Source: a phage. Taken from it: a stretch of DNA of 64,000 bases. Positions 1 to 64,000 of this stretch are shown here, in pieces (positions within the stretch are counted from its first letter, which is position 1; each line of letters begins with the position of its first letter). The translations under genes and the position numbers were made by a program. The DNA is taken from sequence record PZ402305.1; one strand, 5' to 3'. Under the pieces are notes generated by a model. It was not told the origin of the DNA, searched no databases, and saw only the letters and a list, made by a program, of their open reading frames with translations.

Positions 1-162
1 GTTGCCGCTATTGCTATTATTGGATCTTATTATGATACCCGTTTCCCGTCGGCTATGCATGAGGTCGCCGCCGTTGCATCAGTTGGCGTACTGTTTTACG
101 TTGGTAAACGCTATTTATCACCAATGATTAACAAGCTGACACCGTGGAAAAATAAAGGTTGA
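1..162 (+). CDS. 3' end of an upstream gene (partial), hydrophobic C-terminus
   Basis: Frame open from window edge to TGA at 160-162 (...VAAIAIIGSYYDTRF...LTPWKNKG). Confidence 0.3.
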   Translation, partial: VAAIAIIGSYYDTRFPSAMHEVAAVASVGVLFYVGKRYLSPMINKLTPWKNKG

Positions 163-214
163 TCCTGTTTTATATTGTGTTATAGTTATCGTGTAGGGCG
201 GCAATGGTGCCGCG
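159..214 (+). promoter_or_regulatory. PeSL-like cassette 1: TTGATC-N16-TATAGT promoter plus GTAGGGCGGCAATGGTGCCGC stem-loop
   Basis: -35/-10 hexamers with 16 nt spacer; hairpin GCGGCA/TGCCGC about 6 nt after -10; precedes ATG at 234. Confidence 0.55.
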
Positions 215-233
215 CCCCTTTGAGGATGCAATC

Positions 234-518
234 ATGAGTAAAGCTAACACCGTGCTAATGTTTTCCCTGATTAATGATCCCGCTTACTTGTCCAACATGA
301 CGCAGGAGGGTAACACATTAACGGCAACATTCACCAATAAGCTTGACCGAGTGATCATCATCTCACTGAAAACAGTTAGTAAAGGCTTTTACTCGTTAGC
401 TTATCATTGGATCACTGATACCGATGAGACAAGCCAGGACTATAGCGCCCCTTTCCCTGAATCAATGGCACGGGAGATCATCGCCGCCGTTGTAAATGAT
501 GGTTTGTTTACTGCATAA
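234..518 (+). CDS. hypothetical protein (94 aa)
   Basis: Track ORF 204..518 trimmed to internal ATG with GAGGA RBS; the track N-terminus lies inside the stem-loop. Confidence 0.5.
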   Translation: MSKANTVLMFSLINDPAYLSNMTQEGNTLTATFTNKLDRVIIISLKTVSKGFYSLAYHWITDTDETSQDYSAPFPESMAREIIAAVVNDGLFTA

Positions 519-533
519 AAATTTAGAAAAGGC

Positions 534-590
534 TTGCAATAATTTTGAGATAGTGTATATTTAATTCATAGGGCGGCGGGAATAGTTCCC
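534..590 (+). promoter_or_regulatory. PeSL-like cassette 2: TTGCAA-N16-TATATT plus TAGGGCGGCGGGAAtagTTCCC hairpin
   Basis: Same layout as cassette 1; precedes small ORF at 614. Confidence 0.45.
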
Positions 591-613
591 AAAGCAAACG
601 AGAGGATTACACG

Positions 614-733
614 ATGAGCAAGTACACAGTAGAATACACGGTAGAGAATCCGGCAGTATCCGAAGGTAAAAAGATGACATTTGCCATCAGTATAATCGCT
701 TTCGTTGTCACTATCTTATCAATCATCTTATAA
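614..733 (+). CDS. small membrane protein (39 aa)
   Basis: GAGAGGA RBS then ATG; single hydrophobic helix (FAISIIAFVVTILSIIL). Below track cutoff; coordinates read by eye. Confidence 0.4.
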   Translation: MSKYTVEYTVENPAVSEGKKMTFAISIIAFVVTILSIIL

Positions 734-743
734 GGTGCACACC

Positions 744-905
744 ATGAAAATAACAGACATTATCAAAGAGATCGCCCTTGCCGCTGGCGTTGAAGTCGAG
801 GAAGTGATCGCGCTCAATCTTACAGAAAACGATCTGCGCAACTATGAAGCGGAAAGCGTGAAAGCAAGCGGCGCGGTCCTGGTATATGATCCGGCTAACA
901 AGTAA
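744..905 (+). CDS. hypothetical protein (53 aa)
   Basis: Internal ATG of track ORF 705..905 preceded by AAGGTG. Confidence 0.4.
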   Translation: MKITDIIKEIALAAGVEVEEVIALNLTENDLRNYEAESVKASGAVLVYDPANK

Positions 906-1026
906 GGGGATAACATGAATCCGAAAGATATGCAAGCATGGAAAGGGTACGACGATCTAAGCGCCTTGCGCAATAAGTCAAGCCGTAACCTTAGACGGTT
1001 GGAAGCAAAGAAAAAGAAAAAATAGT

Positions 1027-1082
1027 TTGACAAGTCCGCGTAGTCTGATAATATGTATCTTGTAGGGCGGCAATGGTGCCGC
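1027..1082 (+). promoter_or_regulatory. PeSL-like cassette 3: TTGACA-N16-TAATAT plus GTAGGGCGGCAATGGTGCCGC
   Basis: Consensus hexamers; stem-loop identical to cassette 1; precedes ATG at 1104. Confidence 0.6.
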
Positions 1083-1103
1083 TCACAAGAAGAGAGAAAA
1101 ATC

Positions 1104-1388
1104 ATGAAAATTACAAAAAGCCTAACTAATTATGCAGCACGTCGCGGATTATGTTTAACCGTTGAAAACTTAGGGAAAGAAGACTTTTTGTGTTTTTGGG
1201 AGCTTGAAAATGATTGCGAGTGGATGTTTTCTTATTCTATCTGCGAAGATCAAAACGGTTGTTTGTTAACCTGGCGCGGTAATATCTATTTACCGGAAGA
1301 AATCAAAGAGGAACTACCAGGCACGATCATGACTGAGAAACAGCTTAAGGAAGTGATCAATTTTGTAGGGCAAAACATTAAAAAATAA
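1104..1388 (+). CDS. hypothetical protein (94 aa, Cys-rich)
   Basis: Track ORF 1053..1388 trimmed to ATG after purine-rich RBS. Confidence 0.5.
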   Translation: MKITKSLTNYAARRGLCLTVENLGKEDFLCFWELENDCEWMFSYSICEDQNGCLLTWRGNIYLPEEIKEELPGTIMTEKQLKEVINFVGQNIKK

Positions 1389-1389
1389 T

Positions 1390-1452
1390 TTGACAGTAGG
1401 CAAACAACGTAGTAAAGTTTATTACATAGAGCGGCGGAATGGTCCACCGCTC
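1390..1452 (+). promoter_or_regulatory. PeSL-like cassette 4: TTGACA-N17-TAAAGT plus GAGCGGCGG/CCACCGCTC hairpin
   Basis: Same promoter then stem-loop layout; precedes ATG at 1474. Confidence 0.5.
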
Positions 1453-1473
1453 ACAACAGAAGAGAAACAAATC

Positions 1474-1644
1474 ATGATCCCGACTATGTTTTATGTATCG
1501 CGCAAAGGTCACAATATTTTTTGGTCTGAAGATTTAAATGAAGCTATGACGTTTGCCCGTAATCGTGTTGCTATCGGTGGCGTTAACATCACCGTAACCG
1601 ATGAAAATGGCATTGAATACTATAACGGCGACGATGAAGAATAA
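1474..1644 (+). CDS. hypothetical protein (56 aa)
   Basis: Internal ATG of track ORF 1390..1644; the track N-terminus overlaps the promoter cassette. Confidence 0.45.
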   Translation: MIPTMFYVSRKGHNIFWSEDLNEAMTFARNRVAIGGVNITVTDENGIEYYNGDDEE

Positions 1645-1837
1645 TTAATGAGGCGGGGGGAGTATTCCCCGCCGTCAATATGGCGGGGCAATAAGGCAAC
1701 GCCCATTAATGAGGGTAAAATCATGTTAGAGAAAATTTTCACGGTTGCAGTGGTTGGCCTGGCGTTATCGGTTGGAGTGGTTGCAACTATGGCTAACATG
1801 ATCCTATCTTCCCACGGTATCGGTTAAGGTGAAACAA

Positions 1838-2053
1838 ATGATCACGAACAAAACAGGCAAAACGGAATTTTTACGCGGCTTACAAGTTGGTAAGCCTGAG
1901 ATCTGGCATTGCACGAAGTCCGCGCATAATGAAATGAAAGATTTCACCGCTACTTTACAACGTGTTAAAATATCTATTACACAGAAAAAAGCCTTGTTAG
2001 TAGTAGAAAACGAGATCCCACAAACTATTATTATTGTCGAGCGTACAGCATGA
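1838..2053 (+). CDS. hypothetical protein (71 aa)
   Basis: ATG 6 nt after AAGGTG; track start is an upstream GTG. Confidence 0.45.
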   Translation: MITNKTGKTEFLRGLQVGKPEIWHCTKSAHNEMKDFTATLQRVKISITQKKALLVVENEIPQTIIIVERTA

Positions 2054-2436
2054 AAACAGAAATCATTATTGAAATCATCAACGGCTATAAAGAAGCTTTT
2101 ATTTTTGCTGAATCAGCAAGGGATCATGAAGGTAATTTTATTGATAACTTAGACGATTATGATTTTTCTCCTAGCGCGGACGAACGGATCGCCCAGGATG
2201 TAACAGCCTTTATTAATGCTAATCTTGCCGCTATCTCTGAGGCAATGAGCGACGGCGCAACAGCCAACCAGATCGGGAATGATTTACATTTTACCCGTAA
2301 CAGTCACGGCGTAGGCTTTTGGGATCGCCCTGAAATATACACCACTAACACGGCGAACCGCCTAACCAATGCAGCTAAGTTTATGCCGAACGTGTCGGCT
2401 TACATTGGTGAAGATAATTTGATTTATATTGAATAA
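2050..2436 (+). CDS. hypothetical protein (128 aa)
   Basis: ATGA start/stop overlap with upstream gene (translational coupling). Confidence 0.5.
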   Translation: MKTEIIIEIINGYKEAFIFAESARDHEGNFIDNLDDYDFSPSADERIAQDVTAFINANLAAISEAMSDGATANQIGNDLHFTRNSHGVGFWDRPEIYTTNTANRLTNAAKFMPNVSAYIGEDNLIYIE

Positions 2437-2442
2437 AAAGTA

Positions 2443-2498
2443 TTGACACAGATCGCCAGTGTGCTAATATTTACCACGTAGGGCGGCAATGGTGCCGC
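2443..2498 (+). promoter_or_regulatory. PeSL-like cassette 5: TTGACA-N16-TAATAT plus GTAGGGCGGCAATGGTGCCGC
   Basis: Identical architecture to cassette 3; precedes ATG at 2520. Confidence 0.6.
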
Positions 2499-2519
2499 TC
2501 CCCGAAAAAGGTAAACATT

Positions 2520-2711
2520 ATGGAAACCATCTCCTACCTGGAATCGAATAACATGTTTTTTGCGCCCGTTGATGAAATCATCGAAGCATTAAACAACGAG
2601 GAAGGGATCAAAGGTTTATCTTATAGCCAACTTTTAGGAATGGTTGCAGCAAATGAAGAGCTTGCTTACTATGTTGAAAATTTTGATGAAGCTGTAATCT
2701 TTACAAAATAA
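2520..2711 (+). CDS. hypothetical protein (63 aa)
   Basis: Track ORF directly downstream of cassette 5. Confidence 0.5.
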   Translation: METISYLESNNMFFAPVDEIIEALNNEEGIKGLSYSQLLGMVAANEELAYYVENFDEAVIFTK

Positions 2712-2714
2712 TCC

Positions 2715-2771
2715 TTGATCTAATCTCTTAGATAACTTATATTTAATGCGTAGGGCGGCAATGGTGCCGCC
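2715..2771 (+). promoter_or_regulatory. PeSL-like cassette 6: TTGATC-N17-TATATT plus GTAGGGCGGCAATGGTGCCGCC
   Basis: Precedes ATG at 2790. Confidence 0.55.
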
Positions 2772-2789
2772 GATAATGAGGAAAGTAAA

Positions 2790-3089
2790 ATGGAAACTAT
2801 CGCTATTGTTACCGTAGAAAAACTGGTTGTTGGTGATGTATTCGCGTTAATGGTGCCTAACAGCAGCAAACTGGGCGCTTATGAAGTAATGGATCATAAA
2901 AATGAATCATTTGGCGACGGTTGCACAATGGCGGTAAAATCTTTAAAGGATGGAATCATCCGCCAGGCTAACTGGCACAAAGGGAATCAAGTCGGTTTAA
3001 TATCAGCTAATTTCTTGCCAGAAGAGCAAACGTTAGACCAACTATCAGGCGGTAAGACGTTAGCCGAGCTACTGGAAACAGCGATCTAA
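2790..3089 (+). CDS. hypothetical protein (99 aa)
   Basis: Track ORF downstream of cassette 6. Confidence 0.5.
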   Translation: METIAIVTVEKLVVGDVFALMVPNSSKLGAYEVMDHKNESFGDGCTMAVKSLKDGIIRQANWHKGNQVGLISANFLPEEQTLDQLSGGKTLAELLETAI

Positions 3090-3097
3090 TCAACAAA

Positions 3098-3113
3098 GGG
3101 GCGGCAACGCCCC
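3098..3113 (+). other. intercistronic RNA stem-loop with GNRA tetraloop (GGGGCG-GCAA-CGCCCC)
   Basis: Perfect 6-bp GC stem, no U-tract; a second similar hairpin (GGGCG-GTAA-CGCCC) sits at about 3383-3396. Confidence 0.4.
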
Positions 3114-3133
3114 ACATCAGAAAGGAAAAGATT

Positions 3134-3370
3134 ATGAGTATTGCAACAGTATTAAACGCCGTTAAAACCGCTGAATCATCCGGCTTGCATGTTGAGCTTA
3201 TAGATCAACCAGGTGGCGATCTCCTTGTCCAGGTTTACCCGCCGAAAGTAGGGGATGATCATTATTGGTGCTATTCTGATACGTTCGAACAAGTAGACAC
3301 GAAAGCGATCACGGCTTTTATTTTAAAAGCTATTGAAGAAAATAACTTTCATTATAACATCAATCAATAA
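3134..3370 (+). CDS. hypothetical protein (78 aa)
   Basis: Track ORF. Confidence 0.45.
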   Translation: MSIATVLNAVKTAESSGLHVELIDQPGGDLLVQVYPPKVGDDHYWCYSDTFEQVDTKAITAFILKAIEENNFHYNINQ

Positions 3371-3427
3371 ACTTTAAGCAGGGGGCGGTAACGCCCTATT
3401 AAACGCAATAGGAAGAGGATAGAAAGC

Positions 3428-3718
3428 ATGAAAAAGATGATCGCAGTAGTTGCCCTGGTTGTTGGTATTAACGCGCCTGTAATGGCTAATGATTTGCCTG
3501 AATCCATCGCGTTAACCGATATCAACGCGGTAAACCGGATCGGCGTTAATTATCGCCTATGCCTTGCCGCTAAAACTTTCCAGGACGGCACGACAGAATA
3601 CCACGGATTCGAGGGTGTCCGGTGCGGTGAGCTTGCACGCGACCTTAAGGAAGATCCAGACCTTGAGGCCATACCGATGACCGTAAACGGTAAAGCTTAC
3701 GTAAACCGCCAACAATGA
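3428..3718 (+). CDS. hypothetical secreted protein (signal peptide)
   Basis: N-terminus MKKMIAVVALVVGINAPVMA resembles a Sec signal peptide. Confidence 0.5.
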   Translation: MKKMIAVVALVVGINAPVMANDLPESIALTDINAVNRIGVNYRLCLAAKTFQDGTTEYHGFEGVRCGELARDLKEDPDLEAIPMTVNGKAYVNRQQ

Positions 3719-3729
3719 GAAAGGTAATC

Positions 3730-3957
3730 ATGACAATGGGGATCATAGTAGCAACGCTGGCGCTGATCCCCTTCCTGGTTGAATATGTGCTGATTAGTGT
3801 TGTCCTGGTAGTCAGTGACTTATTGGAAACGGTTGGCACCTGGGAGCAGGGGAAGATAATCACCGGACGACCCCGCTATATATTGATAGCTAACATCTAT
3901 CAAACAACAAAACATCAAAGAGATAAACTATCAAATCTTTACAATCCTACCTATTGA
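3730..3957 (+). CDS. hypothetical membrane protein (75 aa)
   Basis: Internal ATG after GAAAGG RBS; two hydrophobic segments. Confidence 0.45.
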   Translation: MTMGIIVATLALIPFLVEYVLISVVLVVSDLLETVGTWEQGKIITGRPRYILIANIYQTTKHQRDKLSNLYNPTY

Positions 3958-4012
3958 CACCGGATCACGCTTACATTATCATTTATCACGTAGGGCGGGA
4001 ATGTTTCCCGCC
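3954..4012 (+). promoter_or_regulatory. PeSL-like cassette 7: TTGACA-N16-TTATCA plus GTAGGGCGGGAAtgtTTCCCGCC
   Basis: Precedes ATG at 4031. Confidence 0.5.
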
Positions 4013-4030
4013 TGATTTAGGAGTCATATC

Positions 4031-4264
4031 ATGATCGAACAAATTAAAAGCACTAAACCAAATGTTAACGGTAATGTTTCTCACTTTATCGGGGATAATG
4101 AAAGAGGTACACCGTACGCCGCCGTAACCGTTCAACCGAACGGGGATTATTGGTTTACCGTGTACGGATCTTACTCTTTTGGACGTTCGGCACATGATAA
4201 GATCTTGCAAGTGGTTAAGCCTACTGGGAAGAATATCACAGCAGAAAAATTTTATAAAAAATAA
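4031..4264 (+). CDS. hypothetical protein (77 aa)
   Basis: Track ORF. Confidence 0.5.
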   Translation: MIEQIKSTKPNVNGNVSHFIGDNERGTPYAAVTVQPNGDYWFTVYGSYSFGRSAHDKILQVVKPTGKNITAEKFYKK

Positions 4265-4265
4265 C

Positions 4266-4325
4266 TTGCTTTATAGCTCCTGTTAACTTATAGTTATTGC
4301 GTAGGGCGAGCAATACAGCAAGCCC
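4266..4325 (+). promoter_or_regulatory. PeSL-like cassette 8: TTGCTT-N17-TATAGT plus GTAGGGCG leader
   Basis: -35 region reads TTGCTTTA (MotA-box-like); conserved GTAGGGCG follows -10; precedes ATG at 4343. Confidence 0.45.
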
Positions 4326-4342
4326 ACAAAGAGGAAAAGAAG

Positions 4343-4711
4343 ATGAGCAAATCAGCAATTAAAGCACTTGAAAAAGCACAAGAAGTGATCGCAACGTCAA
4401 CCACTGGCGCAAAGGTTAATCTCGTTGGTTATCTGACAGATGAAACTATCCGTAAAAATTGGCGTAATGCTGATTTACTGGCTTGCTTATTGATTAATAG
4501 TGTCGCTAATGCTTTCCAGTGTGAAACAGCCGAGAGCCTGGAGGAAAACTTGTTTGATAATATGGATCAAGCCATTGAAACCTATATACAATCAAACATG
4601 GATAGCTGGAACAGTAAAACATGGCCCGACAATTTACGCGATACAACTGATCAACTGATCCGCCTTGCCTTGATGGTTGAACGCGATAACGTTCACAACC
4701 GCACAAAGTAA
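4343..4711 (+). CDS. hypothetical protein (122 aa)
   Basis: Track ORF with AAGAGGAAAAG RBS. Confidence 0.5.
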   Translation: MSKSAIKALEKAQEVIATSTTGAKVNLVGYLTDETIRKNWRNADLLACLLINSVANAFQCETAESLEENLFDNMDQAIETYIQSNMDSWNSKTWPDNLRDTTDQLIRLALMVERDNVHNRTK

Positions 4712-4721
4712 GATTATACAA

Positions 4722-4748
4722 GGGGCGCACCAAGCGCCCTTTCTTTTT
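4722..4748 (+). terminator. rho-independent terminator
   Basis: GGGCGC-accaa-GCGCCC stem-loop followed by TTTCTTTTT. Confidence 0.7.
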
Positions 4749-4749
4749 G

Positions 4750-6360
4750 CCCGAATAATGTTGATAGATTCCGCCTATGGAAAACCGACACAGAACAAAA
4801 CTGAATAAATAGCGGTATCGAGCTAATCAACCATTAAACGAATAACCATACCTCCCAGGGTAACAGGCTGTTAGAGAGCCATTTAGAGCGGTTAAAATCG
4901 ATCAACAACCAACAAAAAACCATCAAAAACACCCTTTTACCTCCTTTCTAGTGCAATGATAACCATTATCATCTATCCATGTTTATCTATGCAATATAAG
5001 TGCATAACTATAATGTTGATAATAGTTCGCAACAACTAACTAACCAACAACCTAAAACAATAAGCAAACTAATCATAATCAAAGGAATAATAGCAAGATG
5101 ATTGATAACGACAAACAATCAAACCATGATGAATACTAAGCAAGATAACGATAACACGACAAAACAACCAACTAACGAACAATAACAAACGAAACCATTA
5201 AAATAATAACTATTAGCAAAATAGTGCCTGAATGAAATCATTACAAAACGAATCATTCACAGGATCATCATTAGCACGCTATGCCGGACACATAGCGAGC
5301 TAATAATAAGCCAACTACACCCCAACAATCATAACCATCGGTGATGGTTATTTCTTGTTACTGCGTAGCTTGCAATAATTGCAAGCGTAATACGCTTACA
5401 CTTATTGCGCTGGCTTATTATTAGCATTATATGTAATTACCAAGATCATAACATTAGCGCAATAACAATAATCATTGTGGTAATTACAAGATGAAATAAT
5501 CGCTATCGCTCAAAGATCATTAGCAAGATGAATAATTGCACGTAGCAACATGAGCGAATAGCGACAGGTTGCATAGTGTGCACATAGATGTACACGTAGT
5601 GTATAAACATACAGGAAAATAAAGGCTAATCTTTTGGGGGCGAATACTATCGCGTAGCGATATGTTGAGCACTAAGAGAAGAGATAAACCTTAATCATGG
5701 GGGCGTAAATATCCGCAGGATTGCCAACGGCGATCCGGTAGGATGTTGAGCATCTTCTCTTAAACGTAAATAAAATCAGAAAATTCTTGATTTATTTTAG
5801 TTTTTATGTTAATAAACGTTTAAATAATAATCATTCTCATATGAATAATAGTCTGCTTGTCATGAGCGGGATCAGTTGACAATGTTCCGTCATATGATGA
5901 AGTTGCCAAACCATTGATAAATAAGTGTTTGTGTGATTTATAATCAAGTGGCCCACCTTGTCGCTATGTTGGCATGAGCCTTGCATAAGTCATTGAATAC
6001 GAATGATAATTATTCTCATTCGCATGATATTTGAGAATTGTCGCTGCGTGGACCTGACGGCCCGAAAATTCGCGTTAAGCACTTCTTACGTATGCGCCAT
6101 GATTTTTGCCATATGATATTGATTCTATTAGATATTCTTGCCATGATTGCCATGAAACAGGGTGTCCCGAAATAATCTCTCCCCGTAGATATTTTGGGTT
6201 ACTTTTTATACAAGAGTGGGGTGTCAAAAATAATCGGTATATATGGGATAATTGATAGGAATCCCCTATGATAATTCGATTGTAATTCCCTGAGATTGAT
6301 CGTATGATGTTGGTGATTGATGATTGCCATGAAAGATGGCTAACAATGAGAGGAGATTAT
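4750..6360. other. 1.6 kb ORF-free, repeat-bearing non-coding region
   Basis: No ORF of 60 aa or more on either strand; C+A-rich top strand at 4750-5550; short direct and inverted repeats at 5600-6340. Confidence 0.5.
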
Positions 6361-6361
6361 C

Positions 6362-6706
6362 ATGCAAGAGAGTAAAAATGTTCCGTTGAGTAGTTTACGT
6401 CTAATGAAGTTTTACAAAGCTTGGCTTGCTGGTGAGGTAGAAGGTCACACAACGAGTGGTTTGTGCATATGTTTGATTAAGTATGTAGAGGGAACATATC
6501 CTGATGAACTGTTACCTCGTCTACAACAGGAGATGAAATCACAGTTTATTGGTGCAGGACTGGATTACAATTTCCCGTTTAATGAAGGTGGTTATGAGGA
6601 ATACACCTTCGAACATAAAAAACATATTTGCCATAAAAACAAACATCGTATACAATGGGTGCTAGATAGAATTCAAGATTACGAAGGAGAGAAAAATGAC
6701 AAATAG
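6362..6706 (+). CDS. small Cys-containing protein, paralogous family member 1
   Basis: GAGGAG RBS; shares FYKAWL..GLCxCL..AGLDYNxPFN..RxQWVxDRI motifs with five other ORFs. Confidence 0.6.
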   Translation: MQESKNVPLSSLRLMKFYKAWLAGEVEGHTTSGLCICLIKYVEGTYPDELLPRLQQEMKSQFIGAGLDYNFPFNEGGYEEYTFEHKKHICHKNKHRIQWVLDRIQDYEGEKNDK

Positions 6707-7064
6707 TATTCCGTTGAGCAGTGCAACATTGCTTCGCTTCTATAAAGCATGGATTGCCAACTATCCTGCAATGAATCGCACAACGAGTGGCTTATGTGGT
6801 TGTCTGGTAGATTATGTAAATGATTTTGTTGGTGAGACAACCAGAGAAGAAGATAGAAGATGGCGGGATAGTTTGTTGGACCGTTTGAAATATGAAATGA
6901 GGAAACAATTTACATGTGCAGGGCTGGACTACAATCTTCCGTTCAATACAGATTGCATGGATTACCTTTCAGAGTGTATAAACTTGGCGTGTCATACCAA
7001 CACGTTACGTCTTCAATGGGTGAAAGACAGAATTGAAGATGCAAATAATGCTTGCATTGAATAA
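6696..7064 (+). CDS. small Cys-containing protein, paralogous family member 2
   Basis: Tandem to member 1; LLRFYKAWI, SGLCGCL, AGLDYNLPFN, LQWVKDRIED. Confidence 0.6.
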   Translation: MTNSIPLSSATLLRFYKAWIANYPAMNRTTSGLCGCLVDYVNDFVGETTREEDRRWRDSLLDRLKYEMRKQFTCAGLDYNLPFNTDCMDYLSECINLACHTNTLRLQWVKDRIEDANNACIE

Positions 7065-7795
7065 AGATGTTTGTATAATGGATGACATAACAGATAGCCA
7101 ATGAGGAGATTGAAATGTCAAATATGAAAACTGTATCCTTGTATTTAGCTAACACGGATCGTGTGCACACCCTTGCTAATGCAAGTCGTGTACTCGTGCA
7201 GTTCCGAAACTTTGCACCGTCCGTTGTGACAGGCAGTGAAACGTGTGTTATCGATTTCATTAACGAATACTTCCGAGGGAATCCGGTTGGTCGTTATTTC
7301 ATTAAGGGTCTGAAGGATGCATAATATGAAACGCATGAAAATTCGTATTGAGAATGATGGTGGTTATAAAGGATTGGCACATGCAAAATTTCCACTTGTG
7401 CTGGAAGCTACGGTGGAATACAGTGGGCTTGCTCATGTGCGATTCTCGAAGATGATGGAAGTGCAGGAATGGTTTTGGGACGAGATAGATGCACGAGAAG
7501 GGGAAGATTATGTTTTCTTTCCTCACGAATATGAAATTGTTTATTAAAGGTTGTGTGCAATGATCACACCACAACAGAATGAAGCAGCAATGGATCTTCT
7601 TGACAGTTTGTATTTCGATAATTGGTACTCTGAATGTGAATGGATGAATATGCAAACTCTGAAAGAGAAGACAAAAGCGTTGATTACAGTAGATCAATTT
7701 CTTACAGAGACGGAAAGAATGAATTATGATATGGCATCTCGCGCACGACGCGTTTCCATTTTCAATAAAATGTTAGCATTATGGGGAGGTAGAAA

Positions 7796-8257
7796 ATGAG
7801 ACAACCATCTATACTGGAAGCGCATGTGCAATGTGTTGTAGATTATGTCAAAGAACACTCAAGTTTGTTGAATGTAACCTGTGCAGTGCAAAACGATGTA
7901 GGTATTGTCTGTGTGCAACATATCTTATCTGAAACTCGTTATGAAGTATTTCGTGCCACGTTGTTTGGATGTGATCGAGTGCATGTAAACTTCCTGGACT
8001 CCAATTATCGTTATGCTTTAGAAAATATTGATGATTATCTTCCTTGCTCTCCGACAGGATATGTAATGGTAACAGCAAACGAAGTAACACCGAGCAACAG
8101 TGAACAGGAAGCTTTGTTACGGAAGAAAATACGCCAACTGCAAGTGTTGAATGAACTGAAAGAAGAGATTGAAAAAGAACTAAAAGAAGATTTTGGTATG
8201 CTTCCAAAAGACGCTTTGAAATGGTATGATGAGTTAGGAGGAGAGAACAATGTTTAA
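7796..8257 (+). CDS. hypothetical protein (153 aa)
   Basis: Track ORF, ATGA overlap with upstream gene. Confidence 0.45.
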   Translation: MRQPSILEAHVQCVVDYVKEHSSLLNVTCAVQNDVGIVCVQHILSETRYEVFRATLFGCDRVHVNFLDSNYRYALENIDDYLPCSPTGYVMVTANEVTPSNSEQEALLRKKIRQLQVLNELKEEIEKELKEDFGMLPKDALKWYDELGGENNV

Positions 8258-8708
8258 AGAAGGTCATGTCTACCGTTTCCAGGATGAGGATTATATGCGA
8301 TTATATTCTACCTTTGATAACAGTATTGCTGCTATCATTGGAGAGAATTTTTTCGAGGTGTTGAGCACTGATGCAAATGGTAATATCTTGTCAATGGTTG
8401 TGATAGGTATGAGAGATGGTATTATCACTGCTAGTGATGGGGATCGTTACATAATCAATTCTGCTCATATAGATTATTTTGTTGACGGTGGTATTCGTGG
8501 TGGTCGTGGAAAACCACAAGAAGAACCTGTTGATACAACAAAAGAAGAGTGGTATGTTGTAATGACTGATGACACCTGTATTTCTGGATTTGAAAGTTAT
8601 GAAGAAGCTTTGAAAGAGGCAGCAGAGCATAAAATGTCTAATCCTACAGAAGAGGTTGAAGTTTATAAACGTTTGGTTGTTGCTACCATCGGCGTATCTT
8701 TTGTTTAA
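8250..8708 (+). CDS. hypothetical protein (152 aa)
   Basis: GGAGGAG RBS. Confidence 0.5.
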   Translation: MFKEGHVYRFQDEDYMRLYSTFDNSIAAIIGENFFEVLSTDANGNILSMVVIGMRDGIITASDGDRYIINSAHIDYFVDGGIRGGRGKPQEEPVDTTKEEWYVVMTDDTCISGFESYEEALKEAAEHKMSNPTEEVEVYKRLVVATIGVSFV

Positions 8709-8721
8709 AAAGGGGAATGTT

Positions 8722-9159
8722 ATGTTTAAAGTTAATGCTGTTTATTGTTTCAAAAGTAAAGCTGCCTGTGAAGCTTTCTCTATGATCTCTGATGAAAATT
8801 TCAAAATGGCAGCTTTGATTGAAGGGTCTTGTTTCCGCGTCGAGGATGTTAGTGAATCAGGGTCTGTTTGCTCATTGACTTTATTGGACAGCGGGGATAT
8901 TATTGAAGCTGGACAGTATCCGTTCAGGAGTTGGGAGATATTGTTAGCTCGCGGAGAGCGTAACTTTTTTATGTGCGTGTCTGCGGGGGAAGTTGTGAAA
9001 GAAACTAAGGATGTTTCTGTTTACAATTCTGAATTTATAAGTTATAGTGAGTATCAACATCTGGAAGGCATTGTTGGTCACTTGTTATCTCTGATTGACA
9101 TTGAATGTGACCTGCCTGAATCATTGAAAGAAGAGTTGAAAGCATTAGATCTGCTGTAA
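8722..9159 (+). CDS. hypothetical protein (145 aa)
   Basis: Internal ATG after AAGGGGAA RBS. Confidence 0.45.
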   Translation: MFKVNAVYCFKSKAACEAFSMISDENFKMAALIEGSCFRVEDVSESGSVCSLTLLDSGDIIEAGQYPFRSWEILLARGERNFFMCVSAGEVVKETKDVSVYNSEFISYSEYQHLEGIVGHLLSLIDIECDLPESLKEELKALDLL

Positions 9160-9482
9160 TGTTTCGCACAACGAAAGGAGAATAAGATGAATCTGACCGA
9201 ACAGTTACGCCGTATTGCAAAAGAAGCTTCCTTCAACTTCCCTGTTGAAGAAGTGATCGAGACATGTTTTGCTGAAGCACGAGCGGGAAACTCTTCAAGA
9301 AATTTCACGCCATCTGATTTTGGTCTGAATAATTCTCCCACCCACCCAGAGCAGATCTACAATCAGGTGAAGTGGATGGATGAAGCAGTAGCAATTCTTC
9401 GTGAGCGTGGGCTTATTGTTTATAAAGAAATGGATCTGAACGGGGCATACGAGTGGATCACTATTGATTGGTCCGAGGTGAA

Positions 9483-9719
9483 ATGATGAAAGGTAACAAG
9501 ATGAAAGTTAATCAAGTGCCGAGCGCATACACTTTGTGGCTTGCGCGAGCGTTACACCAGACGATCAAAGACCCTAAGAAGCCAATGAAGAGTGGGAAGA
9601 AGTTTATGTCTAAGGGCAAAACAACCTTTGGCTTCACTCGTATGTCTATCAAGATGAAAAGGCTGGGGTACAAGCCAAACTACGCTCGTTACCCTTCTGA
9701 ATACAACTGGTTTGACTAA
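9483..9719 (+). CDS. small basic protein (78 aa)
   Basis: ATGA-coupled start; Lys/Arg-rich. Confidence 0.4.
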   Translation: MMKGNKMKVNQVPSAYTLWLARALHQTIKDPKKPMKSGKKFMSKGKTTFGFTRMSIKMKRLGYKPNYARYPSEYNWFD

Positions 9720-10211
9720 AGAGGAGAACAAAACATGAAAACATCTATTCGCGTAAAACATGATCCAAACAGCAGTTACCCATACGCGGATGTTGAACGT
9801 CACGAAGGAGACTATTACACCATAAAACGTAAAGTCCCAACTGATACAGGGTTTAACTTTGATGTTATTGCGCTGGATGATCAAGGTGTTGATAATCTGG
9901 TGAATGCATTACTCGCATTGAAGGAAGTACGATATGAAAATCAGACTAAAGGTAAAGTGGCTTTCGATTCTTGTGATCGTTTAGCCGAAGAGATTGCCGA
10001 ATGGCGCGACACTCACTAAAACAGGAGAAAGACTATGGCTACTTTTCAACAATTGAAAGATGTTTCACGTTTAGTAAGAAAAATCCGAGAAGCAGACGCT
10101 GCTGTGCGGAATGCACTAACGCCAGCAGAGCGTGAAGATCTTGAAGAGGAGGTGAAAACAGCCGAGAATGCTTTTGCTGTGTATCTTTCAACCCTGTACA
10201 CAGGAGGTTAA

Positions 10212-10526
10212 ATGTCAGAAGAACTTAAAGAATTTTATCAAGCATATCATAACTGGCTGTTAGCTGGTGCTCCAGATAATAATCCTTTCTGGCATGATAA
10301 AGGATTATGTAGTTGCCTCTACCTTTGGACTGGAGGTTATGATGATCTAAATTATGAAATGCAAATGCAATTCCGTGAGGCAGGATTGTCTGAAGAATAC
10401 CCGTTTGATGACGGAGACTGGTTTAAATATGATTTTGCACAAAGAAACGGGCTATTGCATTTGAATGCTGCCCGTATAAAATGGGTAAAAGACCATGCTA
10501 CACAGGAGGATGTGCAATGCCAATAG
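10212..10526 (+). CDS. small Cys-containing protein, paralogous family member 3
   Basis: FYQAYHNWLL, KGLCSCL, AGLSEEYPF, RIKWVKDH. Confidence 0.55.
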   Translation: MSEELKEFYQAYHNWLLAGAPDNNPFWHDKGLCSCLYLWTGGYDDLNYEMQMQFREAGLSEEYPFDDGDWFKYDFAQRNGLLHLNAARIKWVKDHATQEDVQCQ

Positions 10527-11447
10527 TGTTTAGTTTCTTAGTAATTGTTATGGTTGTTCTTTTCGCGGCATGGCTTTGGGATTTTGACCCAGGAGCAGCG
10601 CAGCAAAGAGCTACAGACTGGAAAGAACAATGTATTGTGCTCAAACATGAACGAAATGCGGAGAAATTTCTTGACCTGGAGTGTGATCGCCTTGTAAGAT
10701 ACAAGCAAGATAAATAACCTTGAGGTGCAAAATGGTAATTGAGATTAAACTTGAATATGCTGGGGCTGTTGCTCTGATCGCACAAACGCTTGGAGCAAAG
10801 ATTGAAGAAGTGTATATCAATGCCTGGAGCGTAGAGATTGATGTTCCTATGGACAACATTGCTAATCGCTTGCTGGTGGCAGAGTGTGAACGCACCAACA
10901 TAATCTACAAAGGAGCATAATATGAAAATTAGAGTTTGTGATGTATTGGGTTATGTTGGTTTTGAGAATGTTCAGATTCCTTTTGTTGTTGAAGCACATC
11001 TTGTTAGCGATGACATGACAACATTCTTTGTTACGATAGAAGAAATGTCCAAAGTTGAGGGATGGGAGTGGTTTGAAGAAGATGTTTGGGAAGGTTGTGA
11101 TTACGTATTTTTCTCTGATGAAGTGAATATTCTTGCGGAGTAGGTATGTCTTGTTTTACAAAAGCAGTGTCCATATGTAAGAAACAGTATGAAAGCGATT
11201 ACGGAATATTTAATATTCCAGCAGATCATACGGAGTATTGTTCATGTGGTGGCAGAATGAAGAAAACAGTGATTTATGCGGATAGTGGAGACGAACTTGT
11301 TCCGGTTATGGTTTGCAAAGCTTGTCATTCTGTTAAAACATTAAAAGCGTAAGGAGTCGGGACACCCGACGATTGGAGCTAAAAATTTTGCGTACAACCC
11401 TTTCCGCCCAACAGGGGCGCGTCGGGTAAATAAAGAGGAGAGTTTAT

Positions 11448-11846
11448 ATGAAAAAGATCATCGTAGGTTTATTGTTACTCATTGCATCACTTGGAACAGC
11501 AAATGCGTCTCAAGTTTATGAGTGTGTGTCAGATGTGGTTGTTAAAAATCTGAAAGGTGAAGTTATTTCTGGTCCTAAGAAAATGGCTTCTGTTGTCATT
11601 AATAAAGATAACTCCTTTATCCTTAAAAATTCAGGTGGTGCTTTGATGAGTGGCATTCTGCAACACACGGGAGAAAAAAGTAAAGATGGTAGTGCTATGT
11701 ACGGTTCACAACAGTTTATTGGCACTACTGAAGTTGTGATGATGCGCACAGAGTATCGAGACACTTTGGCTTGGTTTGCATTTCTAAAAAATGATAAAAC
11801 AATAACGAATGTTCTTACTCTAGAAGCTGATTGTACGCAACGGTAA
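11448..11846 (+). CDS. hypothetical secreted protein
   Basis: Signal-peptide-like MKKIIVGLLLLIASLGTANAS; AGAGGAG RBS. Confidence 0.5.
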   Translation: MKKIIVGLLLLIASLGTANASQVYECVSDVVVKNLKGEVISGPKKMASVVINKDNSFILKNSGGALMSGILQHTGEKSKDGSAMYGSQQFIGTTEVVMMRTEYRDTLAWFAFLKNDKTITNVLTLEADCTQR

Positions 11847-13762
11847 GGGGGATATTATGCTGAATGTTTTTACTGCTGATCGTGTAGGAACACCGATTAC
11901 CGAAGAAGAACGTGCAGAGATTACAAAAGAGTTGGAAGATCTTTACCGTGTTTTCTCTGATGAAGAAAGCATTAAAAAAGATGCTGAAAAGATGACAGAT
12001 CTGTTGGGTTTTACTTGGTCCCCAGAATGGACCGCTGTTGCTCTTAGTGCAGATATTTGGGGGTATGAAGAAACCCTACGCACTGGGGTAGTGGCAGCTT
12101 GGTAATATGATAGAGACTATCATTTTCATTGTTCTGGCTATTATTTTGGGTTTCTTAATATATGAATAGAGGTATTTATGACTAAAATGAGACATTACGC
12201 TGTAAACTGCAACGATGCTTGGCGTTTGTGTCCTGATGATCCGACAGAAGGCACATTTGTAAGATATGAGGATTATAAAGAGTTATCGGATGCTGTAATC
12301 GCATTGTTAACTGATATCCGTTCACGTTATCCAGGACAAGATTTCACTTGCCCTCACATCAAACTTCTTGCTTGCTTGGTAGAAGGTGAGAAAGAAGTGG
12401 AAGATGGCTTCAAGCGTGTAGAGTATCAAGGTGAAACTTTAGATGTTCCTGAATTTGTTAATTATATTGCAACAGATTCAAGTGGCGAGCGTTATGGTTA
12501 CACTCATAAACCGGAGATTCCAGATTTCGCTTATGCGTGGCGTATTCCTTATGAAGTTTTTAATGTTGCAGATTGCTGGTATTTAGGAGAAGGAAACAAC
12601 CTTAATTGGCGTGATTCCTTGGTTCAGGTTTAACAATATGAAAGAGACATTGCCAGCAGCATACCGTTTGAATGATGAACGTATTTGGGAGTGGACCGAC
12701 GTTTCTTGTTTTTACCCTGAAATAGTTCAATATTGGCGAGCAAAAGGGTGTGTTGTAGTTATCAACCCATGTGGACCAGTGGATGAAGATTGCTTGTATC
12801 TCGATGGAAAGTGGCACAGTTATTGTCGCTGGCCTTTTGAGTGGATGTGTAAAGAAGATCTCCCAGAGGGTTGGGAGTATCCAAAAGCAAATAGGAGATA
12901 ATATGTCTAAAGATTTTGTTGAAATGTTTGTCAAAGATGAAGAAACTGGTTTAGGCACAGGTTTCATTTGTGAAGAAACCTTTAAGCGTGAACAAGAAAA
13001 AGCTATTCTTATGCGAAACTATGATCACGCATTAGAACAATGGAAAAATGCAGAACAAAAATGCAAAAACCTTTATGCAGAAAATAGAAAACTACAAGAT
13101 CAAATGGAGTTGTTAGCTATCAGTTTACGATCTCTCATTTTGGCTGTAGAAGATGGTTTTAAAAATCCAGATGGTTTTCCTGTGAGCGATATTGAACATG
13201 ATTTGTATCTTGCTCGTGGTGCTTACTTCTATGTTAAACAGAAGTCTGTAGAAGGAGAGAAGTGATGGAAGAAAAACTGGAACGTATTATCGAGTTAGCT
13301 ATGTCTATTGGCTACGACGATTGTTTTCTCCAAACTATTGGAGAAACAGAGAACGATTACGACTCTTGGGTGAAAGAGTTGGAAGAACTTAAAACTTCCT
13401 TGATTGCTGACTTTGCTGAAGCAGAGGATAAAGCAGATCGTTACAACTATCTGTGTCGATAAGCCTTGACATTTATTTTATGTATGGTATACATACATTA
13501 TCAACGTGAGCAAGGTGGTGTAATATGAATAAAGATCGGTTTCTTTCTTTAGTCGCGGAAGCTCCTTTTGATGTTCTTGGAGTGAGATTATGGAAAGACA
13601 GAAACTATGGGTTAGATGTTCAAACATACTCTCTTTGGTTGGTTGGGGAGCACAGCTTAGATGAAAGCTTGTGCATGGGTAGGGATTCTCGTTCCCTCTG
13701 TTTAAAGTTCAGAAGCTTAGAACGCGCAAACAAAGAGCAAGAAAAACTAACGAGGTGGCTAA

Positions 13763-14089
13763 ATGAAAACAAGCGCAAGGTTGATGGAGTTTTATAAAAT
13801 TTATCTAGCATGGATTGATGTTGGTGCTCCTGATGGTAAACCTTTTCGGCGGGATTGCGGTTTGTGTGCCAACTTATTCGACTATGTGCACAGAGGCAAT
13901 TACAACCCCATTATAACAACCTTATCAGATGAAATGCACGCGCAGTTCCACTATAAAGGGTTGAGTCAAGAACTCCCTTTCAATGAGAACTATGATGCAT
14001 ATGTTTTAGAGTCAGATGCAGATGCCTGTCACCTGAACGTGGACAGGATTAATTGGGTGAAAGATCGTATTGCAGAGGAGAATGAATAG
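13763..14089 (+). CDS. small Cys-containing protein, paralogous family member 4
   Basis: LMEFYKIYLAWI, CGLCANL, KGLSQELPFN, RINWVKDRIAE. Confidence 0.55.
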   Translation: MKTSARLMEFYKIYLAWIDVGAPDGKPFRRDCGLCANLFDYVHRGNYNPIITTLSDEMHAQFHYKGLSQELPFNENYDAYVLESDADACHLNVDRINWVKDRIAEENE

Positions 14090-15979
14090 TGGCTGCTTAT
14101 AATTGGTATGAACTTGAAGCTGTTTGTCAGTTTTATGACTCAATAGTTCTGCGTGATCCAATCTGTCAAGAATTGAGTCGCCGTGCAAGTGCATTGGCAA
14201 TCCGTGTTAAAATAAACGGTTGGAACGCAGATTTGGAAAAAGAGTTGGAATTTCTCTTAGAAAACACGCGGGTCTTCCGCAAAGTGTTCCCTGAATGGTT
14301 TGAGATGGAAGAATGATCATGTGGATTGTGCGTCTTAAGTATGATGGCCCTAATCCTTGGGTGAGAACAGTTTGCGGATGTGATACTAAAGAGTCAGCAG
14401 ATAAAGCTGGAAGAATGATAAGTGCCTTTTATAATAGTAAACCTCTTTGTTTAGAAATGTCTGGTGTGGTTTGTATGAGCATGTTCGAATACTACTCTTA
14501 TGAGATCAAAGAACACCAAGGGGAATGGAAATAAATAGTTGACAGAAGGATCTGTCTTTGTCATAATCATCTCATCGAAACAAAGAGGAGAAAATCATGA
14601 AAAAGTTTATTTGCACCCGTTCCACTAACAGTGATATCCTTGTAGGTAAGGTTATCAAAGGAGAACTCTTCCATGCAAACGGTAAGAAATATATTTTGCT
14701 GAAAGATTCTTTCAACGGGGAATATCCGCGCTGCACTTTCTTCAATTACAACACTCCATTTGCTTTAGAAGGAGATGCTTGGGACTGGGCTGAACTCAAT
14801 CCTTGTTGTGAGGAAGAAGAATCTATGTTCTTGGGTTTAAACGTTTACCGTGTAGATTACACCATGTGCGGAGCGGAACATTCTGTTCGCGTAGAAGCCG
14901 AATCCAAACTACAAGCACCTTTCAAGGCGGGATTGACTTTGGGTCATTGTTTGGCAAACATTGAAGATGTTGTGATCCAAAGGGTTGTTTTAGAGAAAGA
15001 GGCTATTTGAGAGAAGACGGCACAATATTTAAATATAAAGATTAACCACAAAGGAGATAGATATGCAAGTTGAAGACCTGATCAAAATTTTGAATGAAGC
15101 CAAAGAGAAAGGTGCTATCAAAGACTGGAAACGTGAAACAAGTGAAGATCTATCTCACTGTTGCCGAGAATTTTACATCGAAGGTATTGCTGACGATCAT
15201 TATATTATCGAATGGTATATCAACTTAATGACTCTTAAGCACGGTTCGTTTGAGGTTTGGTTTGATGACATTGATGTAAATGGTTTTCATCCTGGCTATA
15301 AAATCGCTATGCAGTTATCTTATCGTAGAGAAGTTGTAGCACATTTAGGTTTACATAACTAAGGAGAAAAGAATGCAAGCAGTTGTTAACGAAGCTATTA
15401 TGAACTTATCCTTCTTGTTAGCTGGTTTAGGAGGTGTTCTCATAGGTTTGGCTCTTATCTGGTGTATTCGTCGATTAATCGGGTACCGACAAAAAGGTGT
15501 TTCATGTTTTGTATCTTACAATTTTACAACTGCTTACAGCAATGAAGTTGGATCTGGCAATGCTCAAGCATTTTTACCAACATATCCTCCTACGGTGGAA
15601 GATATTCGAAACTTGGAAGTAGAACTTATGGGACTAAGTGATAACTATACATCTCTAGTTATTCAAAATATTTTTCGACTAAAACAGGAGGCGTGAATGA
15701 AGGTACATTACCCTCATCCATTTGATCCTAAAAACAAAGCCGTAATTCTTCGTCAGTGGCAACGGGTTTGTCGTACTAAATGTCCAATCAATAGCCCACA
15801 CAATGTAGACAAGGACTATCTTGGGACATTTGTTGAATACACTTACATAGACAAAAACAAGCGTAAACAACATGTCGAGGAATACTGCTTAAGAGTAGAA
15901 TGGCTGTAAATAATAAATACCTTGACAAGTGTTTATTCGTTTTGTAAAGTGAGAATACAGCAATGGTTTAGGAGTGGTT

Positions 15980-16651
15980 ATGAAAAAGTTTGTTGTTTAC
16001 AGTCGTCTTTCTAAACAGAAAAAAGGTGAGGCACAATATGGTATGGAGAGCCAAGAGAATGATATCCGTTACTTCTTAGACTCTGTGCCTGATGCGGAAG
16101 TTATTGGTCAATTTTCTGAATACTATTCGGGTAAGGGCGATTGGAAGCAACGTAAGGAACTGGTTAAAGCGGTTGAAATGTGTAAAGCTACCGGAGCAAC
16201 TTTATTGGTAGCTAAAGTTGACCGCTTGGGTCGTAATAACGCCTCCGTAGCAACTCTTCTAGAAATGATTGATGTTAAGATAGCCATCATGCCAGACGCA
16301 GATAAAATGGTTATACAGCTTCTGTCTGTTCTGGCTGAACAAGAAGTTAGAGGTATTGCTGATCGTATTAAAAAGGGTCTTGCTGTAGCAAAAAGCAAAG
16401 GTGTTTTATTAGGCAGTGCCAATCCTAAAACTGCCGCTGCACGTAGAAAAGGAAAAATGGAATACAACTCTGTTAAAGCAGACGCTTTTGCAGAGACATT
16501 CCGTGAACGCTTGGAGATCCTTAGAGATTTAAATACACCTTACAAAACTATTGCTGAAAAATTCAATAGTAAGAAAATAGCAACAGCACGTGGTGGTAAA
16601 TGGGATGCTAAAACTGTTTCTCGTTTGTGTGCCAGACTGAACATTAAATAG
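15980..16651 (+). CDS. serine recombinase (resolvase/invertase family) with C-terminal HTH
   Basis: VVYSRLSKQ (catalytic Ser motif), LLVAKVDRLGRN, C-terminal TIAEKFN...ARGGKW; TTGACA-N17-TAAAGT promoter upstream. Confidence 0.6.
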   Translation: MKKFVVYSRLSKQKKGEAQYGMESQENDIRYFLDSVPDAEVIGQFSEYYSGKGDWKQRKELVKAVEMCKATGATLLVAKVDRLGRNNASVATLLEMIDVKIAIMPDADKMVIQLLSVLAEQEVRGIADRIKKGLAVAKSKGVLLGSANPKTAAARRKGKMEYNSVKADAFAETFRERLEILRDLNTPYKTIAEKFNSKKIATARGGKWDAKTVSRLCARLNIK

Positions 16652-17059
16652 GAGAGGATATGAAACAAGAAAATGAACCTGTAGATCACTTAATCATGCT
16701 GTCAGCCCTTTTTGCCGGATGGGACGTATTTTTTGAAAATTTGTTCAATTCTGCTACAGATGGTTCCGATTTTATGCGCCAGTTTAAACGACGAACTGTT
16801 GAGGACTATGCTTTCTATTCAGGTCGGATTGAAAAAGGTTACGAAGATACAAATACAACACTCACCATTAAAGTTTTAGATGTGATGTTTAGTGTTATAG
16901 ATGCTATCGACGAAAGTCTTCCGATCCTAGATAATTGTAATACGAAAGTCTATGTTTACAAAATAGCTCGTGCTTATGTGTCTGCAAACAGTTGTCTTCT
17001 TTCCACCCAGATTGCCGTGAACAATCTTGCCAACTTGTTTGATGAAGGAGAAACTTTTT

Positions 17060-17425
17060 ATGACAATCGATTTGAAGTGTAAGAGGATTCTTTTAGATTT
17101 CTATAATAATTGGTTAGAACACCTCCGGCTCTTTCCAAGAGAAAGTGGTTACGCTGATGTTGGCTTATGCCGAGGTCTACGTATGTATATAAGTGATGAA
17201 TTTCGGGCCGAGCATTCTTTAGCATATTCTGTTTATGGTATGCAATTAGCCAGTTTTGAAAACGCTGGCTTAGATACAACTTTCCCATTTAACACAGCAA
17301 AATCTTTTGAGCAAGAGTGTAAGGAAAAACGTTGCATGTTTAATGAAAAACGTGTACAGTGGGTTAAGGATCGAGTTAAACAACTGGAACAAGAGTTGGA
17401 TTTCTTCTATGATGAGGCAGAATAA
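17060..17425 (+). CDS. small Cys-containing protein, paralogous family member 5
   Basis: Internal ATG after GAAGGAG; LLDFYNNWL, VGLCRGL, AGLDTTFPFN, RVQWVKDRV. Confidence 0.5.
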   Translation: MTIDLKCKRILLDFYNNWLEHLRLFPRESGYADVGLCRGLRMYISDEFRAEHSLAYSVYGMQLASFENAGLDTTFPFNTAKSFEQECKEKRCMFNEKRVQWVKDRVKQLEQELDFFYDEAE

Positions 17426-17701
17426 TGGATAGACAAACCTTAAAAACAATGGCAGATGCCACTAATTCCCCGTACTTTGAAAAAGTAAGTAAATTGGTAG
17501 CTCAAGCCGCAGAGGAAGGATATTATAACATAAACATCCACAACCCAAGTCTTATACTAGAAATGCCAAGTGATAAGAAGATACAAGAGAGTATCTGTGA
17601 AGGTATTGTTAGTTACTGGCGCGAGCGTGGGTGTGGTGCAAACATGGCTTTAGACAGTGCAAACATTGTAAGATATATAAATATTTCTTGGGGGTGATTT
17701 T

Positions 17702-18313
17702 ATGATTCAATGCACTCATATCCAAATTACTTGGAGAGATGAACTTTACCATTTGGGACAATTTACTGTAGGGGAAACATACCCTGTCATTAAACATAAT
17801 CCTAACATCGCAAACTTTGATAGGATGGTTCTTGTTGAGGACGATCTGGGTCAAACTTATTCTTTAGATCTAAAATATCCGTTTTCTTACGGCTACGATT
17901 GGATCGTTACTTTTGAAGACGTGGAGGAAAATAAAACAATGAACGAAAAAAATTCTTGGTATTATCGTTGTGAACTGCCGCCAGTAGGTGAAAAGGTTAT
18001 CTTTGTTCCTGATTTGGAAAGATATTCTTGGGACAGTTCTTATTCTGTTCCTAAAGAAGGCACCGAAGTTGAAGTTATTGCACATCGCACGACTTCGCAT
18101 GGTAACGATGTAGCAGTTGTTTTCTGGGATGATGAAGGCGCTGCTTGTGCAGGTGGCTTTGTTGCAGGTAACTTTGAACCCCTGCCAGATCCTTTGAAGG
18201 AGGCAATTTTAGGCGTAGCTTCTTTTGGACTCTCTTACACGTCTGCACAGGAGATCGTAGAAGGTATTTTAAACGGTACTGTTCCAAACGAAATTTTCAA
18301 ACAGATTAAATAA
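17702..18313 (+). CDS. hypothetical protein (203 aa)
   Basis: Track ORF with RBS. Confidence 0.5.
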   Translation: MIQCTHIQITWRDELYHLGQFTVGETYPVIKHNPNIANFDRMVLVEDDLGQTYSLDLKYPFSYGYDWIVTFEDVEENKTMNEKNSWYYRCELPPVGEKVIFVPDLERYSWDSSYSVPKEGTEVEVIAHRTTSHGNDVAVVFWDDEGAACAGGFVAGNFEPLPDPLKEAILGVASFGLSYTSAQEIVEGILNGTVPNEIFKQIK

Positions 18314-18364
18314 CAGTTGCACCCCGTTCTGCGGGGTGTTATTGTATATGTAAAGGAGGCGCTA

Positions 18365-18703
18365 ATGTATTACACTGAAGACTACATATTGTATAACTTT
18401 TTTAAAGGTTGGTTGAAATGGGCGGAACAAGCTCCTGTCGGAGATTGTGTTTTTCCTTGGGATTCTCGTCAAGGCTTGTGTCGTTGTTTGGAAGATTGGC
18501 TTATAACCACAAACTACAATTCAGAAACTAAGAAATCTACATCAAACAGATTAAAAATGTTGTTTGAAGAAGATGGTTTAGATCCAATTTATCCTTTCGG
18601 TGAGGAAAGTTTCCACAATGGTCTTTTCCTTGGCACTCAACATTATGATAAAGATCGTGTAGATTGGGTAAAAGAAAAGGTAGCACAGTATGAATGGGGT
18701 TAA
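18365..18703 (+). CDS. small Cys-containing protein, paralogous family member 6
   Basis: Internal ATG after AAGGAGG; FFKGWLKW, QGLCRCL, DGLDPIYPFG, RVDWVKEKV. Confidence 0.5.
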   Translation: MYYTEDYILYNFFKGWLKWAEQAPVGDCVFPWDSRQGLCRCLEDWLITTNYNSETKKSTSNRLKMLFEEDGLDPIYPFGEESFHNGLFLGTQHYDKDRVDWVKEKVAQYEWG

Positions 18704-19037
18704 GAATTATCACCGCTGGTTAGAAAGCTATCTTAAGAAATGTGAACTTGGTGTTCCAGGTTATACTTACGACACGGATGAGATTCTTGACGAAATGGAA
18801 GTTTGGTTTAAAGAGCCTCGTGAACTATTGGAAAACATTCTAATGGCTTGGGATGGTACGGCACAAAGCATTGAAGGAGGTAGAAATGAGTAAGAAATTG
18901 TTTAATATTCGTGAGAACCGTGATGGATCGTTCTCTGTAGTCAATGAGTTTAACGTTTCGGTTGGGACTTTTATTACTAAACGTCAAGCAGAACAAGTAA
19001 GAGATACTTTAAACAAGTAAATTTTTAAGGGGGACTT

Positions 19038-19457
19038 ATGTTAGGTAAGATCAAAGCTTTTTTCAAACGTATTGTTGAAGGAAGTCCAACAGAAGGTGCA
19101 TTAGGAAGATCTCTAACAGGAGAACCACTTGCCATAATTTCTATCAGTCGGCATGGGGGATATTCCATTCGACAAACACCTTTAGGTATAAAAGGTAGTA
19201 TGCTTTCTTGGACAATATCTCAAGTTGGTGATAACAGACTTGCAGCTATAGCATTGCTTCGTGGGGAGTATGACTATTGTTTATCAGCATCTTGTAAAAA
19301 GCACCTTATAGAGCACATTAAAGACAGAGTAGAAAGAGAAGGCGGATACTTTTTCGAAACTAAGAGAAACGAACAAGGAACTCTTGACTTCACTAAGGTT
19401 TACTGGGACAATCATACTCGTCAAACTGTTGAACAACTTCTGGAGGAAAGATGTTAA
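19038..19457 (+). CDS. hypothetical protein (139 aa)
   Basis: Track ORF, AAGGGGGA RBS. Confidence 0.5.
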   Translation: MLGKIKAFFKRIVEGSPTEGALGRSLTGEPLAIISISRHGGYSIRQTPLGIKGSMLSWTISQVGDNRLAAIALLRGEYDYCLSASCKKHLIEHIKDRVEREGGYFFETKRNEQGTLDFTKVYWDNHTRQTVEQLLEERC

Positions 19458-19953
19458 AAGCTTTTGCTGTATACTCTACTGTAGGATTCTTTTATTGGAT
19501 TATAGTTGTTGTTGGATGTTGGTTGGGTTCTTCTGTTGTGATGGGAGAATGGTTAACATACAATGTATTTGAATGGGATGTAGTTTGTAGATCATTACTT
19601 GTTATATGGACTGCTATTGTTTGTTGGATAACTGTTAGTCTAACATTAGATCTATATTGATTAATAGATGGTAGATAGATGATCATAGTTTATCTACCTT
19701 CACTTACGTTTCATACCTCACTATCGTGAGTAACATGAAACATTATTATATAGAAATCTACTACTCGCTATCGCTCGTAAACATATGTTTAGGGTACCAT
19801 ATTTTTTTGAAAAAGTCAATGCTGACTCACCTATCAATTATCTGTTTAAGATAAGTCTTACCTATCAATCTAACTCTTAACTAGTATTGTACCTATAGTA
19901 AGACTATTCCTATAGTTATTAACCATCTTCTTCTGTAGAATGTAATTAGATCC

Positions 19954-19983
19954 TTGACAAACTCACAAAGCTTGTGTTACATT
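19954..19983 (+). promoter_or_regulatory. sigma70-type promoter with extended -10 (TTGACA-N18-TGt-TACATT)
   Basis: Hexamers read directly; precedes ATG at 20021. Confidence 0.45.
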
Positions 19984-20470
19984 GTGTCTCACAGGTGAAT
20001 AATACCGAACAGGAGGAAGAATGAGTTCCAATTTTCTATACAAAGCAAAAGATTCACGAGATGGAGAGAACCATTGGTGGTTGATCACAGTAGATGGTGT
20101 TATCATCCTACCGTGGGACGGAGAGACGAAAGTTCAAATACTAGAGAAAGTAAAAGGTGTTAGTTTTAATGTTAGTCATGACATAACAACTTTCAAAGCT
20201 TTTGCTATGAATCCTAGTCTTGTTGCTGAATGGTAATCCAGGAGAAAATATGACTAAAATGTATGCAGCCGTTGATAAGCTGGATGGGTCTGATTCTGTT
20301 TTTATTTTGAATAAAATGGGTGTCTTAGTTTATGCCCGAACTTCTCAAAACATAGAGCACCAAGTGGAAGCAGCGCAAATTTTAGAGCAAATAACCCCTC
20401 CATACCTATATTCAAATGTTGAGCGTTTTAACGATGCACTTGGTCTGACATTAATAGCGGAGTGGTAATA

Positions 20471-20668
20471 ATGGCGAAAATGTTAGCAATTGATGATGTT
20501 GTAACAATTACTACGTCCATACCTTGTCCTCCTATGCCTTGCCCCTATTGTGGTGGTGCAGGGTATGTTATGGCGGATGTAGGTCAAATCTACGAGTGTA
20601 ATCCGTGCAAAACCACGGGCTATATCCAAACAGAGTCAGAGGAGAAATACTATGAGCCAAAACGCTAA
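20471..20668 (+). CDS. small zinc-finger protein (CxxCxGxG-type)
   Basis: CPPMPCPYCGGAGY...CNPCKTTGY. Confidence 0.4.
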   Translation: MAKMLAIDDVVTITTSIPCPPMPCPYCGGAGYVMADVGQIYECNPCKTTGYIQTESEEKYYEPKR

Positions 20669-21101
20669 AGAAAGAGAAGTAATCACGGTAATCCGTCAGA
20701 TGGAAGGTGCAGAAAACAATGCATTTGTTACTAAGATTCTTCTTAATATTTTTGAAGATGTTGTTTTAAACAATCCTGGTCATAAAGATTATCAGTATGA
20801 TGTTATGATGGGTGCTTTGCTTGAGATTAACAAAAACACTTTTGCTGAATATGAGCAACACATGCTTTTACCAGAGGAAGATCAGGATTATTTGTTATCT
20901 GGTGCTTTAAGTGCACAAGAAAATTTCTACCACGTTCTTAATATGGCTTATGCAGATGAACTTGCTGTCTCCCTTGAAGAGCGGATTCAAATGGTTCGTG
21001 ACGTAATGAATGAACAAATCCAAGAAGTTGAAGATCTGGTAGCAGAGCCTTTAGCAGAAATTCGTGCAGCTATTGAAAAACAAAAAGGAACTCAATCATG
21101 A
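20652..21101 (+). CDS. hypothetical protein (149 aa)
   Basis: Track ORF, GAGGAG RBS. Confidence 0.5.
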   Translation: MSQNAKEREVITVIRQMEGAENNAFVTKILLNIFEDVVLNNPGHKDYQYDVMMGALLEINKNTFAEYEQHMLLPEEDQDYLLSGALSAQENFYHVLNMAYADELAVSLEERIQMVRDVMNEQIQEVEDLVAEPLAEIRAAIEKQKGTQS

Positions 21102-21533
21102 TGCAAGTAGGTGATGTGGTTTGTCTTAAAGGTGCAAACAAACAAATGACAGTAATAGAAAGTTATGGTGAATCTTGTAAAGTAACTTGGTTTGATGAAA
21201 ACGGGGAGTTGCAACACGCTATATTCGATCAAAAAGCTTTGAGGAAGGTTGAAGAAAAAGAATGAGCCATCCGTCAATATTTTTCTGTTTTGTAGATCTT
21301 GAAAACGAGTCTTTAATCGTTGATAGTGAGGGTTACTTCACTTATTGGGAATCCGAGCACGAAACTATAAGTGTAGTGAAAGAAATTATGCAAACCAATC
21401 CAAACCTACCAGCGCATAAGTACGGTATTGCAAAAGTGTTTGTTACTAAAACAGAGTACACAAAAGAGCGAAGCACTTTGTACCATAATATTGAAGTGAT
21501 TCACTATTTCAAAGATGTTATTTAGGAGGTTAT

Positions 21534-22142
21534 ATGGAAGAGAAGATTTGGGATGGTAAAGATCCTTTAGAAGTTGGACACGTAGCGCGTGTCAAAAAAT
21601 CTACTACAGGTCCTGGTTTTTCTGGTTTGTATCATATACCAGAAGAAGGTCAGCACGTTACAATTTTGGCTCGTGACAAACAAAACGGAGCAACGCCTGT
21701 GTGGATTGTTCGTTGGTATGACAAAGATCTTAACATTTGCTTGTCACCTATTATGGCTCATTTGCTGGAAGCCCCTTGCTCTGAAGAAGCTCTAATTTTT
21801 GTTTCGGCTTTTCAGAAAGCCACAGGTTTAACATTAGATGCAAAAGATGTGCAAAAAGCATTTGACATTATTCAGGAAGACAACGATACTACATCTAACG
21901 ACGAACTGGTTGAAGTTACAATCTTATCTTCAGCAGATATCCGAGAGATTGATAATTGTGATTTTCCAATCACATTTAAAATGTCGCAGAAAGACATGCA
22001 GTCATCTGGAAGTTGTTTTGGTATACCTCGTTGGTTTTTTGATTCTATCGAAAATTCTACTACAGAGGGATCAGACTATGATCAAGATGACATGCTTTGG
22101 TTCTTAAAAAACCGAGAGATTGTTCTCTCACCACTTAAATAA
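21534..22142 (+). CDS. hypothetical protein (202 aa)
   Basis: Track ORF, TAGGAGG RBS. Confidence 0.5.
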   Translation: MEEKIWDGKDPLEVGHVARVKKSTTGPGFSGLYHIPEEGQHVTILARDKQNGATPVWIVRWYDKDLNICLSPIMAHLLEAPCSEEALIFVSAFQKATGLTLDAKDVQKAFDIIQEDNDTTSNDELVEVTILSSADIREIDNCDFPITFKMSQKDMQSSGSCFGIPRWFFDSIENSTTEGSDYDQDDMLWFLKNREIVLSPLK

Positions 22143-22817
22143 GGAGAAATAATGGTTTCATTTATCGTAGGTGTAGTTGTAGGCTATCTTATTAACAAAT
22201 ATCAAGACGTTATCACGGCAAAAGTAAAAGACATTTTAGACTCATCTAAATAATCTATCAAAGCTGCATCTTCAATAGGTGCAGCCTTTTAAAAGGAGAT
22301 ATGGCATGACTAAACGCACTGATTTTAAATGTATGCATTGTGGGAAATCTTTTGGGGATCATCAAGCTCGCACATTCAACTGTCCACGTAAAGGTCGCGG
22401 AAATTTTAAAGGTTTTAATCCCGCACATGTTTATTCTCCAGATTACGATAAGCCAGAAGAAGAAAAATTTGTTATTTAATAAGGAGGTCATATGGAACTC
22501 GTTCAAGAATTGTATAATGCTTTAGGAGCAAAAGGAAAAGATTGGCCCGAACATGCGCTTATTGCTATAAGAGACTCCGATGGTGAGATTAAGTTTTCAA
22601 GTGTAAGTAAAGAGCACATCGTAGAAACAAAACTGGGTATTTACATGCGTGGAACTTATTGCTTATTCAACACCAGAATGGTAGAAGCTCCTGTTATTGA
22701 AGATGGAACAAAAGATTGCCCCACAATCGTAACAAAAGCTGAATATGAGAAGTTTTTCTACGCTAAGGCTTGACACAGAAACAATACTATAGGATAGTGA
22801 TCCTATCGTAGCAATAG

Positions 22818-22839
22818 AACCCGCTTCGGCGGGTTTTTT
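22818..22839 (+). terminator. rho-independent terminator
   Basis: CCCGC-TTCG-GCGGG followed by TTTTTT. Confidence 0.7.
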
Positions 22840-23136
22840 CATATCTGTAGCAATAGGAGGTCGTGTGTTAAATAAAATCGAAGAAGGTTGTATGGCATTT
22901 TTGGTAGATAACCCGTTTCCCTTTATGGTTAAGGTCCATGTAGGAGAGTATTTAGGTTATGACGAATGGGATTGTAGTATCAATAGTGAAATGCACCACT
23001 ACCAACCAACAATACTTAAGACGGATCAAATGGCACGTATTACAGTAGAGGATGAATTGATCATTGAGTTATACGAGAGAGCACTACACAAGTAAGCTAG
23101 AACCCACCTAAATCGAACAGAGACGCTCTAAAATAG

Positions 23137-23166
23137 AAAAGGCACCCACTTGGGTGCCTTTGTTTT
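23137..23166. terminator. bidirectional terminator between the convergent gene blocks
   Basis: GGCACCCA/TGGGTGCC hairpin flanked by AAAA and TTTGTTTT. Confidence 0.6.
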
Positions 23167-23480
23167 ATTCTTCGTTAGATTGCGTTTCAGACGCGTTAAA
23201 TTCGGTTTCAGTACAGCTTGCTAGGTAACTTATGTTTTGCATCACTACAACTACAGGTGTTTGAAGTTTATCTTCTAGCCCAGCAGCCACTTGAGCCAAG
23301 GCGTTATCAATATTTGATTTCCTAACACCTGTTCCATGCCCTGTTGCCAAGTAAAGATTACCTTCCCCTTTTTGCGTAGCATTGGCAAAGTAGTAAACGT
23401 AATGTGCAAGGTAGTAATCACGGATTTCTTCAGTCATTTTATTCTCCTAATAAGAAAGGGGCCGAAGCCCCTTGAGTGGT

Positions 23481-24281
23481 TTATTTGTTTAAGTGGTCTT
23501 CGACCATTTTAATGAAACCTTCATTGCTGAAGGCTGTTGCAGCTTTTTCTCGGTAAACAAAAACTCCACGATCTTCATAGAGAAGTGTTTCTTCGTAATT
23601 AACTCCAGGGTTAACTACAACCATTTTTGTTCCGATGTTAAGAGCAGGAAAAAGCTCCCAGTTAAAATTGATAACTTGATTAGAGCAACCCACTACAATC
23701 ACCATATCTTGAGCCGTCAAGCCGTCTAAGATGTGGTACATATCGTTATACAATGGGGCAGTCTCCCCAAAGAACACTACATTGGGCTTCACATACTTGT
23801 AATCATCTACATCGATAGCAGCATAGCCAACATCTTTGATGATTCTATTGTCTACGATCACTTCAGGCAGGAAGCCGTGAACATGTAGAACATCTTCATG
23901 AACAACACCCGCTTGTTCCAGAAGATCATCTACGTTTGTCGTGATGTTGATAACACGATCACAGCCGTACTCTTGGAACCACTCTGCGATCTTGCAATGC
24001 GCAGCGTTAGGAGACACACTATCCATCTCTACGCGACGTTTATTGTAGAAGTCATGAGTTTTACGGTAGAGGTTGTATCCCTCTGCATCTAATCCACCAA
24101 CAGTGCCAGGAACACACTGTTCTTGCTGGTAGCCAGCACGGAAATTGAAAATATCGCACACTTCAGAAAGGTCGTATTCATCCCACAAAGCTTTCCCACT
24201 ATCTGTATCAGTGCGGAAAGTACGTACACCGCTATCGGCGCTTAGACCCGCGCCGCTGATCACTATTAATCGTCTTGGCAT
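23481..24281 (-). CDS. Sir2-family protein (NAD-dependent deacylase / ADP-ribosyltransferase-like), no Zn ribbon
   Basis: GAGLSADSGVRTFR, TTNVDDLLEQAG, HVHG, PNVVFFGE, VVGCS; no CxxC pairs seen. Confidence 0.7.
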   Translation of the reverse strand: MPRRLIVISGAGLSADSGVRTFRTDTDSGKALWDEYDLSEVCDIFNFRAGYQQEQCVPGTVGGLDAEGYNLYRKTHDFYNKRRVEMDSVSPNAAHCKIAEWFQEYGCDRVINITTNVDDLLEQAGVVHEDVLHVHGFLPEVIVDNRIIKDVGYAAIDVDDYKYVKPNVVFFGETAPLYNDMYHILDGLTAQDMVIVVGCSNQVINFNWELFPALNIGTKMVVVNPGVNYEETLLYEDRGVFVYREKAATAFSNEGFIKMVEDHLNK

Positions 24282-24757
24282 TCTTCCTCCTCATAATCAT
24301 CATAATCTTCGTCATCCAAATCGTACACTTCGTCTTGAGAATAACTCACTTCAAAGTAAATATCAAACTCCGCAAACAAACGTAGAATGTTGGACATGCT
24401 GTAATAATTATCGTAGGCAGATTCAGCTTCATAGTAAACATAAAGCAAATGGTTAGCCTTATCATCTTCCAAATATTTCCCGTCTGCATACGCATAGTCT
24501 GCATATGCTTTACCTGCATCTTCCACAAGAGAACGATCAAGCAGAGTAGGAAATGGTTTCTCTTTTTCTTTTAGTTTGCTCACCAACCAGTGTGCAATAT
24601 CATGCCAATCTGCATCCTCTCCGCTGAAGCAGCTTGCGACTTCGCCAAACTTGGCATCTCCTAAGTCTCCGCTAATAGTGATCATGGTTGAACTATTGTA
24701 ACCACAAGTTTCGCAATTTGAACAACTGTTGTGCACATGAATTTCTACTTGAAACAT
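24266..24757 (-). CDS. hypothetical protein with acidic C-terminal tail
   Basis: Internal ATG after GGAGGA; C-terminus DLDDEDYDDYEEEECQDD. Confidence 0.45.
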   Translation of the reverse strand: MFQVEIHVHNSCSNCETCGYNSSTMITISGDLGDAKFGEVASCFSGEDADWHDIAHWLVSKLKEKEKPFPTLLDRSLVEDAGKAYADYAYADGKYLEDDKANHLLYVYYEAESAYDNYYSMSNILRLFAEFDIYFEVSYSQDEVYDLDDEDYDDYEEEECQDD

Positions 24758-24815
24758 ATTTCCTCCCATAAAAGAAAAGCCCCCTGAAGCAGGAGGCTTT
24801 GTTCAGATATCGGCA

Positions 24816-25469
24816 CTATACCAGACTTTGAAGGTATTTGTCAAGGGCTTCTTGATCACCTTGACAAACATAGCAACGGAAGTCTTGAGCCGAAGGTTGT
24901 TTATTTTCATCCCAGTCCCAATAAACATTACCCTTATAACGTGAACCAGGAAACTCAAAAGAGGCTGTATGTGTAATGTATCCTGGGCCACCAGTGAAAT
25001 CACAGAATGAGAATTGGGGGTATGCCGCCTTTACTGCCTCAATAAACCAAGCTTTACGATCTAAAGCTTCATTGATGCTATACGCATGTCTCTCCATTTC
25101 TTCCCACGTTTTCCAGACACTTCTCTCATCAGGAGAAAAGACAAGCCATTCTGGAAGGTACAGAGTGTCATAGTAATCATCATATTCGATCTCGGAGGCG
25201 CACGAAGCTGACTCCTCCAGTTTTGAGTAATCAAAAGCAGAATATACCCACCAACCATCTTCCAGTAAGGCTTTGATAGGGACGAAGCCTTTATCAGCAT
25301 ATTGATCGAATTGTTTGACACGGTGGCTTGTGCAGTCTTCAAACTCACATTCTAAACGATATGCACCTTTTCGACGAGCCTCAAGACCGTGTGTACTGAA
25401 AATAACAACACTTCCTTCACCATCATTACGATCTACTTGATAAGCAACTACTGGTTTTGAATTTGACAT
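24816..25469 (-). CDS. hypothetical protein (217 aa)
   Basis: Track ORF. Confidence 0.45.
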   Translation of the reverse strand: MSNSKPVVAYQVDRNDGEGSVVIFSTHGLEARRKGAYRLECEFEDCTSHRVKQFDQYADKGFVPIKALLEDGWWVYSAFDYSKLEESASCASEIEYDDYYDTLYLPEWLVFSPDERSVWKTWEEMERHAYSINEALDRKAWFIEAVKAAYPQFSFCDFTGGPGYITHTASFEFPGSRYKGNVYWDWDENKQPSAQDFRCYVCQGDQEALDKYLQSLV

Positions 25470-26152
25470 TATTTCTCCTTATCTAGAAGATTGTTAGACA
25501 AAAACACGGCACGAGCAAAACCACGTGCGGTTAGGGATCTAAGTTGTTTTGTTTTTGCACTAGCTCCACCTAAGCTTTTCCAACCCCAGAAGCAGCCTAT
25601 ATGATCTACTGGTTTCTTCACTGGTTGAACAAAACCATTGCCGTGCCAAATACAAGTTTTCTTTGTATACCCATCACGGGTAGGCATTTTAGGATGAAAG
25701 CTTCCTTCCTCTTCAAACAAATACCCACCATATTCATAAGGATCAAAGTAAAAATCGGGTTTACGCCATAGGGTTGAAAGTTTACCTACTGGGTTCTCAA
25801 TCATCCAAGGAACATTATATTTGTTACCCAAAGCTTCCACTACACGAATATTAGCTAAAGCTTCATCTAATTCCTCTGTGCTACGTTCGTGTTTGCTACC
25901 ACTACCTGCTAACATAGTGCAAGGTGGAAATCCAAAAATAATATCGGGTTTAGGTATCCCATGATCTTCAGGGTTAAATGTAGAATCTATCCAGGCATTC
26001 ACATAGGTTATGTTTGGGTGCTCCATCCTAACCTCGTATTTACCGTGATCCCCTTCATCAGCGTTTACACAAAAACACTTGTGACCTGCTTCGGCATAAC
26101 GTAACACCATGATCCCAGATCCGTCAAACATAGACAAAACTGTTTTACTCAT
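25469..26152 (-). CDS. DNA cytosine-5 methyltransferase-like protein (short form)
   Basis: LSMFDGSGI (FxGxG), GFPPC (Pro-Cys), MIENPVG (ENV-like); start moved to ATG after GGAGG. Confidence 0.45.
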   Translation of the reverse strand: MSKTVLSMFDGSGIMVLRYAEAGHKCFCVNADEGDHGKYEVRMEHPNITYVNAWIDSTFNPEDHGIPKPDIIFGFPPCTMLAGSGSKHERSTEELDEALANIRVVEALGNKYNVPWMIENPVGKLSTLWRKPDFYFDPYEYGGYLFEEEGSFHPKMPTRDGYTKKTCIWHGNGFVQPVKKPVDHIGCFWGWKSLGGASAKTKQLRSLTARGFARAVFLSNNLLDKEK

Positions 26153-26540
26153 TACCCCTCCATTCAAGACAAGCCATAACTTTACGCCAATCACTTTCTG
26201 TAAGAAAAATCTCGTTTGCTTTCTTCCACAAATCTAAATCGTAAAGGGTTGGAATACGATATGTTAGTTCACAGAATCTATGCTCTTCTTCTGTAATATA
26301 ACCAAAATGCAGAGCCACATCGTGAAACCAACACCAACCATGCATCTCTCGAACAACATGGTCATGTTGAGACATTATTTTATGCCGTAAACCTAACCAA
26401 CAAGGAACAGATACTTTAGTAGTCTTTAATCTGTGTTCAACAGTATTAGAGTATTCAATAATAGCTGTCAGTTTCAATCGTGCTTTTTCTAAATCCTCAT
26501 GCGTCACTTTGAAATAACTTTCTGAAAGATATCCACACAT
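26145..26540 (-). CDS. hypothetical protein (131 aa)
   Basis: ATG after GAAGGAGG. Confidence 0.45.
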   Translation of the reverse strand: MCGYLSESYFKVTHEDLEKARLKLTAIIEYSNTVEHRLKTTKVSVPCWLGLRHKIMSQHDHVVREMHGWCWFHDVALHFGYITEEEHRFCELTYRIPTLYDLDLWKKANEIFLTESDWRKVMACLEWRGNE

Positions 26541-26541
26541 A

Positions 26542-27483
26542 TTAATAACCTCCTTCAAAAGGCTTTACTACATGTTGATTAGCTTTAAAACGTTCAACAT
26601 AGTCGTTTTCGCCCATGTTTTCATATAGCTTAATAACAACATAAAAGTTTTCCCAAGCATATTCCCTAAACCAACCACTAGTGATGGATGTGCAGACTTT
26701 AGATAAAGCCATTATAAAACTTTGCTTAGGGGTTGGACCTCCGATCTCTTCACCGAAAGGAATTTGTGAACGTTCCAAAGCCAAAACACACGCTTCTTCA
26801 TAAACACCTAACAGCCGCACATGTTTTGGTTGAGCAAAAAACTTTTCTTTGCTGGTCATAACTTCACTTCCATCTTTCATATAAGATTTATATGCTGGAG
26901 CATCCATTAACGCGATTGCTTCATGGATAGAATCATGATCATAAACATACGGAACCTCGTCACCTTTAAAGAACTCTTTACTTTTTACGTTTAAGTTCGG
27001 ATGAGAGTAAGTGTATGTTTCTTTCTCACGCAACTCATAAATACTCTTAAGATTTTCTGGGATCTTTGCGCCCAGTGACCGCATGAAATGAATATCTTTC
27101 ATAGTTTTAAAGAAGTGAGGACTATCCTTTTTAAAACGATGACTCATTTTAAGAAGGTAGAGCACATCTAAAGGAGCAACAACATGTCCAGCGTAAGTTC
27201 GACGAACATCATCAGAATCTTCACAATAACTAATCAAAGCTTCTGTGCTATCTCCTTGAGAAGCAATATCGTATTCCAAATGTGCACCAGCTATCATTTT
27301 GACATGGCCTTTGTTCCCTTTACGTTCTACAAGTTCAACAAACTCGTCTTGAGAGAACATTTTTGATAATTCTTCCCACTCTTGTTCTGTACACAGGTAA
27401 TCTAAATCTACACAAGGGCGATACAAGTCTTTTCCCATGTCCATAGCATGAATTTGTAATGCACGGCTACCAATTAACACCAT
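26542..27483 (-). CDS. hypothetical protein (313 aa), possible nucleotidyltransferase-like N-terminus
   Basis: LIGSRAL...VDLDYL loosely resembles a GS...DxD motif; own promoter TTGACA-N17-TAAACT at about 27514-27542. Confidence 0.4.
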   Translation of the reverse strand: MVLIGSRALQIHAMDMGKDLYRPCVDLDYLCTEQEWEELSKMFSQDEFVELVERKGNKGHVKMIAGAHLEYDIASQGDSTEALISYCEDSDDVRRTYAGHVVAPLDVLYLLKMSHRFKKDSPHFFKTMKDIHFMRSLGAKIPENLKSIYELREKETYTYSHPNLNVKSKEFFKGDEVPYVYDHDSIHEAIALMDAPAYKSYMKDGSEVMTSKEKFFAQPKHVRLLGVYEEACVLALERSQIPFGEEIGGPTPKQSFIMALSKVCTSITSGWFREYAWENFYVVIKLYENMGENDYVERFKANQHVVKPFEGGY

Positions 27484-27542
27484 AATATTTCTCCTCTATT
27501 GGTTGATAGGTTAAGTTTATCAAGCTTCCAGATTCCTGTCAA

Positions 27543-27566
27543 TAAAAAACCCGCCGAAGCGGGTTA
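27543..27566 (-). terminator. rho-independent terminator (minus strand)
   Basis: CCCGC-UUCG-GCGGG plus T-run on the minus strand; promoter follows immediately. Confidence 0.65.
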
Positions 27567-27573
27567 TTATTTA

Positions 27574-27846
27574 CTAACACATTGAGGAAGAAGAGATCCA
27601 AACACCTCTTGTGGTTAAACCATTTTCATCCAACTCTACACCATAATCTTCACAAATGAAATCAATATAGTGATCTGCGGCTGGCGTTCCTGTAGGGTAA
27701 TAAGTTTCTCCGTTACCGTAGTCACCTATCCAAGCTTGTTCCTGAAACTGTTCACAAAGTTCTTCAATTTCCTTACGAAACTTTCTTTGTGCTTGTTCCA
27801 TCTCTTTAACTTTCTTTTTTATCAGCAGTTCGCCTTCAGACTCCAC
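27574..27846 (-). CDS. small acidic protein, C-terminal VWISSSSMC
   Basis: One of three tandem paralogs sharing helical N-terminus and W-x-S-S-S-x-C end. Confidence 0.5.
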   Translation of the reverse strand: MESEGELLIKKKVKEMEQAQRKFRKEIEELCEQFQEQAWIGDYGNGETYYPTGTPAADHYIDFICEDYGVELDENGLTTRGVWISSSSMC

Positions 27847-27855
27847 AATCTCTCC

Positions 27856-28074
27856 TTAACAGCTACTACTGTGCCAAACGCCTTGAGAATTAACAACGAA
27901 ACCATCATCACCTTCACCATAACAAGAAGAGGATTGCCAATCTTCAAAACAGATTGCGTCATCTTCTAAACTAAGACCAAAACCAGCATCTTCAGCTTCT
28001 TTTGTAAGTTCGTCCACCAAAGCCATAATAGCTTGGGCTTTTTCAGTTAATTCTTCAACATTACGATAACTCAT
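27856..28074 (-). CDS. small acidic protein, C-terminal VWHSSSC
   Basis: Start at internal ATG after AGAGGAG. Confidence 0.5.
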   Translation of the reverse strand: MSYRNVEELTEKAQAIMALVDELTKEAEDAGFGLSLEDDAICFEDWQSSSCYGEGDDGFVVNSQGVWHSSSC

Positions 28075-28354
28075 TAGTATTTCTCCTCTGGTTGGAAAAC
28101 GGAACGACAGGCCCACATAGAAGCTTCTTTCAACTTAGTCTTTGCTATTGAAATTTGGTCAAGGCGGGTGGATATATTGGTAGACTCTTCCAAATCTTCA
28201 CAATCATCCAGTTCAGCCCACAATTCAGACATTAGAGCATCAAAGATTAATCCTAATCGAACTTCAGCATCTTTAATAGCATTCACTTTACCAATTTTGT
28301 CATCGGTATGCGGTTTATAACCTTTGATATCTTCGATTCCCACTTTACCTCCTA

Positions 28355-28552
28355 TTAACAACTTAAAGAAGATGGATGCCAATTTGTTCCAGTATTCTCA
28401 TTTTCATCTTCTGGATCATAATAACCACCCATCCCATATTCAGGGGAGAAACTGAAACCTTCACCAGTCTCGTCTGCTAACTGCTCTGCTTCCGCTAAAG
28501 CCTCATAAGCTGCTTTTACGGCTTCTTCTACTGTTTTAAACTTGGTCGTCAT
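28355..28552 (-). CDS. small acidic protein, C-terminal NWHPSSLSC
   Basis: Third member of the trio. Confidence 0.5.
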   Translation of the reverse strand: MTTKFKTVEEAVKAAYEALAEAEQLADETGEGFSFSPEYGMGGYYDPEDENENTGTNWHPSSLSC

Positions 28553-28804
28553 AAAATTTCTCCTCTCCTAAAGACATGTTGACATGAAATGCGCGGTATG
28601 TAAATTCGTTGTCCGTTGTGTTAGAATAAAACTCAAATTGAACAACACCGTCTTGAGAAGACAAATACATGCCAATTTGAACTGTTCCTTCTGGTACCAG
28701 GTAAGCATACTCTGGGCGTAGTGTTACATTGTAAAAATAAAGTTCCCCAACACCCATTTCATCCCAAGCTTCCCAAGCGGTAACGAAGTTACTTTCAAAA
28801 CTTG

Positions 28805-29317
28805 TTACTGATCCGAACTCTGCCATAAAACCTCCTCAATCTTGTAGTTTGACTCCATCTCCAACACATTTCCACGAACGTCTCTCCGAAGAAAGGCATA
28901 AGCTTTATTAGGTATTGTAGACTCATATTTAACCATATCTGGCACAGCAAAAGATACTACTACTCCTGCTGGGCTTCTGTCAAGAGCCTTATTAATATTT
29001 CTAAGGATATCGTTAGCCAAGATTTCTGCCAATTCTCCAAGAACAGTTTCGGTTATATCTTTATATCCCATTAAATATTTGTTGATATCTTTCATCTCTG
29101 TATTGTTCAGAGTATAGTCCAAAGGATAGAAATTCAAAGCGGAGTCACTTTTATGTGTCCACATGAAATGCACCCGATCCGAGCAGAATCGTAACCCTCT
29201 ACGAAGAATATCTTCTACAACAGGCAGAATTTCTTTTGTCACATCATTAACCATGTTGTAATCTAAGATTTCTGCCAAGTTTGTTCTTTGTTCACCACGT
29301 TTACGTCTAGGAATCAC
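28805..29317 (-). CDS. hypothetical protein (170 aa)
   Basis: Track ORF. Confidence 0.45.
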   Translation of the reverse strand: MIPRRKRGEQRTNLAEILDYNMVNDVTKEILPVVEDILRRGLRFCSDRVHFMWTHKSDSALNFYPLDYTLNNTEMKDINKYLMGYKDITETVLGELAEILANDILRNINKALDRSPAGVVVSFAVPDMVKYESTIPNKAYAFLRRDVRGNVLEMESNYKIEEVLWQSSDQ

Positions 29318-29888
29318 TTGTTATCGCCCTCATTACCAAAGGTCGTAGAAAATCGTAAATCTCTTGTTTTGTTTTCCCACGAATGTTTAAACAAGGAACA
29401 TTATTGGCTTTAGCTATCTTCCAAGCCGTAGCTGTTCCACCTTTTGCATCTCCATGTTTATCAGTATTAGCACAAGCCAACAAGAAACATGATGGAGCAG
29501 GATTCTCCAAATCTCTGCCTAACACTTGATGCACATTACGTTGGTGCAATTTTCTAGCACCCTGCTTAAGCTTTTCATAAGCTGGGTGAACATCTTTGAT
29601 CCATTGCACAGAGATAGCATAGTTCATTGTATCTGGTTTTGCAAGAACAATAACATCACCTGGAATCTGATTACCTTTGAAATTTTCCCAAGGAACATAA
29701 ATCTCCTTGTTAGTAGGATTTTCAGACTCTTGGACACCTGTTTCAAAAGCAGAATCACTACCCTCTGCCTTCCCAGACCGTAATTTAAACCCAAGGTTTG
29801 AAAGCCATTTCCCTATGCCTACCATCAAAGCCCACTCTTCTTCAGATATGTCCCTACTTCCAACTCCCGTATAGAACAGTTCTGCCAT
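29307..29888 (-). CDS. DprA/Smf-like Rossmann-fold (SLOG-type) protein
   Basis: FYTGVGSRDIS ... LRSGKAEGSDSAFETG resembles the DprA GSR / SG.A.G.D core. Confidence 0.45.
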   Translation of the reverse strand: MAELFYTGVGSRDISEEEWALMVGIGKWLSNLGFKLRSGKAEGSDSAFETGVQESENPTNKEIYVPWENFKGNQIPGDVIVLAKPDTMNYAISVQWIKDVHPAYEKLKQGARKLHQRNVHQVLGRDLENPAPSCFLLACANTDKHGDAKGGTATAWKIAKANNVPCLNIRGKTKQEIYDFLRPLVMRAITSDS

Positions 29889-30203
29889 AATCACCTCAAC
29901 AAGTAATTTCAAAAGGTGTATAGGGTTCCGTATTTCTCATGATCCAAGGACTGCTAGGATTGCTGGGATCATAAGGACCAAAAGGTTTTATGGTAGGTTG
30001 TGTTTCTTTCTTCTGAATCTCTTCAAAAATACGACGAAGTTCAGAATATTCTTGATCCACCATAAGATTCGGTGCATCTGATTCTACAGCTTGCAGATTA
30101 TCTTCCTTAAAAAGAATCTCACGAACAAGATTAACATCTTCTGTTTCTAAGATAACTTCTTTACGGATATTGCCTACACTTTGAATAATTGTAATCTTAT
30201 ACA

Positions 30204-30947
30204 TTAATCCTCCTCAAGAGTTGAATAAAATTGAAGACCACCGTCCATATCGAAATAAGCAAATGTTAAGTTATTATTGAACACAGATCCAGTATCCATA
30301 TAAACACGATTCGCATTGATAATAGGTGTTTTTACATAAGAGTGTCCATGAAACACATAATCCACACCCATCACAACAGGAAGTTTCATTCCCTCTTTAG
30401 CACAGTCTACCATATCTCTGTCCCACATAAGTGCTTCAGCAAAACGGTTTTCCTGTGTTTTTGTCATCTTCGAAATGTATTCTGGAATATCTGTTACAGG
30501 GAGATATTCCAAAGAAGATGGATACCCACCATGAATAAACGCAAGTTTCATGCCTCTGTAGTTAACAATGAGAACAACAGGTAAATCTTCTGTCATCATT
30601 GCTAAGGCTGTAGCTCCTTCTTCACCACATTCTTCAAAGACCGTATATCCTCCATTTTGATACCAACACTCGTAGTAGCTACGATCTCCTTCCAGCATAC
30701 CTTTAATCATCATGTCTTCATGATTGCCACGAATAGCGTAGCGATTGTGTTTACGAGTAAATTCTAAAACACAACGAAAGTTTTGCTTTCCACGGTCAGT
30801 AAGATCTCCTAGAGATACAACCACATCTGTATCTCGGATACCTAACTTTGCCTTTCCTTTTTCATACAAATTATAACAACCGTGTAGATCTCCAATTATA
30901 AAAAGATCTTGATCGCTTTTAACAGTAATTTCTCTGTGTATGATCAC
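30204..30947 (-). CDS. Ser/Thr protein phosphatase (calcineurin-like metallophosphatase)
   Basis: GDLHGC, GDLTDRG, GNHE, HGH; GTG start after GAGGAGG. Confidence 0.75.
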   Translation of the reverse strand: MIIHREITVKSDQDLFIIGDLHGCYNLYEKGKAKLGIRDTDVVVSLGDLTDRGKQNFRCVLEFTRKHNRYAIRGNHEDMMIKGMLEGDRSYYECWYQNGGYTVFEECGEEGATALAMMTEDLPVVLIVNYRGMKLAFIHGGYPSSLEYLPVTDIPEYISKMTKTQENRFAEALMWDRDMVDCAKEGMKLPVVMGVDYVFHGHSYVKTPIINANRVYMDTGSVFNNNLTFAYFDMDGGLQFYSTLEED

Positions 30948-31283
30948 TTATCCTCCTCAAAATCTAAGAAAATAAAAATATTCACCTTTCCTTCAATCTC
31001 TTGTTCTAAAACAAGATCGGCAAATTCTGCATAAGCTTTCTCTTCAACTTTTTCAATATGTTCTGCGGCATCTTTAAAAGGCGTATCCCCATCCACCTTT
31101 ACTAATAAGAAAAGAGATCGCATTTCGACGTTTTTACTGTTACGAGGAAGGAAATCTACAGCTTCAACAATTCTCCAACCCAAATAGCCAGGGGTTTTAT
31201 GAATCTCCCCTAAATACTTTTCTAAGATTTTACGACCCTCGTCGATAAGGGCTTGTTCTGTAGTAATTTCCATTCCTTCCTCC

Positions 31284-31856
31284 TCAAATTATTAACGAAA
31301 CCGCATGACTAAATCTTGGTTCAGATATAACCTCTGCTACAGTCACATATGTATCGTGCAGCCAAAAAGATTCTACTCTACAAACACAAATACCGTTGAT
31401 AATGAAATCTACACAGGCTTTATTATTTTCGCACACTTGTTGACTATAAACAACCCCTAAAGAGTCATAAAGTGATCTCACTGTTGCTACCATTTCATCT
31501 GTTTCGTCTTCCTGTGAAACAAAGAAAACGAATACAGACAAGTTATTAGCGAAAGTATTGCTATTCTCTACTTCAACCGACTTACAAGGTAAAAAGGAGT
31601 AATATTTACCGTTAGGTATCAATTTCGCCTCAACCTGGTTAAGTATGCTTTGAGATGGTTTTGTTACATAAAAAAGATTTTCTGTTGGGTTTTCAACATT
31701 GCTCCTTACTATGCAACGAGTGGGGTTCGAAGGATCAAAAACATGATCGAAATCGACACACACAGGTAAGTTAACAACTTTAAACTTTTTGCTAAGAATG
31801 CTTACTGCTGTAAAAATCAAACCAGCATTTATTTTGCCAGTGAAAGTTGAACGCAT
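31284..31856 (-). CDS. hypothetical protein (190 aa)
   Basis: ATG after GAGGAG. Confidence 0.45.
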   Translation of the reverse strand: MRSTFTGKINAGLIFTAVSILSKKFKVVNLPVCVDFDHVFDPSNPTRCIVRSNVENPTENLFYVTKPSQSILNQVEAKLIPNGKYYSFLPCKSVEVENSNTFANNLSVFVFFVSQEDETDEMVATVRSLYDSLGVVYSQQVCENNKACVDFIINGICVCRVESFWLHDTYVTVAEVISEPRFSHAVSLII

Positions 31857-32562
31857 AACTACTCCTCGGATCATTCTACCAAAGAGAATTCCGCCTCTTC
31901 CAGGTAGATTACAGACCTTGTTGCATGATATTTAACGCTCCAGAAATTACCTTCGCGCCGTAAAAGTATCTCATTCACATCAAGATTGCTTAGAAAAACC
32001 ATATAACTTAAAGCTTGTTGACGCGTTGAGAATTGTTTCTCTAAAAGTTCTTCTCCGCTCTGCATAATCCCTCCTTAAAATACTCCCTCCGAAAAGGGAG
32101 TATAAGTATATCACGTAGTTGTTATGTTGTCTTCTTGGATTCTAGAATCCACTTCTGCAAACATATCTTCTGCACTGTAATTATTTCCAGTCCAGCGTGA
32201 TAAAAGGATAGCACCAATCTCTTTTGCATGAGATTCGGACTCCGCATAAACGTTAGTCCCAGTGTCACCTTTTTTCTTTTCATGTGCATAAATGCAGTAA
32301 TAATTGTAAGCCATTAATCTTCCCAGTCATTGCCCTCGGTAGAGTGAACTAAAGCTCGCACGATACCACCGTAATCTACTGCCTGATTTGCAGCATGTTC
32401 GGCATAAACTTCAATGGCTTTTTTGAAGAAAAGAGCAGTAGCTGCTTCAATATTATCCATTTCGCCATCTACGTCAGTAGAAAGTGAAAGGTTGAGGCTT
32501 TCATCTACTTCATCAAAATCAATAGCCACTGTCATAATTAGTTTACCCATAGTTCACACTCC

Positions 32563-33072
32563 TTAAACAAAATAAAATGGTTGAGAGAGGCCCAAACGAT
32601 TCTTTGGGTCGTATACATACCAAGCGTATGCTGTCTTATCTGTTCCACCTGCAACAAACGAAGGCCGTTCTGAAAGGACTATAAGGTTTGTTGGTGGATT
32701 CTTTTGATGGAACTCTCGTCGTTTCTTTGACTCCAAGAAGCCCAACCGAAGAAGATAAATACAAACATCCGCCTCTTTTAAGCTCTTTTCCAAGAACTCC
32801 ATTGCTAACTTAAATGGAGGATTTGTGATTATAATGTCGGGACGATTTTCCCATTCATGACTAAAATAATCTTTACCTTCTTCAAGTTCGCAATATTCTG
32901 AACCTTCAGGAAAATGGCGATAAATCGCTTCAGCTTCACCTCTGCAAGGTTCTGCAAAAACCCAACCTTCTTCCTTTAGATTTTTGAAATCTATAACACT
33001 AAACAAACTATTGATTGCTTTTTGCGGTGTTGGATAATAATCGCTCGTTGGGCGATCATAATCTAATGCCAT
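32563..33072 (-). CDS. phage-type DNA N6-adenine methyltransferase (small Dam-like)
   Basis: DYYPTP and IITNPPF (NPPF catalytic motif); about 170 aa. Confidence 0.55.
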   Translation of the reverse strand: MALDYDRPTSDYYPTPQKAINSLFSVIDFKNLKEEGWVFAEPCRGEAEAIYRHFPEGSEYCELEEGKDYFSHEWENRPDIIITNPPFKLAMEFLEKSLKEADVCIYLLRLGFLESKKRREFHQKNPPTNLIVLSERPSFVAGGTDKTAYAWYVYDPKNRLGLSQPFYFV

Positions 33073-33490
33073 CTAAAATCTCCTCTTTTGTAATATTATC
33101 CAACTCTTTAAAGGATGAAATCTCGTTTAATAATCCTATTTGATCAGCTTCTAGAGGATAAGTGTTTTTATCTGTTTTTCTAGACAGAATATCTTCAACA
33201 AACTTATCAATAGCCAAAGAAGAATCATAAAATTTTAAAAGTTGGTAATCCATAGGAGATATTTTGTCATCTCTTAGAAATATTTCTAACATGTTTTCAG
33301 GAGTATCGTGGTTTAGTTTATGTTCACCAAAAATATTAACTTCGTAAACATCTTTGCCAAACCAACGTTTCTTCTTTTCAACAGTATAGGTTTTTGCCAC
33401 CAGACCATCTAAACAGTTTCTTGCCCTCTTACATGTTTGACGGTAAGAGTGGATAGCGCCTTCAACAAACTTAGCAGGAACTTGTAACAT
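33056..33490 (-). CDS. hypothetical protein (144 aa)
   Basis: Track ORF; AGGAG RBS. Confidence 0.45.
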   Translation of the reverse strand: MLQVPAKFVEGAIHSYRQTCKRARNCLDGLVAKTYTVEKKKRWFGKDVYEVNIFGEHKLNHDTPENMLEIFLRDDKISPMDYQLLKFYDSSLAIDKFVEDILSRKTDKNTYPLEADQIGLLNEISSFKELDNITKEEILDGIRL

Positions 33491-33535
33491 TATTAATCTC
33501 CTATGTTTAAGAAATGCCCCCGAAGGGGCAGTTTG

Positions 33536-34228
33536 TTAAATAGCGGTTCCTTCGAAATCCGCCACATTTACGAGATTAATATTTTCAGATTTAGAAGTCA
33601 AGTTGTTTTCTGCAACAGATTTTTCTTCAGTATCCGCCTCGTTACCTGCCACGTTACGAGGTTCTTCTTCACCGTAGGGATTACCGAATTTCAAAAGATT
33701 GATCAATTCTTCTTTGGAGAAGTTTTCTAAATCATCGTCTGTTAATTCAATAATCTCGTCTTGTTCTTCAATAAATGTTTCACCACCAGAAAAAGCATCT
33801 CGCTTTTTAGCTACTTCCATAGCCTGTTCTGGTGTTGCCCCTGCATCAAGAGCAGCTAAAGCAAAGTCTGACCCACTCCCTACTGCATAATATTCTTCAT
33901 CAATCGGATATGCACGTGTTGGGTTGTTACCCTCGTGCAGGAAAATACGTCCGTCTGGATGAACAACAAGTGCAATAAACTCTTCATCTTCTTTGTCTGG
34001 ATCAGAGTGAATCATCAAACCAGGGACAGCATCACGTGCTGCTTCGCACTGTAGATTTTGTTCAAACCATTGAAAGAAAGAAAGCACGGAGGTCAGACGA
34101 CCAGCACCACCTACAAGGTAATCTCCAATTTTTCGGACCTTTTTGAAATTAATAGAATCTACACGTCCACCAAAAGTTACCTTACCGTCACTCAAAATCT
34201 TATTTTTGGTTGCAATAATTGTCGTCAC
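33536..34228 (-). CDS. hslV: HslV-like (proteasome beta-type Ntn) peptidase with acidic C-terminal extension
   Basis: N-terminal MTTIIATKN...GG..D (Thr2 nucleophile), YAVGSGSDFALAAL; about 75-residue acidic tail. Confidence 0.55.
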   Translation of the reverse strand: MTTIIATKNKILSDGKVTFGGRVDSINFKKVRKIGDYLVGGAGRLTSVLSFFQWFEQNLQCEAARDAVPGLMIHSDPDKEDEEFIALVVHPDGRIFLHEGNNPTRAYPIDEEYYAVGSGSDFALAALDAGATPEQAMEVAKKRDAFSGGETFIEEQDEIIELTDDDLENFSKEELINLLKFGNPYGEEEPRNVAGNEADTEEKSVAENNLTSKSENINLVNVADFEGTAI

Positions 34229-34731
34229 TATTCTTCCTCCTCTGTTAATGTTTTAAGAACCGCTTTCCCGCCATTCACATATTTGCAGATGTATTCTATC
34301 GCACGTAGTGTCTCTTTGTCAACAAAAATTTGATCAGACGTTGCGAGCGGGTTATTAAGAAGATCACTGCAATCACGAACAAGCAGTGCTTTCTTATTAA
34401 ACAAATTACTTAAGAACAGTAACTTCGCCTCTTCTTCTGTTATGTGCAGAAGGCTAGGATCGGAGCCAGCTATTCCTATTATACAATCAAACAAGCTTTC
34501 TTTACTATCAGAAAGTTCTTGAAAATGGTTTAAAAGCCAATCTTCTCCTAGACACCAACATTTAAACATTTCCAGCTTATCTCGGAGGGTCATATTCTCT
34601 AAAGTAAGAGCAATCTCTTTTTCAATATGGTTTACACAAATTTGACGAAATTCGTTAGGTTTTACGAGTCCCGTTTGATAGCACTCATCTATACCGCTTC
34701 TTCCGATAGCTATTGTTGCTACACCCATCAA
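34228..34731 (-). CDS. hypothetical protein (167 aa)
   Basis: Track ORF. Confidence 0.45.
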   Translation of the reverse strand: MMGVATIAIGRSGIDECYQTGLVKPNEFRQICVNHIEKEIALTLENMTLRDKLEMFKCWCLGEDWLLNHFQELSDSKESLFDCIIGIAGSDPSLLHITEEEAKLLFLSNLFNKKALLVRDCSDLLNNPLATSDQIFVDKETLRAIEYICKYVNGGKAVLKTLTEEEE

Positions 34732-34763
34732 TCCTCCTTATAAATGGCTTCCCTGCCATGTTA

Positions 34764-35522
34764 TTAAATAAACACTTCAGTAATCAGTTTAGACAAACGT
34801 CCACGTTTATTATCGTCCGTTGTCAGTTCAACGTATCCAATAAAATCTACAATTGGCTCACGAACACCTTCTTCATTTTCTGGATATAAAAGTTCCAAAA
34901 TTTGATGCAGACCATTGCTACGTTTTTTAATTGCATATGTCTGGCGAACATCGCCTAATACAATAACATGCGTATTAATACCTGCACGTTCAATAAGAAG
35001 TTTAAGTGTTTCTGTTGACATAAGTTGTGCTTCGTCAATAATGACGATTGTATTATCCAGGGTGGCCCCCAACAAATAGTTAGGAATATTCAATTCGATC
35101 TTACCTGATCCAATATCGTTTTCCAATTTGTTGGCTGTCATGAATTGCTGGAAAATACGTTTTGTAGATTCATAGTGTGCTGCTAGTTTATCTGTTTTAT
35201 CTCCAGACAAGAAACCAATCTGGTCATCTCCGACTTCAGTAGGGTTCTTGATAAAAAGTAGTTTACGGAAGTCTCCTGAACGAAGCATCTGCAAAGCTTT
35301 CCATAAAGCAACAGAGGTTTTACCAGTCCCTGCCGGAGCATTTACAACAGTCAGATCATTCCAAATCATGCTTTGAACAATCTTATTTTGGTCCCCTTCA
35401 GGCATAAATTCATCTAAACGGTAATCGTCATTACCTACCGCTTTTGCTGCATAACGGCTTTCAATCTTTGCTGAATTAGCCAGTTTCTGCCGTTGTGTTT
35501 TAGCTGCGGTTTTATTTCCCAT
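34764..35522 (-). CDS. phoH: PhoH-like ATPase
   Basis: Walker A NAPAGTGKTS, Walker B VIIDEAQ; start moved to ATG after AAGGAG. Confidence 0.8.
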   Translation of the reverse strand: MGNKTAAKTQRQKLANSAKIESRYAAKAVGNDDYRLDEFMPEGDQNKIVQSMIWNDLTVVNAPAGTGKTSVALWKALQMLRSGDFRKLLFIKNPTEVGDDQIGFLSGDKTDKLAAHYESTKRIFQQFMTANKLENDIGSGKIELNIPNYLLGATLDNTIVIIDEAQLMSTETLKLLIERAGINTHVIVLGDVRQTYAIKKRSNGLHQILELLYPENEEGVREPIVDFIGYVELTTDDNKRGRLSKLITEVFI

Positions 35523-35559
35523 AGTAGCACTCCTTTTAGAAGGGGCCGAAGCCCCTTTA

Positions 35560-36060
35560 TTAGTTGTAAGCATCTAAAGTTCCAGAAGTCAGAACTTTAA
35601 TTACTCGTTCAGCACGGTTTGGCGTCTGGCTATACCATCGGCTTTTACGCATGTTTTTACCTGCTTGAGTATAATATGCATTGCTGATTAAAGTCAAGCT
35701 ATTTTGAAACCCTTCAGCACCTTTTAATCCCAACTGGAAAACCATGTTGATTATTCCCAATTTACGAGTATCACTAACCTTATCATAGATTGGTGATAAG
35801 ATAGCACTGTTTTTTATGTCTCTCTTCACTTTTGCAACATCGTCAGCAAAGATTTGACGGGCTTCTTTTTCTGTGATAACTCCATTAGTCTTACGACCAA
35901 GAAGATTATCTAAGATTTGAATAGCCTTTGCTTTATCTTTTATTTTAGTCAGAAGGTGTCCTATGCCGACTGTCCAATAACCAAGATGGTCTTGATAAAC
36001 AGTAAGCTTCAGTCCTTCATCGACTCGTAGCATATCGAACTCATCTACTACTTTAGCCAT
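35560..36060 (-). CDS. endolysin, T4 lysozyme-like (GH24 muramidase)
   Basis: MLRVDEGLKLTVYQDHLGYWTVGIGH and RWYSQTPNRAERV align with the T4 lysozyme catalytic region. Confidence 0.85.
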   Translation of the reverse strand: MAKVVDEFDMLRVDEGLKLTVYQDHLGYWTVGIGHLLTKIKDKAKAIQILDNLLGRKTNGVITEKEARQIFADDVAKVKRDIKNSAILSPIYDKVSDTRKLGIINMVFQLGLKGAEGFQNSLTLISNAYYTQAGKNMRKSRWYSQTPNRAERVIKVLTSGTLDAYN

Positions 36061-36222
36061 TTACTTCCTATTCGTCGTCTCCTACTCCGTGATCCAACTC
36101 GTTAAACAACAGATGTTCTGGAGAAGTTTCACGTTTTGGTTTCGTTTTCTTTATGTTGGACTTCAGCTCATTTGCCAAAGCACGAGAAAAGATCTTACGT
36201 TTCTGTTTACTTTTCATAATTG

Positions 36223-36483
36223 TTACTCCGCAATTTGAGCCATGAGATCACGCAGTTCGGTAAAACCGCCTACGTATGTTACCTCCCCGTTCACTTCGGA
36301 CAGAATTTGTGGAAATGTGCGTGGAGGAACTCCGGTAAGATCAACAACTGTTTTAGTCATTGATTCTAAATCATAGTCTTGATCAAGACTTAAATATTCA
36401 AACTGTTTATTGCGCATGGTTAATAGTTGTTTTGACATTTCACAAAATTGACAGTTAGGTTTACCAAAAATTACAAATTCCAT
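36223..36483 (-). CDS. glutaredoxin/thioredoxin-like protein
   Basis: 86 aa with CQFC redox motif; directly precedes rml and nrd genes. Confidence 0.6.
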   Translation of the reverse strand: MEFVIFGKPNCQFCEMSKQLLTMRNKQFEYLSLDQDYDLESMTKTVVDLTGVPPRTFPQILSEVNGEVTYVGGFTELRDLMAQIAE

Positions 36484-37325
36484 TACCTCTCCTTATTAAG
36501 TAATACTGCTAAAGACTGTTCAATACCTTTATTTAAATCTGATTTTGTAAGATAGTGACTGGTTACTAGTTGTGACTTCACCGGACGTGCTGCTGGAGCA
36601 TTATAGGTTGAAGCTGATACCGCCGATATCTTAACAGGTTCTGGCATCTGTGTCAAGATCTTTTCCGCAAACTCCGCCCAAGAAATAAGATGGCTTCCTG
36701 CAAAATGGTAAGTCTTAACAGACCTTGACCAACCTGTTTTTAATACTTCAAAAATAGCTTCTGCTAAATCTGGAGCATATGTTGGACAAGAGAACTGATC
36801 AGCAACAATAATAAAATCACGTTGTCCATCATTATAGCGAGACAACATGGTTTTTAGAAAGTTATTTCCAAATTCGCTATATACCGAGGCTGTTCGAATA
36901 ATATATGCATTTGGGTTAACTCCTCGCACCATTTTTTCACCAAGTTCTTTCGTATACCCATAATTGTTTATTGGGTTAGGTGTAGTATCTTCAAAAATAG
37001 GATGAGAATAATTAAAAATATAGTCTGTAGAAATATGCACAAAATCAATTTTAAGTTTGCTGCACACTGCCGCAATATTTGCAGGTCCATACGCATTAAC
37101 AGCCAAAGCAGTAGCAAAATCATGTTCTGCTTTATCTACAGCCGTATAAGCGGCGCAATTAATAACACCATCTACATAATCTTCAATAATAGCGTTTCGC
37201 ACAGCTTCAAAATTTGTAATATCTACACGTTCTTTAGGATAAATTAAAGATACATTTGAAGGAGCCACTTTACGTAAAGCTTGTCCCAGTTGTCCATTAC
37301 CGCCCAATACCAGATATGTTAGCAT
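36483..37325 (-). CDS. rmlD: dTDP-4-dehydrorhamnose reductase
   Basis: N-terminal VLGGNGQLG Rossmann motif; last gene of the rml set. Confidence 0.75.
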   Translation of the reverse strand: MLTYLVLGGNGQLGQALRKVAPSNVSLIYPKERVDITNFEAVRNAIIEDYVDGVINCAAYTAVDKAEHDFATALAVNAYGPANIAAVCSKLKIDFVHISTDYIFNYSHPIFEDTTPNPINNYGYTKELGEKMVRGVNPNAYIIRTASVYSEFGNNFLKTMLSRYNDGQRDFIIVADQFSCPTYAPDLAEAIFEVLKTGWSRSVKTYHFAGSHLISWAEFAEKILTQMPEPVKISAVSASTYNAPAARPVKSQLVTSHYLTKSDLNKGIEQSLAVLLNKER

Positions 37326-37885
37326 ACACCCTCGCTACGTAACTGTTGAAAAGATTTAGCCATTGCATCTTTTGTTGATAGAATAGGTTTAAAACCTTCG
37401 TCAAAAATCATATCGAAGCCCCAATCGATCCCTATATCAGGATCATCCCAACGTAAACTTTGTTCACTAGAAGGGTCGTATGGAGTTGTGCATTTGTATT
37501 CAAAGATAGCATCCATACTCAAAACTATAAAACCATGAGCCAAACCAGGCGGAAGCCAAAACTGCGTATGGTGTCGTGCACGAAGAACAACACCGTCCCA
37601 AGCACCGTAAGTTGGACTATCTTTACGTAAATCTACAGCGAAATCCAATACTTCCCCACTTACACAACGAACTAGCTTACCTTGCGGGTTATTTGTTTGA
37701 AAGTGCATTCCTCGCAAAACACCGAAGTTTGATTTAGACATGTTATCTTGAACGAAAGTTTGTCTACCAATAATATCTTCGTATTTTTGTTCATTATATG
37801 TTTCTAGAAAGAAACCACGATCATCTTTATAAACGTCTGGTTTGATAATTACCGCACCTTCAATTTTTGTTTTTTCTACTTTCAT
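37319..37885 (-). CDS. rmlC: dTDP-4-dehydrorhamnose 3,5-epimerase
   Basis: [14 protein letters not shown], cupin-like; ATGA overlap with rmlA stop. Confidence 0.8.
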
Positions 37886-38760
37886 TTTCTCTCCGCTAAT
37901 TTGAGTAGGTATTGCCCGTACTCTGTTTTCTTCAGTGAGTTTCCATGATACACCAAAGTCTCTAAAGAAATCCACCCTTTTTTGAAAGCAATTTCTTCCA
38001 GGCACGCAATCTTCAATCCTTGACAGTTCTCAATAGTCTGCACGAATTGACCAGCTTCCATCAGACTGGCGTGTGTTCCTGTGTCAAGCCAAGTAAATCC
38101 TCGTCCGAGAACTTCCACTTGTAACTTCCTGTCTTCTAGGTAGCTGCGATTGATATCAGTGATCTCCAGTTCTCCACGCGCGGAAGGGGTTACTTCTAAT
38201 GCACGTTGAATAACAGAGTTATCATAGAAATACAAACCTGTGACAGCATAATCTGATTTAGGATTTTCAGGTTTCTCTTCAATAGAAATAGCTTGACGAT
38301 TACTCCCAAATTCAACCACACCGAATCGTTCAGGATCTTTCACCAAATACCCGAAAATACAAGCTCCGCCCCAAACATCTACCATCTCACTGGCGTTAAT
38401 CAGTAGTTTACCAAAGCTTTGTCCGAAGAATAGGTTGTCACCTAAAATAAGAGCAACAGAGTCTTCTCCGATAAAATCTTTACCTATGATGAAAGCTTCC
38501 GCAAGACCTCGTGGCTCGGATTGGATTGCGTAAGTGAGTTTTATCCCAAACATAGATCCATCTCCGAGAAGATACTCAAAGTCTTCCTGATCGCCTGGTG
38601 TGGTGATTATTAAAATATCCTTAATGTCAGCCAACATCAATACCGATAAAGGGTAGTAGATCATGGGTTTGTCATACACAGGGAGTAATTGCTTGCTCAC
38701 ACTGCGTGTTACTGGATGAAGGCGGGTTCCACTTCCTCCCGCCAAAATAATACCTTTCAT
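37882..38760 (-). CDS. rmlA: glucose-1-phosphate thymidylyltransferase
   Basis: [18 protein letters not shown]...[16 protein letters not shown]. Confidence 0.9.
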
Positions 38761-38768
38761 AACCCTCC

Positions 38769-39761
38769 TTAAATTTTCTCACTCCACCATTGAGGGTTGT
38801 TTAAGTACCATTCAATCGTTGAGTAGAGATCTTGTTCAAATGTAGAGTTTGCACTCCAACCCAGTTCAGACTCTATTTTAGAAGGATTGATTTCATAACG
38901 CAAGTCATGTCCTTTACGATCTTCAACAAAAGTTATCAAGTTGGAAGAAGGGTAGGTTCCTGCCTCTGGATGTACAGCATCCATGTAGTCACAAACCATA
39001 TAGATGATCTCCATATTGGTTTTGGGATTACGTGTTCCAACATTATACGTTTGACCTGGTTCTCCACCTGTTGCCACTTGAAGAATAGCTCGCGCATGAT
39101 CCTCAACAAAAAGCCAGTCTCGCACCTGATCGCCTTTACCATACACCGGAATCTCTTTATTCGTCAAGATACTTGTGATGATTTTTGGGATCAGCTTTTC
39201 TGGATGTTGATAAGGCCCAAAGTTATTGGAGCAGTTGGTTATCACAACAGGCAAATCGTAGGTACGGTGCCAAGCTTTCACAAGATGGTCAGATGCTGCC
39301 TTAGACGCGCTGTACGGGCTTGAAGGGGCATAAGCTGTCTCTTCAGTAAAGGGAACGCCAGAGTCTGCCATATCGCCGTACACTTCGTCTGTGGAGACGT
39401 GTACGAACATCTTCAGTTTATTTTTTGGGAGGAGCCTTGCAGCTTCCAATAAATTGTATGTACCAATAATATTGGAGTCGATGAAAACTCGTGGATTCTT
39501 GATAGAATTATCCACATGACTTTCTGCCGCTAAGTGAATGATGAAGTCAGGATTGCACTCTACTACTAAACTTTTGACCTGGGTTTCGTTTGCCAAATCT
39601 GTTATGCTTAGTTTAACGTGAGTGATATCGCCTACATTCTCAATGTCTGCTGCATAGCCCATCTTATCAACGACAAAAACTTCGTTATTGGGATCTTGAC
39701 AAAGAGAGCGCACCACGGCACTCCCAATAAAACCAAGACCACCTGTTACCAGATAGCGCAT
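38769..39761 (-). CDS. rmlB: dTDP-glucose 4,6-dehydratase
   Basis: [15 protein letters not shown] and SDR YxxxK-type core; 330 aa. Confidence 0.9.
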
Positions 39762-39770
39762 CAGTTCTCC

Positions 39771-40097
39771 TTACCAAACATGTTGAGAAATAATAGTTTC
39801 CGTTTTAATGTTATATTTTTCAAGTAGCTTTGCATAGGCTTCTTTTGCATTCTCATTCAATTGCTCAAGATCTACAGCTATGCTTCCTTCTCCGCCTTCT
39901 AAATCAAGGCCATATATGCAATAAGACTCATCCGCATCGTAGAAAGGAGAGATGCGGCTTAAGTCAAGACCTTCTTGTAAGAACCAGTTAAAATCTCCGT
40001 CAAATTCTTCTTCAATTCTAGGATCTTCTCCTACAGCCTCTTCCCACTTATTAAAAGGTGCACCCTGTAACATACGCCATTCGATATCAATACCCAT
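39771..40097 (-). CDS. hypothetical acidic protein (108 aa)
   Basis: Track ORF. Confidence 0.45.
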   Translation of the reverse strand: MGIDIEWRMLQGAPFNKWEEAVGEDPRIEEEFDGDFNWFLQEGLDLSRISPFYDADESYCIYGLDLEGGEGSIAVDLEQLNENAKEAYAKLLEKYNIKTETIISQHVW

Positions 40098-40601
40098 TTT
40101 TCATCTCCTCCTCTTCTTGAGCAGCTTTAATAATTGCTTCATAAATATCGTAAGCAATGCCTCCACAACATCTAGCTTCGAAAGCTATTGCTTCTGCAAT
40201 GTGATCTGTTAATTCTCGTGGAATGCGAACATACTCTTTTTCACTCTCCATCTTCTACCTCCAACCCTTCTTTTTCAAAGATTACTACTCGTCCTTCACC
40301 ATGACAATTCAGGCAAGGAAATGTTACCATAATTTCCACTTCCATCTGTCCAGTCCCACCGCACACAGGACAAAAAATAAGTTTTTCAGCCATTATTCCT
40401 CCTTAATTATTTCAAACTTGGCAACACCATTTACAATAATATGACCACAAGACATAACTCCTAGCCAAGGATCGCCGTTTTTCTTCGGGCGTTTACCGAA
40501 TACATCACAAAAACCATTCTTCATTTCGGAGGCTTCATAAGAAGCCTCTTTGTCAAAAACGTCTTTGAATGTGTCGATTATACCAACACATCTCAAAATC
40601 A

Positions 40602-41687
40602 TTAGAAGTCAAGCTCCTCATCATCAGAGAGATCTTTGTTAGCTGAATTCAATTTGTAATTAGTTAACTGAATCTCTTGGGCTGCTGACTGAATCAAATC
40701 AGGATTCAACCATTTTTCCATCCAAGCTAAAGGACTATGTTTAGGTGCTTTAAACTTGGCTTTCATTTTCAATCGACGATAAATAGGAGCAGCATTGAAA
40801 TAAACCCACTGTTTAGACAATTCGGCGTTAAGACCTACAATAAAACGACCTTCACTAAACAGGTAGTCACACCACTGTTCCTCTTGTTCAACAACAGTGT
40901 CGAGGATCAAAGTCAACTCTTCAATATTATCTTCGTAAATTTTACGCCAAATTGGGTCATGCATCAATGCATCAATTACAGCATAGTCCATCTTAACATG
41001 CAAGATTTCATCTAGCATAATTTTCTGGATCAGTTTACAAGCCCCAACAAACAGTTGTTGTTCTGCCATAGCAAAAGTAGCAGAGAAGGAAGATATAAAC
41101 TGAATACCTTCTAATCCAATCAGGGCTACCATCCCTTTAAGAATCAGCAAGCGAAGTTCATCGTTAGCTTCAATCAATCCTAGAGCATACTTATGACCAG
41201 CTTCTTCCAACTGACCCATGATATCAGCAATGATACCCATACGATTGAAAATTTTATCATTAATCATAATCTGATTGATGACTTCAATTGGATCTGGAGT
41301 ACATTGGCGGATTATTTCAGAATACGTTAACGCATGGAGAACTTCCATTTCACTCTGCTTCATCATCATAGCACAGGCTTCATTGTTACTCAAGAATGGA
41401 GAGAACAAAGTGATGATTGATTTTGCAAGAGAATCATTTTCCCATTGGAACGATAAGTTTTTAATCATAACATCATAGTTGTTTTTAGAACAAGCTACGA
41501 AATCTTTACGTGTCTGATCCAGATTAACTTCGTTTTCATCCCAATCTTGTGCTTTTTGAAGTTTGTAGAGTTTGTGCATTTCTGGATAAGTTACGTTAAC
41601 AGAATCAAAGATCCCTAATTGCTCCCCCAAAAATACTGGATATTTTCCTGTTTTGTAAACTTCATTGTGTAAATTAATTGCTGCCAT
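40602..41687 (-). CDS. nrdB: ribonucleotide reductase small subunit (class Ia beta)
   Basis: 361 aa; di-iron ligand-type E..H motifs; C-terminal ...DDEELDF tail. Confidence 0.85.
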   Translation of the reverse strand: MAAINLHNEVYKTGKYPVFLGEQLGIFDSVNVTYPEMHKLYKLQKAQDWDENEVNLDQTRKDFVACSKNNYDVMIKNLSFQWENDSLAKSIITLFSPFLSNNEACAMMMKQSEMEVLHALTYSEIIRQCTPDPIEVINQIMINDKIFNRMGIIADIMGQLEEAGHKYALGLIEANDELRLLILKGMVALIGLEGIQFISSFSATFAMAEQQLFVGACKLIQKIMLDEILHVKMDYAVIDALMHDPIWRKIYEDNIEELTLILDTVVEQEEQWCDYLFSEGRFIVGLNAELSKQWVYFNAAPIYRRLKMKAKFKAPKHSPLAWMEKWLNPDLIQSAAQEIQLTNYKLNSANKDLSDDEELDF

Positions 41688-41702
41688 TTAAAATTCTCCT
41701 CA

Positions 41703-41725
41703 ATAAAAAGGGGCCGAAGCCCCTA
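41703..41725 (-). terminator. terminator-like UUCG hairpin between nrdA and nrdB
   Basis: GGGGC-UUCG-GCCCC followed by TTTTTATT that overlaps the nrdB RBS region. Confidence 0.5.
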
Positions 41726-41731
41726 GTTTCA

Positions 41732-43972
41732 TCACATCTTGCAAGCTTCACAACCACCATCAGAATCTTCTTGTGCTAAAGAATCTGCTGATTTTGTTCT
41801 ACTGTTAAGGTAATACAATGACTTACCACCCAGTCTAGCAAAGTTCAAAATAAATTTCATCTCTTCTTTAACTGATAAACGTCCCCCTACCAATTTAGAA
41901 TAATCTAACCAAGAATCACAAGAAATTCCTTGGTCCGTAAACTTGGTAAAGATACCATACATTTCTGCAAGATCTTTAGCCGGAGTATCCCATGCAGACT
42001 GGTAAAACATTTTCAGTTTTTCGTAGTCTGGAACAATAAATAATACACTACCTTTCTGACTTTGTTTATACATAATAGTATCACGAACAGGATACAGAGA
42101 GTTAGTAGTATTGCTTACCAAACTGCTGGACTCATTAGGTGCAATAGCAGCCAAGACACTGTTACGGATACCACCTTGTTCAATGATTTCAGCACGTAAG
42201 CCTTCCCAATCCATTTTAAGATCAAAATTACCGATACTATCTACTGTTTTAGCATAAGTGTCAATTGGTAGCCAACCTTGAGGCCATTTGGTCTTATCGA
42301 TCCATTCCGCATTACCTTTTTCCTTAGCCAGACGCAGAGAGGCTTTTGCCAACCAAAAGTAATGACGTTCTGCAAGTTCATGCATTAATTTTTTAGCATA
42401 AGCATCTGAATAATTTACAAAATTACTTGCCAAATAATGCGCTAAGTTTGTAATGCCTACACCAATAGATCTACGTGCTTTAGCAGTTATTTCGTTATGT
42501 TTAAATGGATAATCCATTGTTTCAATAACGTTGTCAATTGTCAATACAGTGTAGTATGCAACATCCTCATATTCTTCAGGTAAGACACGACCAGCAACAA
42601 TAGAAGATAAGAAGCATAAAGCCAATTCTTGATCTTCTGTGTTCTCACCAGTAAAGAGATCCGGCATACTGTGGAAAGCTTTAGTTGGTAAGAAGATCTC
42701 TTGACACAGGTTTGATTGATACACCGTATCCAGGAAAGGTGTATGGTTGTTAACGTTGTCAGCAAAGAACATGTAAATACGTCCTGTTTCTGCACGTTGA
42801 ACAATAATCTCTGTCAGAAGATCACGAGCCTTAACAAATTTTTTCTTAATGCGACGACGGCTTACTTTGTCATAAACTGCATCAAACTCTTCTTCACTTT
42901 TATACAAAGCTTCATAAAGTTCTGGAGCATCATCACAACTAACTAACATCCAATCTTCGTTTTTTGCTGCTCGACGCAAGAACGAACGGTTAACAACAAT
43001 AGAATAATCCAGTTTGTCTACTCGTTTATCTATAGGTGTTGTTGGATTCTTCAGTCGAATCAGATCGTCGAAGTCTGGTTCAAGTATGGTAAAGGTAACT
43101 GTAGCACTACCTCCACGGCTTGCTTGCTTCGAAGCTCCAACACTATCTTCCATCCATTTCAGATATGGAAGAAGACCACCATGAATAATACGATTATTCT
43201 TAACACCTTGACCTGTGGCGCGAGTTTGAAGATTAACACCAATACCTGCGTTATTCAACGTATACTCATGAGCTAAGTAATTAGCAATGGCTAAAGACTC
43301 TGCCGTATCGTCTGCACGGAACAAACAACAAGACGCACTTCCTTTGATTGGAGTTCGTAGAGTTGTCAGATACGGCGATGGCAGATTAATCTTAAGATCG
43401 CTAACATAAGTATAAAGTTTTTTAATATCTTCTATACGGCGTTCTTTTGGTTGGATCTCCATAACCTTCATTGCGATACCAATAAAAAGAAACTGTGGAG
43501 ACTCATGCACCACATCGTTTACTGCATCTCGAATAAGATATTTATCTACCATCTGACGTAAAACAGAATAACCATAAGTTAGATTTTTATTATGCTTTAC
43601 AATCTTACCGATTTCTTTGATCTCTTCATCAGTATAATCCATTTTAGCCCAATGTCCACGTTCTACCATATCATGATAAAAGGTATTCAGTGAAGGGATA
43701 CTGTGGTATCCCCCATGAGCCTGTTTGTAAATCATACCCAGAAGAAGTCTTCCTGCCATATCACTGTAAGCTTGTGTTTTCTTGTCAATACACGCTGCAA
43801 TCATTGCTTTATGCAGATCACGTGTAGACACACCGTCATAACACCGCTTCACAGCTTCTAATTCAATTTCAGACCAGTTTAGTTTACCTGCTGCAAATTC
43901 AGACCACTTGCGAAGTTTTTCTGGATTAAACTCCTCTGTCTTACCGTTAGATTTAGTTACAAAACGAATCAA
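41732..43972 (-). CDS. nrdA: ribonucleotide reductase large subunit (class Ia alpha)
   Basis: 746 aa; N-terminal ATP-cone, SNLCQEI active-site motif, C-terminal Cys pair. Confidence 0.9.
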   Translation of the reverse strand: MIRFVTKSNGKTEEFNPEKLRKWSEFAAGKLNWSEIELEAVKRCYDGVSTRDLHKAMIAACIDKKTQAYSDMAGRLLLGMIYKQAHGGYHSIPSLNTFYHDMVERGHWAKMDYTDEEIKEIGKIVKHNKNLTYGYSVLRQMVDKYLIRDAVNDVVHESPQFLFIGIAMKVMEIQPKERRIEDIKKLYTYVSDLKINLPSPYLTTLRTPIKGSASCCLFRADDTAESLAIANYLAHEYTLNNAGIGVNLQTRATGQGVKNNRIIHGGLLPYLKWMEDSVGASKQASRGGSATVTFTILEPDFDDLIRLKNPTTPIDKRVDKLDYSIVVNRSFLRRAAKNEDWMLVSCDDAPELYEALYKSEEEFDAVYDKVSRRRIKKKFVKARDLLTEIIVQRAETGRIYMFFADNVNNHTPFLDTVYQSNLCQEIFLPTKAFHSMPDLFTGENTEDQELALCFLSSIVAGRVLPEEYEDVAYYTVLTIDNVIETMDYPFKHNEITAKARRSIGVGITNLAHYLASNFVNYSDAYAKKLMHELAERHYFWLAKASLRLAKEKGNAEWIDKTKWPQGWLPIDTYAKTVDSIGNFDLKMDWEGLRAEIIEQGGIRNSVLAAIAPNESSSLVSNTTNSLYPVRDTIMYKQSQKGSVLFIVPDYEKLKMFYQSAWDTPAKDLAEMYGIFTKFTDQGISCDSWLDYSKLVGGRLSVKEEMKFILNFARLGGKSLYYLNSRTKSADSLAQEDSDGGCEACKM

Positions 43973-44239
43973 CTTCTCCTCCCTATTATTAATGCATATT
44001 CAAAACATCTACATCATAACCGAACTTCATTTCATTAAAAAGTCCATTAGCATATAGAAAACCTTCAAAATGAGTTATGTCATCAAACCCTTTTGCTTTT
44101 GCTCGGCGGTCTGCTTCTTGTCTTTTAGGAGATAAACGTTTTGAAGTGTCTAGAATTACAGTTACATTACAACCAACAGTTTCATCAAAATAGACTTCGA
44201 TTTCACAGCCTTCATATTTATTATCAGTCATTGTCCCTC

Positions 44240-44683
44240 TCATTGATTAGTATCATCTGCTTTCGCAGGATCATAAGAGTTACCGAAATCATCCATCTTA
44301 ATATGTGACGCACCCCAACCTGTAAATTCTTCATCACCAAAATGAAAAATATCATTTTCTTGATAGATTCGTTTAAAACCACAATTAGGTGAAACAGGGA
44401 AAGTGAAAAGCGTTGTATTTGCAAACACTACTCGCTTATCGTTATTGCTTCTGATATTCACATTACGCTCAACAGAATAGTGTGAATCTTCAGCCATACC
44501 CAGCATTACAAGCGACGCTCTAATAACAGCATTTTGTTTCTCGTGTGGGATATTGCCATTGTGTTTATTTGATTCTAGTTTCCAGATAGGGGTAGACATT
44601 ACAGTAGACATGCTTACGGTAGCCCAAGTTGTAGTATTTACTAATGACATATTTTCTCCTTCGTTTTGAATGGGAGGACTCAC
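44240..44683 (-). CDS. hypothetical protein (147 aa)
   Basis: Track ORF between nrdA and ThyX-like gene. Confidence 0.4.
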   Translation of the reverse strand: MSPPIQNEGENMSLVNTTTWATVSMSTVMSTPIWKLESNKHNGNIPHEKQNAVIRASLVMLGMAEDSHYSVERNVNIRSNNDKRVVFANTTLFTFPVSPNCGFKRIYQENDIFHFGDEEFTGWGASHIKMDDFGNSYDPAKADDTNQ

Positions 44684-44748
44684 CTCCTCCCAGTATTGTG
44701 CTATATTATACTAAAACTAATACTAAAGTCAATAACTATTTAAACAGA

Positions 44749-45747
44749 TCACCATTTAGTATGATTTGTTAAAAGTTGACGATGTTGAATCCAGCCTTTG
44801 AAATTACCAGACCAAAACTTACCATTACGATCTACATGGGTAATACCTGGTTCCCAAGAGTTAAAATCCCAAGGAGCATTGATAAACAAATCTTCAAAAC
44901 AGTTCTCTCCGTATTGTTCGCATGTTTCTTGAATTGGAGTGGCTTGATGTTCAAACGGAGAAGCATGAACCTTGCGCCCAGTCAGCAAGCGACCATAGAT
45001 ATCTAAAGCTTTATCTTTAGTTGCATTTAAACGACGATAGCTAACCTGTGCACAACACGAAGCTGAAATAGCTTTGGCTTCTTCCAAAGTAAGCACAACA
45101 ACTTCTCCAGATTCATCTTGAACGTAGTATCCACCAAAAACAAAATGATCGTCACCTTCTGTGCCAATAGTATCATAGAAATGGTCTACATAAGGTGTGT
45201 GCCATTGCCCTGGTTTCAGCACTTCTGGTGTAGATCCTTCATACTCTTTGTGCATCTCTTTAGCCAAAGCTTCGATAGTAGGATCGGCTTCTTTGTCATC
45301 ACGTAGCCACCAGAAATTTTCATATTCTGTTGCTGTCAGAACTGTTTTAATTCGTTGGAAAGGTTCCAGAAGACGGTTTGCAACTTGTTTGTGGTACCCT
45401 GCCAAAGAGAATTCTTCTGCAAAACGTGCTGCACTAAGCGCGGCAAGATCCCACCACTCTTGAGCAGTATAACCTGCATCAATAAGAGCGTCATGATCAA
45501 CACCTTTATCCTGCATACCAGGTTGGTTAGCCCCAAAACGATAAGGACGAGCAGGTTGATTTCGCACCATTTCAATCAGTGTTTTAACAGGTATAGCACG
45601 GCTAGAAGCAGCATTACGACTAAACAGGCGGTGAGTCATCAATTCTGAATGAATAATACGTGGATATTCTAGTTCAAAAGTTACAATCTCTTTTCCGTCT
45701 TCAGTGATGGAATGCGCAATAATACTAGCCGAAATCTGTTTTGTCAT
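44749..45747 (-). CDS. ThyX-like protein (flavin-dependent thymidylate synthase family, variant motif)
   Basis: THRLFSRNAASSR fits RHR-x7-S-x-R with R to T; HASPFEH motif near C-terminus; 332 aa is longer than typical ThyX. Confidence 0.5.
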   Translation of the reverse strand: MTKQISASIIAHSITEDGKEIVTFELEYPRIIHSELMTHRLFSRNAASSRAIPVKTLIEMVRNQPARPYRFGANQPGMQDKGVDHDALIDAGYTAQEWWDLAALSAARFAEEFSLAGYHKQVANRLLEPFQRIKTVLTATEYENFWWLRDDKEADPTIEALAKEMHKEYEGSTPEVLKPGQWHTPYVDHFYDTIGTEGDDHFVFGGYYVQDESGEVVVLTLEEAKAISASCCAQVSYRRLNATKDKALDIYGRLLTGRKVHASPFEHQATPIQETCEQYGENCFEDLFINAPWDFNSWEPGITHVDRNGKFWSGNFKGWIQHRQLLTNHTKW

Positions 45748-45756
45748 TTTTTCTCC

Positions 45757-46365
45757 TTAGTTTTTAAAATTGTTCAAAGTGTTAAAAACATCCAAACATG
45801 TTAGCCACTGATCTTCTAAACCTGTGATCACAACATTTGGTTTTTTCTTTAGTTCTTCTAGATGGTTATCTTTATAAGGCGTATTAAAATATATTTTAAC
45901 CACTTCATCTGGAAAATATAGTAGGTTATCAGCCCTGTCATCTATTGCTATATCACAAGGCAATAAGTATTTTTCTTTCGTAGCAAAAAAGCCGTTACCA
46001 GATCCTTTGCTAAAATCAATCGTATCTAACGTTCTTAAAACATGCTTATGTTTAGAACTTAAGTGACCACCTTTTGTCACACTTGCGATCAAAAGATTGC
46101 TACCTTTCCTTGAAACATACTTTAAGAAATCTGGCATACCTGGAACAAAACCCATTGTATCATAGAGATGAGGATTATCCAGAAATCCGTAAGGATCTAT
46201 ATTAAACTCCTCCCTGAAACCAGGAAAGTAGTTGGTAAGATCATAGTCTGCATTTTTTGTGAATGTGTCTATCTTAACACCAAGTCCACTAATCTTATTC
46301 AACCATTCTAACCAAGCAACATCTAATGGAGCCACAACTAAATCCCAATCACATACTATCTGCAT
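45757..46365 (-). CDS. HAD-superfamily phosphatase, possible 5'-deoxynucleotidase
   Basis: CDWDLVV (DxD), IASVTKG, DDRADN resemble HAD motifs I, II and IV. Confidence 0.4.
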   Translation of the reverse strand: MQIVCDWDLVVAPLDVAWLEWLNKISGLGVKIDTFTKNADYDLTNYFPGFREEFNIDPYGFLDNPHLYDTMGFVPGMPDFLKYVSRKGSNLLIASVTKGGHLSSKHKHVLRTLDTIDFSKGSGNGFFATKEKYLLPCDIAIDDRADNLLYFPDEVVKIYFNTPYKDNHLEELKKKPNVVITGLEDQWLTCLDVFNTLNNFKN

Positions 46366-46401
46366 AAAACCTCCTCTCTCTTTTAGTATAGTTATCTTAT
46401 A

Positions 46402-46977
46402 CTAACTTTCAATTTCCTGCAATAGGATTTTGACTATTTGTTTACGGCGTTTTGCTACTGTGCTTTCAGGTTCTATTTTACGCTTCTTCAGCCACGCTTT
46501 ATCTTTCTTAGCTCTACACAAAGCTATCGCTTCTTTTTCAGCTTTTGCTTCTTCAAAAGATATGCCTTGCTTGTCTGCATAAGCAAGAATAGAGTTGCAC
46601 AATTTACAAACCATTCGCAAATCTTCTTCTTTCACATAGATCAAACGGAAAACAAAAAGGGGAATATCCTCAAAACATTGAAGTTGTTTTGCTGCGTGAA
46701 TATGATCCACTTGGAAGTCTTTCATTCCTCCTCTGTGTCCACATATTTCGCACTCACAATTCCAAACTTGTTTTGGTTTTCCAGTTTTCTTGTCTATCAT
46801 CACATTGCCGTCTTTATCTACACGATCAACTTTAAAACGCCTTGCATTGATAACCTTAATTTTATTAGGGTGTCTCATCCATGCTTTTCTAAAACATCCC
46901 CTAAGATAAGTATAAAATTCAGCTTGTGTTTTCCAGGGTGTTCCTTCACCCCACATTATTTTTGGTTCACCTGCCAA
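46402..46977 (-). CDS. HNH endonuclease (free-standing)
   Basis: CECEICGH...DHIH. Confidence 0.7.
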   Translation of the reverse strand: MAGEPKIMWGEGTPWKTQAEFYTYLRGCFRKAWMRHPNKIKVINARRFKVDRVDKDGNVMIDKKTGKPKQVWNCECEICGHRGGMKDFQVDHIHAAKQLQCFEDIPLFVFRLIYVKEEDLRMVCKLCNSILAYADKQGISFEEAKAEKEAIALCRAKKDKAWLKKRKIEPESTVAKRRKQIVKILLQEIES

Positions 46978-47538
46978 TATTGCTCACCTTTTTAGCTGTA
47001 TATTCCCCTGGTGGGATATTGTGTTTAAAAAACAAAAGGCGGTCTAACCCCGCCTTGCACATTGTTTCTGGAATAGTCAAAGTTAGTAAAAGTTTATCAC
47101 CTTTTCGGTTGAATATTTTATAAACTTCTCCTGCTCCATATTGTTTAGTATTGCTCGCCACTAATACGTTCCTTAAGTTGTTTAATAGCTTCGATTGCAT
47201 CTACATAAGAAGAGTTATACATGTGTTTCAGTGCTACTCGTACTAAAGGATCTTTTGTGAAGAAATCAATAAGAAGCATAGCTTGATCATGTTTAGCTGC
47301 ATTTGTCATAGATGGATAATTTTCACGAACCATATACGTGTTATTTTGCATAAGGGTTCTTTCTAGTTCAATACAATGAATAGCTTTATCTAGGTTAATC
47401 TGACGTTCACCTTTAATACGTGTTGCGTATTTTGCCAATTTGCAAAAACAAGGTGTGCCACCAACCAAATAAGCTAGTTCAATAGGTTGCATTGCCATTT
47501 TTGTGTAGTGATCACCGTCAACCTGATTATCAAAAGCA

Positions 47539-47766
47539 TTAGACATAATTTTCCTCCTGAATTCCTACTGCGCCTTCTTCTGGGTAGTCTGTATAATAAG
47601 CTACCCTACCTTGATAGATAACATCACCATCATTATTGTAGATTGCTGTATCTTCTTGAATTGTTATTTCAACATCAAGTAAATCTGGGTCTTTCTCGAT
47701 GGTATAGTTCAAACCTAACATTTCAAACAGTTCGAAAATTTCGTTACCTGTTAATGTAATGCTCAT
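47539..47766 (-). CDS. hypothetical protein (75 aa)
   Basis: ATG after AAGGAGG; own promoter TTGACA-N17-TATACT at about 47794-47822 and upstream terminator at about 47823-47847. Confidence 0.5.
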   Translation of the reverse strand: MSITLTGNEIFELFEMLGLNYTIEKDPDLLDVEITIQEDTAIYNNDGDVIYQGRVAYYTDYPEEGAVGIQEENYV

Positions 47767-47852
47767 ATTTCCTCCTTTTATTGTGGTTAGCAGAGTATAC
47801 ACTAATATAAAATTTTTGTCAATAAAAAAGGGAGCAATAAGCTCCCTGATTA

Positions 47853-48812
47853 TTAGATTCCAATGATAGTTGCTGCTCGTTTATCCTTGGATCTAGTGTT
47901 TGCTCTACTACGTGACAAACCGCCGCAAGATTCACAACGAATGATATCGAAAGAACTTACCGCAGTGTGGTATTGTTTACCAGTAACAACGTGAACGTGA
48001 TCACTACCACAACGAGAACAACGGACCTTCTCATCTGGGTAATAAGCGGATAAGTTAGGATGCTGTGGAATCCACGGAAGGATTTTCATATACAAATCAC
48101 GGAGTGAAACAACATCACCATCATTGTAAATCTGCATACGTTCAAAAGCATCACGATCACCTTCACAACATGCTTTCCATAAAGGGAACCCCTCGTTATC
48201 CAGTTTTTCACTTTCTGTTTCGAAATATGCTCCCATTTCTTTAAGGGAGTTGGAAGGAAGTGCAAATTGTTTCTTAGCTGCCTTCAATGTATCAACAACT
48301 ACATAATTAGAAGGAGGAGCCATATCGTGATATGCAAATCGTTGGTTAATGTATGCACGGTCAAACTTATATCCGTTGTGTGCCACAACTACATCTGCCT
48401 CGTTCAGAAGGTTCCAAAGATCTTGGCAAAGCTCCCAATCATCTGTATGATCAATATCAAAAAGAGGATAAGAAGACAAGTTCTTACCTTCCACTTCACC
48501 AGTATACAGGTCAGCAGAAGAGTAGGATAACAAATAACCTCTGCGAATTACCTGGTCTGGAGAAATGAAGGCTTTGAATCGACGGAAAGTATATGCAATC
48601 TCTGGTGCAGTTTCAACATCAATAATTTTAATAACTGGTTGTTTCTTTTTAACTGGCTCTTGTTTACTTGCACCGAAACGTGCAAGGAAATCATTTACTG
48701 TGCTTTTTCTTGTTGGACTACCTAAAACAATTGCTGCAATATTACGAGAAGACATACCCTCTGCACTCATACTAAGGATATCTGCTTTCTGCTCTTCTGT
48801 TAATCTGCTCAC
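47853..48812 (-). CDS. DEDD-family 3'-5' exonuclease with N-terminal HTH-like and C-terminal Cys cluster
   Basis: IIDVETAP (Exo I), VVAHNGYKFD (Exo II), YNDGDV (Exo III); CSRCG...CESCG. Confidence 0.7.
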   Translation of the reverse strand: MSRLTEEQKADILSMSAEGMSSRNIAAIVLGSPTRKSTVNDFLARFGASKQEPVKKKQPVIKIIDVETAPEIAYTFRRFKAFISPDQVIRRGYLLSYSSADLYTGEVEGKNLSSYPLFDIDHTDDWELCQDLWNLLNEADVVVAHNGYKFDRAYINQRFAYHDMAPPSNYVVVDTLKAAKKQFALPSNSLKEMGAYFETESEKLDNEGFPLWKACCEGDRDAFERMQIYNDGDVVSLRDLYMKILPWIPQHPNLSAYYPDEKVRCSRCGSDHVHVVTGKQYHTAVSSFDIIRCESCGGLSRSRANTRSKDKRAATIIGI

Positions 48813-49927
48813 TCTGCCTCCTGTTGTGAGATGTATGACTGAAGCATACTCTCAAATGTTGTATCGTCATTATCCCAGCGTTTCATGTATACCAACTGGA
48901 AAATTGTTTCTATCCATTCATCTGTTGTCATATGGACTTCTTCTCCATCCCAAGAAGTAAAATTAACACCATCTGGGAACCATGAGTAGTAAGTATCTTT
49001 AACTGTTTGGAAAAGTTCTGCTTGAGTTTTACAAGCTGAAAGAAGATTAAAACAAGTAATATCTCCGAACTTAATATCAAAATCTTGATAAGGTCGGATA
49101 CTATCTGTTTTATCTCCCATTAGCATCTGATATGCTAACCAGTAACTGCCCCAACCTTTAACTTCTTTCTTTTTACCTTTATCTACGATCCATATATCGC
49201 CAATAGACTCGTCAATAAGAATTATATCTGGATTTTTAAATACTCCATCCTCTTTGTAGAAATTAAAAAGGATACTAGGAGTATGTAAACTATCTTTATC
49301 TATAGATACTACGATATAAGAAAATTTACCCGTCCTTTTATAATCTTTATAACCTTGGAAACCATACTTCTCTAACTCATCATCAGCTTCTATTACAGTA
49401 ACAACATCACCATTGTGGAACTCCACAAGATAATCTTTGGTTTCTGAAAGCTGAAGTGGTTTGATATCTAATCGTTCAGATTTATATTCTACAGGCATTT
49501 TGAAGGCGTGTCTGAAAGTTTTTCCTACGCCAATAACTCCGCAATATTTTTCTAAACGTAGATGTTTTAGAATACCTAAGACTTTTGTTTTAGCTGCTTG
49601 GAAGGTGTGTCCGATATCTTCTGGCGGGTATTGCTTATCAATGATTTCGAACTCTTCCTTTGTGAAGGGACGTTTGTTTTTGGAGGCTCTTTCTGCATTT
49701 GTATCTCCTAGCCAACCTCCAATTTTAGTCTTGCTTTTACCCCAAAACTCTGTCTTATTTTTAAATTCCTTTTGAGCACCTGAAGGGATGTGCTTCGCAA
49801 TGATTGTTCTTTTCTCTAATGCAGACGCTGCTTGGAAAGCGATCTGATCATAATCAATTGCAGCTATTGTTTCTTCATTGACATATAAATGAAGATCTTC
49901 AGGTTTAATTAAAATATAACCGCTAAT
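48809..49927 (-). CDS. rnh: 5'-3' exonuclease / flap endonuclease (T4 RNase H-like); start codon non-canonical and uncertain
   Basis: EADDELEKYG, SIDKDSLH, GDKTDSIRPY; frame open 147 codons upstream of the first ATG (49498) with a T4 RNase H-like N-terminus (TIAAIDYDQIA). Confidence 0.7.
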   Translation of the reverse strand: MSGYILIKPEDLHLYVNEETIAAIDYDQIAFQAASALEKRTIIAKHIPSGAQKEFKNKTEFWGKSKTKIGGWLGDTNAERASKNKRPFTKEEFEIIDKQYPPEDIGHTFQAAKTKVLGILKHLRLEKYCGVIGVGKTFRHAFKMPVEYKSERLDIKPLQLSETKDYLVEFHNGDVVTVIEADDELEKYGFQGYKDYKRTGKFSYIVVSIDKDSLHTPSILFNFYKEDGVFKNPDIILIDESIGDIWIVDKGKKKEVKGWGSYWLAYQMLMGDKTDSIRPYQDFDIKFGDITCFNLLSACKTQAELFQTVKDTYYSWFPDGVNFTSWDGEEVHMTTDEWIETIFQLVYMKRWDNDDTTFESMLQSYISQQEAE

Positions 49928-49939
49928 ATTTCCCCCTAG

Positions 49940-50149
49940 TTATTCATCGTCATCCTCTGTTGAGAATGTTTTAGTATACGGACATTGACGACTTTTCGGG
50001 ATTGCTATAACTTCATCTTGGTTAGCGTTAGAATAGTAGCAATATTTTGTATTGCCATTAACTTCAGAATCAGACAAGATTAAAGTAATTTGACCTGCTG
50101 CTACTGTGAAACTAAAAGCTAAAAGAACGACTGTCAGAATCTTTTTCAT
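49940..50149 (-). CDS. small secreted protein (signal peptide)
   Basis: MKKILTVVLLAFSFTVAAGQ; TAGGAGG RBS; upstream terminator hairpin at about 50161-50188. Confidence 0.55.
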   Translation of the reverse strand: MKKILTVVLLAFSFTVAAGQITLILSDSEVNGNTKYCYYSNANQDEVIAIPKSRQCPYTKTFSTEDDDE

Positions 50150-50221
50150 AACGCCTCCTAAAAAGCCTACCTCATTAAGTAGGTAGGCATAATATCATAA
50201 CTAATCCCGCAAGTCAAGAAC

Positions 50222-51177
50222 TTATTTAAGGATTGTTGCTTTGGTTAAATCTTCCATCAGACCTCGAATCTCATTGAAGCACAGAAGGACTGAAGCTTCA
50301 ATACTGCCTTCTTCGTCTGCAAAATATTTCGGAAAACGTAGTTTAGAAAGTTTAAACTCTTTATCCACTACGAAATCTACAACACCGTCATATTCAAGAC
50401 CGATTGCAACAACATCTTTACCATCTTCTTTTAGTTCGACAGCTTTAGACTCGTATAGGGATTCTTTACTCCAAACAACAACGCCCTCGCTATCCTCCAT
50501 TTTGATATAATTTCCGAGAGTAATACGATCTGCTTCGTGATTCTCCAGCAATTCACCAAAACCTTTCACAATAGCTTCTTCATGCACACTAAAACCTACC
50601 GAAGGGAAAGTCCCCAGAACGGAACGGAGGAAAGAAGTAATCTCTTCTGCAACCTTTTTACTTCCATTAAGAACATAAAGAAGATTCGTAGTTTTATCCA
50701 AGACAACATAGTTAAAGAAATCTTCAGGTTCTGTTTCAGGCAATAGTGCAAATTCAATATCTTCCTTCATTGCTTTGACTACTTCTTTATCGACATAAAA
50801 CTCTTTACCTTCGCTCTCCATGTCCTGACGCATTTCTTTTCCTTCATTGCTTTGACTACTTCTTTATCGACATAAAACTCTTTACCTTCGCTCTCCATGT
50901 CCTGACGCATTTCTTCTAGCCGTTCATTCAGAATACGTTTAACTTTCTTTTTATCTACCTTCTTCACAGATTGACCTACATTAAGCAGTTCAAGATCTGA
51001 AAACTCTTTTACAAATTTAGAGTCATCTTCGAAACGAACAAGACCGATAGTGTGTGACTGGGAGCCTTCTGCTGTTACAAATTCCAGAGGAATATCTGTA
51101 ATGCTGTTAAGGGATGCTACAGAAGCATTGTCGCCAACAACCATAGGCAGAGCGGATTTAAAAGATTTTACAAACAT
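50222..51177 (-). pseudogene. gene split by a perfect 77-bp tandem duplication (track ORFs 50222..50833 and 50779..51177)
   Basis: Both ORFs encode MRQDMESEGKEFYVDKEVVKAMKE from copies 77 bp apart; removing one copy restores one frame of about 292 aa. Confidence 0.55.
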
Positions 51178-51233
51178 GTTTCCTCCTATTTAATACATCT
51201 CACATTACCGCCCATAAAGGGCGGCTTACAACA

Positions 51234-51959
51234 TTACTTGTTAATAATACCTGCAATATTAGGTTTGACAAAGGTCGATGGTTTCATGATCTTACCTTTA
51301 TCATCAAAGAACACATACACTTTCTGTTTTTCATTATAAACAGCATGAACACCAGTGTATGCCCCTTCTGGACGATTGGCATTTCGTTCTTCAATTGCAG
51401 CGCATTCTTGTGCAATGGCTGAATCGATATCCGAAGTTTTCCAAGTTTTCAGCAACTGTTGTTTAGTTGGATACTTGGAATCATTACTTTTCAATACCTC
51501 TTTAATAACTTTCTTTTCTGGATATTTTGAACGGATTAGAGTGTCACGAGACATACGCATAATACCAGCAGCCATTAGTGCCATTTGAACTGGCTCTGTA
51601 AATGTTTGTTCCAAAGCATCAAAATCAGTATACACAGTTGGAGTAAAAACATCGCCTACAGCATAGTCCAAGAAATTCATCGTATGTTCTTCACCAAAGA
51701 ACATGTAAGTAAGATAACTGGATACTACAAAAATATCCGCTGCTGCATCCAAGAGTTCTACATGATCGTTTACTTTCGCGGCTGTTTCATACTCTTTAAG
51801 CTCTTCACGAACGAACCCGATTTGGGACATAAATAGCTCTTGAGTGAATTCAGGTTGTTCACCACCTCGTGCTTTGGCATTCCAATCAATTACGTGCTTT
51901 GCTGCATTTTTGAAAAATTCAGTATCGAATTTAATATCTTTAAAAAAATTCTCGATCAT
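51234..51959 (-). CDS. MazG-like nucleoside triphosphate pyrophosphohydrolase (putative)
   Basis: REELKEYE...(12 aa)...ELLD fits the ExxE-x12-ExxD signature. Confidence 0.45.
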   Translation of the reverse strand: MIENFFKDIKFDTEFFKNAAKHVIDWNAKARGGEQPEFTQELFMSQIGFVREELKEYETAAKVNDHVELLDAAADIFVVSSYLTYMFFGEEHTMNFLDYAVGDVFTPTVYTDFDALEQTFTEPVQMALMAAGIMRMSRDTLIRSKYPEKKVIKEVLKSNDSKYPTKQQLLKTWKTSDIDSAIAQECAAIEERNANRPEGAYTGVHAVYNEKQKVYVFFDDKGKIMKPSTFVKPNIAGIINK

Positions 51960-52204
51960 TATAACTCCTTATTTAAAATAGCTTTCTAGAAAGTTGCTAA
52001 TATTTACTACAGTCTCACCCATGTAAATTCCTGCGAAACCGAAAACAAACATACGTGGAATATTGAAATACCATTTATCCGCCGGAAAAGATGCCAGAAT
52101 TACAATAGCAATTGCTATCAACATCATAAGAATTGTTGCTAAAATTATCATAAAAATGCCTCCAGGTATTTTGCACAATGATAAGCTAAGAACATTTTTC
52201 CTCC

Positions 52205-53332
52205 TTATTCTGCTGGTTCCCAAGTGCCTGGGATCATTTCTCGAATACGAACACCAACAGGTTTTGTTGGAATACCTTCATCTGAAAATTCTTCATACTC
52301 TATTTCAACGAACTGATTAATCAAGGTAGAAGCATTCTCTGCTTTACGATAATTGATAGTCTCATGAGCATCTTTACGCATTAAGAATTCGACTACTTTA
52401 CCATTTTCCATCTCACCTGTCAACACTCCATCGCCATTTTTATCACTTTTTGAATTTATTACTTTAACTTCAAGCGTATGACGAGGCTTACGTTTAATAA
52501 CATCATAAGAACGTTTATCAAATTCGTAAACTCCGTGAGCATTACGATATACTACACCTTCAGCTTTCTCAAGTAAAGCTTTTTCATAGAAAGCATCAAA
52601 CTGTTCTTGGTTTTGAATATACTCTGTATGAACTACACAAATAAGCTCATCAAGACCATAATCCTCCACTACTGCCTTAAGAGCAGTAAGAACATCAACA
52701 CGTTTTTCAAACGGTAGGTCTGGAACTGGAATATCGTATACGTAATAGTTCAGCAAAGGTGTATTTGCATTATGCTTCTTCCAGGCACTGTTAATTTGTT
52801 GTAGACTAAGGACACCTAACCCAGCAAACACTTCACCATCAAGAGGATGACCAACAACTTCACTAATAAAGTTTGGAATACCTTTCCAATGAGGTGGCAG
52901 GTTATACACTTCCCCAGCTTTTGATAAACACTCCCCTTTCATGTTAATCATAGAACGTAACCCGTTCAGTTTGTATTGTGCATAGCCAGGGAACACAACC
53001 CTTTCAGGATAATCTTTATAATCCTGGCATTTCATTGGTGTAGAAGGAACATGGTTTTCAGCTTCTTCTTTTGTTTTATAATAGCCATTCTTTAACTGTT
53101 TTGTCCATTTGGCAAAAGCTTCAAGTTCAGCTTGTTCTTCTGGTGTTGTTTCATTGGAACGACCGATGTTTTTTGCTTCTGCTGTATAAGATTTTTCTGT
53201 GATTTTTCCACCTACCCTTCCATGAGCTACAGTAACAACTGCACCATCTGTATACACTGTCCACTGTTTAAGTTTTCCTTTTGAATCTTTACCATACAGC
53301 GTTTGATTTGTTTGTTGCATTAGTCCTCCCAT
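52205..53332 (-). CDS. ATP-dependent DNA ligase
   Basis: FPGYAQYKLNGLRS (motif I, compare T4 gp30 FPAFAQLKADGAR), LDGEVF, EGVVYRN, VIKRK. Confidence 0.7.
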   Translation of the reverse strand: MGGLMQQTNQTLYGKDSKGKLKQWTVYTDGAVVTVAHGRVGGKITEKSYTAEAKNIGRSNETTPEEQAELEAFAKWTKQLKNGYYKTKEEAENHVPSTPMKCQDYKDYPERVVFPGYAQYKLNGLRSMINMKGECLSKAGEVYNLPPHWKGIPNFISEVVGHPLDGEVFAGLGVLSLQQINSAWKKHNANTPLLNYYVYDIPVPDLPFEKRVDVLTALKAVVEDYGLDELICVVHTEYIQNQEQFDAFYEKALLEKAEGVVYRNAHGVYEFDKRSYDVIKRKPRHTLEVKVINSKSDKNGDGVLTGEMENGKVVEFLMRKDAHETINYRKAENASTLINQFVEIEYEEFSDEGIPTKPVGVRIREMIPGTWEPAE

Positions 53333-54058
53333 TTAAAAACTGAAATTTTCAATCTGTTACACACTTCATCCAAATCGGCGTCGAGTAACGTTGTAGATGT
53401 TGCCAACATATAATCAATGCTTGTGAAACCTTGCCCTTTGGCATAGTCAAACATATCTTCATACATATCTTCAAGATCACCGTCATCAAAAGTAGCTAGA
53501 AAATCCTCGTCCCCACTACGAACATAAAATGCAGTACTCATTCATCTTCATCCCAAGATTCAAAAACGCAGCAATCATCGGTTTCTATAATACCAACACG
53601 TCCGCAGGTATTGCAAGTGATTTTATCACCGTAGAATAAATAATTTTTATCACCCTCTGTGTTTACAGTTATGTCATTACTACCACAAGGGCAAGTCAGC
53701 CAACCAACAACAACGATATCTTTTTTCATAATCCATCCTTAATGAGTTCGTAAATCTCTTCCTGAAGAGCATCGATCTCTTCCTCCAAACGAGAGATCTC
53801 TTCTTTTAGATATACCATTTCGGATTCTTTCTCTTCTAACTCATTTTCAAATTTTACTTTATTCGCCTCATTTTCATAATGGAGTTCAGCGTAATCATCG
53901 CGCATTTGTTCAATAAGATGAATCAGAGACAAGATGTAATTATCTCCCGTTTCATCACGCCACTCTTCACCGTGGCGGAGAACGGTAATTCGTCCAGTAT
54001 CTTCATCTAAAATTGTCTCATATTTACGATCATCTGTATAAATCTGCATTATTTCTCC

Positions 54059-54463
54059 TTATTGAAGTTTAAGTGAACCACGAAGACGCTTCTCTTGCTG
54101 ATCACGAATATATTGTGGAACCTCGTGAATTGAATCATTACCGTGCCTATTTTCAACAACTAAAGAGATAACTTGATAACCAAACTCTTCAGCAAGAGTT
54201 AAATAAGGTTTAAGTTCTTTCTCTGTGGTTGAAGTGTTAGAAACAATAATCTTGTTAAGATTAGATGCCATAGCATCACGAACAATACTCTGACACCATG
54301 CGTGTGCTTTACCTACATTTTCTGGCTTCCAATCGTAAACACCACTTTCTGTGTAATGATATTGATCTGCCTCACAGATAGGCCAATAACCTTCAGAAAT
54401 AATTTCTGCTACCGTAGATTTACCAGCACCTGAAACGCCACGTAAAATGATAAGTTGTTTCAT
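54059..54463 (-). CDS. P-loop kinase (polynucleotide kinase-like)
   Basis: LIILRGVSGAGKSTVAEII Walker A; 134 aa, kinase domain only. Confidence 0.6.
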   Translation of the reverse strand: MKQLIILRGVSGAGKSTVAEIISEGYWPICEADQYHYTESGVYDWKPENVGKAHAWCQSIVRDAMASNLNKIIVSNTSTTEKELKPYLTLAEEFGYQVISLVVENRHGNDSIHEVPQYIRDQQEKRLRGSLKLQ

Positions 54464-55396
54464 TTATCCTCCAAAGAAGTTTTCGATTTTTTCACGTCGC
54501 TCTTGCTGATTTAAAGCAGCCCATTGAGTCTTCGTAAAGTTATTTCGAATCCATTCTAACAAAGCGTAATATTCTTCGTCAACAATTTGTTTGGCATTTT
54601 GTGGATTATCCCAAATCAGATCCCACTTTTTATCTCCACCGCGCATAAGAAACTTCTTAGTAAGATAGTGTGGTGATTTAATTTTTAAAAGTAAGTTGAA
54701 CGGATAGTTTGTTTCACGAACTACAAACCCTTCGTGTTTACAATGTTTAGACATTTCAACAACATCTGAAAACTTAACCATTGGATGAACTTCAGGACGC
54801 TTAAATTTGGTGACAGAAGCAATTCCATCAAGAGCACCTTCAGGTAACATAAAACTTGTCCCGTCAGGATTTTGAATTCTGGCACCAATTAAGTATGCAC
54901 CTGGTTCTTCTTCGACAATATGCGGATCAGAAGGATCACAGATTTCAAAAAGGAAAGTTGCTTTTGCACTCTCTGTCCATTTGATGAAATGTTCTATGTC
55001 ATCGCACTCTGAAACAATACGATTCTTTGCAATACTTGCAAAATCTGATTCAAGGCTTCCTGTTGTCGATACGATAAGTTGACCTTTATATACACCTACA
55101 GAGGCCATAAAACCATTTACTTTACGAACAACATCTACAAATTCATCCGCTGGTAGATCTGTGCCATTCTCAAAACGATTAAAAATCTTAGTGAAAGGCC
55201 AAATAACAACATTGTCATCAGCGTCAACAACGATTCCGCGACATTCTAGAAGACGAGAATCAATGTTCCATAGGTTATCCCAGAAAACTTTGTTCTTATA
55301 CTTAAGAACAGATAGACCAGAATACTCTCCTTCTTTATATGTTTTCTTATGAACTAAACCTTTTTCAACTAAATCGTCGCAATTAAATTTAGCCAC
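54464..55396 (-). CDS. rnlA: RNA ligase, Rnl1 (T4 RnlA) family
   Basis: RLLECRGIVVD and VRKVNGFMASV match T4 Rnl1 LPDALECRGIMFE and ILTKEDGSLVSTY. Confidence 0.75.
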   Translation of the reverse strand: MAKFNCDDLVEKGLVHKKTYKEGEYSGLSVLKYKNKVFWDNLWNIDSRLLECRGIVVDADDNVVIWPFTKIFNRFENGTDLPADEFVDVVRKVNGFMASVGVYKGQLIVSTTGSLESDFASIAKNRIVSECDDIEHFIKWTESAKATFLFEICDPSDPHIVEEEPGAYLIGARIQNPDGTSFMLPEGALDGIASVTKFKRPEVHPMVKFSDVVEMSKHCKHEGFVVRETNYPFNLLLKIKSPHYLTKKFLMRGGDKKWDLIWDNPQNAKQIVDEEYYALLEWIRNNFTKTQWAALNQQERREKIENFFGG

Positions 55397-55397
55397 A

Positions 55398-55949
55398 TTA
55401 CTCTCCTTTGATTATTTTGTGATGGTCTACAGTTACGATATCTCGTTTACTCATCATAGAAATTATCTCATCAAAATGTAAGATTTTTCCGTGTGCATCC
55501 CAACCCACATCTAACATTTTACCATAAGCTTCATCAGGGAAAGATCCGTGGGAATGCCCGTGTAGCATGATTGATCCACGACCTTGTTTATTCCAGGAGG
55601 CCATAGGGTAATGGCTTAAGACGAAGAACAGCTTCTGATATTTCACTTCGTCATAATACACCACTTCTCCATACTCTGCAAGCACTTCTCGGTGTTTGCT
55701 GTAATCATGGTTCCCAACACAATAAGTGATATCCCCTTGGAGGCGGGAAGCAATCTTACGGGTATCTTCTTCAGTCCCGAAACAGAAGTCACCCAAATGC
55801 CACATCTTGACACCTGGACTCGTAGCGCATTTATTCCATGCTTCGATCAGTGCTTCCGTCATGTGGTCCATATCTTCCCACGGTCGATATTCAGGAGCAA
55901 ACTCTCGTATACGTTTGTGCATAAAATGCAAATCACTTGTAATAAACAT
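55398..55949 (-). CDS. calcineurin-like metallophosphoesterase
   Basis: SDLHFMH, HLGDFCFG, VGNHD, LHGHSHG. Confidence 0.7.
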   Translation of the reverse strand: MFITSDLHFMHKRIREFAPEYRPWEDMDHMTEALIEAWNKCATSPGVKMWHLGDFCFGTEEDTRKIASRLQGDITYCVGNHDYSKHREVLAEYGEVVYYDEVKYQKLFFVLSHYPMASWNKQGRGSIMLHGHSHGSFPDEAYGKMLDVGWDAHGKILHFDEIISMMSKRDIVTVDHHKIIKGE

Positions 55950-57958
55950 TAGTATAATCCCTCGCTAAATAGGTCACGATCATGACCATTACGTTCGTAG
56001 TCAATCTGGTCTGCGTGTTTTGCAATAATGTATGCATCTTCACGACTCCACCAATTGTAGTATTGATCAATAAAACCTTGATTGTTTGGAAGACAATGCA
56101 CTTTATCAAGCACACCTGCTTCTTTCAATGCATTCAATTGTGCAGATAATACAGGATTTGCATGTCGAACACAAGGAATAATTAACTCTTCACCACTATT
56201 CAAAATATACTTATTTGCAGCACAGACGATAATACGTTGCGCATAATGACCCTCACCCATCCAGGTAAGAGGTTGGTAACAAATGTTGTTTTCAATACCA
56301 CTCATTGTTTCCTAATCCTCCTCTCTTAAGTTATCCTCGAAAAAACTAGTATCTGGAAGTAAAAGATCATTACTTGTGTCGAGCCAATCCTCTTCTTCTC
56401 GGTAGATAAAGTAACCTTCGTCCTCTTCTTGTTCCGACCAAACCGAATGATGCATGTTCTCTCCTTAATAGTGCACACGAATCATTTTAATACCATAACG
56501 CAGCATGGATTCTTTTGCAAGCATGAATTTATCCCCAGCGGCGGGATTAGAAGTATGCACGAAAATGGTAGGTGAACCAAAGCAAGGTTTACCAAACGCC
56601 AGAAGTTCTTCCAAGCACAGGAAAACATCATACCCATCTTGGTCAGAATCTTCGCCCAAATCGTTGTCAAAATGCCACTCATCTACAAAACGATAACCCT
56701 TCTGCACCTCATTCATGTAGCGAGAGGCAAGAAGTTCCTGTGATGTTTTAAACCAGATTGCATCTGGACAACCATAATCTTTTGGATCACGTAAATCGTC
56801 AAGCCAAATAATAGTACCCATATAACCTCCTCTAAGCTGGCATGATTAAAAAAGAACTCTCCACTTCAAAATGCCAATCATCTACAAGCCCTGATTCCCA
56901 ATCCTTCTCTTCATGGAAAGAGCAAATCCAACGGTACATACCTGGCGGTGTATTCTCAACATCTTCTGGCAACCCGTAATCCAAAGCTGTCAAACCGTTC
57001 TCTGTAAAACTAGGATGGAGATTAGGAGCTTTCAATACAGAAACCCTGCCTCCAACATCTACAGCCACAATCCACTCTGTCATGTATGGGCTGTCATATT
57101 GAGGTTCATCAGAACCTACCTCAACAGCCTCTGTGCGTAAGATGATAATAGCCTGCTCTGTGATTGGGGCTTTGACAATATACCCGTGATCCTCAAAAAG
57201 ATCGATAACCTCGAACTCATCGCCGTTTTCGACACCATAACTCTTATTCAAAGAGATAAACTTCGGGTTATCATCGTAAGCTTTAGTTACTTTAATTCTC
57301 ATTTTTCCTCCTTCACTTTAACCTCAAATTCTACAGGCTTACCCTCAATGTAAAAACAATGATACTCTGCCTTATCATCCTCATCACGAGGCCAAGTTAC
57401 CAAGGAGTTATAGCAATCTTCTGGTGCTTTGAAGATGGTTTTAGTCTCCACAGTAACATTCCCATTAAGTGTTGCCAATACCACCCACCCAGCTACAGGG
57501 ATCATAGTGCCTCCACTTTCCACGTTTTACCCTTATCAACCAAGGTCTTTGCTACAGCATACTCCTTCCCATTAACAAGGAAATAATAAACGATAAAAGA
57601 TTTCCCGATTGTTACTGTCTTAGTAACCTCTACACGTTTAACACCTTGCATGTATTTTGCCTTACCGGAATAGAGTAAAATCATTTTGCATTCCTCTTGT
57701 TGTTGATAACATCCATAGCAGTATATGGTTTATTAGTGCCATGATACTCCAGAATCATTGGAGAGCCTTCTTGCACTACTTCAAAGATACCATAAACAGA
57801 ACTTTCAGCAAATACCATTTGCTTCGTGCCTTGATCGTTTACAACGAGAGAAAACTTCTTGCCTGTCCCGTTGAGGATCTCGTATTTCTTGCCAGCAGTG
57901 AATAATCCAGAGTACCACTCATTATCTGTTGCTTTTACACACTTCAGGAAAGTCTTGA

Positions 57959-58312
57959 TCATTTCTTTTTGCTCCTCTTTTTAGATTTCTCATACAAACC
58001 TAACACAGCCGCTTCTTTTGCACAAGTAGGAACTGAAGTCATCCTTCTTCTTTTTGCTTCTGGTAGTTGCAAAGTCCATATTCCCCACCAATAAATTTGG
58101 TCTGCCGTGAGTGGTTCAGCCATTGGATCTGCCTCCTGCTCCTCAAGACGTTGCAACGCTTCTTCAATCTTCTCGATTGGTGTGTCAAAGACGAATGCCT
58201 CCGTATCAAATTTATCTTTCTTAGGAACTGATTTGGCTACTTTGAGAACCTCGTTTTTCGGTTTCTTAGTAACGTTCTTTGGCTTTGATAACTTCTTCGG
58301 TGTTTTCGCCAC
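57959..58312 (-). CDS. small basic protein (Lys-rich termini)
   Basis: MAKTPKKLSKPKNVTKKPK... and ...KSKKRSKKK. Confidence 0.45.
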   Translation of the reverse strand: MAKTPKKLSKPKNVTKKPKNEVLKVAKSVPKKDKFDTEAFVFDTPIEKIEEALQRLEEQEADPMAEPLTADQIYWWGIWTLQLPEAKRRRMTSVPTCAKEAAVLGLYEKSKKRSKKK

Positions 58313-58792
58313 TTACTACCTCCATACGATCTAAAAAGTCATTCACAAATCTCCAGTAACGTTGACCTGTTCTAAGATCTTCATAGATAACCACAGGATC
58401 AAACACTTTAGATATTCCGGCAGGTTTTGGAAATTCCACTACTGTATATAAACCACCTTTTGCTACACAAGAATAGGTTACGCCTGTAATTGGATAGTTG
58501 CTCATTTCTTTACGTACTCCATGATTGGGGTATGGTCGCCAGTAAGCGTAACACGGCTGTAGGACACATCTTGTGTCTTCAATGTATCAATCCACTCTAA
58601 GAAGTGTTCTTTCGCTTCTGTGTAGTTCTGTGTGCCTTTAACAACGTGTATACCATCTAATGTTACACGGAATACCATTTGAATAACGTCTTTCATTTCT
58701 TACCTCCTTTGTTGTCAAAGTAGCTTACCAGAACATCGTGAACCACACACATGGCTAAAATCAGAACAATTGTTGCCAGGATTGGGTTCTCA

Positions 58793-59116
58793 CTAATTAG
58801 TGCTATCATCTTTAACCACCTCCAATTGCCTTTCGAGTTTGACTTTGTTTGAGAACTGATAATGACACAACTTACATTGCATGTCAACAATCTGATCGTG
58901 ATTTAACCCTACAATTTTAACTTCCTTTGCACCATCCCACTCCAAATACTCAAAGTCATCCAAATGATTACTCTTGTCCAACAAGAATGCTATCTGCTGC
59001 CATTCGATCTGAATGTCATTTAAATGATATGCTGCACAGAAGATATCTTCATAGTAAAAGACGATCATTGTCATTGCTTCGTCCAGTACAACTACCTCTT
59101 GTCTTGTAAATCTCAT
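58793..59116 (-). CDS. hypothetical protein, first gene of the minus-strand train
   Basis: AGGAGG RBS; upstream is the divergent control region. Confidence 0.5.
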   Translation of the reverse strand: MRFTRQEVVVLDEAMTMIVFYYEDIFCAAYHLNDIQIEWQQIAFLLDKSNHLDDFEYLEWDGAKEVKIVGLNHDQIVDMQCKLCHYQFSNKVKLERQLEVVKDDSTN

Positions 59117-59597
59117 TCTAGCCTCCTAAACGCGTCTCTGACGCACTTTTTATATATAAGATGATAAATCACCTTACCTAGTAAGTAAACTTGCTCTACG
59201 AGCCTCTTATGAAGCTTATGTTATAAGCTATACTATTGCTACCTGTTTAAGCAAGGTTTTGCACACAGAAAATAATTTTTAATAAAACTCTTGACTTTTG
59301 TGTTCGAAGTATGCTACCCTAGAAATCTATTAACGAGCGCAGCGAGTTAAGGTTTTAGGTTGTTGATGTAGTACTCTGTACTCAAGTACTGTACTCCGTA
59401 CTAGATTAATAATTATTAAATATTAATAATAAATAATTACTAGATCTAACAAACAGGTACAGTGTATCAGAACTGGTACGTACAGATCAACTTCTATCGA
59501 TTAAAAAATAAAATAATAAATTATTATAAATAATACTTGATCTATAGATCAGTATGAAGTACAGTACGTAACATCTTAACAAGAATGGAGGTGTGCA
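59117..59597. promoter_or_regulatory. divergent intergenic control region with GTACT repeats and AT-rich palindromes
   Basis: Five GTACT copies at about 59371-59402, palindrome TTAATAATTATTAA, GTACAG repeats; lies between divergent gene trains. Confidence 0.45.
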
Positions 59598-59820
59598 ATG
59601 ATTAGTGAGAATCCGTGCAAATGGCATCATGTGCCTATTAAAGATTGTATGTCTTGTAATCCACGTTCTATTTATAACATTACATCTTATGATGATGACA
59701 ATGTGTTAGACGATGATGAAGGCTGGGAGGATTTGGATTGGACTGGTTATGAAACCAAAAAGGATAAAATTATTCCTAGTTGACTTAAGATATCCTTCGT
59801 GCTAAACTAGAAGTGAGGAG

Positions 59821-60072
59821 ATGCCGATCACTCCCCATTTGGGGTTCGAAGGATATATGCAAAATAGCTTTTATTTTAGGTGCCGTGCTTGTAATAGGCA
59901 TTTGACAAACCACTCCAGACGTGATAAAAATGGAGTCATCAAGGAATCAGACCTCTGTTCTATTTGCACAGGTTTGGCTTTTGATGATAGTCCCGAAAGG
60001 GTTTATCAGCATCAATGTATAACAGACGTTCTCGTGTCAAACTTGGTAGAGGACGAACAACTAACAGATTAG
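59821..60072 (+). CDS. small zinc-ribbon protein
   Basis: CRACNRH...CSICTG. Confidence 0.45.
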   Translation: MPITPHLGFEGYMQNSFYFRCRACNRHLTNHSRRDKNGVIKESDLCSICTGLAFDDSPERVYQHQCITDVLVSNLVEDEQLTD

Positions 60073-60336
60073 GAGGAACAATGTCTCTATTAGAAAAACA
60101 CGTGTTTGAAGATGGTAACGGCAATGCAGTTTTTCTTTTCCATCCAGAAAAATACACATCTGAAAACAATGGTACAACTTCTATTGTAATCACTAAAGAT
60201 GTTAAAGTTATTGATTTCTTGGCTCTGATGCGAGAGATGGATCTTGAAATTAATACTTTTAACGCAGAAGCTTTGGTTGTTGCTCTTCTGGAAAAGAAAG
60301 ATAGTGAAGAAGTAGCAGAATATGCTTAAATAACTA

Positions 60337-60366
60337 TTGACAAACGTATCCTTCATATGTTAGGAT
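60337..60366 (+). promoter_or_regulatory. sigma70-type promoter with extended -10 (TTGACA-N18-TGt-TAGGAT) for the RNA/tRNA cluster
   Basis: Same TTGACA...TGn...TAnnnT class recurs at about 60924, 62657 and 63092; a TTGACA-N18-TATAGT promoter plus GTAGGGCG box sits at about 61891-61934. Confidence 0.45.
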
Positions 60367-60377
60367 ACGTTCATCAA

Positions 60378-60570
60378 GTGTGGTAACAGGGTCGTTGACT
60401 CTTGTTAAGAGGGGCTTGCACTGCGGTAGTGTTAGAGACTACTTCTTCAGAGGTTAGCTACCAAAGAGGAAAAGGAATAGTCTCGGCTCAAGAACTTTTA
60501 CGCTGAAAGTTGGGCTTGGTCTTAGAGAATGTAGCGGTTCTCTACAATCGTCAGCGTCTCTGTTACCACA
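60378..60570 (+). ncRNA. candidate structured RNA (about 190 nt) closed by a 10-12 bp long-range stem
   Basis: GTGGTAACAG at about 60380 pairs with CTGTTACCAC at about 60559; no ORF; directly precedes the first tRNA. Confidence 0.35.
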
Positions 60571-60574
60571 TTTA

Positions 60575-60646
60575 TGGCCCTGTAGCTCAATGGGAGAGCT
60601 GTCGGCTCATAACCGATAGGTAGCTGGATCGAAACCAGCCAGGGCC
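60575..60646 (+). tRNA. tRNA with CAT anticodon, tRNA-Ile2 (lysidine)-like
   Basis: Acceptor GGCCCTG/CAGGGCC, loop CTCATAA, encoded CCA; resembles bacterial tRNA-Ile2. Confidence 0.7.
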
Positions 60647-60651
60647 ACCAA

Positions 60652-60723
60652 CGTCTTTATGGTGTAATGGATAGCACAGGAGTCTTCTAAACTCTTAGTC
60701 AAGGTTCGATTCCTTGTAAAGAC
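60652..60723 (+). tRNA. tRNA-Arg (TCT)
   Basis: Acceptor GTCTTTA/TAAAGAC, loop CTTCTAA, T-loop TTCGATT, CCA. Confidence 0.7.
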
Positions 60724-60775
60724 ACCAGAACATTTTAACATGAATTAGCTCAAGTGATTTGAACCCACTACTGAT

Positions 60776-60896
60776 CATGGTGGCAGAGAATGAGGCAAGT
60801 ATGTCAGACATTATAAACAAAGGCCACGGTTATATTAGAAGACATAAATGCTCGAAGAGCACCGTTCGTGGAGAACGGGGGTTGGTGGAGTCACCA
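60776..60896 (+). ncRNA. second candidate structured RNA (about 120 nt)
   Basis: ATGGTGGC at about 60776 pairs with GTCACCAT at about 60889; track ORF 60759..60950 here is probably spurious. Confidence 0.3.
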
Positions 60897-60961
60897 TTCA
60901 TGGTAAAATGTTTTAAAAAACTATTGACAACAAACCTTATTTTATGTTAGATTATAAGTAT

Positions 60962-61049
60962 GGAAGGGCAAATCGACGTGGCGACGAAAACGGTCTTGAA
61001 AACCGCCGAGCTTGAAAGAGCCTTGGGAGTTCGACTCTCCCTCCTTCCG
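60962..61049 (+). tRNA. tRNA-Ser (TGA), type II
   Basis: Acceptor GGAAGGG/TCCTTCC, loop CTTGAAA, long variable arm, T-arm GGGAG-TTCGACT-CTCCC, G73, CCA. Confidence 0.7.
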
Positions 61050-61056
61050 CCAGATT

Positions 61057-61139
61057 GGTAGATTGGTGAAATGGTAGCCACGACAGTTTGCTAAACTGTA
61101 GTCGGAAACGGCGTGTAGGTTCGAGTCCTACATCTACCG
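61057..61139 (+). tRNA. tRNA-Ser (GCT), type II
   Basis: Acceptor GGTAGAT/ATCTACC, loop TTGCTAA, long variable arm, G73, CCA. Confidence 0.75.
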
Positions 61140-61273
61140 CCAAGTTCTTTTTAATATAGCTTACTTTAATAGAGTAAACTTTCGGCAGATGGCCCCCCAC
61201 CATCTTACCGATAACTCATAGTTAGTGGTGTGAACACTGGCTATCTTAAAAAGAATTTAAATATTAGTATTTA

Positions 61274-61358
61274 GGTGAGTTAATTCCGTAGGGGTAGCGG
61301 GGCAGACTGTAAATCTGTTATCATTGCGATTCGGGTGGTTCGACTCCATCACTCACCA
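61274..61358 (+). tRNA. tRNA-Tyr (GTA), type II
   Basis: GGTGAGT...GCAGACTGTAAATCTGT...ACTCACCACCA; close to the bacterial tRNA-Tyr pattern. Confidence 0.8.
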
Positions 61359-61367
61359 CCAAATTAA

Positions 61368-61450
61368 GATGAGTTGGCTGAATGGTTTAAGCGGCGGACT
61401 GTTAATCCGTGTTCGAAAGAACGATATAGGTTCAAATCCTATACTCATCG
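61368..61450 (+). tRNA. type II (Ser-like, G73) tRNA whose canonical fold gives anticodon GTT (Asn)
   Basis: Acceptor GATGAGT/ACTCATC, 3-bp D-stem, loop CTGTTAA between GCGGA/TCCGT, GNRA-capped variable arm. Confidence 0.45.
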
Positions 61451-61532
61451 CCAGAATTATGGACTTGTAGAGTTAAGGTAAACCCCCAGTCGCCAAGAGG
61501 CTTCTGGAATTGCAGGTATCGAATCCTGCCGA

Positions 61533-61604
61533 GTCCCAGCTTTGCTCCTATAGTATAATGGCTATTACAACGGTTTTGTAATCCGTGGATCTCTGTTCGA
61601 TTCA
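61533..61604 (+). tRNA. tRNA-Thr (TGT)
   Basis: Acceptor GCTCCTA/TGGGAGC, loop TTTGTAA, T-arm CTCTG-TTCGATT-CAGAG, CCA. Confidence 0.7.
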
Positions 61605-61931
61605 GAGTGGGAGCACCAACACAACATTAAGGGCACTGTGATTGATCGTCGTATCCTGTGCACAAGGTCTGTTCGAAAGACAGTGTTCTTAGTATTGTGT
61701 TGATCACAAAAAGAGTCACCTGAAACTTGACCGGAGTAGGGTTGGATGGGGTAAAAGAAGAAGCGGCTCTCCCATCGACAGCAACGAAGAATAATATTTG
61801 ACTTTGGTTTTGTATTATTTTAAGTTAGCTTACCGAACGTAGGGCTAGTCACCCAAAGGGATACTCGTCACTGTCCCACTCAATAAAACTATTGACAACC
61901 AATAGTAAAGTGTAGTATAGTAAAGATGTAG

Positions 61932-62002
61932 GGCGTTCTTGGTGTAGCGGTAGCATTCCGTCCTTCCAAGTCGGCGGCACGAGTTCGATCCTCGTAGAAC
62001 GC
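61932..62002 (+). tRNA. tRNA-Gly (TCC)
   Basis: Acceptor GCGTTCT/AGAACGC, loop CTTCCAA, T-arm ACGAG-TTCGATC-CTCGT; D-arm weak. Confidence 0.55.
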
Positions 62003-62103
62003 TCCAAATTATTTAATAAAGGGTTGCCAGAAAACTTTCTCTTTTACTCATGGTTTTCTCCTTCTCTCACACCTCTTCTGGTTGCCCTTCATTAAATGAT
62101 TTA

Positions 62104-62176
62104 TTGGTTTGTAGTGTAGTTAGGTAGCACACGACACTTTGACTGTCGTAGGTTTGGTTCAAATCCAGACAGACCA
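62104..62176 (+). tRNA. tRNA-Gln (TTG)
   Basis: U1:A72 and G73 (Gln identity), stem CGACA/TGTCG with loop CTTTGAC, CCA. Confidence 0.7.
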
Positions 62177-62184
62177 GCCATATA

Positions 62185-62258
62185 ACGGAATTTAGCTCAG
62201 TTTGGTAGAGTGTACGCTTTGGGAGCGTATTGTCGCAGGTTCGAATCCTGCAATTCCG
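62185..62258 (+). tRNA. tRNA-Pro (TGG)
   Basis: Acceptor CGGAATT/AATTCCG, loop TTTGGGA, T-arm GCAGG-TTCGAAT-CCTGC, A73, CCA. Confidence 0.75.
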
Positions 62259-62267
62259 ACCAATTAA

Positions 62268-62338
62268 ATGTTTCGTAGTTCAATGGTAGAACCCACGACT
62301 GATAATCGTGAGACACAAGTTCGATTCTTGTCGAAACA
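62268..62338 (+). tRNA. tRNA-Ile (GAT)
   Basis: Stem CACGA/TCGTG with loop CTGATAA; T-arm ACAAG-TTCGATT-CTTGT; CCA. Confidence 0.65.
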
Positions 62339-62419
62339 ACCAGTTTCCCGTTAGACTTACAGGATAAGAGTTCCACAGCTTATTGTGATGCTGGTTCGAA
62401 TCCAGCACGGGATACCTAA

Positions 62420-62495
62420 TAGCGGGATAGAGGAGTCTGGTCGTCCTCGCCAGTTTCATATGCTGGAGATCATTGGTTCAAATCCAATTCCCGCC
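62420..62495 (+). tRNA. tRNA-Met (CAT), initiator or elongator undetermined
   Basis: D-stem GAGG/CCTC, stem CCAGT/GCTGG with loop TTCATAT, T-arm ATTGG-TTCAAAT-CCAAT, 1:72 mismatch, CCA. Confidence 0.5.
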
Positions 62496-62613
62496 TCCAA
62501 ATATCGCTTGCCAGCGGTATCTTTGAAGACCTTGCCTGGTTCCTTCTAAGATGGAGGGGTGCGACTCCTTAACGCACAATTATAATAAAGCATTTCAAAT
62601 TAACAGTATTTAT

Positions 62614-62637
62614 TAGCCTCCTTATTGGAGGCTTTTT
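62614..62637 (+). terminator. rho-independent terminator closing the tRNA cluster
   Basis: AGCCTCC-ttatt-GGAGGCT followed by TTTTT. Confidence 0.7.
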
Positions 62638-62706
62638 GCTATCTATTGAATAAAACTTGACTTATTATTTTTTATATGTTAAGATAAAGTTTAGGAGGAT
62701 TTTATT

Positions 62707-63003
62707 ATGCCTAAACTAAAACGTGGTCGTGGAAGACCAACAGCCGAAATGCAACAGATTTACGCAATGGATGCGGCGCAAGCAAGTGTAAAAGAATTAT
62801 TTGCAGAGCATTATTTAGAAGCTATGCGGTATATTGTTGAACTTGTTAATGATAAGGATGCAGCAAAACCTCTCCGCTTCCAAGCAGCTAAAGCTATTAA
62901 AGAGCAAGTAGAAGAATGGTTAGAAGAACATTATGAAGCTATGGAAGAAGAAACCCCTGCCGTGCAGAATACAGATGACGTTCCTAAAAAGATCGTAATC
63001 TAA
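62707..63003 (+). CDS. hypothetical protein with AT-hook-like KRGRGRP
   Basis: AGGAGG RBS; extended -10 promoter at about 62657-62685; terminator hairpins at about 63019-63086. Confidence 0.5.
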   Translation: MPKLKRGRGRPTAEMQQIYAMDAAQASVKELFAEHYLEAMRYIVELVNDKDAAKPLRFQAAKAIKEQVEEWLEEHYEAMEEETPAVQNTDDVPKKIVI

Positions 63004-63363
63004 TCCCTCTCCTCTCTTGGGGCTTTGCCCCTCCTCCTTGTTATTTTTAACACCCCTCTCCGAAAGGTTAGGGGCTTTTTATTTTTAATGCTTGCAATTG
63101 TATATCATTTTATGATAAGATCAGATATGAGGAGGATAAAATATGCGCAATTTTGTAGTTAAAAATGATTTTAACCGTTCTTCTTATCATAAAGATAAAA
63201 AGAATGATTACACACGGGCTTGGAACTTGGAGGAAGAACTTTATGATGACAGAGAAGACTTGGGAAGAGATCCTAGCGGAGGCTCAACCAATGGAAGTGA
63301 AGAAGATAGTTAACAACGCCCCTTCTCTTCCTAAAATAAAATTTTATGAGGAAGTAGAAGATA

Positions 63364-63756
63364 ATGAATCTAAAGACTAAAACTGTATTAAGTTTTGTTT
63401 TAATTGTTGTTCTTATTCTTGCCGGAATGTTTGCTTATAACAAGATACGTGAGTCTGGCTACAAAGATGGTGTTGCCTATCAAACGCAAGTATATCAAGC
63501 AGCCCAAGCAAAAGCAAAACAAGATTTCGATGTTCTTCAAAAAAGAGCGGATGAAGAAAGAGCATTATTAAATACTCAAATAAACAATTTATCTAAAAAC
63601 AATGCACAATTAAAAGCAGATTTAGAGAAGAAGAAACAAACGATCAATGAGGATACAACGAATTATGCAAAAACTAATTCTGGCAGTATGTCTTGCTTTG
63701 CCCCTAATGATGACGGGTTGTTCATCATCAACAAAAGTTTCCCCAGTTCTTATTGA
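63364..63756 (+). CDS. i-spanin (Rz-like): N-terminal TM helix plus coiled-coil
   Basis: VLSFVLIVVLILAGMFAY then heptad-rich periplasmic region; the o-spanin gene is embedded at its 3' end. Confidence 0.5.
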   Translation: MNLKTKTVLSFVLIVVLILAGMFAYNKIRESGYKDGVAYQTQVYQAAQAKAKQDFDVLQKRADEERALLNTQINNLSKNNAQLKADLEKKKQTINEDTTNYAKTNSGSMSCFAPNDDGLFIINKSFPSSY

Positions 63757-63991
63757 TGAGTGTAAGGCTGTAGCCATAGAAAAGGTTAAAGGTCCAGATT
63801 CGGACTTGATGGATAAAGTATCGACACCTGTGCCATACACTAAAAATCAAATTGCAAAAGGGGTTAGTAGATCTGAAGTTGTTAACAACCAAACTCAAAA
63901 CAATGCTCTTTGGGAGCAAGATAGACGAAAGGTTCTAGGTTTACAAACATATATTAAAACACTGCAAGAAAAAGGTATTATTGCTGAATAA
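63665..63991 (+). CDS. o-spanin (Rz1-like outer-membrane lipoprotein), overlapped architecture
   Basis: MQKLILAVCLALPLMMTGC lipobox; begins inside the i-spanin gene in another frame; track start 63647. Confidence 0.45.
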   Translation: MQKLILAVCLALPLMMTGCSSSTKVSPVLIDECKAVAIEKVKGPDSDLMDKVSTPVPYTKNQIAKGVSRSEVVNNQTQNNALWEQDRRKVLGLQTYIKTLQEKGIIAE

Positions 63992-64000
63992 GGAGGGAAT

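Follow-up and report, generated by a model that had tools for sequence, protein, structure and literature searches.

An array of promoter–hairpin cassettes

The window analysed here, a 64,000-nucleotide stretch of sequence record PZ402305.1, comes from a phAPEC8-like E. coli phage and is 95–97% identical to Phapecoctavirus genomes (Stephanstirmvirinae) and about 97% identical to phage dw-ec. Between positions 159 and 4327, on the + strand, it carries eight cassettes that each join a promoter to a GC-rich hairpin. All eight lie where the original prediction placed them, although the array of eight is only the tail of one of about 25 cassettes that sits close to one end of a Phapecoctavirus genome: it runs on upstream of position 1, so that the window begins mid-array, and Schickermooser has about 25 copies within the roughly 11 kb that precede its genome end. 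Beyond the array, there is just one convincing cassette copy. Nor does every cassette front a single small gene, as had been proposed; the eight head 16 open reading frames (ORFs), and cassettes 2, 4 and 6 lead groups of three to four genes. The individual parts, in window positions, are as follows.

159–216, + strand: cassette 1; −35 TTGATC (159–164), −10 TATAGT (181–186), box GTAGGGCGG at 193, hairpin 196–216; heads gene 234–518.
534–595, + strand: cassette 2; −35 TTGCAA, −10 TATATT, box ATAGGGCGG at 568, degenerate hairpin (core 578–590, −7.8 kcal/mol); heads three genes (614–733, 744–905 and 915–1025).
1027–1086, + strand: cassette 3; TTGACA-N16-TAATAT, exact GTAGGGCGGCAATGGTGCCGC at 1062–1082, hairpin 1062–1086; heads gene 1104–1388; holds the crossover of a 1.67-kb difference from phage nieznany.
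1390–1452, + strand: cassette 4; TTGACA-N17-TAAAGT, box ATAGAGCGG at 1426, hairpin 1429–1452 (−15.9 kcal/mol, z −4.4); heads gene 1474–1644.
1652–1705, + strand: two promoterless GC hairpins (1652–1673 and about 1679–1705), the latter being what is left of a cassette present in full in Schickermooser and dw-ec; a hot spot for variable insertions of 75–482 bp in relatives.
2443–2500, + strand: cassette 5; TTGACA-N16-TAATAT, exact 21-mer at 2478–2498, hairpin 2481–2500; heads gene 2520–2711, which together with cassette 6 is missing in phAPEC8, ESCO25, Ro121c4 and ukendt.
2715–2771, + strand: cassette 6; TTGATC-N17-TATATT, exact 21-mer at 2750–2770, hairpin 2754–2771; heads genes 2790–3089, 3134–3370, 3428–3718 and 3730–3957.
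3098–3113, + strand: intergenic promoterless hairpin GGGGCGGCAACGCCCC; left junction of a 265-bp module.
3382–3397, + strand: promoterless hairpin GGGGCGGTAACGCCCT; right junction of the 265-bp module, which is absent in ZCKP1, ukendt and anhysbys.
3954–4013, + strand: cassette 7; TTGACA-N17-TATCAT (11 of 12 matches), box at 3990, hairpin 3993–4013; heads gene 4031–4264; module missing in phAPEC8, Ro121c4, nepoznato and anhysbys, with the crossover within CGTAGGGCG.
4266–4327, + strand: cassette 8; weak −35 TTGCTT, −10 TATAGT, box GTAGGGCGA at 4301, hairpin 4301–4327 (z −4.9); heads gene 4343–4711.
4720–4752, + strand: canonical intrinsic terminator at the end of the array, GGGGCGCACCAAGCGCCC then TTTCTTTTT.
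61892–61935, + strand: tRNA-Gly promoter; TTGACA-N18-TATAGT, aaagatGTAGG, then the tRNA 5′ end GCG.

Ten array proteins were compared with PHROGs: nine matched a family, eight of these families being without known function and one annotated as a membrane protein, and the tenth had no match. These data support the placement of the cassettes in a hyperplastic block of small ORFans, in which the repeated promoter and leader-hairpin unit fronts many tiny genes without known function.

The cassettes share a common anatomy. A+T makes up 65–95% of the 20 nt before the −35 region, compared with 58% across the whole region. The −35 hexamers (starting at 159, 534, 1027, 1390, 2443, 2715, 3954 and 4266) are followed, after a spacer of 16–17 nt, by a −10 element of the pattern TAnnnT, and most array copies read TTGACA-N16/17-TAnnnT. 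A consensus promoter scan recovered seven of the eight promoters; the −35 of cassette 8 matches at only three of six positions. An R-TAG(G/A)GCG box lies 6–7 nt past the −10 element (at 193, 568, 1062, 1426, 2478, 2750, 3990 and 4301), its purine sitting 7–8 nt past the −10 and preceded by a pyrimidine in all eight cassettes. The window has seven copies of the box sequence GTAGGGCG where 0.47 would be expected, a count that 0 of 100 shuffles reached, and the 21-mer GTAGGGCGGCAATGGTGCCGC has four exact copies. ‘Near-identical’, the earlier description of the cassettes, is too strong: the aligned columns average 62% identity, with TTG, TA and TAGnGCG as the sole invariant parts. The predicted distance of 20–40 nt to the start codon also needs correcting, given that the ATGs (234, 614, 1104, 1474, 2520, 2790, 4031 and 4343) lie 40–48 nt from the box and 15–23 nt from the end of the hairpin. 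The description of the cassettes as composite units of a sigma-70-type promoter and a stem-loop is supported. This coupling is a property of the array: a structure of −11 kcal/mol or lower lies within the first ~30 nt at 17 of its 21 strong promoter-like sites, compared with 6 of 107 such sites in the rest of the genome (Fisher test, P = 8e-13), and good promoters outside the array lack the hairpin. Related cassettes are found in phi92, FV3, Citrobacter phage Tr1 and a Klebsiella phage.

A hairpin at the predicted 5′ end

In most of 58 measured cassettes, the first paired base falls 10–11 nt after the −10 hexamer, which corresponds to roughly +4 of the predicted transcript and would place the entire hairpin within the transcribed RNA. 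All eight leaders form this 5′-proximal hairpin, at nucleotides 4–25 of the predicted leaders; six have z-scores of −1.9 to −4.9, and cassettes 1 and 2 fold no better than shuffled controls. The Shine–Dalgarno (SD) and ATG region is unpaired in most of the eight predicted folds; the minimum-energy folds of cassettes 1, 5 and 7 each contain an additional small leader hairpin.

The two arms of the stem co-vary. In counts taken from paralogous, non-independent copies and a partly structure-guided alignment, the anchor GCGG-X…Y-CCGC has X/Y as G/C 29 times, as C/G 14 times and never as G/G, at least two pair types occur at eight of nine stem positions, and swapped arms are fully complementary in only 23%. 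Internal G·U alternates with A–U (GGGCGG or GAGCGG opposite CCGCTC), a pairing available in + strand RNA only. The loops vary in sequence and length (TAG, TGT, CAC, AAC, ATGG and GTGGT), and the stems GGGGCG/CGCCCC, GGGGCAA/TTGCCCC and GGCGCA/TGCGCC occupy the same position in phi92, FV3, Tr1 and the Klebsiella phage. For this hairpin it appears to be structure that counts, rather than sequence. Among the Rfam 15 covariance models, only tRNAs reached the gathering score in the whole window, and none matched at E ≤ 1 within positions 1–5000.

Like intrinsic terminators, the hairpins are GC-rich and intergenic, but they differ in what follows the stem. Across 55 hairpins, the next 8 nt hold a mean of 1.0 T (maximum 3) and are 60% A, and no hairpin has four or more T in this tail. 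Separate, true T-run terminators are present in the array, as at its end (4720–4752), and a terminator scan of the + strand called only 4720–4742 terminator-like, and none of the cassettes. The missing U-tract, the A-rich tail and the position of the hairpin downstream of its own promoter argue against an intrinsic terminator. On the basis of its start at +4, the lack of a U-tract, the arm co-variation and the mostly open SD/ATG region, we read the element as a transcribed 5′ leader hairpin, and neither as a terminator nor as a phage-specific promoter.

Recombination between relatives

Comparing cassette-bounded gene content supported the prediction of recombination hotspots: among 11 relatives, 12 of 18 indel junction ends fall in hairpins, although these account for just 6.4% of the sequence (P = 6e-11), and hybrid cassettes (c3/c6, c5/c6 and c7/c8) can be read directly. 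The terminator at 4720–4752 is also repeated in relatives, where it acts as a junction for recombination around an additional 420-nt gene. Junctions in hairpins, together with the hybrid cassettes, support the idea of shuffling as in promoter-early stem-loop (PeSL) cassettes. It appears that small genes are gained, lost and swapped by recombination exactly inside the repeated unit; the genome comparison supports the reading that the cassettes mark the junctions of gene gain, loss and replacement among close relatives, the behaviour at the heart of the PeSL concept (PMC2839356, PMC4122927).

PeSL cassettes have been described in RB49/phi1, T4/PST and KVP40/nt-1 (Arbiol 2010, PMC2839356; Comeau 2014, PMC4122927). 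Their stem-loops fall into five subclasses, placed between or over the −35 and −10 elements, upstream of the −35 or immediately ahead of the start site (PMC2839356), and excised circular ‘mini-circles’ carrying one chimeric element are a further attribute. The cassettes described here resemble them in coupling a GC-rich stem-loop to a strong sigma-70-type promoter that is A/T-rich upstream, in forming dozens of copies that mostly front ORFans in a hyperplastic block, and in the indel and replacement junctions of close relatives that fall in the repeated element. In these respects, the proposed match to PeSL cassettes stands. It does not extend to a hairpin within the promoter or, judging from sequence, to a terminator role: here the hairpin is fixed inside the predicted transcript (~+4 to +25) rather than within or before the promoter, it lacks a terminator signature, and the start site carries a conserved box, RTAGGGCGG. 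The 5′ leader structure that the original prediction set against a terminator therefore fits the locus while departing from the PeSL definition. The assignment to T4-type phages falls, given that the carrier belongs to the Stephanstirmvirinae/Vequintavirinae lineage, which is unrelated to T4-like phages (Tevenvirinae-type).

A proposed protective leader hairpin and its alternatives

The model that we favour, with moderate confidence, is one of modular expression cassettes that combine a sigma-70-type promoter, a protective leader hairpin and recombination at repeats. Each unit would provide an A/T-rich upstream stretch and a promoter for the host sigma-70-type polymerase (TTGACA-N16/17-TAnnnT), at which transcription, presumably early, would most likely start at the purine of Y|R-TAGGGCGG. 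A start there would leave three unpaired nucleotides at the mRNA 5′ end, followed by a GC-rich hairpin of 7–9 bp and then by an A-rich, unstructured 15–23 nt with the SD sequence. The hairpin would let transcription through, and its role is most likely to shield the mRNA 5′ end, as a 5′-terminal stem-loop, from 5′-end-dependent attack by RppH and RNase E. In read-through RNA, cleavage in the AU-rich promoter RNA would put the hairpin back at the 5′ end. In the DNA itself, short homologies would come from the repeated core, with up to 21 identical bp, and from the related promoterless and terminator hairpins; recombination or template switching at these points could delete, insert and reshuffle promoter–hairpin–gene modules between phages. 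A literature search for this phage group turned up no mapped 5′ ends of transcripts and no data on timing or half-life.

Known 5′-terminal stem-loops that stabilize mRNA include the hairpin at the 5′ end of the T7 gene 10 leader. In E. coli, 5′ secondary structure stabilizes mRNAs because RppH and RNase E require single-stranded 5′ ends (PMC3997798). As in the 5′ stem-loop stabilizers of ompA and papA (cited in PMC3997798), a stable hairpin lies a few nucleotides from the predicted 5′ end, the ribosome-binding region after it is open, and structure is conserved while sequence varies. Unlike in these systems, the hairpin belongs to a promoter cassette that is repeated and mobile, with about 25 uses in one genome, and stabilization, defined for ompA-type elements by a longer, RNase E- and RppH-dependent mRNA half-life, is here a prediction. 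Three unpaired nucleotides are also at the upper edge of the protective range and may still allow some RppH action; B. subtilis RppH needs at least two and prefers at least three, a figure that is not for the E. coli enzyme.

In a strict PeSL reading, the hairpin would instead terminate or attenuate transcription from the upstream cassette, making the unit an insulating compound terminator–promoter. One tested RB49/phi1 stem-loop did lower lacZ expression as much as a strong terminator (PMC2839356), the array hairpins are labelled rho-independent terminators in the ASO2A record in GenBank, and the GC-rich, intergenic hairpins also exist as promoterless copies. Because the hairpin lies downstream of the promoter, however, a terminator there would also halt that promoter's own transcripts, and the A-rich tails, the negative scan at every cassette and the canonical hairpin and T-run at the end of the array all speak against this reading, which we regard as unlikely. 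Far less probable still is a phage-specific promoter for a phage-encoded or phage-modified polymerase. TAGGG superficially resembles T7-type initiation sequences, and the GenBank record of phAPEC8 annotates the conserved 20-mer as such a promoter using PHIRE, but PHIRE reports only over-represented words. Moreover, the 20-mer always lies 6–7 nt past a good sigma-70 −10 element with a matching −35, its halves co-vary as a hairpin, and no RNA polymerase gene appears in the ~130 kb of the Schickermooser annotation that were examined.

Box and hairpin might alternatively form a recognition element for a phage-encoded regulator: on RNA, an early-mRNA binding protein, a nuclease or an antiterminator of the lambda N/boxB type, or on DNA, a repressor that binds +1 to +25 and silences all array promoters together. 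The element is confined to one transcription block, sits where operators and nut-like sites sit, and keeps RTAGGGCGG and the GCGG/CCGC core across Phapecoctavirus, phi92-like and some rV5-like phages. By contrast, the free variation of the loop in sequence and length, the entirely different stems at the same place and the lack of an Rfam match argue against such a reader, variable arm spacing argues against a rigid dimeric DNA binder, and G·U pairs argue against a DNA palindrome. Lambda nut and rrn boxB–boxA sites likewise place a small hairpin in the promoter-proximal transcript of early operons; here, however, the hairpins precede nearly every gene rather than occurring once per operon, with no conserved loop, no boxA-like sequence and no N-like or other candidate protein identified. 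We consider this reading doubtful. The conservation of RTAGGGCGG and of the GCGG/CCGC stem core does exceed what a purely structural role demands, and may reflect a sequence-specific reader or merely common descent and gene conversion.

A further point against the protective-hairpin model is that the promoterless intergenic hairpins at 3098–3113 and 3382–3397 suggest that the hairpin has, or had, a role independent of the primary 5′ end. The recurrence of the box before tRNA-Gly has another explanation: GTAGGGCG at 61928, which lies after the good TTGACA-N18-TATAGT promoter, consists of the leader GTAGG and the first bases of tRNA-Gly, GCG. The site is a shared promoter and start-site context joined to the tRNA acceptor stem, and not a further cassette.

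Cassette anatomy in the window

The eight cassettes of the original prediction, each a sigma-70-type promoter joined to a GC-rich hairpin, are present as described, and an independent consensus scan recovered seven of the eight promoters. In every case a spacer of 16-17 nt separates the -35 hexamer from a -10 element of the form TAnnnT, and a conserved box, R-TAG(G/A)GCG, starts 6-7 nt past the -10. A GC-rich inverted repeat lies downstream of the box, and an A-rich leader 15-23 nt long separates it from the ATG.

Promoter-hairpin cassettes in the window, with the starts of the -35 hexamer and of the box
Cassette 1: plus strand, -35 hexamer from 159, box from 193
Cassette 2: plus strand, -35 hexamer from 534, box from 568
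Cassette 3: plus strand, -35 hexamer from 1027, box from 1062
Cassette 4: plus strand, -35 hexamer from 1390, box from 1426
Cassette 5: plus strand, -35 hexamer from 2443, box from 2478
Cassette 6: plus strand, -35 hexamer from 2715, box from 2750
Cassette 7: plus strand, -35 hexamer from 3954, box from 3990
Cassette 8: plus strand, -35 hexamer from 4266, box from 4301

The sequence GTAGGGCG occurs seven times, against 0.47 expected, and the 21-mer GTAGGGCGGCAATGGTGCCGC is present in four exact copies. The cassettes had been called near-identical, each fronting one small gene. Their mean column identity in an alignment is only 62%, which makes them a family rather than near-identical copies, and between them they lead 16 ORFs instead of eight. 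Each of the eight predicted leaders folds into a hairpin at nucleotides 4-25, and the SD/ATG region is open in most of them; a small second leader hairpin appears in the folds of cassettes 1, 5 and 7. Six of the eight leaders fold better than shuffled controls (z from -1.9 to -4.9), whereas those of cassettes 1 and 2 do no better.

At tRNA-Gly, the reported recurrence of GTAGGGCG dissolves into a 5-nt leader, GTAGG, that follows a good TTGACA-N18-TATAGT promoter and runs into the opening three bases of the tRNA. This tRNA gene has its own strong sigma-70-like promoter (61892-61935), and shares the start-site context GTAGG with the cassettes. Structured RNA, here the tRNA, begins 5 nt past the predicted start, giving the same design of promoter, short leader and structured RNA.

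Position and structure of the hairpin

Database records treat the element in three divergent ways. In the phAPEC8 record, box plus hairpin is entered as a 'putative promoter determined with PHIRE' and the sigma-70 part as a 'host dependent promoter'; in the ASO2A record the hairpins appear as 'rho-independent terminators' just past promoters, and most records leave box and hairpin unannotated. We found no description of the cassette in the literature on this motif or on promoters of Phapecoctavirus or rV5-like phages, and no transcript-start mapping among transcriptomes of Vequintavirinae or Phapecoctavirus. A phage-specific promoter is rejected because the box always lies 6-7 nt past a sigma-70 -10 element that has its -35, because the two halves of the annotated 20-mer co-vary as a hairpin, and because no RNA polymerase gene is found across the roughly 130 kb of Schickermooser annotation examined. 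Terminators with a hairpin and a T-run do occur where the array ends and at a handful of sites inside it, but a terminator role for the cassette hairpins is judged unlikely from their place downstream of the promoter, whose own transcripts they would stop, and from their A-rich tails: the 8 nt past the stem hold a mean of 1.0 and a maximum of 3 T, with 60% A (n=55 hairpins), and the scan made no terminator-like call at any cassette hairpin.

The hairpin instead keeps a fixed relation to the promoter: among 58 measured cassettes, most have the first paired base 10-11 nt past the -10 hexamer. In all eight window cassettes a pyrimidine stands directly before the box purine, which itself is 7-8 nt past the -10. 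A pyrimidine followed by a purine at such a distance is the usual transcription start-site context, so the predicted RNA would begin R-U-A and then enter the stem.

Co-variation was assessed by sequence-only anchoring on GCGG and CCGC. We adopted this count in place of a MAFFT alignment of 38 cassette cores with RNAalifold, which gave no consensus structure because loop and stem lengths differ. The inner bases next to the two anchors are G/C 29 times, C/G 14 times and never G/G; six of the seven exceptions include a bulged C with an inner helix, and one is a single mutation. In a loop-anchored, structure-guided alignment, which is partly circular and serves description only, at least two pair types occur at eight of nine stem positions, and arm swaps between cassettes are fully complementary in only 23%. 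Loops vary freely (TAG, TGT, CAC, AAC, ATGG, GTGGT), and other phages carry unrelated stems in the same position (GGGGCG/CGCCCC, GGCGCA/TGCGCC, GGGGCAA/TTGCCCC, GGGGAG/CTCCCC). Many stems have an internal G.U pair (GGGCGG opposite CCGCTC), in place of which others have A-U (GAGCGG), and these alternants can pair only in plus-strand RNA. Position, tail and co-variation together point to a hairpin that is transcribed as RNA and whose structure, set a constant distance from the predicted start, is under selection. Searches of Rfam at the gathering threshold and at E<=1 returned only tRNAs and no family for the hairpin. A boxA-like motif past the hairpin (GCTCACAACA compared with GCTCTTTAACA) was dropped, as it is not conserved among cassettes.

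Module exchange and the comparison with PeSLs

Cassette-bounded gene content, which the original prediction had proposed to compare between related phages, does differ, as hybrid cassettes and hairpin junctions show when window 1-4800 is set against 11 Phapecoctavirus genomes and the junctions are read directly. Phage nieznany lacks 1083-2749, and its single cassette combines the cassette 3 promoter, the shared 21-mer and the cassette 6 leader. A cassette 5/6 hybrid is left in phAPEC8, ESCO25, Ro121c4 and ukendt, which lack 2532-2735. The segment 3998-4290 is missing from phAPEC8, Ro121c4, nepoznato and anhysbys, with the crossover within CGTAGGGCG of cassettes 7 and 8, and 3114-3378 is missing from ZCKP1, ukendt and anhysbys, with the crossover within two promoterless hairpins. 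Another promoterless hairpin (~1679-1705) is what remains of a cassette that Schickermooser and dw-ec retain in full, and it is a hot spot for variable insertions; in relatives, duplicates of the terminator hairpin at 4720-4742 flank an extra gene, and the homologues in phi92 stand in a different gene order. Twelve of 18 distinct junction ends fall in hairpins, which account for 6.4% of the region (binomial 6e-11); the other six lie at 905, 3819/3843, 544, 702, 2051 and 3789. A second indel hot spot, not a hairpin, is a 25-nt stretch (3819-3843) in ORF 3730-3957; most relatives have insertions of 46-591 bp there, with a copy of the stretch on each side.

Since junctions also fall in promoterless and terminator hairpins, we infer that short homology, hairpin-provoked template switching or both fit better than a box-specific recombinase. 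We think it improbable that box and hairpin are more than a passive cap and label a dedicated system. Such a system might be a phage factor acting on all array transcripts or promoters, for joint shut-off or for sparing amid host mRNA destruction; or it might be recombination directed by the hairpins, similar in logic to that at integron attC sites, which would actively capture and exchange promoter-gene modules between co-infecting phages. The 159-kb record of WPEC2 (PV691511) contains numerous copies, on both strands, of array pieces 80-160 bp long; either cassette-flanked modules have truly been scrambled there or the assembly is at fault.

PeSLs, the promoter-early stem-loop cassettes of T4-like phages, comprise sigma-70 promoters with an A/T-rich upstream region and a stem-loop within or before the promoter; they concentrate before ORFans in hyperplastic regions and at indel junctions, and can form mini-circles (PMC2839356, PMC4122927). 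One PeSL stem-loop that was tested lowered lacZ expression as much as a strong terminator does (PMC2839356). The predicted analogy holds for promoter, distribution and junctions, but the stem-loop position differs, terminator activity is unlikely on the sequence of the window hairpins, and the window phage belongs to a lineage unrelated to the T4-like carriers. The cassettes therefore work like PeSLs at the DNA level and are not members in the strict sense; the feature is real, and the spirit of the analogy was correct. The description that fits the element best is a variant, in the phAPEC8/phi92/rV5 group, of promoter/stem-loop shuffling cassettes, with predicted functions.

At the RNA level, the hairpins resemble ompA-type 5' stabilisers. 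In the mechanism that we propose, the host polymerase would start at the box purine, and the 5'-terminal hairpin would restrict access by RppH and RNase E, both of which require single-stranded 5' ends (PMC3997798). The open A-rich leader would then let ribosomes translate the gene efficiently. In transcripts that read through from upstream, cleavage could plausibly occur in the AU-rich promoter sequence and would again leave a hairpin at the new 5' end. The repeated DNA cores turn the block into a place where ORFan modules are reshuffled. Direct sequence evidence supports the promoter call and module shuffling, whereas the hairpin is proposed as an mRNA stabiliser from its anatomy and general knowledge; this role predicts an effect on the stability of mRNA early in infection. 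In T4, the Srd protein activates RNase E, and such an activity would give a motive for 5' protection. A T4 Srd homologue has been reported in rV5 (rV5 paper); ten ORFs at window 6362-10526 matched only PHROGs families of unknown function, so the link between Srd and the hairpins is hypothetical.

If the element is read throughout as a sigma-70 promoter with a 5' hairpin that is transcribed, roughly 150 phage records carrying it would have their annotation corrected. Shuffling of modules at repeated regulatory cassettes, in the manner of PeSLs, would not be peculiar to T4-like phages and would recur in the unrelated rV5/phi92/phAPEC8 group. Phages of this group are widely used in phage therapy, and their cassette borders offer natural, already-tested junctions for gene insertion or deletion; promoter, hairpin and A-rich leader form a compact expression unit and a possible synthetic-biology part.

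Spread and surroundings of the array

Window 1-4800 is 95-97% identical to Phapecoctavirus genomes (phAPEC8-like E. coli myoviruses, Stephanstirmvirinae), with phage dw-ec (144812-150433 of its record) as the closest match. The array region is a run of small plus-strand ORFs closed by a canonical terminator (4720-4752). Comparison with Schickermooser, in which a plus-strand block from ~137.8 to 149.0 kb holds ~25 cassette units, typically one small gene apart, places the window start mid-array. Strong sigma-70-like promoters outside the array lack the hairpin: structure of <= -11 kcal/mol in the first ~30 transcribed nt accompanies 17 of 21 strong promoter-like sites in the array, compared with 6 of 107 elsewhere (Fisher 8e-13). 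The same design occurs in phi92 (Justusliebigvirus), Citrobacter phage Tr1, Klebsiella phage phi1_175008 and FV3 (Vequintavirus), and when a single 85-nt cassette served as query in a distant blastn search, 148 phage records matched, almost all in the Phapecoctavirus/phi92/Tr1/phi1_175008/FV3 groups.

Directly past the last terminator lies ~1.6 kb of ORF-free, AT-rich DNA (4750-6360, GC 0.33-0.38) with inverted repeats at 5290-5313/5411-5434 and 5432-5449/5471-5488. In phi92, the annotated right terminal repeat follows the homologous block. The window stretch corresponds to the rV5 'non-coding' box and to the phi92 stretch ending in that repeat, and thus probably holds a genome terminus or packaging region. 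Three paralogous small ORFs (6362-6706, 6696-7064 and 10212-10526), all phrog_2510 of unknown function, sit in the tightly packed gene block past this non-coding region.

Non-coding DNA flanking the phi92 array on both sides carries four Fur-box-like sites (NC_023693, 6758-6829, 17209-17227 and 18090-18108) that match GATAATGATAATCATTATC at <=3 mismatches, with 0.02 expected by chance. The window has none at <=3 mismatches, and such repeats were rejected as part of the cassette, being significant in phi92 and absent from the window.

A lone off-array cassette occurs in Schickermooser (MK373788, ~14590-14650, minus strand), where TTGACA-N16-TAAGAT is followed by ...CATGAAGCGGGGAATAGTTCCCCGC; it precedes a gene for a TerC-like membrane protein, inside a tellurite-resistance-like cluster.

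Follow-up and report, generated by a model that had tools for sequence, protein, structure and literature searches.

The large gene-free region of a Phapecoctavirus genome as a probable genome terminus, with conserved boundary motifs, Fur-box-like palindromes and a covarying structural module

In bacteriophages T7 and T3, the concatemer junction contains a short direct terminal repeat (160 and 230 bp, respectively), with pacB to the left of the repeat and the host promoters A1–A3 just inside the left end of the genome. Duplication of the T7 terminal repeat by DNA synthesis has been proposed, in a hairpin-primed model. We know of no description of direct copies of one motif at both boundaries of the T7 repeat. 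The lambda cos region is organized as cosQ-cosN-cosB and includes an IHF site.

The DNA analysed here is a stretch of 64,000 nucleotides (sequence record PZ402305.1), hereafter referred to as the window, and represents the genome of a Phapecoctavirus (a phAPEC8-like coliphage, Stephanstirmvirinae). A terminal repeat is already known for this genus. Schickermooser is described as having “a terminal repeat of 328 bp” (Korf et al., PMC6563267), a 342-bp repeat is given for the Justusliebigvirus BME3, the packaging of which was analysed with PhageTerm (PMC12210895), and a terminal repeat is stated for the subfamily in general (PMC12695924). The core of our finding is therefore ordinary, since the repeat has been published. 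The consulted passages of the Schickermooser and BME3 papers give only the length of the repeat, with no mention of a motif, hairpin units, module or palindromes. Likewise, no account of these features, or of the promoter and paired GGGTGTC..AAATAAT boxes to the right of the repeat, was encountered in the passages of the literature consulted.

The region lies between a gene that ends at position 4711 and a gene that starts at 6362. A preliminary description of the sequence had reported the lack of any open reading frame (ORF) of 60 aa or more on either strand, and this was borne out for 4712–6361, where the longest ORF is 50 aa. The gap is also as unusual as that description suggested: no other stretch of the 64 kb that is free of ORFs of ≥60 aa is as large as positions 4734–6361 (1628 nt). 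The second-largest (61204–62706) is the tRNA cluster; a tRNA search found none within the gap. By megablast, the region matched 74 phage records, nearly all of them Phapecoctavirus, at 94–99% identity, and an equivalent 1.5–1.6 kb without an annotated gene is found in phAPEC8, PNJ1809-36, ASO2A, TSP7_1, UP17 and phiWec181. An ORF-free block is also present in Justusliebigvirus (1.77 kb), Klebsiella phage phi1_175008 (≈2 kb) and Citrobacter phage Tr1, and a comparable gap of 1.9 kb exists in Av-05 (Vequintavirinae). No coding frame conserved among the relatives was found. The candidate for a missed gene was a 32-aa minus-strand ORF with a strong Shine–Dalgarno sequence (4834–4932), but TSP7_1, phiWec181 and other genera have it in disrupted form or not at all, and the small ORFs annotated in WPEC1, PsgM04F, Tr1, FKP3 and ZYD are inconsistent between records. 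The surroundings of the gap had been described correctly: both genes to the right match phrog_2510 and are paralogs, and the genes to the left form an array with promoter and stem-loop cassettes in the phAPEC8 annotation. No known function was found for the flanking proteins.

We consider it probable that the gap represents the genome terminus of a Phapecoctavirus, at the concatemer junction. The features of the junction are the following, with slashes marking the boundary between repeat and flanking DNA:

5749–6077, no strand: direct terminal repeat of 328–329 bp, with its right end at 6076 or 6077, from the record ends of relatives and the literature
5745–5758, plus strand: left boundary motif GTTG/AGCATCTTCT, with the predicted virion DNA start at 5749, from the record starts of relatives and the BME3 register
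6074–6087, plus strand: right boundary motif GTT(A)/AGCACTTCTT, pointing the same way as the left copy, from record ends and conservation in all genera
5636–5753, plus strand: two tandem units (5636–5671 and 5699–5752), each consisting of GGGGGCG, a variable hairpin and ATGTTGAGCA, from alignment

At least 12 GenBank records of relatives from different laboratories start or end at 5749 or 6076/6077, within 1 nt, although for some GenBank records the start may have been set to that of a reference genome and not mapped on its own. In BLAST comparisons with more distant phages, many records stop inside the query at one shared coordinate. The Schickermooser record starts at the equivalent of 5749 and ends at that of 6077, the Mt1B1_P17 and WPEC1 records end at 6076, and the WPEC6 record ends at the right boundary as well. 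A search with 5749–6077 alone returned 65 records at 95–99% identity. The repeat occupies record positions 1–329 in Schickermooser, BI-EHEC, WPEC4, WPEC6, Ro121lw and three NWU phages, and the extreme end of the record in Mt1B1_P17, WPEC1 and WPEC2; in Schickermooser, Mt1B1_P17, BI-EHEC and WPEC1, 2, 4 and 6, the 329-bp segment is present at both record ends. An IMG/VR contig of a Justusliebigvirus terminates at ..TTTGTTG, and in the dw-ec record, foreign sequence that looks like a sequencing adapter is joined directly after ..CGCGTTA, at the right end of the repeat. (The BME3 record end, a rearranged duplicate with Ns, was left out.) Because the record ends of the relatives coincide and the published repeats measure 328 and 342 bp, we assign 5749–6076/7 as the direct terminal repeat. 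The published Schickermooser and BME3 repeats are the same element as that in the window, and BME3 shares its boundary motifs and cut register.

In the relatives, the ends are thus fixed, sequence-specific and non-permuted, with the same sequence at both ends, and the virion DNA is linear, starting at the equivalent of 5749 and ending at the equivalent of 6076/6077. The ends of the phage in the window are deduced from these relatives, which are 95–99% identical to it in the repeat; in the window assembly, both repeat copies have been collapsed into one. Among the roles that the preliminary description had offered for the gap, a packaging or terminal-repeat boundary was therefore correct.

The direct motif GTTR/AGCA was found at both repeat boundaries in every genus examined. 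In the window, the left junction reads ..ATGTTG/AGCATCTTCTCTTAAACG and the right junction ..TTCGCGTT(A)/AGCACTTCTTACG, and the BME3 junctions, ..TTTGTTG/AGCCTAC.. and ..CGCGTT/AAGCACC.., have the same register at both sites. The spacing of the GTTRAGCM pair is 321–412 nt in the ten genomes examined and 329 nt in the window; in inny it is 344 nt, close to the 342-bp repeat of the related BME3. We infer that the two genome ends are generated by the packaging nuclease at the GTTRAGCM copies. In replicating concatemers, a single repeat would separate the right-end non-coding DNA (4743–5748) from the left-end promoter region (6078–6361). Judging from the position and conservation of the motif, terminase would recognize GTTR/AGCA(Y)..TTCT in the same orientation at both repeat boundaries, a cut at the left copy producing the left end and a cut at the right copy producing the right end. 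The repeat itself would be duplicated by DNA synthesis, as proposed for T7.

The arrangement resembles that of T7 and T3 in its short fixed repeat, in the non-coding DNA with inverted repeats directly to the left and in the host-type promoter(s) directly to the right. However, the present phage is a myovirus without a phage RNA polymerase and has no sequence similarity to T7 or T3. As in lambda cos, terminase signals may here join sites for a host DNA-binding protein within the end-forming region, although the ends are a terminal repeat rather than cohesive, and the candidate host factor is Fur, not IHF. The IHF consensus has a single match in the gap, at 5907.

Several of the repeats listed in the preliminary description turned out to be landmarks of this junction. 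The two copies of ATGTTGAGCA, at 5662 and 5743, are the only ones in the window, and the sequence would be the left cut-site motif. The two GGGGGCG copies (5636 and 5699) and the palindrome TATCGC-gta-GCGATA, which was located at 5648, belong to the adjoining unit. The alignment showed that 5662–5742 constitutes an extra unit of 81 nt, missing in most relatives, which have between one and three units, as counted from spacings of 58–81 nt between motif copies. The hairpin varies between units and between phages (TATCGC/GCGATA, CCGCC/GGCGG or longer) while the flanks are kept, so that the structure of the units is preserved and their sequence is not. The sequence CTAAGAGAAGAG, which follows the first ATGTTGAGCA, reproduces the initial bases of the repeat in inverted orientation. 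A hairpin that is conserved in structure and directly adjoins the repeat is reminiscent of hairpin-primed duplication as modelled for T7, a resemblance that we take as a lead only. The GGGGGCG/hairpin/ATGTTGAGCA units may act as accessory signals for end formation.

To the right of the repeat, we identified two features on the plus strand:

6147–6176, plus strand: sigma-70-like promoter, TTGCCA-18-AATAAT, the first after the repeat
6160 and 6219 (region 6147–6235), plus strand: two GGGTGTC(n2-3)AAATAAT boxes, with TTGCCATGA repeats

The promoter at 6147–6176 is the first strong sigma-70-like match after 3982, there being none in 4750–6100. Both the TTGCCATGA repeats and the first of the two GGGTGTC..AAATAAT boxes overlap with this promoter. 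The preliminary description had GGGTGTCnnnAAATAATC occurring twice; the copy at 6160 is exact, but that at 6219 differs, with a 2-nt spacer in GGGTGTC..AAATAATC. Similarly, the heptamer GCCATGA is repeated as claimed, but in four copies (6096, 6140, 6149 and 6326) instead of about five; the window has six copies in all. A GGGGGTGTC box ≈85 nt to the right of the repeat is conserved in most genera. We read 6147–6235 as the putative early promoter region of the left genome end; early transcripts of the paralog block there would originate from the promoter at 6147–6176. The possibility that GGGTGTC..AAATAAT is a genome-wide phage promoter motif was discarded, as the motif was found only here in the window. 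No T4-type late promoter (TATAAATA) was found in the gap.

The preliminary description had also suggested an origin of DNA replication. The gap is AT-rich and non-coding and contains many hairpins, and near 5400–5450 there is a local switch in the plus strand from A+C-rich to G+T-rich sequence. In rV5, a relative in the Vequintavirinae, a skew change occurs at nucleotide 6425, and the genome map has a box marked “non-coding”, which may or may not coincide with it; the authors tied this change, as one of several, to the direction of transcription (PMC3606486). In the present gap, furthermore, the search for DnaA boxes gave a single match, with one mismatch, while the relaxed consensus was not matched at all, there is no iteron family, and the cumulative GC skew rises on both sides without a global inflection. 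The suggestion thus found no support, and we regard an origin at this location as quite improbable. Nothing of note was found in a search of the gap for Chi sites.

A repeat family in the gap, AATGATAAyCATTmTCAT, fits the Fur consensus. The E. coli Fur box has been represented as the 19-bp sequence GATAATGATAATCATTATC, as the 7-1-7 sequence TGATAATnATTATCA and as overlapping hexamers, an overlap at 6-bp spacing being typical of Fur sites; sites predicted from the consensus can nevertheless fail to bind (Chen et al. 2007, PMC2189734). The following three palindromes were distinguished:

4957–4971, no strand: Fur-box-like palindrome 1, TGATAACCATTATCA (13/14 to TGATAATnATTATCA), with an equivalent in most genera examined
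5825–5839, no strand: Fur-box-like palindrome 2, within the repeat and ≈76 nt from its left end; in Justusliebigvirus a perfect TGATAATCATTATCA
6004–6018, no strand: Fur-box-like palindrome 3, ≈60–75 nt before the right end of the repeat, in an island (5985–6035) conserved in cross-genus BLAST

Matches of at least 14/19 to the Fur 19-mer number six in the gap, compared to 0.28 in shuffled sequences and nine in the other 62 kb. With no more than two mismatches, TGATAATnATTATCA occurs five times in the window against 0.7 expected, and three of the five are in the gap (4957, 5825 and 6004). These three match at 12–13 of 14 positions, and the Justusliebigvirus site at 14 of 14. Equivalent sites are found at the same relative positions in most genera examined: the first in the CA-rich tract (see below), the second in the repeat at ≈76–104 nt from its left end (172 nt where the repeat is longer, in one case) and the third ≈60–75 nt short of the right end. 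This third site consists, in several genera, of an array of hexamers overlapping at 6-bp spacing. The gap sites thus resemble the E. coli Fur box in their match to the consensus and, in the relatives, in the 6-bp-spaced overlapping arrays. They differ from it in that no strong promoter lies over any of them and in that two of them are inside a terminal repeat. (Weak promoter-like matches, at 9/12 and on the minus strand, do overlap sites 1 and 3.) A dimeric protein is probably the ligand of the three conserved palindromes. Host Fur would be the best-matching candidate, and a dimeric protein encoded by the phage would be an equally simple alternative. Fur-like operators in the terminal repeat of a lytic phage were not described in the literature searched.

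Further to the left, the gap contains a module with several helices:

5270–5425, minus strand: single-copy multi-helix module of ≈170 nt, from covariation, folding and a covariance model
5270–5304: H1, module helix
5305–5312 with 5412–5419: P1, module helix
5316–5320 with 5363–5367: extra helix, valid in 21 of 21 sequences on the minus strand only
5331–5351: H2, module helix
5368–5386: H3, module helix

Compared to shuffled sequences, positions 5255–5440 folded with a minimum free energy (MFE) z-score of −6.6 (plus strand) and −7.2 (minus strand). Homologues of the module were collected from GenBank loci and, by exact search for the invariant palindrome, from IMG/VR and metagenomes. (Three metagenome loci, L026, L029 and L035, matched only in the H3 palindrome, by chance, and are unrelated to the module.) In the 21 distinct sequences, 93.7% of the cells in the four plus-strand helices were paired, with compensatory changes in 12 of 38 pairs, and the covariation score was 0.224, compared to 0.078 in shuffles, none of 500 of which reached the observed value, and 0.025–0.043 in slid controls. 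On the minus strand, 98.3% of the cells were paired and 13 of 43 pairs had compensatory changes, again with 0/500 shuffles reaching the observed value; this structure was predicted from the same alignment that was used for scoring, and the number of independent change events is small. RNAalifold gave −43.2 kcal/mol for the minus strand and −32.6 kcal/mol for the plus strand, and single substitutions within the module produce G.U on the minus strand and A.C on the plus strand. A covariance model found one copy of the module in the 64 kb and no homologue in Av-05. Like the hairpin units, the module keeps its structure and not its sequence.

The module is real and structural. Two more specific roles for its helices were rejected. 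H2 resembles an intrinsic terminator in the window, but other genera lack the T-run, and it is the helix that covaries. The invariant H1 loop (GCCGGACAC) was considered as a partner of the GGGTGTC boxes in a kissing interaction, but the two showed no covariation, and Klebsiella phages change both at non-matching positions.

We moderately favour action of the module through the minus strand, either as RNA or as single-stranded DNA. Its pairing suits the minus strand better, in the manner of an RNA, and is explained no less well by a transcript than by a signal for DNA packaging. A packaging or replication signal and a minus-strand transcript appear about equally plausible, each falling somewhat short of an even chance; as a signal, the module may, like the hairpin units, be accessory to end formation. 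The wider reading, in which the left part of the gap is a non-coding RNA gene, is possible but doubtful. Its minus-strand transcript would have the module (5438 to 5253) on its 5′ side, followed by the U/G-rich complement of the CA-rich tract, and would act as a regulatory or antisense RNA, compatible with the terminal repeat. The stronger pairing of the minus strand (98.3% of cells against 93.7%, with the 43 pairs and 13 compensatory changes given above), the G.U rather than A.C substitutions, the helix 5316–5320 with 5363–5367 that forms on that strand only and the z-score of −7.2 all point in this direction. However, G.T pairs are also tolerated in hairpins of single-stranded DNA, the minus-strand structure was scored on its own source alignment, and neither a convincing minus-strand promoter to the right of 5440 (the best, at 9/12, is inside the repeat) nor a minus-strand terminator after the module was found. 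The preliminary description had raised a non-coding RNA locus, and the search did yield the covarying element at 5270–5425, but no known family: a scan of 3500–7500 on both strands against Rfam 15 gave no match up to E = 1. No transcriptome of the subfamily was found in the literature.

The remainder of the gap, at its left end, consists of two features:

4720–4742, plus strand: intrinsic terminator, a 9-bp G+C-rich stem followed by TTTCTTTTT, closing the upstream early-gene array
4750–5260, plus strand: C+A-rich, G-poor tract without significant secondary structure, from composition, folding and alignment

The terminator is annotated in phAPEC8, ASO2A and Schickermooser and is conserved as far as Av-05. 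The C+A richness reported for the first 800 nt was confirmed, with an A+C fraction of 0.62 over 4750–5550, and the top A+C 800-nt windows of the 64 kb all fall within 4451–5600 (median 0.5075, standard deviation 0.031). Within the CA-rich tract, A+C ranges from 0.61 to 0.71 per 100 nt; the bias is weaker in other genera. The GC skew is negative across this A+C-rich left half of the gap. The MFE z-scores of the tract were −1.7 (plus strand) and +0.6 (minus strand). Its identity is 93–99% within Phapecoctavirus and ≈60–70% to other genera, with conserved islands, one of which, at ≈4785–4830, is conserved across genera. Av-05 has the homologous terminator and conserved island, followed by a CA-rich left half and Fur-like boxes, but lacks the GTTRAGCM pair and the structured module; the right half of its gap is G+T-rich, and the genes to the right are on the opposite strand.

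The function of the CA-rich tract is the least explained part of the region. Most likely, it would keep early transcription out of the junction or serve as an unstructured spacer. Against the former, a strong intrinsic terminator is already present upstream; against the latter, conservation of 93–99% within the genus is beyond the need of a mere spacer. A more specific and rather unlikely reading is that the tract yields a product or signal on the plus strand, either an unstructured RNA ending at H2, such as an (ARN)n Hfq sponge, or a Rho-utilization zone that halts read-through from the early array before the junction. The extreme A+C bias with C exceeding G, the lack of structure and the terminator-like appearance in the window of H2 with the following TTTCTTGTT are consistent with such a role. 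In Av-05, furthermore, the left half of the gap is CA-rich, the right half is GT-rich and the genes converge, so that on either side of the gap it is the sense strand that is rich in C and A, a composition that would suit a Rho-loading zone. On the other hand, there is no plus-strand promoter after the terminator at 4742, the T-run after H2 is not kept in other genera, H2 covaries as a structural helix, the A+C bias is much weaker outside Phapecoctavirus, and the Hfq and Rho readings are drawn from composition only.

A further alternative is that, outside the terminal repeat, the gap is mostly spacer without function, with repeats and palindromes arising by chance in AT-rich DNA. Many of the short two-copy repeats are indeed at chance level, and promoter-like and terminator-like matches are as numerous in shuffles. 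Nevertheless, the same islands occur in the same order across genera that have no detectable DNA similarity in the neighbouring gene, the covariation of the module exceeds all controls, and the palindromes are ≈25-fold enriched relative to the rest of the window. We therefore consider this alternative highly improbable. At the other extreme, the terminus may encode an undescribed, subfamily-wide structured RNA on the minus strand (5438–5253) and the repeat may carry genuine Fur operators, a combination that we regard as unlikely.

Knowledge of the true ends allows these genomes to be opened and annotated correctly; most GenBank records of the genus have been opened arbitrarily, and the 1.6 kb left blank. 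With the GTTRAGCA-type motif at its boundaries, the repeat can be predicted for any Stephanstirmvirinae genome with no data other than the sequence (321–412 bp in the ten genomes examined). As these phages are broad-host-range candidates for therapy, their packaging signals matter for engineering and for the risk of transduction. The covarying module makes a clear candidate for a structured element of a new type, in RNA or DNA. If real, Fur-like operators in the terminal repeat of a lytic phage would link its DNA ends or its replication to the iron status of the host: host Fur-Fe would bind the ends of the phage DNA or, in another scenario, Fur would be titrated by the hundreds of copies made in replication, with de-repression of host iron uptake, which would feed the iron-dependent ribonucleotide reductase of the phage (40602–43972).

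The left edge of the ORF-free gap varies among the relatives. In many of them, including phAPEC8, PNJ1809-36, Schickermooser, UP17 and phiWec181, the 122-aa gene is followed, before the gap begins, by an additional 139-aa gene and a second copy of the terminator; both are absent from the window, ASO2A and TSP7_1. The features of the gap considered here, including its counterpart in Av-05 (Vequintavirinae), are:

Window 4712-4742, compared with loci L001 4970-5423 and L002 3153-3572 of relatives: place where the window lacks the 139-aa gene and second terminator copy
Window 4834-4932, minus strand: 32-aa hydrophobic ORF with a GTG start
Window 5572-5603: tandem repeat of CATAGTGTACA, about 2.8 copies, in the variable stretch from the structured module to the hairpin units
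Av-05 locus L036, 3490-5406: ORF-free gap of 1.9 kb

The 32-aa ORF is preceded by a strong ribosome-binding site, AAGGAGGT, and is not kept in TSP7_1, phiWec181 or other genera. TSP7_1 and UP17 have different sequence in place of the variable stretch that holds the CATAGTGTACA copies. Elsewhere in the window, minus-strand genes in three regions (38769-45747, 52205-55396 and 60576-62499) encode a GDP-mannose 4,6-dehydratase or epimerase-like protein, both ribonucleotide reductase subunits, ThyX and two ligases (an ATP-dependent DNA ligase and a T4-type RNA ligase); these regions also include a cluster of ten tRNA genes on the plus strand.

In the CA-rich left half of the Av-05 gap, A+C reaches 0.68, and in the GT-rich right half it falls as low as 0.29. 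It has a long hairpin of its own, in which GCGACACAATAACGC is paired with GCGTTATTGTGTCGC, and two Fur-like boxes.

Identity to the window changes across the direct terminal repeat in phiWec181 and PsgM04F, from ≈93% to ≈70-78%. In vB_EcoM_ZYD (PQ110661.1), a terminus region of Justusliebigvirus type is joined, at a mosaic junction immediately to the right of the repeat, to a Phapecoctavirus-like stretch with 91% identity to window 6186-6394; despite this type of terminus region, the record is filed as a Vequintavirus.

Two deposited records have irregular ends. That of dw-ec (OL739525.1) continues past the right genome end with ≈156 nt of unrelated sequence (positions 3401-3556 of its locus, L009), which looks like a barcode adapter from sequencing together with a palindromic artefact. 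The end of the BME3 record (PP239276.1) contains Ns and repeats ≈790 nt of the opposite end, and its annotated “DTR-L” is 73 nt off the repeat position given by self-match.

Database searches with the terminus region also returned records named for other hosts (hits H24, H59, H55 and H74): in this region, Campylobacter phage B15/C3, Acinetobacter phage ABPW7 and Pseudomonas phage PsgM04F share 83-96% identity with coliphages of Phapecoctavirus or Justusliebigvirus. The host names of these records may be wrong, or else the phages may have an unusually wide host range.

What the first reader, a model, noticed from the sequence alone, without database searches (positions are those of the whole stretch)
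6362..18703. Six-member paralogous family of small Cys-containing proteins scattered through the early region
ORFs at 6362, 6696, 10212, 13763, 17060 and 18365 (about 105-120 aa) share an ordered motif set: L..FY..WL, GLCxCL, (A/E)GL..x.PF(N/D), (C/H)xxN..R..WVKD(R/H). Two are tandem and four are dispersed among unrelated small genes. I recognise no characterised family with this pattern. Diversified multi-copy small proteins in a phage early region typically act in host takeover or counter-defence, but that is inference.
Basis: partly seen in the sequence, partly recalled or inferred. Interest (0 to 1): 0.8.

Follow-up and report, generated by a model that had tools for sequence, protein, structure and literature searches.

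The report
Six-copy uncharacterised phage early protein family
Six diverged copies of one small, all-helical protein of unknown function sit in the small-gene block of an E. coli phage; the family is widespread in phages (it includes gp3 of phage N4), resembles no solved structure, and is a good candidate for a host-directed or anti-defence factor that nobody has tested.

Summary
The window is a Phapecoctavirus (phAPEC8-like E. coli myovirus). Six + strand genes (6362, 6696, 10212, 13763, 17060, 18365) encode 104-122 aa homologues that are 27-45% identical, and their shared motifs align position by position. Each has a Shine-Dalgarno site, a fixed orthologue in related phages and pN/pS of 0-0.3, so all six are maintained genes.

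The family is not local. All six match PHROG 2510 (function unknown). An exhaustive profile search finds 2018 clusters. Members include phage N4 gp3 and early-end genes of T7-like, N4-like, T1-like and rV5-like phages. Only 1 of 72,556 plasmids has it, and that one is a phage-plasmid. Pfam, NCBIfam, PADLOC and PDB sequence searches give nothing. A confident five-helix model (pLDDT 93) has no solved structural relative.

Across 91 diverse members L34, C35, P72, F73, R95 and W98 are invariant. Tandem, translationally coupled arrays and fused two- or three-domain forms recur in unrelated phages (up to 10 copies per genome).

Best reading, which is inferred: an early, phage-restricted accessory domain that pairs with itself or its paralogues and presents a conserved Cys/Arg site against a host target. 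The function is untested.

The parts
6362..6706 (+). Copy c1, 114 aa (phAPEC8_0018 orthologue); first gene of the tandem pair
   Evidence: ORF. SD gagaggag upstream. phrog_2510 E 5.6e-26. Orthologues have pN/pS 0-0.06. Carries C35, C37, C89 and H90 (c4 numbering).
6696..7064 (+). Copy c2, 122 aa (phAPEC8_0019 orthologue); overlaps c1 by 11 nt (ATGACAAATAG); has an 11-residue insertion between helices 2 and 3
   Evidence: phrog_2510 E 5.8e-26. pN/pS 0.12-0.31. In vB_Ec-G1, c1 and c2 are collapsed into one chimeric gene.
10212..10526 (+). Copy c3, 104 aa (phAPEC8_0030 orthologue); typical family form with the GAP...PF motif and KDH ending
   Evidence: phrog_2510 E 8e-29. 20 synonymous against 2 non-synonymous differences to KKP 3954. 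Closer to proteins of other phage clusters (45-53%) than to the in-genome copies.
13763..14089 (+). Copy c4, 108 aa (phAPEC8_0041 orthologue); the most typical member and the one modelled
   Evidence: phrog_2510 E 6.9e-32. AlphaFold2 model with pLDDT 93.3, pTM 0.85 and five helices. pN/pS 0.20-0.25.
17060..17425 (+). Copy c5, 121 aa (phAPEC8_0051 orthologue); divergent, with Met in place of His90 and without E57/Q61
   Evidence: phrog_2510 E 2.2e-26. Zero non-synonymous differences in four orthologue comparisons.
18365..18703 (+). Copy c6, 112 aa (phAPEC8_0054 orthologue); the most divergent copy; starts 26 nt after a terminator-like hairpin
   Evidence: phrog_2510 E 6.1e-27. pN/pS 0-0.08.

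Best explanation
The six genes are long-diverged, individually maintained paralogues of a large, phage-restricted, uncharacterised domain family (PHROG 2510; it includes phage N4 gp3). The domain is a compact five-helix fold of about 105 residues with no solved structural relative.

Proposed mechanism, all of it inferred:
1. The proteins are made early from the first-expressed block of small genes.
2. They pair with themselves or with a neighbouring paralogue. c1 and c2 are translationally coupled, and other phages carry the same pair fused into one chain.
3. They present a conserved site built from the invariant Cys at the start of helix 2, the His90-x-Asn92 loop, and the invariant Arg95 and Trp98 on helix 5.
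4. With this site they bind or chemically act on a host component common to Proteobacteria.
5. The hypervariable segment between helices 2 and 3 and the divergent surfaces give each paralogue its own specificity.
6. The most likely biological role is neutralising host defence or taking over a host process early in infection.

Shown: homology, gene reality, purifying selection, restriction to phages, recurrent multi-copy and fused architectures, a confident fold with no known relative, and the conservation pattern.

Inferred: early timing in this phage, oligomerisation, the geometry of the site, and the host-directed role.
For: Homology and gene reality.

Stable orthologues in 5 related genomes, with pN/pS 0-0.31.

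Family size and membership: 2018 clusters at 50% identity with E<=1e-3. 255 phage records include N4 gp3, N4-like, Autographiviridae, Drexlerviridae, phi92-like and rV5-like phages. BFVD structural matches have TM 0.7-0.9 and are all uncharacterised.

Restriction to phages: 1 of 72,556 plasmids, and that one is a phage-plasmid.

Early or left-end position: N4 gp3 lies at 1214-1528, next to the early cofactors gp1 and gp2, and the N4 left end is injected and transcribed first (PMC4496689). An uncultured N4-like phage has 4 tandem copies directly after its gp1/gp2 homologues. RHEph08 has copies at 1.8-2.9 kb.

Conserved polar site: C35 and R95 are 100% conserved, N92 93%, Q61 89%, H90 82% and E57 81% across 91 members that share about 35% identity.

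Pairing: overlapping tandem genes occur in the window and in L008, L009 and L016. Two- and three-domain fusions exist. A two-domain fusion models with pLDDT 94.7 and pTM 0.80 across a 4-residue linker.

Proneness to expansion: 10 copies in PsgM04F, 6 domains in L014, 4 in L008 and 3 in L016.
Against: There are no expression data for this phage. The sigma-70-like promoter scan is no better than shuffled sequence (50 found against 45 expected).

No host partner, ligand or activity is known for any member, and no paper on function was found.

c5 and c6 lack several of the conserved polar residues. Some fused domains have Tyr or Phe at position 90, and one lacks the Cys. The site is therefore not uniformly kept.

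Strong purifying selection and fixed positions within the genus do not look like an ongoing arms race at this time scale.
Confidence: 0.45

Rival explanations
1. The proteins are plain protein-binding inhibitors or adaptors with no ligand or catalytic site. The invariant Cys, Pro-Phe, Arg and Trp only hold the fold together, and each paralogue blocks a different host protein through its variable surface.
For: Most invariant or near-invariant positions are hydrophobic or aromatic (L7, F10, Y11, W17, L34, F62, L67, F73, W98, V99). The copies differ most in one loop and on their surfaces. Small helical early phage proteins that act by binding a host protein are common (established knowledge, e.g. 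T4 AsiA).
Against: A Cys with no Ser or Ala substitution and an Arg with no Lys substitution in 91 sequences at about 35% identity, plus N92, Q61, H90 and E57 at 81-93%, is more polar conservation than a fold alone usually needs.
Confidence: 0.22
2. The proteins are oligomeric sponges that sequester small immune-signalling molecules or another host metabolite. Paralogues and tandem arrays would cover different ligands.
For: The domains are small and acidic. There is evidence for pairing and pseudo-dimers. Aromatic and Arg/Asn/His/Gln residues are conserved. The family is phage-restricted and multi-copy.
Confidence: 0.1
3. The proteins are phage-directed regulators: DNA- or RNA-binding factors, or polymerase cofactors, that time early-to-middle gene expression.
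Confidence: 0.1
4. The resemblance is chance, or the ORFs are not real genes.
For: None found.
Against: BLASTP E-values go down to 1e-30. Independent PHROG profile hits reach 1e-26 to 1e-32. Each copy has an SD site. Orthologues are under purifying selection. The fold prediction has pLDDT 93.
Confidence: 0.01

Closest known systems
PHROG 2510 (with weaker matches to phrog_6418 and phrog_27059), function unknown
   Same: All six copies match over their full length, at E 1e-26 to 1e-32. They are members.
   Different: The PHROG carries no function. Its profile is 219 positions long because it also covers two-domain fused members, whereas the window has single-domain genes.
Bacteriophage N4 gp3 (ABK54374, UniProt A0MZ95), an uncharacterised gene at the left, first-injected end
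   Same: Same domain: tblastn gives 32% identity at E 1e-6, and the family profile gives E 1.4e-24. Same size of 104 aa. It lies in a block of small same-strand genes.
   Different: N4 has a single copy. gp3 has no described function; the one review that was read for it (PMC4496689) describes only gp1, gp2, gp15 and gp16. N4 is a podovirus with its own RNA polymerases.
Early, first-entering anti-restriction or host-takeover genes of T7-like and other virulent phages (e.g. T7 0.3 Ocr); analogy by position only
   Same: Small acidic proteins encoded at the genome end that enters first. Family members sit at 1.8-4.7 kb in Autographiviridae records.
   Different: No sequence or structural similarity was found. 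The six copies are only mildly acidic, not DNA mimics. Any anti-restriction activity is untested.
Phage nucleotide sponges (Acb2, Tad1/Tad2) and small helical host-protein binders such as T4 AsiA; analogy by size and lifestyle
   Same: Phage proteins of about 100 aa that act as oligomers early in infection.
   Different: No solved chain matched the model, and none of the matches listed is one of these. Nothing matched the PDB sequence searches.

Membership tests
PHROG 2510 (uncharacterised phage protein family) | Significant full-length match to the family profile | tested here: met
   All six copies match at E 5.6e-26 to 6.9e-32, covering profile positions about 4-113.
N4 gp3-like domain family as defined here (alignment A3) | The invariant set G33-L34-C35, P72-F73, R95, W98-V99 in a five-helix domain of about 105 aa | tested here: met
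   All six copies carry the set. It is invariant or >=90% conserved in 91 diverse members. The model has five helices.
Any Pfam, NCBIfam or PADLOC family | Score above the curated cut-off | tested here: not met
   The six copies gave no hit in NCBIfam or PADLOC, and only two sub-threshold Pfam matches (bit scores 13.5 and 16). Of 91 family members scanned against Pfam, one had a single sub-threshold match and the rest had none. The longer members scanned had no significant extra domain; one has a weak Zn-ribbon tail.
HEPN RNase domain | Rx4-6H motif at the start of the last helix of a four-helix bundle, and structural similarity to HEPN domains | tested here: not met
Structural zinc-binding module (CxC...CH) | Four conserved metal ligands | tested here: not met
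   C35, C37, C89 and H90 occur together only in c1 and c2. Across the family C37 is 12% and C89 is 40% conserved, and the two are uncorrelated (Fisher p=1.0). A metal site using C35 and H90 with other ligands is not excluded.
Known anti-defence sponges (Acb2, Tad1, Tad2) or the anti-sigma factor AsiA | Sequence or fold similarity to the solved structures | tested here: not met
Phage early (pre-replicative) gene class | Transcription in the first minutes of infection | not testable with these tools
   Positional evidence only. The promoter scan was not informative.

The most novel reading that the evidence does not exclude
The domain is a previously unrecognised fold that uses its invariant Cys/Arg site as a small enzyme or covalent or ligand trap against a defence or housekeeping pathway shared by Proteobacteria. 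The tandem, fused and dispersed paralogue sets (6 here, up to 10 in relatives) would then be a multi-specific counter-defence battery working as hetero-dimers, and N4 gp3 would be its single-copy prototype.
Probability: 0.2. Interest if true: 0.8.

Novelty: new variant of a known kind. Interest (0 to 1): 0.55.

Why it matters
This family has more than 2000 sequence clusters and occurs in model phages (N4) and in phages isolated for therapy (Phapecoctavirus, N4-like and T7-like phages of Achromobacter, Burkholderia, Klebsiella and Erwinia). It has an invariant Cys and an invariant Arg, a confident fold with no solved relative, and a repeated tendency to expand to many copies per genome.

If the family is a counter-defence or takeover module, it would explain a sizeable part of the unannotated early region in many virulent phages of Proteobacteria. 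It would also give a tractable entry point: N4 gp3 is a single copy in a well-studied phage.

If deletion and binding studies find nothing, it is still a well-defined family worth a database entry.

Tried and rejected
- Pfam, NCBIfam and PADLOC scans of the six copies, of 91 family members and of the longer members gave nothing usable.
- PDB sequence profile searches gave nothing.
- Fused members were searched for informative partner domains. They contain only further copies of the same domain, one weak Zn-ribbon tail, and apparent N-terminal extensions that look like mis-called starts.
- The zinc-site idea (CxC...CH) was rejected as a family feature.
- The HEPN idea (R-x6-H) was rejected.
- A second word-indexed homologue search with the broad alignment returned only 14 proteins and no names.
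With a narrower alignment it gave only 6 loci.
- Literature searches on rV5 and Phapecoctavirus paralogues, N4 gp3, phAPEC8 early genes, anti-defence in Stephanstirmvirinae and specific accession numbers found only BLAST-table mentions.
- The promoter and terminator scan did not exceed shuffled controls.
- Rfam found nothing in 1-22000.
- Model coordinates are not exposed, so the spatial clustering of the conserved residues could not be checked.
Full report
**What the window is.** Megablast of 6000-19000 against GenBank phages gives 119 records. In 55 of them one match covers at least 80% of the query, and the best-covering matches are 95-98% identical. All of the best are Phapecoctavirus (Stephanstirmvirinae; phAPEC8-like E. 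coli myoviruses of about 150 kb). The finding lies in a 16 kb block (about 6.3-22 kb) of some sixty tightly packed + strand genes, none longer than 225 aa. GC skew is positive there and switches sign at about 23 kb, where a long block of - strand genes begins. Ten other proteins of the block were scanned against PHROGs. All fall in families of unknown function except a serine recombinase/invertase at 15974-16651.

**The observation.**
- The six ORFs are present as described. They carry Shine-Dalgarno sites and match the annotation of relatives. The upstream TTG of c6 lies inside a terminator-like hairpin at 18319-18339.
- Pairwise identity is 27-45%, and BLASTP detects 14 of the 15 pairs at E<1e-4.
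- A profile of the six, and a broader family profile, each find exactly these six among all six-frame ORFs of the window.
- An independent library profile, phrog_2510, matches each copy at E 1e-26 to 1e-32.
- The only other paralogue relation in the window is one pair, 7317-7547 and 10922-11143.
Only the first Cys of 'GLCxCL' is a constant feature.

**Are they real, maintained genes?**
- In four of five related genomes fetched, all six copies are present at the same relative positions (phAPEC8_0018, 0019, 0030, 0041, 0051 and 0054).
- In vB_Ec-G1 the tandem pair is replaced by one chimeric gene, with the N-terminus of c1 joined to the body of c2 at the shared 'PLSS' motif.
- Nei-Gojobori counts against the orthologues give pN/pS of 0-0.08 for c1, c3, c5 and c6, and 0.12-0.31 for c2 and c4. 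For example, c3 against KKP 3954 has 20 synonymous and 2 non-synonymous differences.
- Each copy is therefore under purifying selection. Within this genus the family is stable, not rapidly diversifying.
- c3 and c4 are more similar to proteins from other phage clusters (45-53%) than to the other in-genome copies (41% or less). The paralogues are therefore old or separately acquired. Only c1 and c2 (45%) look like a local duplication.

**How wide is the family?**
- tblastn with c4 finds 255 phage records. They include E. coli phage N4 gp3, N4-like phages of Achromobacter, Erwinia and Delftia, Autographiviridae of Rhizobium, Ralstonia and Burkholderia, Drexlerviridae, phi92-like and rV5-like phages.
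- An exhaustive profile search of 1.84 billion cluster representatives finds 2018 clusters at E<=1e-3 and 1112 at E<=1e-10. Most are single domains of 95-125 aa, and some have two or three copies of the domain in one chain.
- Only 1 of 72,556 plasmids carries the family, and that record is a phage-plasmid with Phd/Doc and phage genes.
- Every name attached to any member in NCBI, UniRef, JGI or ENA is 'hypothetical', 'uncharacterized' or 'gp3'.
- Two genome papers list members only as BLAST hits to phAPEC8 hypothetical proteins.
- No paper on function was found.

**Known-family tests.**
- Pfam, NCBIfam and PADLOC give nothing for the six copies, nor does Pfam for the 91 diverse members or the longer members tested.
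- Profile searches of PDB sequences give nothing below E 0.2.
- AlphaFold2 on c4 with a 21-sequence alignment gives a confident model, with pLDDT 93.3 and pTM 0.85. It has five helices: 5-19, 34-44, 48-64, 77-85 and 93-107.
- Against predicted viral structures the model matches 20 proteins at E<0.01 with TM 0.7-0.9, all uncharacterised, from the same range of phages.
- The fold is thus well predicted, phage-wide and without a solved relative.

**Anatomy of conservation.** The numbering below is that of c4, and the figures come from 91 diverse single-domain members with mean identity of about 35%.
- L34, C35, P72, F73, R95 and W98 are invariant.
- L7, F10, Y11, W17, G33, F62, L67, N92 and V99 are at 90% or above.
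- Q61 is 89%, H90 82% (otherwise Tyr or Phe), E57 81% and H102 70%.
- The invariant Cys is the second residue of helix 2, after an invariant Gly-Leu. H90-x-N92 is in the loop before helix 5, and R95 and W98 are in its first turn.
- That is more polar conservation than a 105-residue fold normally needs, and I read it as a functional site. I could not check that these residues are neighbours in space, because model coordinates are not exposed.
- Positions 43-53, at the end of helix 2 and in the loop to helix 3, are hypervariable in sequence and length. This is also where the model is least confident (the 41-50 block has pLDDT 82).
- c5 and c6 have lost E57 and Q61, and c5 has Met for H90.
- A four-ligand zinc site (C35, C37, C89, H90) exists only in c1 and c2 and is not a family trait. 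C37 and C89 are uncorrelated (Fisher p=1.0).
- The consensus R95-x6-H102 resembles the HEPN Rx4-6H motif. However, H102 is absent from five of the six window copies, and no listed structural match is described as a HEPN protein. I reject HEPN membership.
- The six proteins are mildly acidic (pI 4.5-6.2) and rich in aromatic residues.

**Multi-copy, tandem and fused forms recur.**
- The related phage PsgM04F has 10 copies in the same block, three of them in tandem.
- An uncultured N4-like phage has four tandem copies directly after its homologues of N4 gp1 and gp2.
- Other uncultured phages have two or three overlapping tandem copies (L009, L015, L016). L014 has five genes with six domains dispersed among unrelated small genes.
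- RHEph08 has one single-domain gene and one two-domain gene side by side.
- In the tandem arrays the genes overlap by 4-14 nt, as c1 and c2 do here (11 nt), which suggests coupled translation.
- Separate adjacent genes in some genomes and fused domains in others is the classic 'Rosetta stone' argument that the domains interact.
- A two-domain member models with pLDDT 94.7 and pTM 0.80 although only four residues link the domains. This fits a fixed pseudo-dimer.

**Timing.** There are no expression data for this phage, and the sigma-70 consensus scan is no better than shuffled sequence. The argument is positional.
[quoted passage not shown] The N4 left end is injected and transcribed first (PMC4496689).
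- In N4-like and T7-like genome records the family sits within the first 2-5 kb.
- In Phapecoctavirus, c1 is the first gene after a 1.65 kb ORF-free stretch, and several public records start there.

**Best explanation and rivals.**
- I commit, at about 0.45, to a phage-restricted early accessory domain that pairs with itself or a paralogue. It would use the conserved Cys/Arg/His/Asn site on a host component common to Proteobacteria. The variable loop and surfaces would set the specificity of each paralogue, and the likely role is counter-defence or host takeover.
- Rival 1: plain protein-binding inhibitors whose invariant residues are only structural (0.22).
- Rival 2: small-molecule sponges (0.10).
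- Rival 3: phage-directed regulators or polymerase cofactors (0.10).
- Rival 4: chance or non-genes (0.01, refuted).
- The main points against my reading are the lack of any functional data, the partial loss of the site in c5 and c6 and in some fused domains, and the stability of the copies within the genus.

**Novelty and score.**
- The genes and the family are already in databases as hypothetical proteins and as a PHROG of unknown function, so the sequences are not new.
- What has not been described, as far as the searchable literature shows, is the family as such: its size, its invariant Cys/Arg signature, its unmatched fold, its membership of N4 gp3, and its repeated expansion into tandem, fused and dispersed sets.
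- I rate it a new variant of a known kind (multi-copy early accessory proteins of virulent phages), with interest 0.55.

Noticed in passing
window 4712-6361: About 1.65 kb with no ORF of 60 aa or more, A-rich (AT skew 0.158 for 4001-6000), directly upstream of c1. Several public Phapecoctavirus records begin about 360 bp before the c1 orthologue, and vB_Ec-G1 has the same gap. It contains only weak repeats and has no Rfam match. It may be a genome end, an origin or an early promoter region.
   Followed up: partly
window 7317-7547 and 10922-11143: A second, two-member paralogue family (76 and 73 aa, 38% identity, E 5e-11; shared MKIR...W.W.E...DYVFF pattern). Each gene lies a few hundred bases downstream of a member of the six-copy family (c2 and c3), which may be a trace of an old segmental duplication.
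   Followed up: no
window 15974-16651: A 225 aa serine recombinase/DNA invertase (phrog_125, E 1e-32) inside the small-gene block of a virulent phage. It is annotated as shorter in Schickermooser (129 aa, described there as a partial PinE domain). An unrelated uncultured phage (L014) also has a resolvase followed by a family member.
   Followed up: partly
L001 1863-2237 (vB_Ec-G1) against window 6362-7064: The tandem pair c1+c2 is replaced in vB_Ec-G1 by a single 124 aa chimera, with the c1 N-terminus MQESKNVPLSS joined to the c2 body. Database proteins P0012, P0015, P0016, P0018 and P0021 share the same N- or C-terminal ends but have very different middles. This suggests the first locus is a recombination hot spot where alleles are swapped.
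   Followed up: partly
window 8250-8708 and 8719-9159: Two adjacent genes both match phrog_3710 (E 1e-32 and 4e-7). The genes at the corresponding place in vB_Ec-G1 are labelled 'goF mRNA metabolism modulator'. Neither the relation between the two genes nor that label was checked further.
   Followed up: no
window 18319-18339: A strong terminator-like hairpin (9 pairs, 6 of them G-C) ends the gene at 17702-18313 and precedes c6. It is annotated as a terminator in Schickermooser. c6 may therefore start a new transcription unit.
   Followed up: no
window 60576-62499: A cluster of 10 tRNA genes (Met x2, Arg, Ser, Asn, Thr, Gly, Gln, Pro, Ile) on the + strand.
   Followed up: no
phage records MG065650 (Campylobacter phage B15) and OR584014 (Pseudomonas phage PsgM04F): Records labelled as Campylobacter and Pseudomonas phages match this E. 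coli phage region. B15 is 96% identical over the 13 kb region, and the c4 orthologue of PsgM04F is 85% identical at protein level. The host labels look doubtful.
   Followed up: no
P0014 (Escherichia phage BI-EHEC): The c5 orthologue in this phage is identical up to residue about 99 and then diverges into unrelated sequence. It is probably a frameshift or a sequencing error that removes the invariant R..WV end.
   Followed up: no

Follow-up and report, generated by a model that had tools for sequence, protein, structure and literature searches.

The recombinase gene of phAPEC8-type phages of E. coli is real, intact, and strongly conserved. Comparisons among genomes indicate that it is under strong purifying selection, that it is vertically inherited, and that it is near-universal in the Stephanstirmvirinae, the virulent phAPEC8/phi92-like myoviruses. 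We studied the gene in a 64,000-nucleotide stretch of phage DNA (record PZ402305.1; hereafter, the window), where Pfam, homologs, AlphaFold2, and Foldseek identify a small serine recombinase of 223 amino acids on the + strand at 15,980–16,651 (stop codon included). The open reading frame, as listed, opens with a GTG at 15,974. In an alignment, the homologs begin with MKKF, which corresponds to the ATG at 15,980. Because of this shared beginning, and because we read a ribosome-binding site (AGGAG, + strand, 15,970–15,974) 5 nt before this ATG, we consider 15,980 to be the start of the gene.

The catalytic domain and helix E occupy residues 1–139 (15,980–16,396, + strand), based on PF00239, an alignment, and structural matches. 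Pfam's Resolvase family (PF00239) matches residues 5–142 with E = 5e-18. An earlier reading of this DNA, made from the sequence only, had noted the resolvase/invertase motifs YSRLS and VDRLGRN, and both are present. The first contains the Y-x-R-x-S serine motif (Y7-S-R9-L-S11), and the codon for the catalytic Ser11 is at 16,010–16,012 on the + strand. The second contains D81, whose codon starts at 16,220, and R85, whose codon is at 16,232–16,234 (also + strand). D81, R82, and R85 are equivalent to D67, R68, and R71 of γδ resolvase and match the LDRLGR of Tn3 and γδ resolvases. In an alignment of 27 homologs with 29–81% identity, the invariant residues are Y7, R9, S11, Q25, R58, D81, R82, R85, and E120, so the catalytic serine is retained on close inspection and throughout this set. 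Serine recombinases make double-strand breaks with covalent 5'-phosphoserine links. With the catalytic residues S11, R9, D81, R82, R85, and E120 intact, the phage protein looks active.

The AlphaFold2 model, which was built on the alignment of 27 homologs, has a mean pLDDT of 88.5 and is made up of the catalytic domain, a long helix E (residues 109–139), and a C-terminal four-helix domain. When we compared this model to known structures with Foldseek, the top match was Bxb1 integrase, followed by the catalytic domains of Sin, γδ resolvase, and TP901-1. With the single sequence as the query, the solved structures that matched were Tn3 and γδ resolvase (E ~1e-6). The best PHROG is phrog_125, which is labeled "DNA invertase," and the NCBIfam matches (YneB, XisF, Mpi, and CcrB) are all below threshold.

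The C-terminal four-helix DNA-binding domain covers residues ~149–219 (16,424–16,636, + strand), based on the AlphaFold2 model and on profiles. Its helices are at residues 149–172, 175–183, 188–197, and 210–219, and it contains the motif IAxxFNxxKIATARGGKWxxxTVSRL. The sequence-only reading had called a C-terminal helix-turn-helix; this is real, but it is of the type found in large serine recombinases and not the type found in Hin or the resolvases. No Pfam family for the three-helix HTH of the Hin/resolvase type matched, as Pfam gave PF00239 and a weak match to PF07508 ("Recombinase") only. The latter is at residues 187–216 and scores 18.2 bits, which is under the cutoff of 21.1 bits. A profile of the recombinase's family (residues 116–216) aligns with residues 140–244 of SprA/YokA from SPbeta (E = 0.0018), and this alignment spans helix E and the beginning of the recombinase domain. 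Also, longer or multi-domain relatives carry PF20552 (HTH_62, "recombinase-like helix-turn-helix"). Overall, the C-terminal domain looks like the initial portion of the "recombinase domain" found in large serine recombinases rather than the HTH of Hin or the resolvases.

Relatives of this protein are numerous: 2,542 cluster representatives match it at E ≤ 1e-10. Among the best 150 of these representatives, most have 215–245 amino acids and align over residues 1–220 of the query. Relatives in NCBI's class of "recombinase family protein" (~215–245 amino acids) carry PF20552 or PF07508. The joining of a catalytic domain and helix E to a recombinase-like HTH in one small protein is a common architecture.

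The catalytic domain, helix E, and the set of Ser, Arg, and Asp residues are shared with Tn3/γδ resolvase, Sin, Hin, and Gin, which are also of similar size and also have a C-terminal DNA-binding domain. However, the N-terminal loop of the phage recombinase has a longer "S..Q....G..SQ" spacing than in Hin and the resolvases; no res or inverted crossover sites were found adjoining the gene; and the sequence similarity to the solved members is low (E ~1e-6). The likeness to Bxb1, PhiC31, TP901-1, and SprA consists of the top Foldseek match to Bxb1, the SprA/YokA profile alignment, and the weak match to PF07508. These large serine recombinases (over 400 amino acids) also have the remainder of the recombinase domain, a zinc ribbon, and a coiled coil, all of which are absent from the 223-residue phage protein. 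In the IS607-type serine transposases, a MerR-like HTH is N-terminal and the catalytic domain is C-terminal, which is the reverse of the order in the phage recombinase.

The phage of the window belongs to Phapecoctavirus (Stephanstirmvirinae). Over 21–46 kb, the window and phAPEC8 share 99.2% identity, and the window is collinear throughout with phage ASO2A, with 99.4% identity around the recombinase gene. Phapecoctaviruses are described as lytic, and their genomes are linear molecules whose ends carry short direct repeats (PMC6563267, PMC12695924); a terminal repeat of 328 bp has been reported (PMC6563267). The two ends of the record for phage Schickermooser are 100% identical over 329 bp, which map to 5,749–6,077 of the window; this is where the packaged genome has its direct terminal repeat. 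The recombinase gene thus lies ~10.2 kb inward of the physical left end (5,749 of the window), amid small early genes on the + strand, and the earlier reading was correct to place it among the early genes of a lytic phage. Its neighbors are DUF7202 and PHROGs without an assigned function only. PADLOC gave no match, and Rfam gave no match in the gene-free region near the terminal repeat.

The sequence-only reading had also proposed that the gene has its own promoter. A sigma-70-type promoter, TTGACA-N17-TAAAGT, is found at 15,922–15,950 on the + strand by a consensus scan, with the -35 hexamer (TTGACA) at 15,922–15,927, a spacer of 17 nt, and the -10 hexamer (TAAAGT) at 15,945–15,950. The scan gave 10 matches out of 12, which is not significant on its own. 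This region is AT-rich, and because we found 39 promoter-like matches in it versus 37.9 expected from shuffled sequences, a promoter match alone carries no weight. But all seven of the homologs from lytic phages that we examined have TTGACx-N16/17-TAnnnT at 25–45 bp before the start codon. This comparison took in phiWec181, Citrobacter phage Tr1, phi92, Klebsiella phage phi1_175008, Vibrio phage 1.170.O, and an isolate of ICP1. Because the predicted promoter is kept at the same relative position in all seven, we take it as real, with the gene transcribed early from it by the host's RNA polymerase, and the earlier proposal is borne out.

The gap upstream of the recombinase gene is 70 bp. Within it is a weak 12-2-12 dyad, AATAAATACCTT-GA-CAAGTGTTTATT, at 15,912–15,937 (no strand assigned), which overlaps the -35 hexamer. 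Nine of its 12 arm pairs match (p ~0.06 versus shuffles). The dyad is not kept at the same position in phiWec181, and it has no second copy in the genome. We consider it as a lead only, to a possible operator or crossover site. If the protein were a DNA-binding regulator that does not recombine DNA, such as an autorepressor of its own promoter, then the overlap of this marginal dyad with the -35 hexamer would fit. But a protein that only binds DNA would have no need of catalytic residues, and these are invariant across homologs with 29–81% identity, so this explanation is highly improbable.

To describe the conservation of the recombinase, we searched phage genomes with tblastn. This found the recombinase in 163 phage records, including 63 of the Phapecoctavirus type with at least 99% amino acid identity. 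The protein is 100% identical in at least 21 GenBank phages, which are the top records listed. More distant relatives are in phiWec181 and phiWec188 (74% identity), Tr1 (67%), phi92-like phages (57%), Klebsiella phages (55%), Vibrio phages of 128–137 kb (35–39%), and some isolates of ICP1 (30%). Because the number of Stephanstirmvirinae records is about the same as the number that match the tail module, we consider the recombinase to be near-universal in the Stephanstirmvirinae.

An index of public assemblies also has the exact 223-residue protein in 884 blocks. Among 24 contigs that we read, the recombinase has the same neighbors in all 10 of the places shown. Across 12 loci (ten from the assemblies, the window, and ASO2A), nucleotides vary at 36 sites of the open reading frame without a single amino acid change, while the flanking genes vary at 5–7 residues each. 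This set is biased: an exact match to the protein was how 10 of the 12 loci were retrieved, and the lack of amino acid changes partly follows from this. The differences between the window, ASO2A, and UP17 within the recombinase are all synonymous (7/7), and this, like the GenBank counts, points in the same direction. In the Schickermooser record, MK373788, six small indels fall within the gene's first 250 nt, which reflects either an error in sequencing or a pseudogene in a phage that is nonetheless viable. If the indels are real, then a phage can grow without the recombinase in the laboratory.

The existence of the gene and its assignment to the family are already known from public records. 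Proteins that are identical to its product or 57% identical are annotated as "serine recombinase" (UP17 and Ro121c4YLVW), "DNA invertase" (gene_053 of phi92 and SF1-1), "resolvase" (ESCO13), "putative recombinase" (SKA64), or "recombinase family protein." Many other records have "hypothetical protein" or, wrongly, "methionine ABC transporter ATP-binding protein." ESCO5 and ESCO37 were stated to encode no recombinase (PMC10269720). By tblastn, both of them carry the gene. In the literature, we found mentions at the level of annotation only and no experimental work on the recombinase. What is new here is the assignment of its domains, its status as a core gene, the degree of constraint on it, the finding that it relocated once, the searches for inversion and integration that came out negative, and an analogy to plasmids.

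The analogy to plasmids bears on the function of the recombinase. Full-length homologs with 35–40% identity are found on 109 plasmids. Among them are several of 5.8–6.4 kb that are non-mobilizable and encode little beyond Rep/Par genes, and in two of these smaller plasmids, the recombinase gene is preceded by 650–680 bp of non-coding DNA. In a plasmid from Klebsiella aerogenes, there is a 16-2-16 dyad at 34–67 bp upstream of the recombinase gene (p = 0.001). When dyads with a 2-bp center were sought upstream of 11 homologs and compared to shuffled sequences, they were marginal in three phages and clear only in this Klebsiella plasmid. Non-coding DNA with a dyad before a recombinase gene is the classical layout for multimer resolution, and the plasmid homologs are presumably multimer-resolution enzymes. 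The phage gene differs from them in that its upstream gap is 70 bp instead of ~650 bp and in that no convincing site was found there.

By this analogy, we tentatively suggest a reaction of the resolution or deletion type, in which the phage recombinase might act on two direct copies of a single site in the phage's DNA. Of the explanations considered here, this is the one that we prefer, although we regard it as possible rather than probable; it includes the resolution of concatemers, a role that the sequence-only reading had suggested. Were the site to be part of the 329-bp terminal repeat, both ends of the genome would have a copy of it. Such a site would occur twice, in direct orientation, in each linear genome, so recombination would circularize the genome. 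Alternatively, the two copies of the site could be on adjacent units of replication multimers. Recombination between either pair of copies would yield circular monomers. We infer that the recombinase may use the 329-bp repeat. As an analogy for cyclization, Cre/lox can circularize the DNA of phage P1, although Cre differs from the phage recombinase in being a tyrosine recombinase.

Several observations run counter to a resolution reaction. The upstream gap of 70 bp is too short for a res site with three subsites. The dyads upstream of the phage genes are marginal and are not conserved, and no family of repeated dyads was found in the genome. The analogy to the plasmids spans only 35–40% identity. 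Also, T7-like phages with short terminal repeats replicate without circularizing, so there is no established need for such an enzyme. A more specific pair of proposals is that a lox-like site in the 329-bp repeat or in the adjacent gene-free region of 1.6 kb is used for early circularization or monomerization, or else that the target is the DNA of the host or of a competitor; we place this pair on the unlikely side. In the paper that describes SKA64, it was suggested that the recombinase keeps concatemers as single genomes (PMC10282059).

A different type of explanation is that the promoter and the recombinase form a selfish or moron-like cassette that spreads between phages and does not benefit them. 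The location of the gene does differ between clades. In a gene-by-gene comparison, ASO2A and the Justusliebigvirus VEcB are collinear over the whole 150 kb except for the recombinase and a 1.5-kb inversion. In phi92, VEcB, and Klebsiella phage phi1_175008, the recombinase is in the middle cluster of genes on the - strand, between gp054 and gp052. The homologs of these two genes are at 32,111–32,314 (gp054) and 31,871–32,065 (gp052) of the window, and in Phapecoctavirus, the gap between them contains a terminator only. In Phapecoctavirus, the recombinase is instead in the early region, after the DUF7202 gene, and it is also in the early region in phiWec181 and Tr1. At both loci, the inserted unit is ~730–750 bp and comprises the promoter, the ribosome-binding site, and the open reading frame.

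A unit of this size between unrelated genes at two loci in sister clades is what a selfish cassette might look like, and homologs are also found in unrelated Vibrio phages, in the accessory region of some ICP1 isolates, in prophages, and on plasmids. On the other hand, because the two groups of recombinases follow the two clades of phages, one ancient relocation is enough to explain the subfamily. The position of the gene is fixed in every genome or assembly that we saw, and purifying selection is stronger on the recombinase than on its neighbors. We also saw no repeats or scars at the borders of the unit at either locus. So, we consider a selfish cassette to be unlikely. Rather, the unit of promoter plus open reading frame moved once, anciently, and it is not an actively hopping element. 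As for the suggestion in the sequence-only reading that the gene might mark a mobile cassette, what stands is weak and historical, namely the different locus in the phi92/Klebsiella clade; within each clade, the gene is fixed and is under purifying selection.

Another explanation is that the recombinase acts on DNA that is not from the phage, such as the host's chromosome, a prophage, a satellite, or a plasmid, and thereby functions in taking over the host or against competitors. Our search of the phage genome for sites, described below, found none; expression is early and from a promoter of the host's type; and the homolog in ICP1 is in a variable accessory region. But we have no positive evidence for a target outside of the phage, PADLOC gave no match, and we found no precedent in the literature, so we view this explanation as improbable.

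Given the names in the public records, including that of gene_053 of phi92, and the label of the best PHROG, it is natural to ask if the recombinase is a DNA invertase that flips a tail-fiber or promoter segment, as do Gin, Cin, Hin, and Pin. Distant homologs in prophages, with 37–43% identity, do adjoin tail or baseplate genes. The sequence-only reading had seen no att-like or inverted-repeat sites near the gene and had suggested that an invertible segment might lie elsewhere, which could be found by searching the genome for paired inverted repeats. We searched both the window and the 151.7-kb genome of ASO2A (by self-BLAST), and the only inverted repeats of at least 18 nt were terminator hairpins, repeated early promoter-hairpin units, and one 18-nt palindrome. 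Along with an enumeration of palindromes, this upholds the observation that there is no such site nearby, and it argues against an invertible segment elsewhere.

Nor did we find any orientation polymorphism among ~66 Phapecoctavirus genomes, with a single place of match per record in each of three regions. These regions were 21–46 kb of the window, the tail-fiber region at 79–100 kb, and 136.8–142 kb. The variation in these regions consists of replacements and indels, not inversions. A query of 1–25 kb gave no clean reading, as many of the records start inside of it and it contains repeated promoter units. Overall, the scan for orientation covered about half of the genome. Because the three regions vary by replacement and not by inversion, and because the C-terminal domain is not of the Hin/Gin type, we find it very doubtful that the recombinase is an invertase.

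We also considered several specific candidates for sites, none of which we attribute to the recombinase. The inversion between genera, at 138.7–140.2 kb of ASO2A, is the only one and is fixed within the genus. A perfect inverted pair of 22 nt at 22,818 and 27,544 of the window consists of two hairpins of terminators, and the intervening 4.7-kb segment is flipped in none of the genomes. When we enumerated long imperfect palindromes, no family had two or more related members except for Fur-box-like motifs. These 18-mers match the host's Fur consensus in both genera, and because the genera share them even though their recombinases differ by 43%, we did not attribute them to the recombinase. A conserved dyad at 5,772–5,796, which is 24 bp inside the terminal repeat, has an odd-sized center and no other copy in the genome, and is more probably a packaging signal. 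The hairpins at 5,267–5,434 were considered as half-sites, but with odd-sized loops and arms that co-vary, they are better explained by folding of the nucleic acid. Finally, 17-nt inverted repeats that flank the homolog in a Vibrio phage were judged to be a chance likeness between ribosome-binding sites.

The least probable explanation is that the recombinase is an integrase behind a hidden lysogenic or carrier state: it does belong to the superfamily of serine recombinases, and the large serine integrases have a related C-terminal domain, but serine integrases use zinc-ribbon and coiled-coil domains, for which 223 amino acids leave no space, no attP/attB logic was found, and the 1.7-kb region of the gene has no match in 5,426 complete genomes of E. 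coli, which makes an integrase extremely unlikely. Published accounts agree with this: in the paper on SKA64, growth is lytic and prophage matches are absent (PMC10282059).

These results have a practical side. Phapecoctaviruses are often proposed for phage therapy or biocontrol, and a recombinase gene is flagged by screening tools as a possible sign that a phage is temperate. We argue that this recombinase is not a marker of lysogeny, as it is a core gene, it lacks the domains of integrases, and it is absent from 5,426 E. coli genomes. Instead, its 100% identity across dozens of isolates and hundreds of assemblies implies that it is useful to a lytic phage. If either of the pair of proposals above is correct, whether early circularization or monomerization at a lox-like site or a target in the DNA of the host or of a competitor, then this would be a use of site-specific recombination during the lytic cycle not yet described for these phages.

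The copy of the small serine recombinase gene in phage Schickermooser (MK373788 11303-11952) has six small indels, all in the first 250 nt, and the Schickermooser record annotates the 3' part of the gene alone. Either the phage is viable with a pseudogene at this place, or the indels are due to sequencing error. In several Phapecoctavirus GenBank records (e.g., 3A1_SA_NWU, 10C3_SA_NWU, and Mt1B1_P17, which is RefSeq NC_052662.1), the recombinase is named "methionine ABC transporter ATP-binding protein." The same product name is listed for AV125, somewhere in the 1.7-kb region around the recombinase gene. ESCO5 and ESCO37 were said to encode no recombinase (PMC10269720); contrary to that report, both of them possess the gene.

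Within the recombinase gene, there is also a 114-aa ORF on the opposite strand (window 16123-16467, minus strand). The counterpart of this antisense ORF is open in phi92 as well (63% identity), a phage of a sister clade whose recombinase is at a different locus. Conservation of the sense strand is the most likely reason that the antisense frame has stayed open.

A candidate crossover site for this family of serine recombinases is found in a 5.8-kb plasmid from Klebsiella aerogenes (NZ_CP118334): the 34-bp dyad TATCATTTGTTTGCCG-AA-CGGCAAATTTATGATA, at positions 4323-4356 of piece L031 from that plasmid, lies 34-67 bp upstream of the plasmid's recombinase gene (36% identical).

The window contains a perfect 22-nt inverted pair, AACCCGCTTCGGCGGGTTTTTT, at 22818-22839 and 27544-27565. 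The 4.7 kb that these repeats enclose is flipped in no related genome, and both copies are annotated as terminator hairpins in the near-identical phage ASO2A. Beyond the window, a block of three to four small genes in ASO2A (138696-140171) is inverted relative to 75086-76026 of VEcB, a Justusliebigvirus from the sister genus. The block lies within ASO2A 138138-140699 (38138-40699 of piece L006), between two oppositely oriented ORFs that each match VEcB 76047-76697. Within Phapecoctavirus, the orientation of the block is fixed.

ASO2A also contains more than 10 copies of a unit with a sigma-70 promoter (TTGACA...TAAGAT) followed immediately by a GC-rich hairpin (GTATCACATAGGGCGG...CCGCTCACAACAGAAGAGAG). 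These are annotated in ASO2A as pairs of promoters and terminators. Copies are found at 240-295, 1278-1342, 1758-1830, and 2160-2193 of piece L004 and at 46912-46984, 47274-47339, 48350-48420, and 49673-49742 of piece L006; the region with these units corresponds in part to window 1-4750. A single unit lies in the opposite orientation, at 123.9 kb.

Elsewhere in the window, a perfect 77-bp tandem duplication (50762-50915; 2.0 copies, 100% match) splits an RdgC-like gene into two minus-strand ORFs, 50222-50833 and 50779-51177. The 203-aa ORF matches positions 93-294 of the 298 positions in Pfam's RdgC profile. Where the window has the two ORFs, ASO2A carries a single gene of 879 bp. A small ORF at 28077-28346 (minus strand) has an Acb2/Tad1 hairpin domain (PF24729, E = 1.3e-19), and at the DNA level this ORF matches genes from T4-like phages, including one with the annotation "Acb2-like anti-CBASS protein."

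The 1.6 kb at window 4750-6360 has no genes, and its plus strand is A/C-rich as far as ~5560. This region, which is conserved in part with VEcB (90.2-92.5 kb), is the start point of many database records and includes the 329-bp direct terminal repeat (5749-6077). It also includes a strongly structured element at 5267-5434, in which an outer stem encloses three hairpins. The predicted folding energy of its RNA is -60.1 kcal/mol, as compared to -36.9 +/- 3.9 for shuffled sequences (z = -6.0). The element is 81% conserved in VEcB, with six base pairs maintained despite changes on both sides, and a search of Rfam gave no match to it. The element may be a small RNA or may act as a DNA structure in replication or packaging.

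Finally, an 18-bp dyad, AATGATAAnnATTnTCAT, occurs at window 4955-4972, 5823-5840, and 6002-6019, so that two copies are within the terminal repeat; it also occurs at ASO2A 145976-145998 (L006 45976-45998). The sister genus retains the motif at the same three places, with AATGATAATCATTATCA as one of the copies. This dyad is closely similar to the consensus for the Fur box of E. coli, and these Fur-box-like dyads may point to iron-responsive control close to the genome ends.
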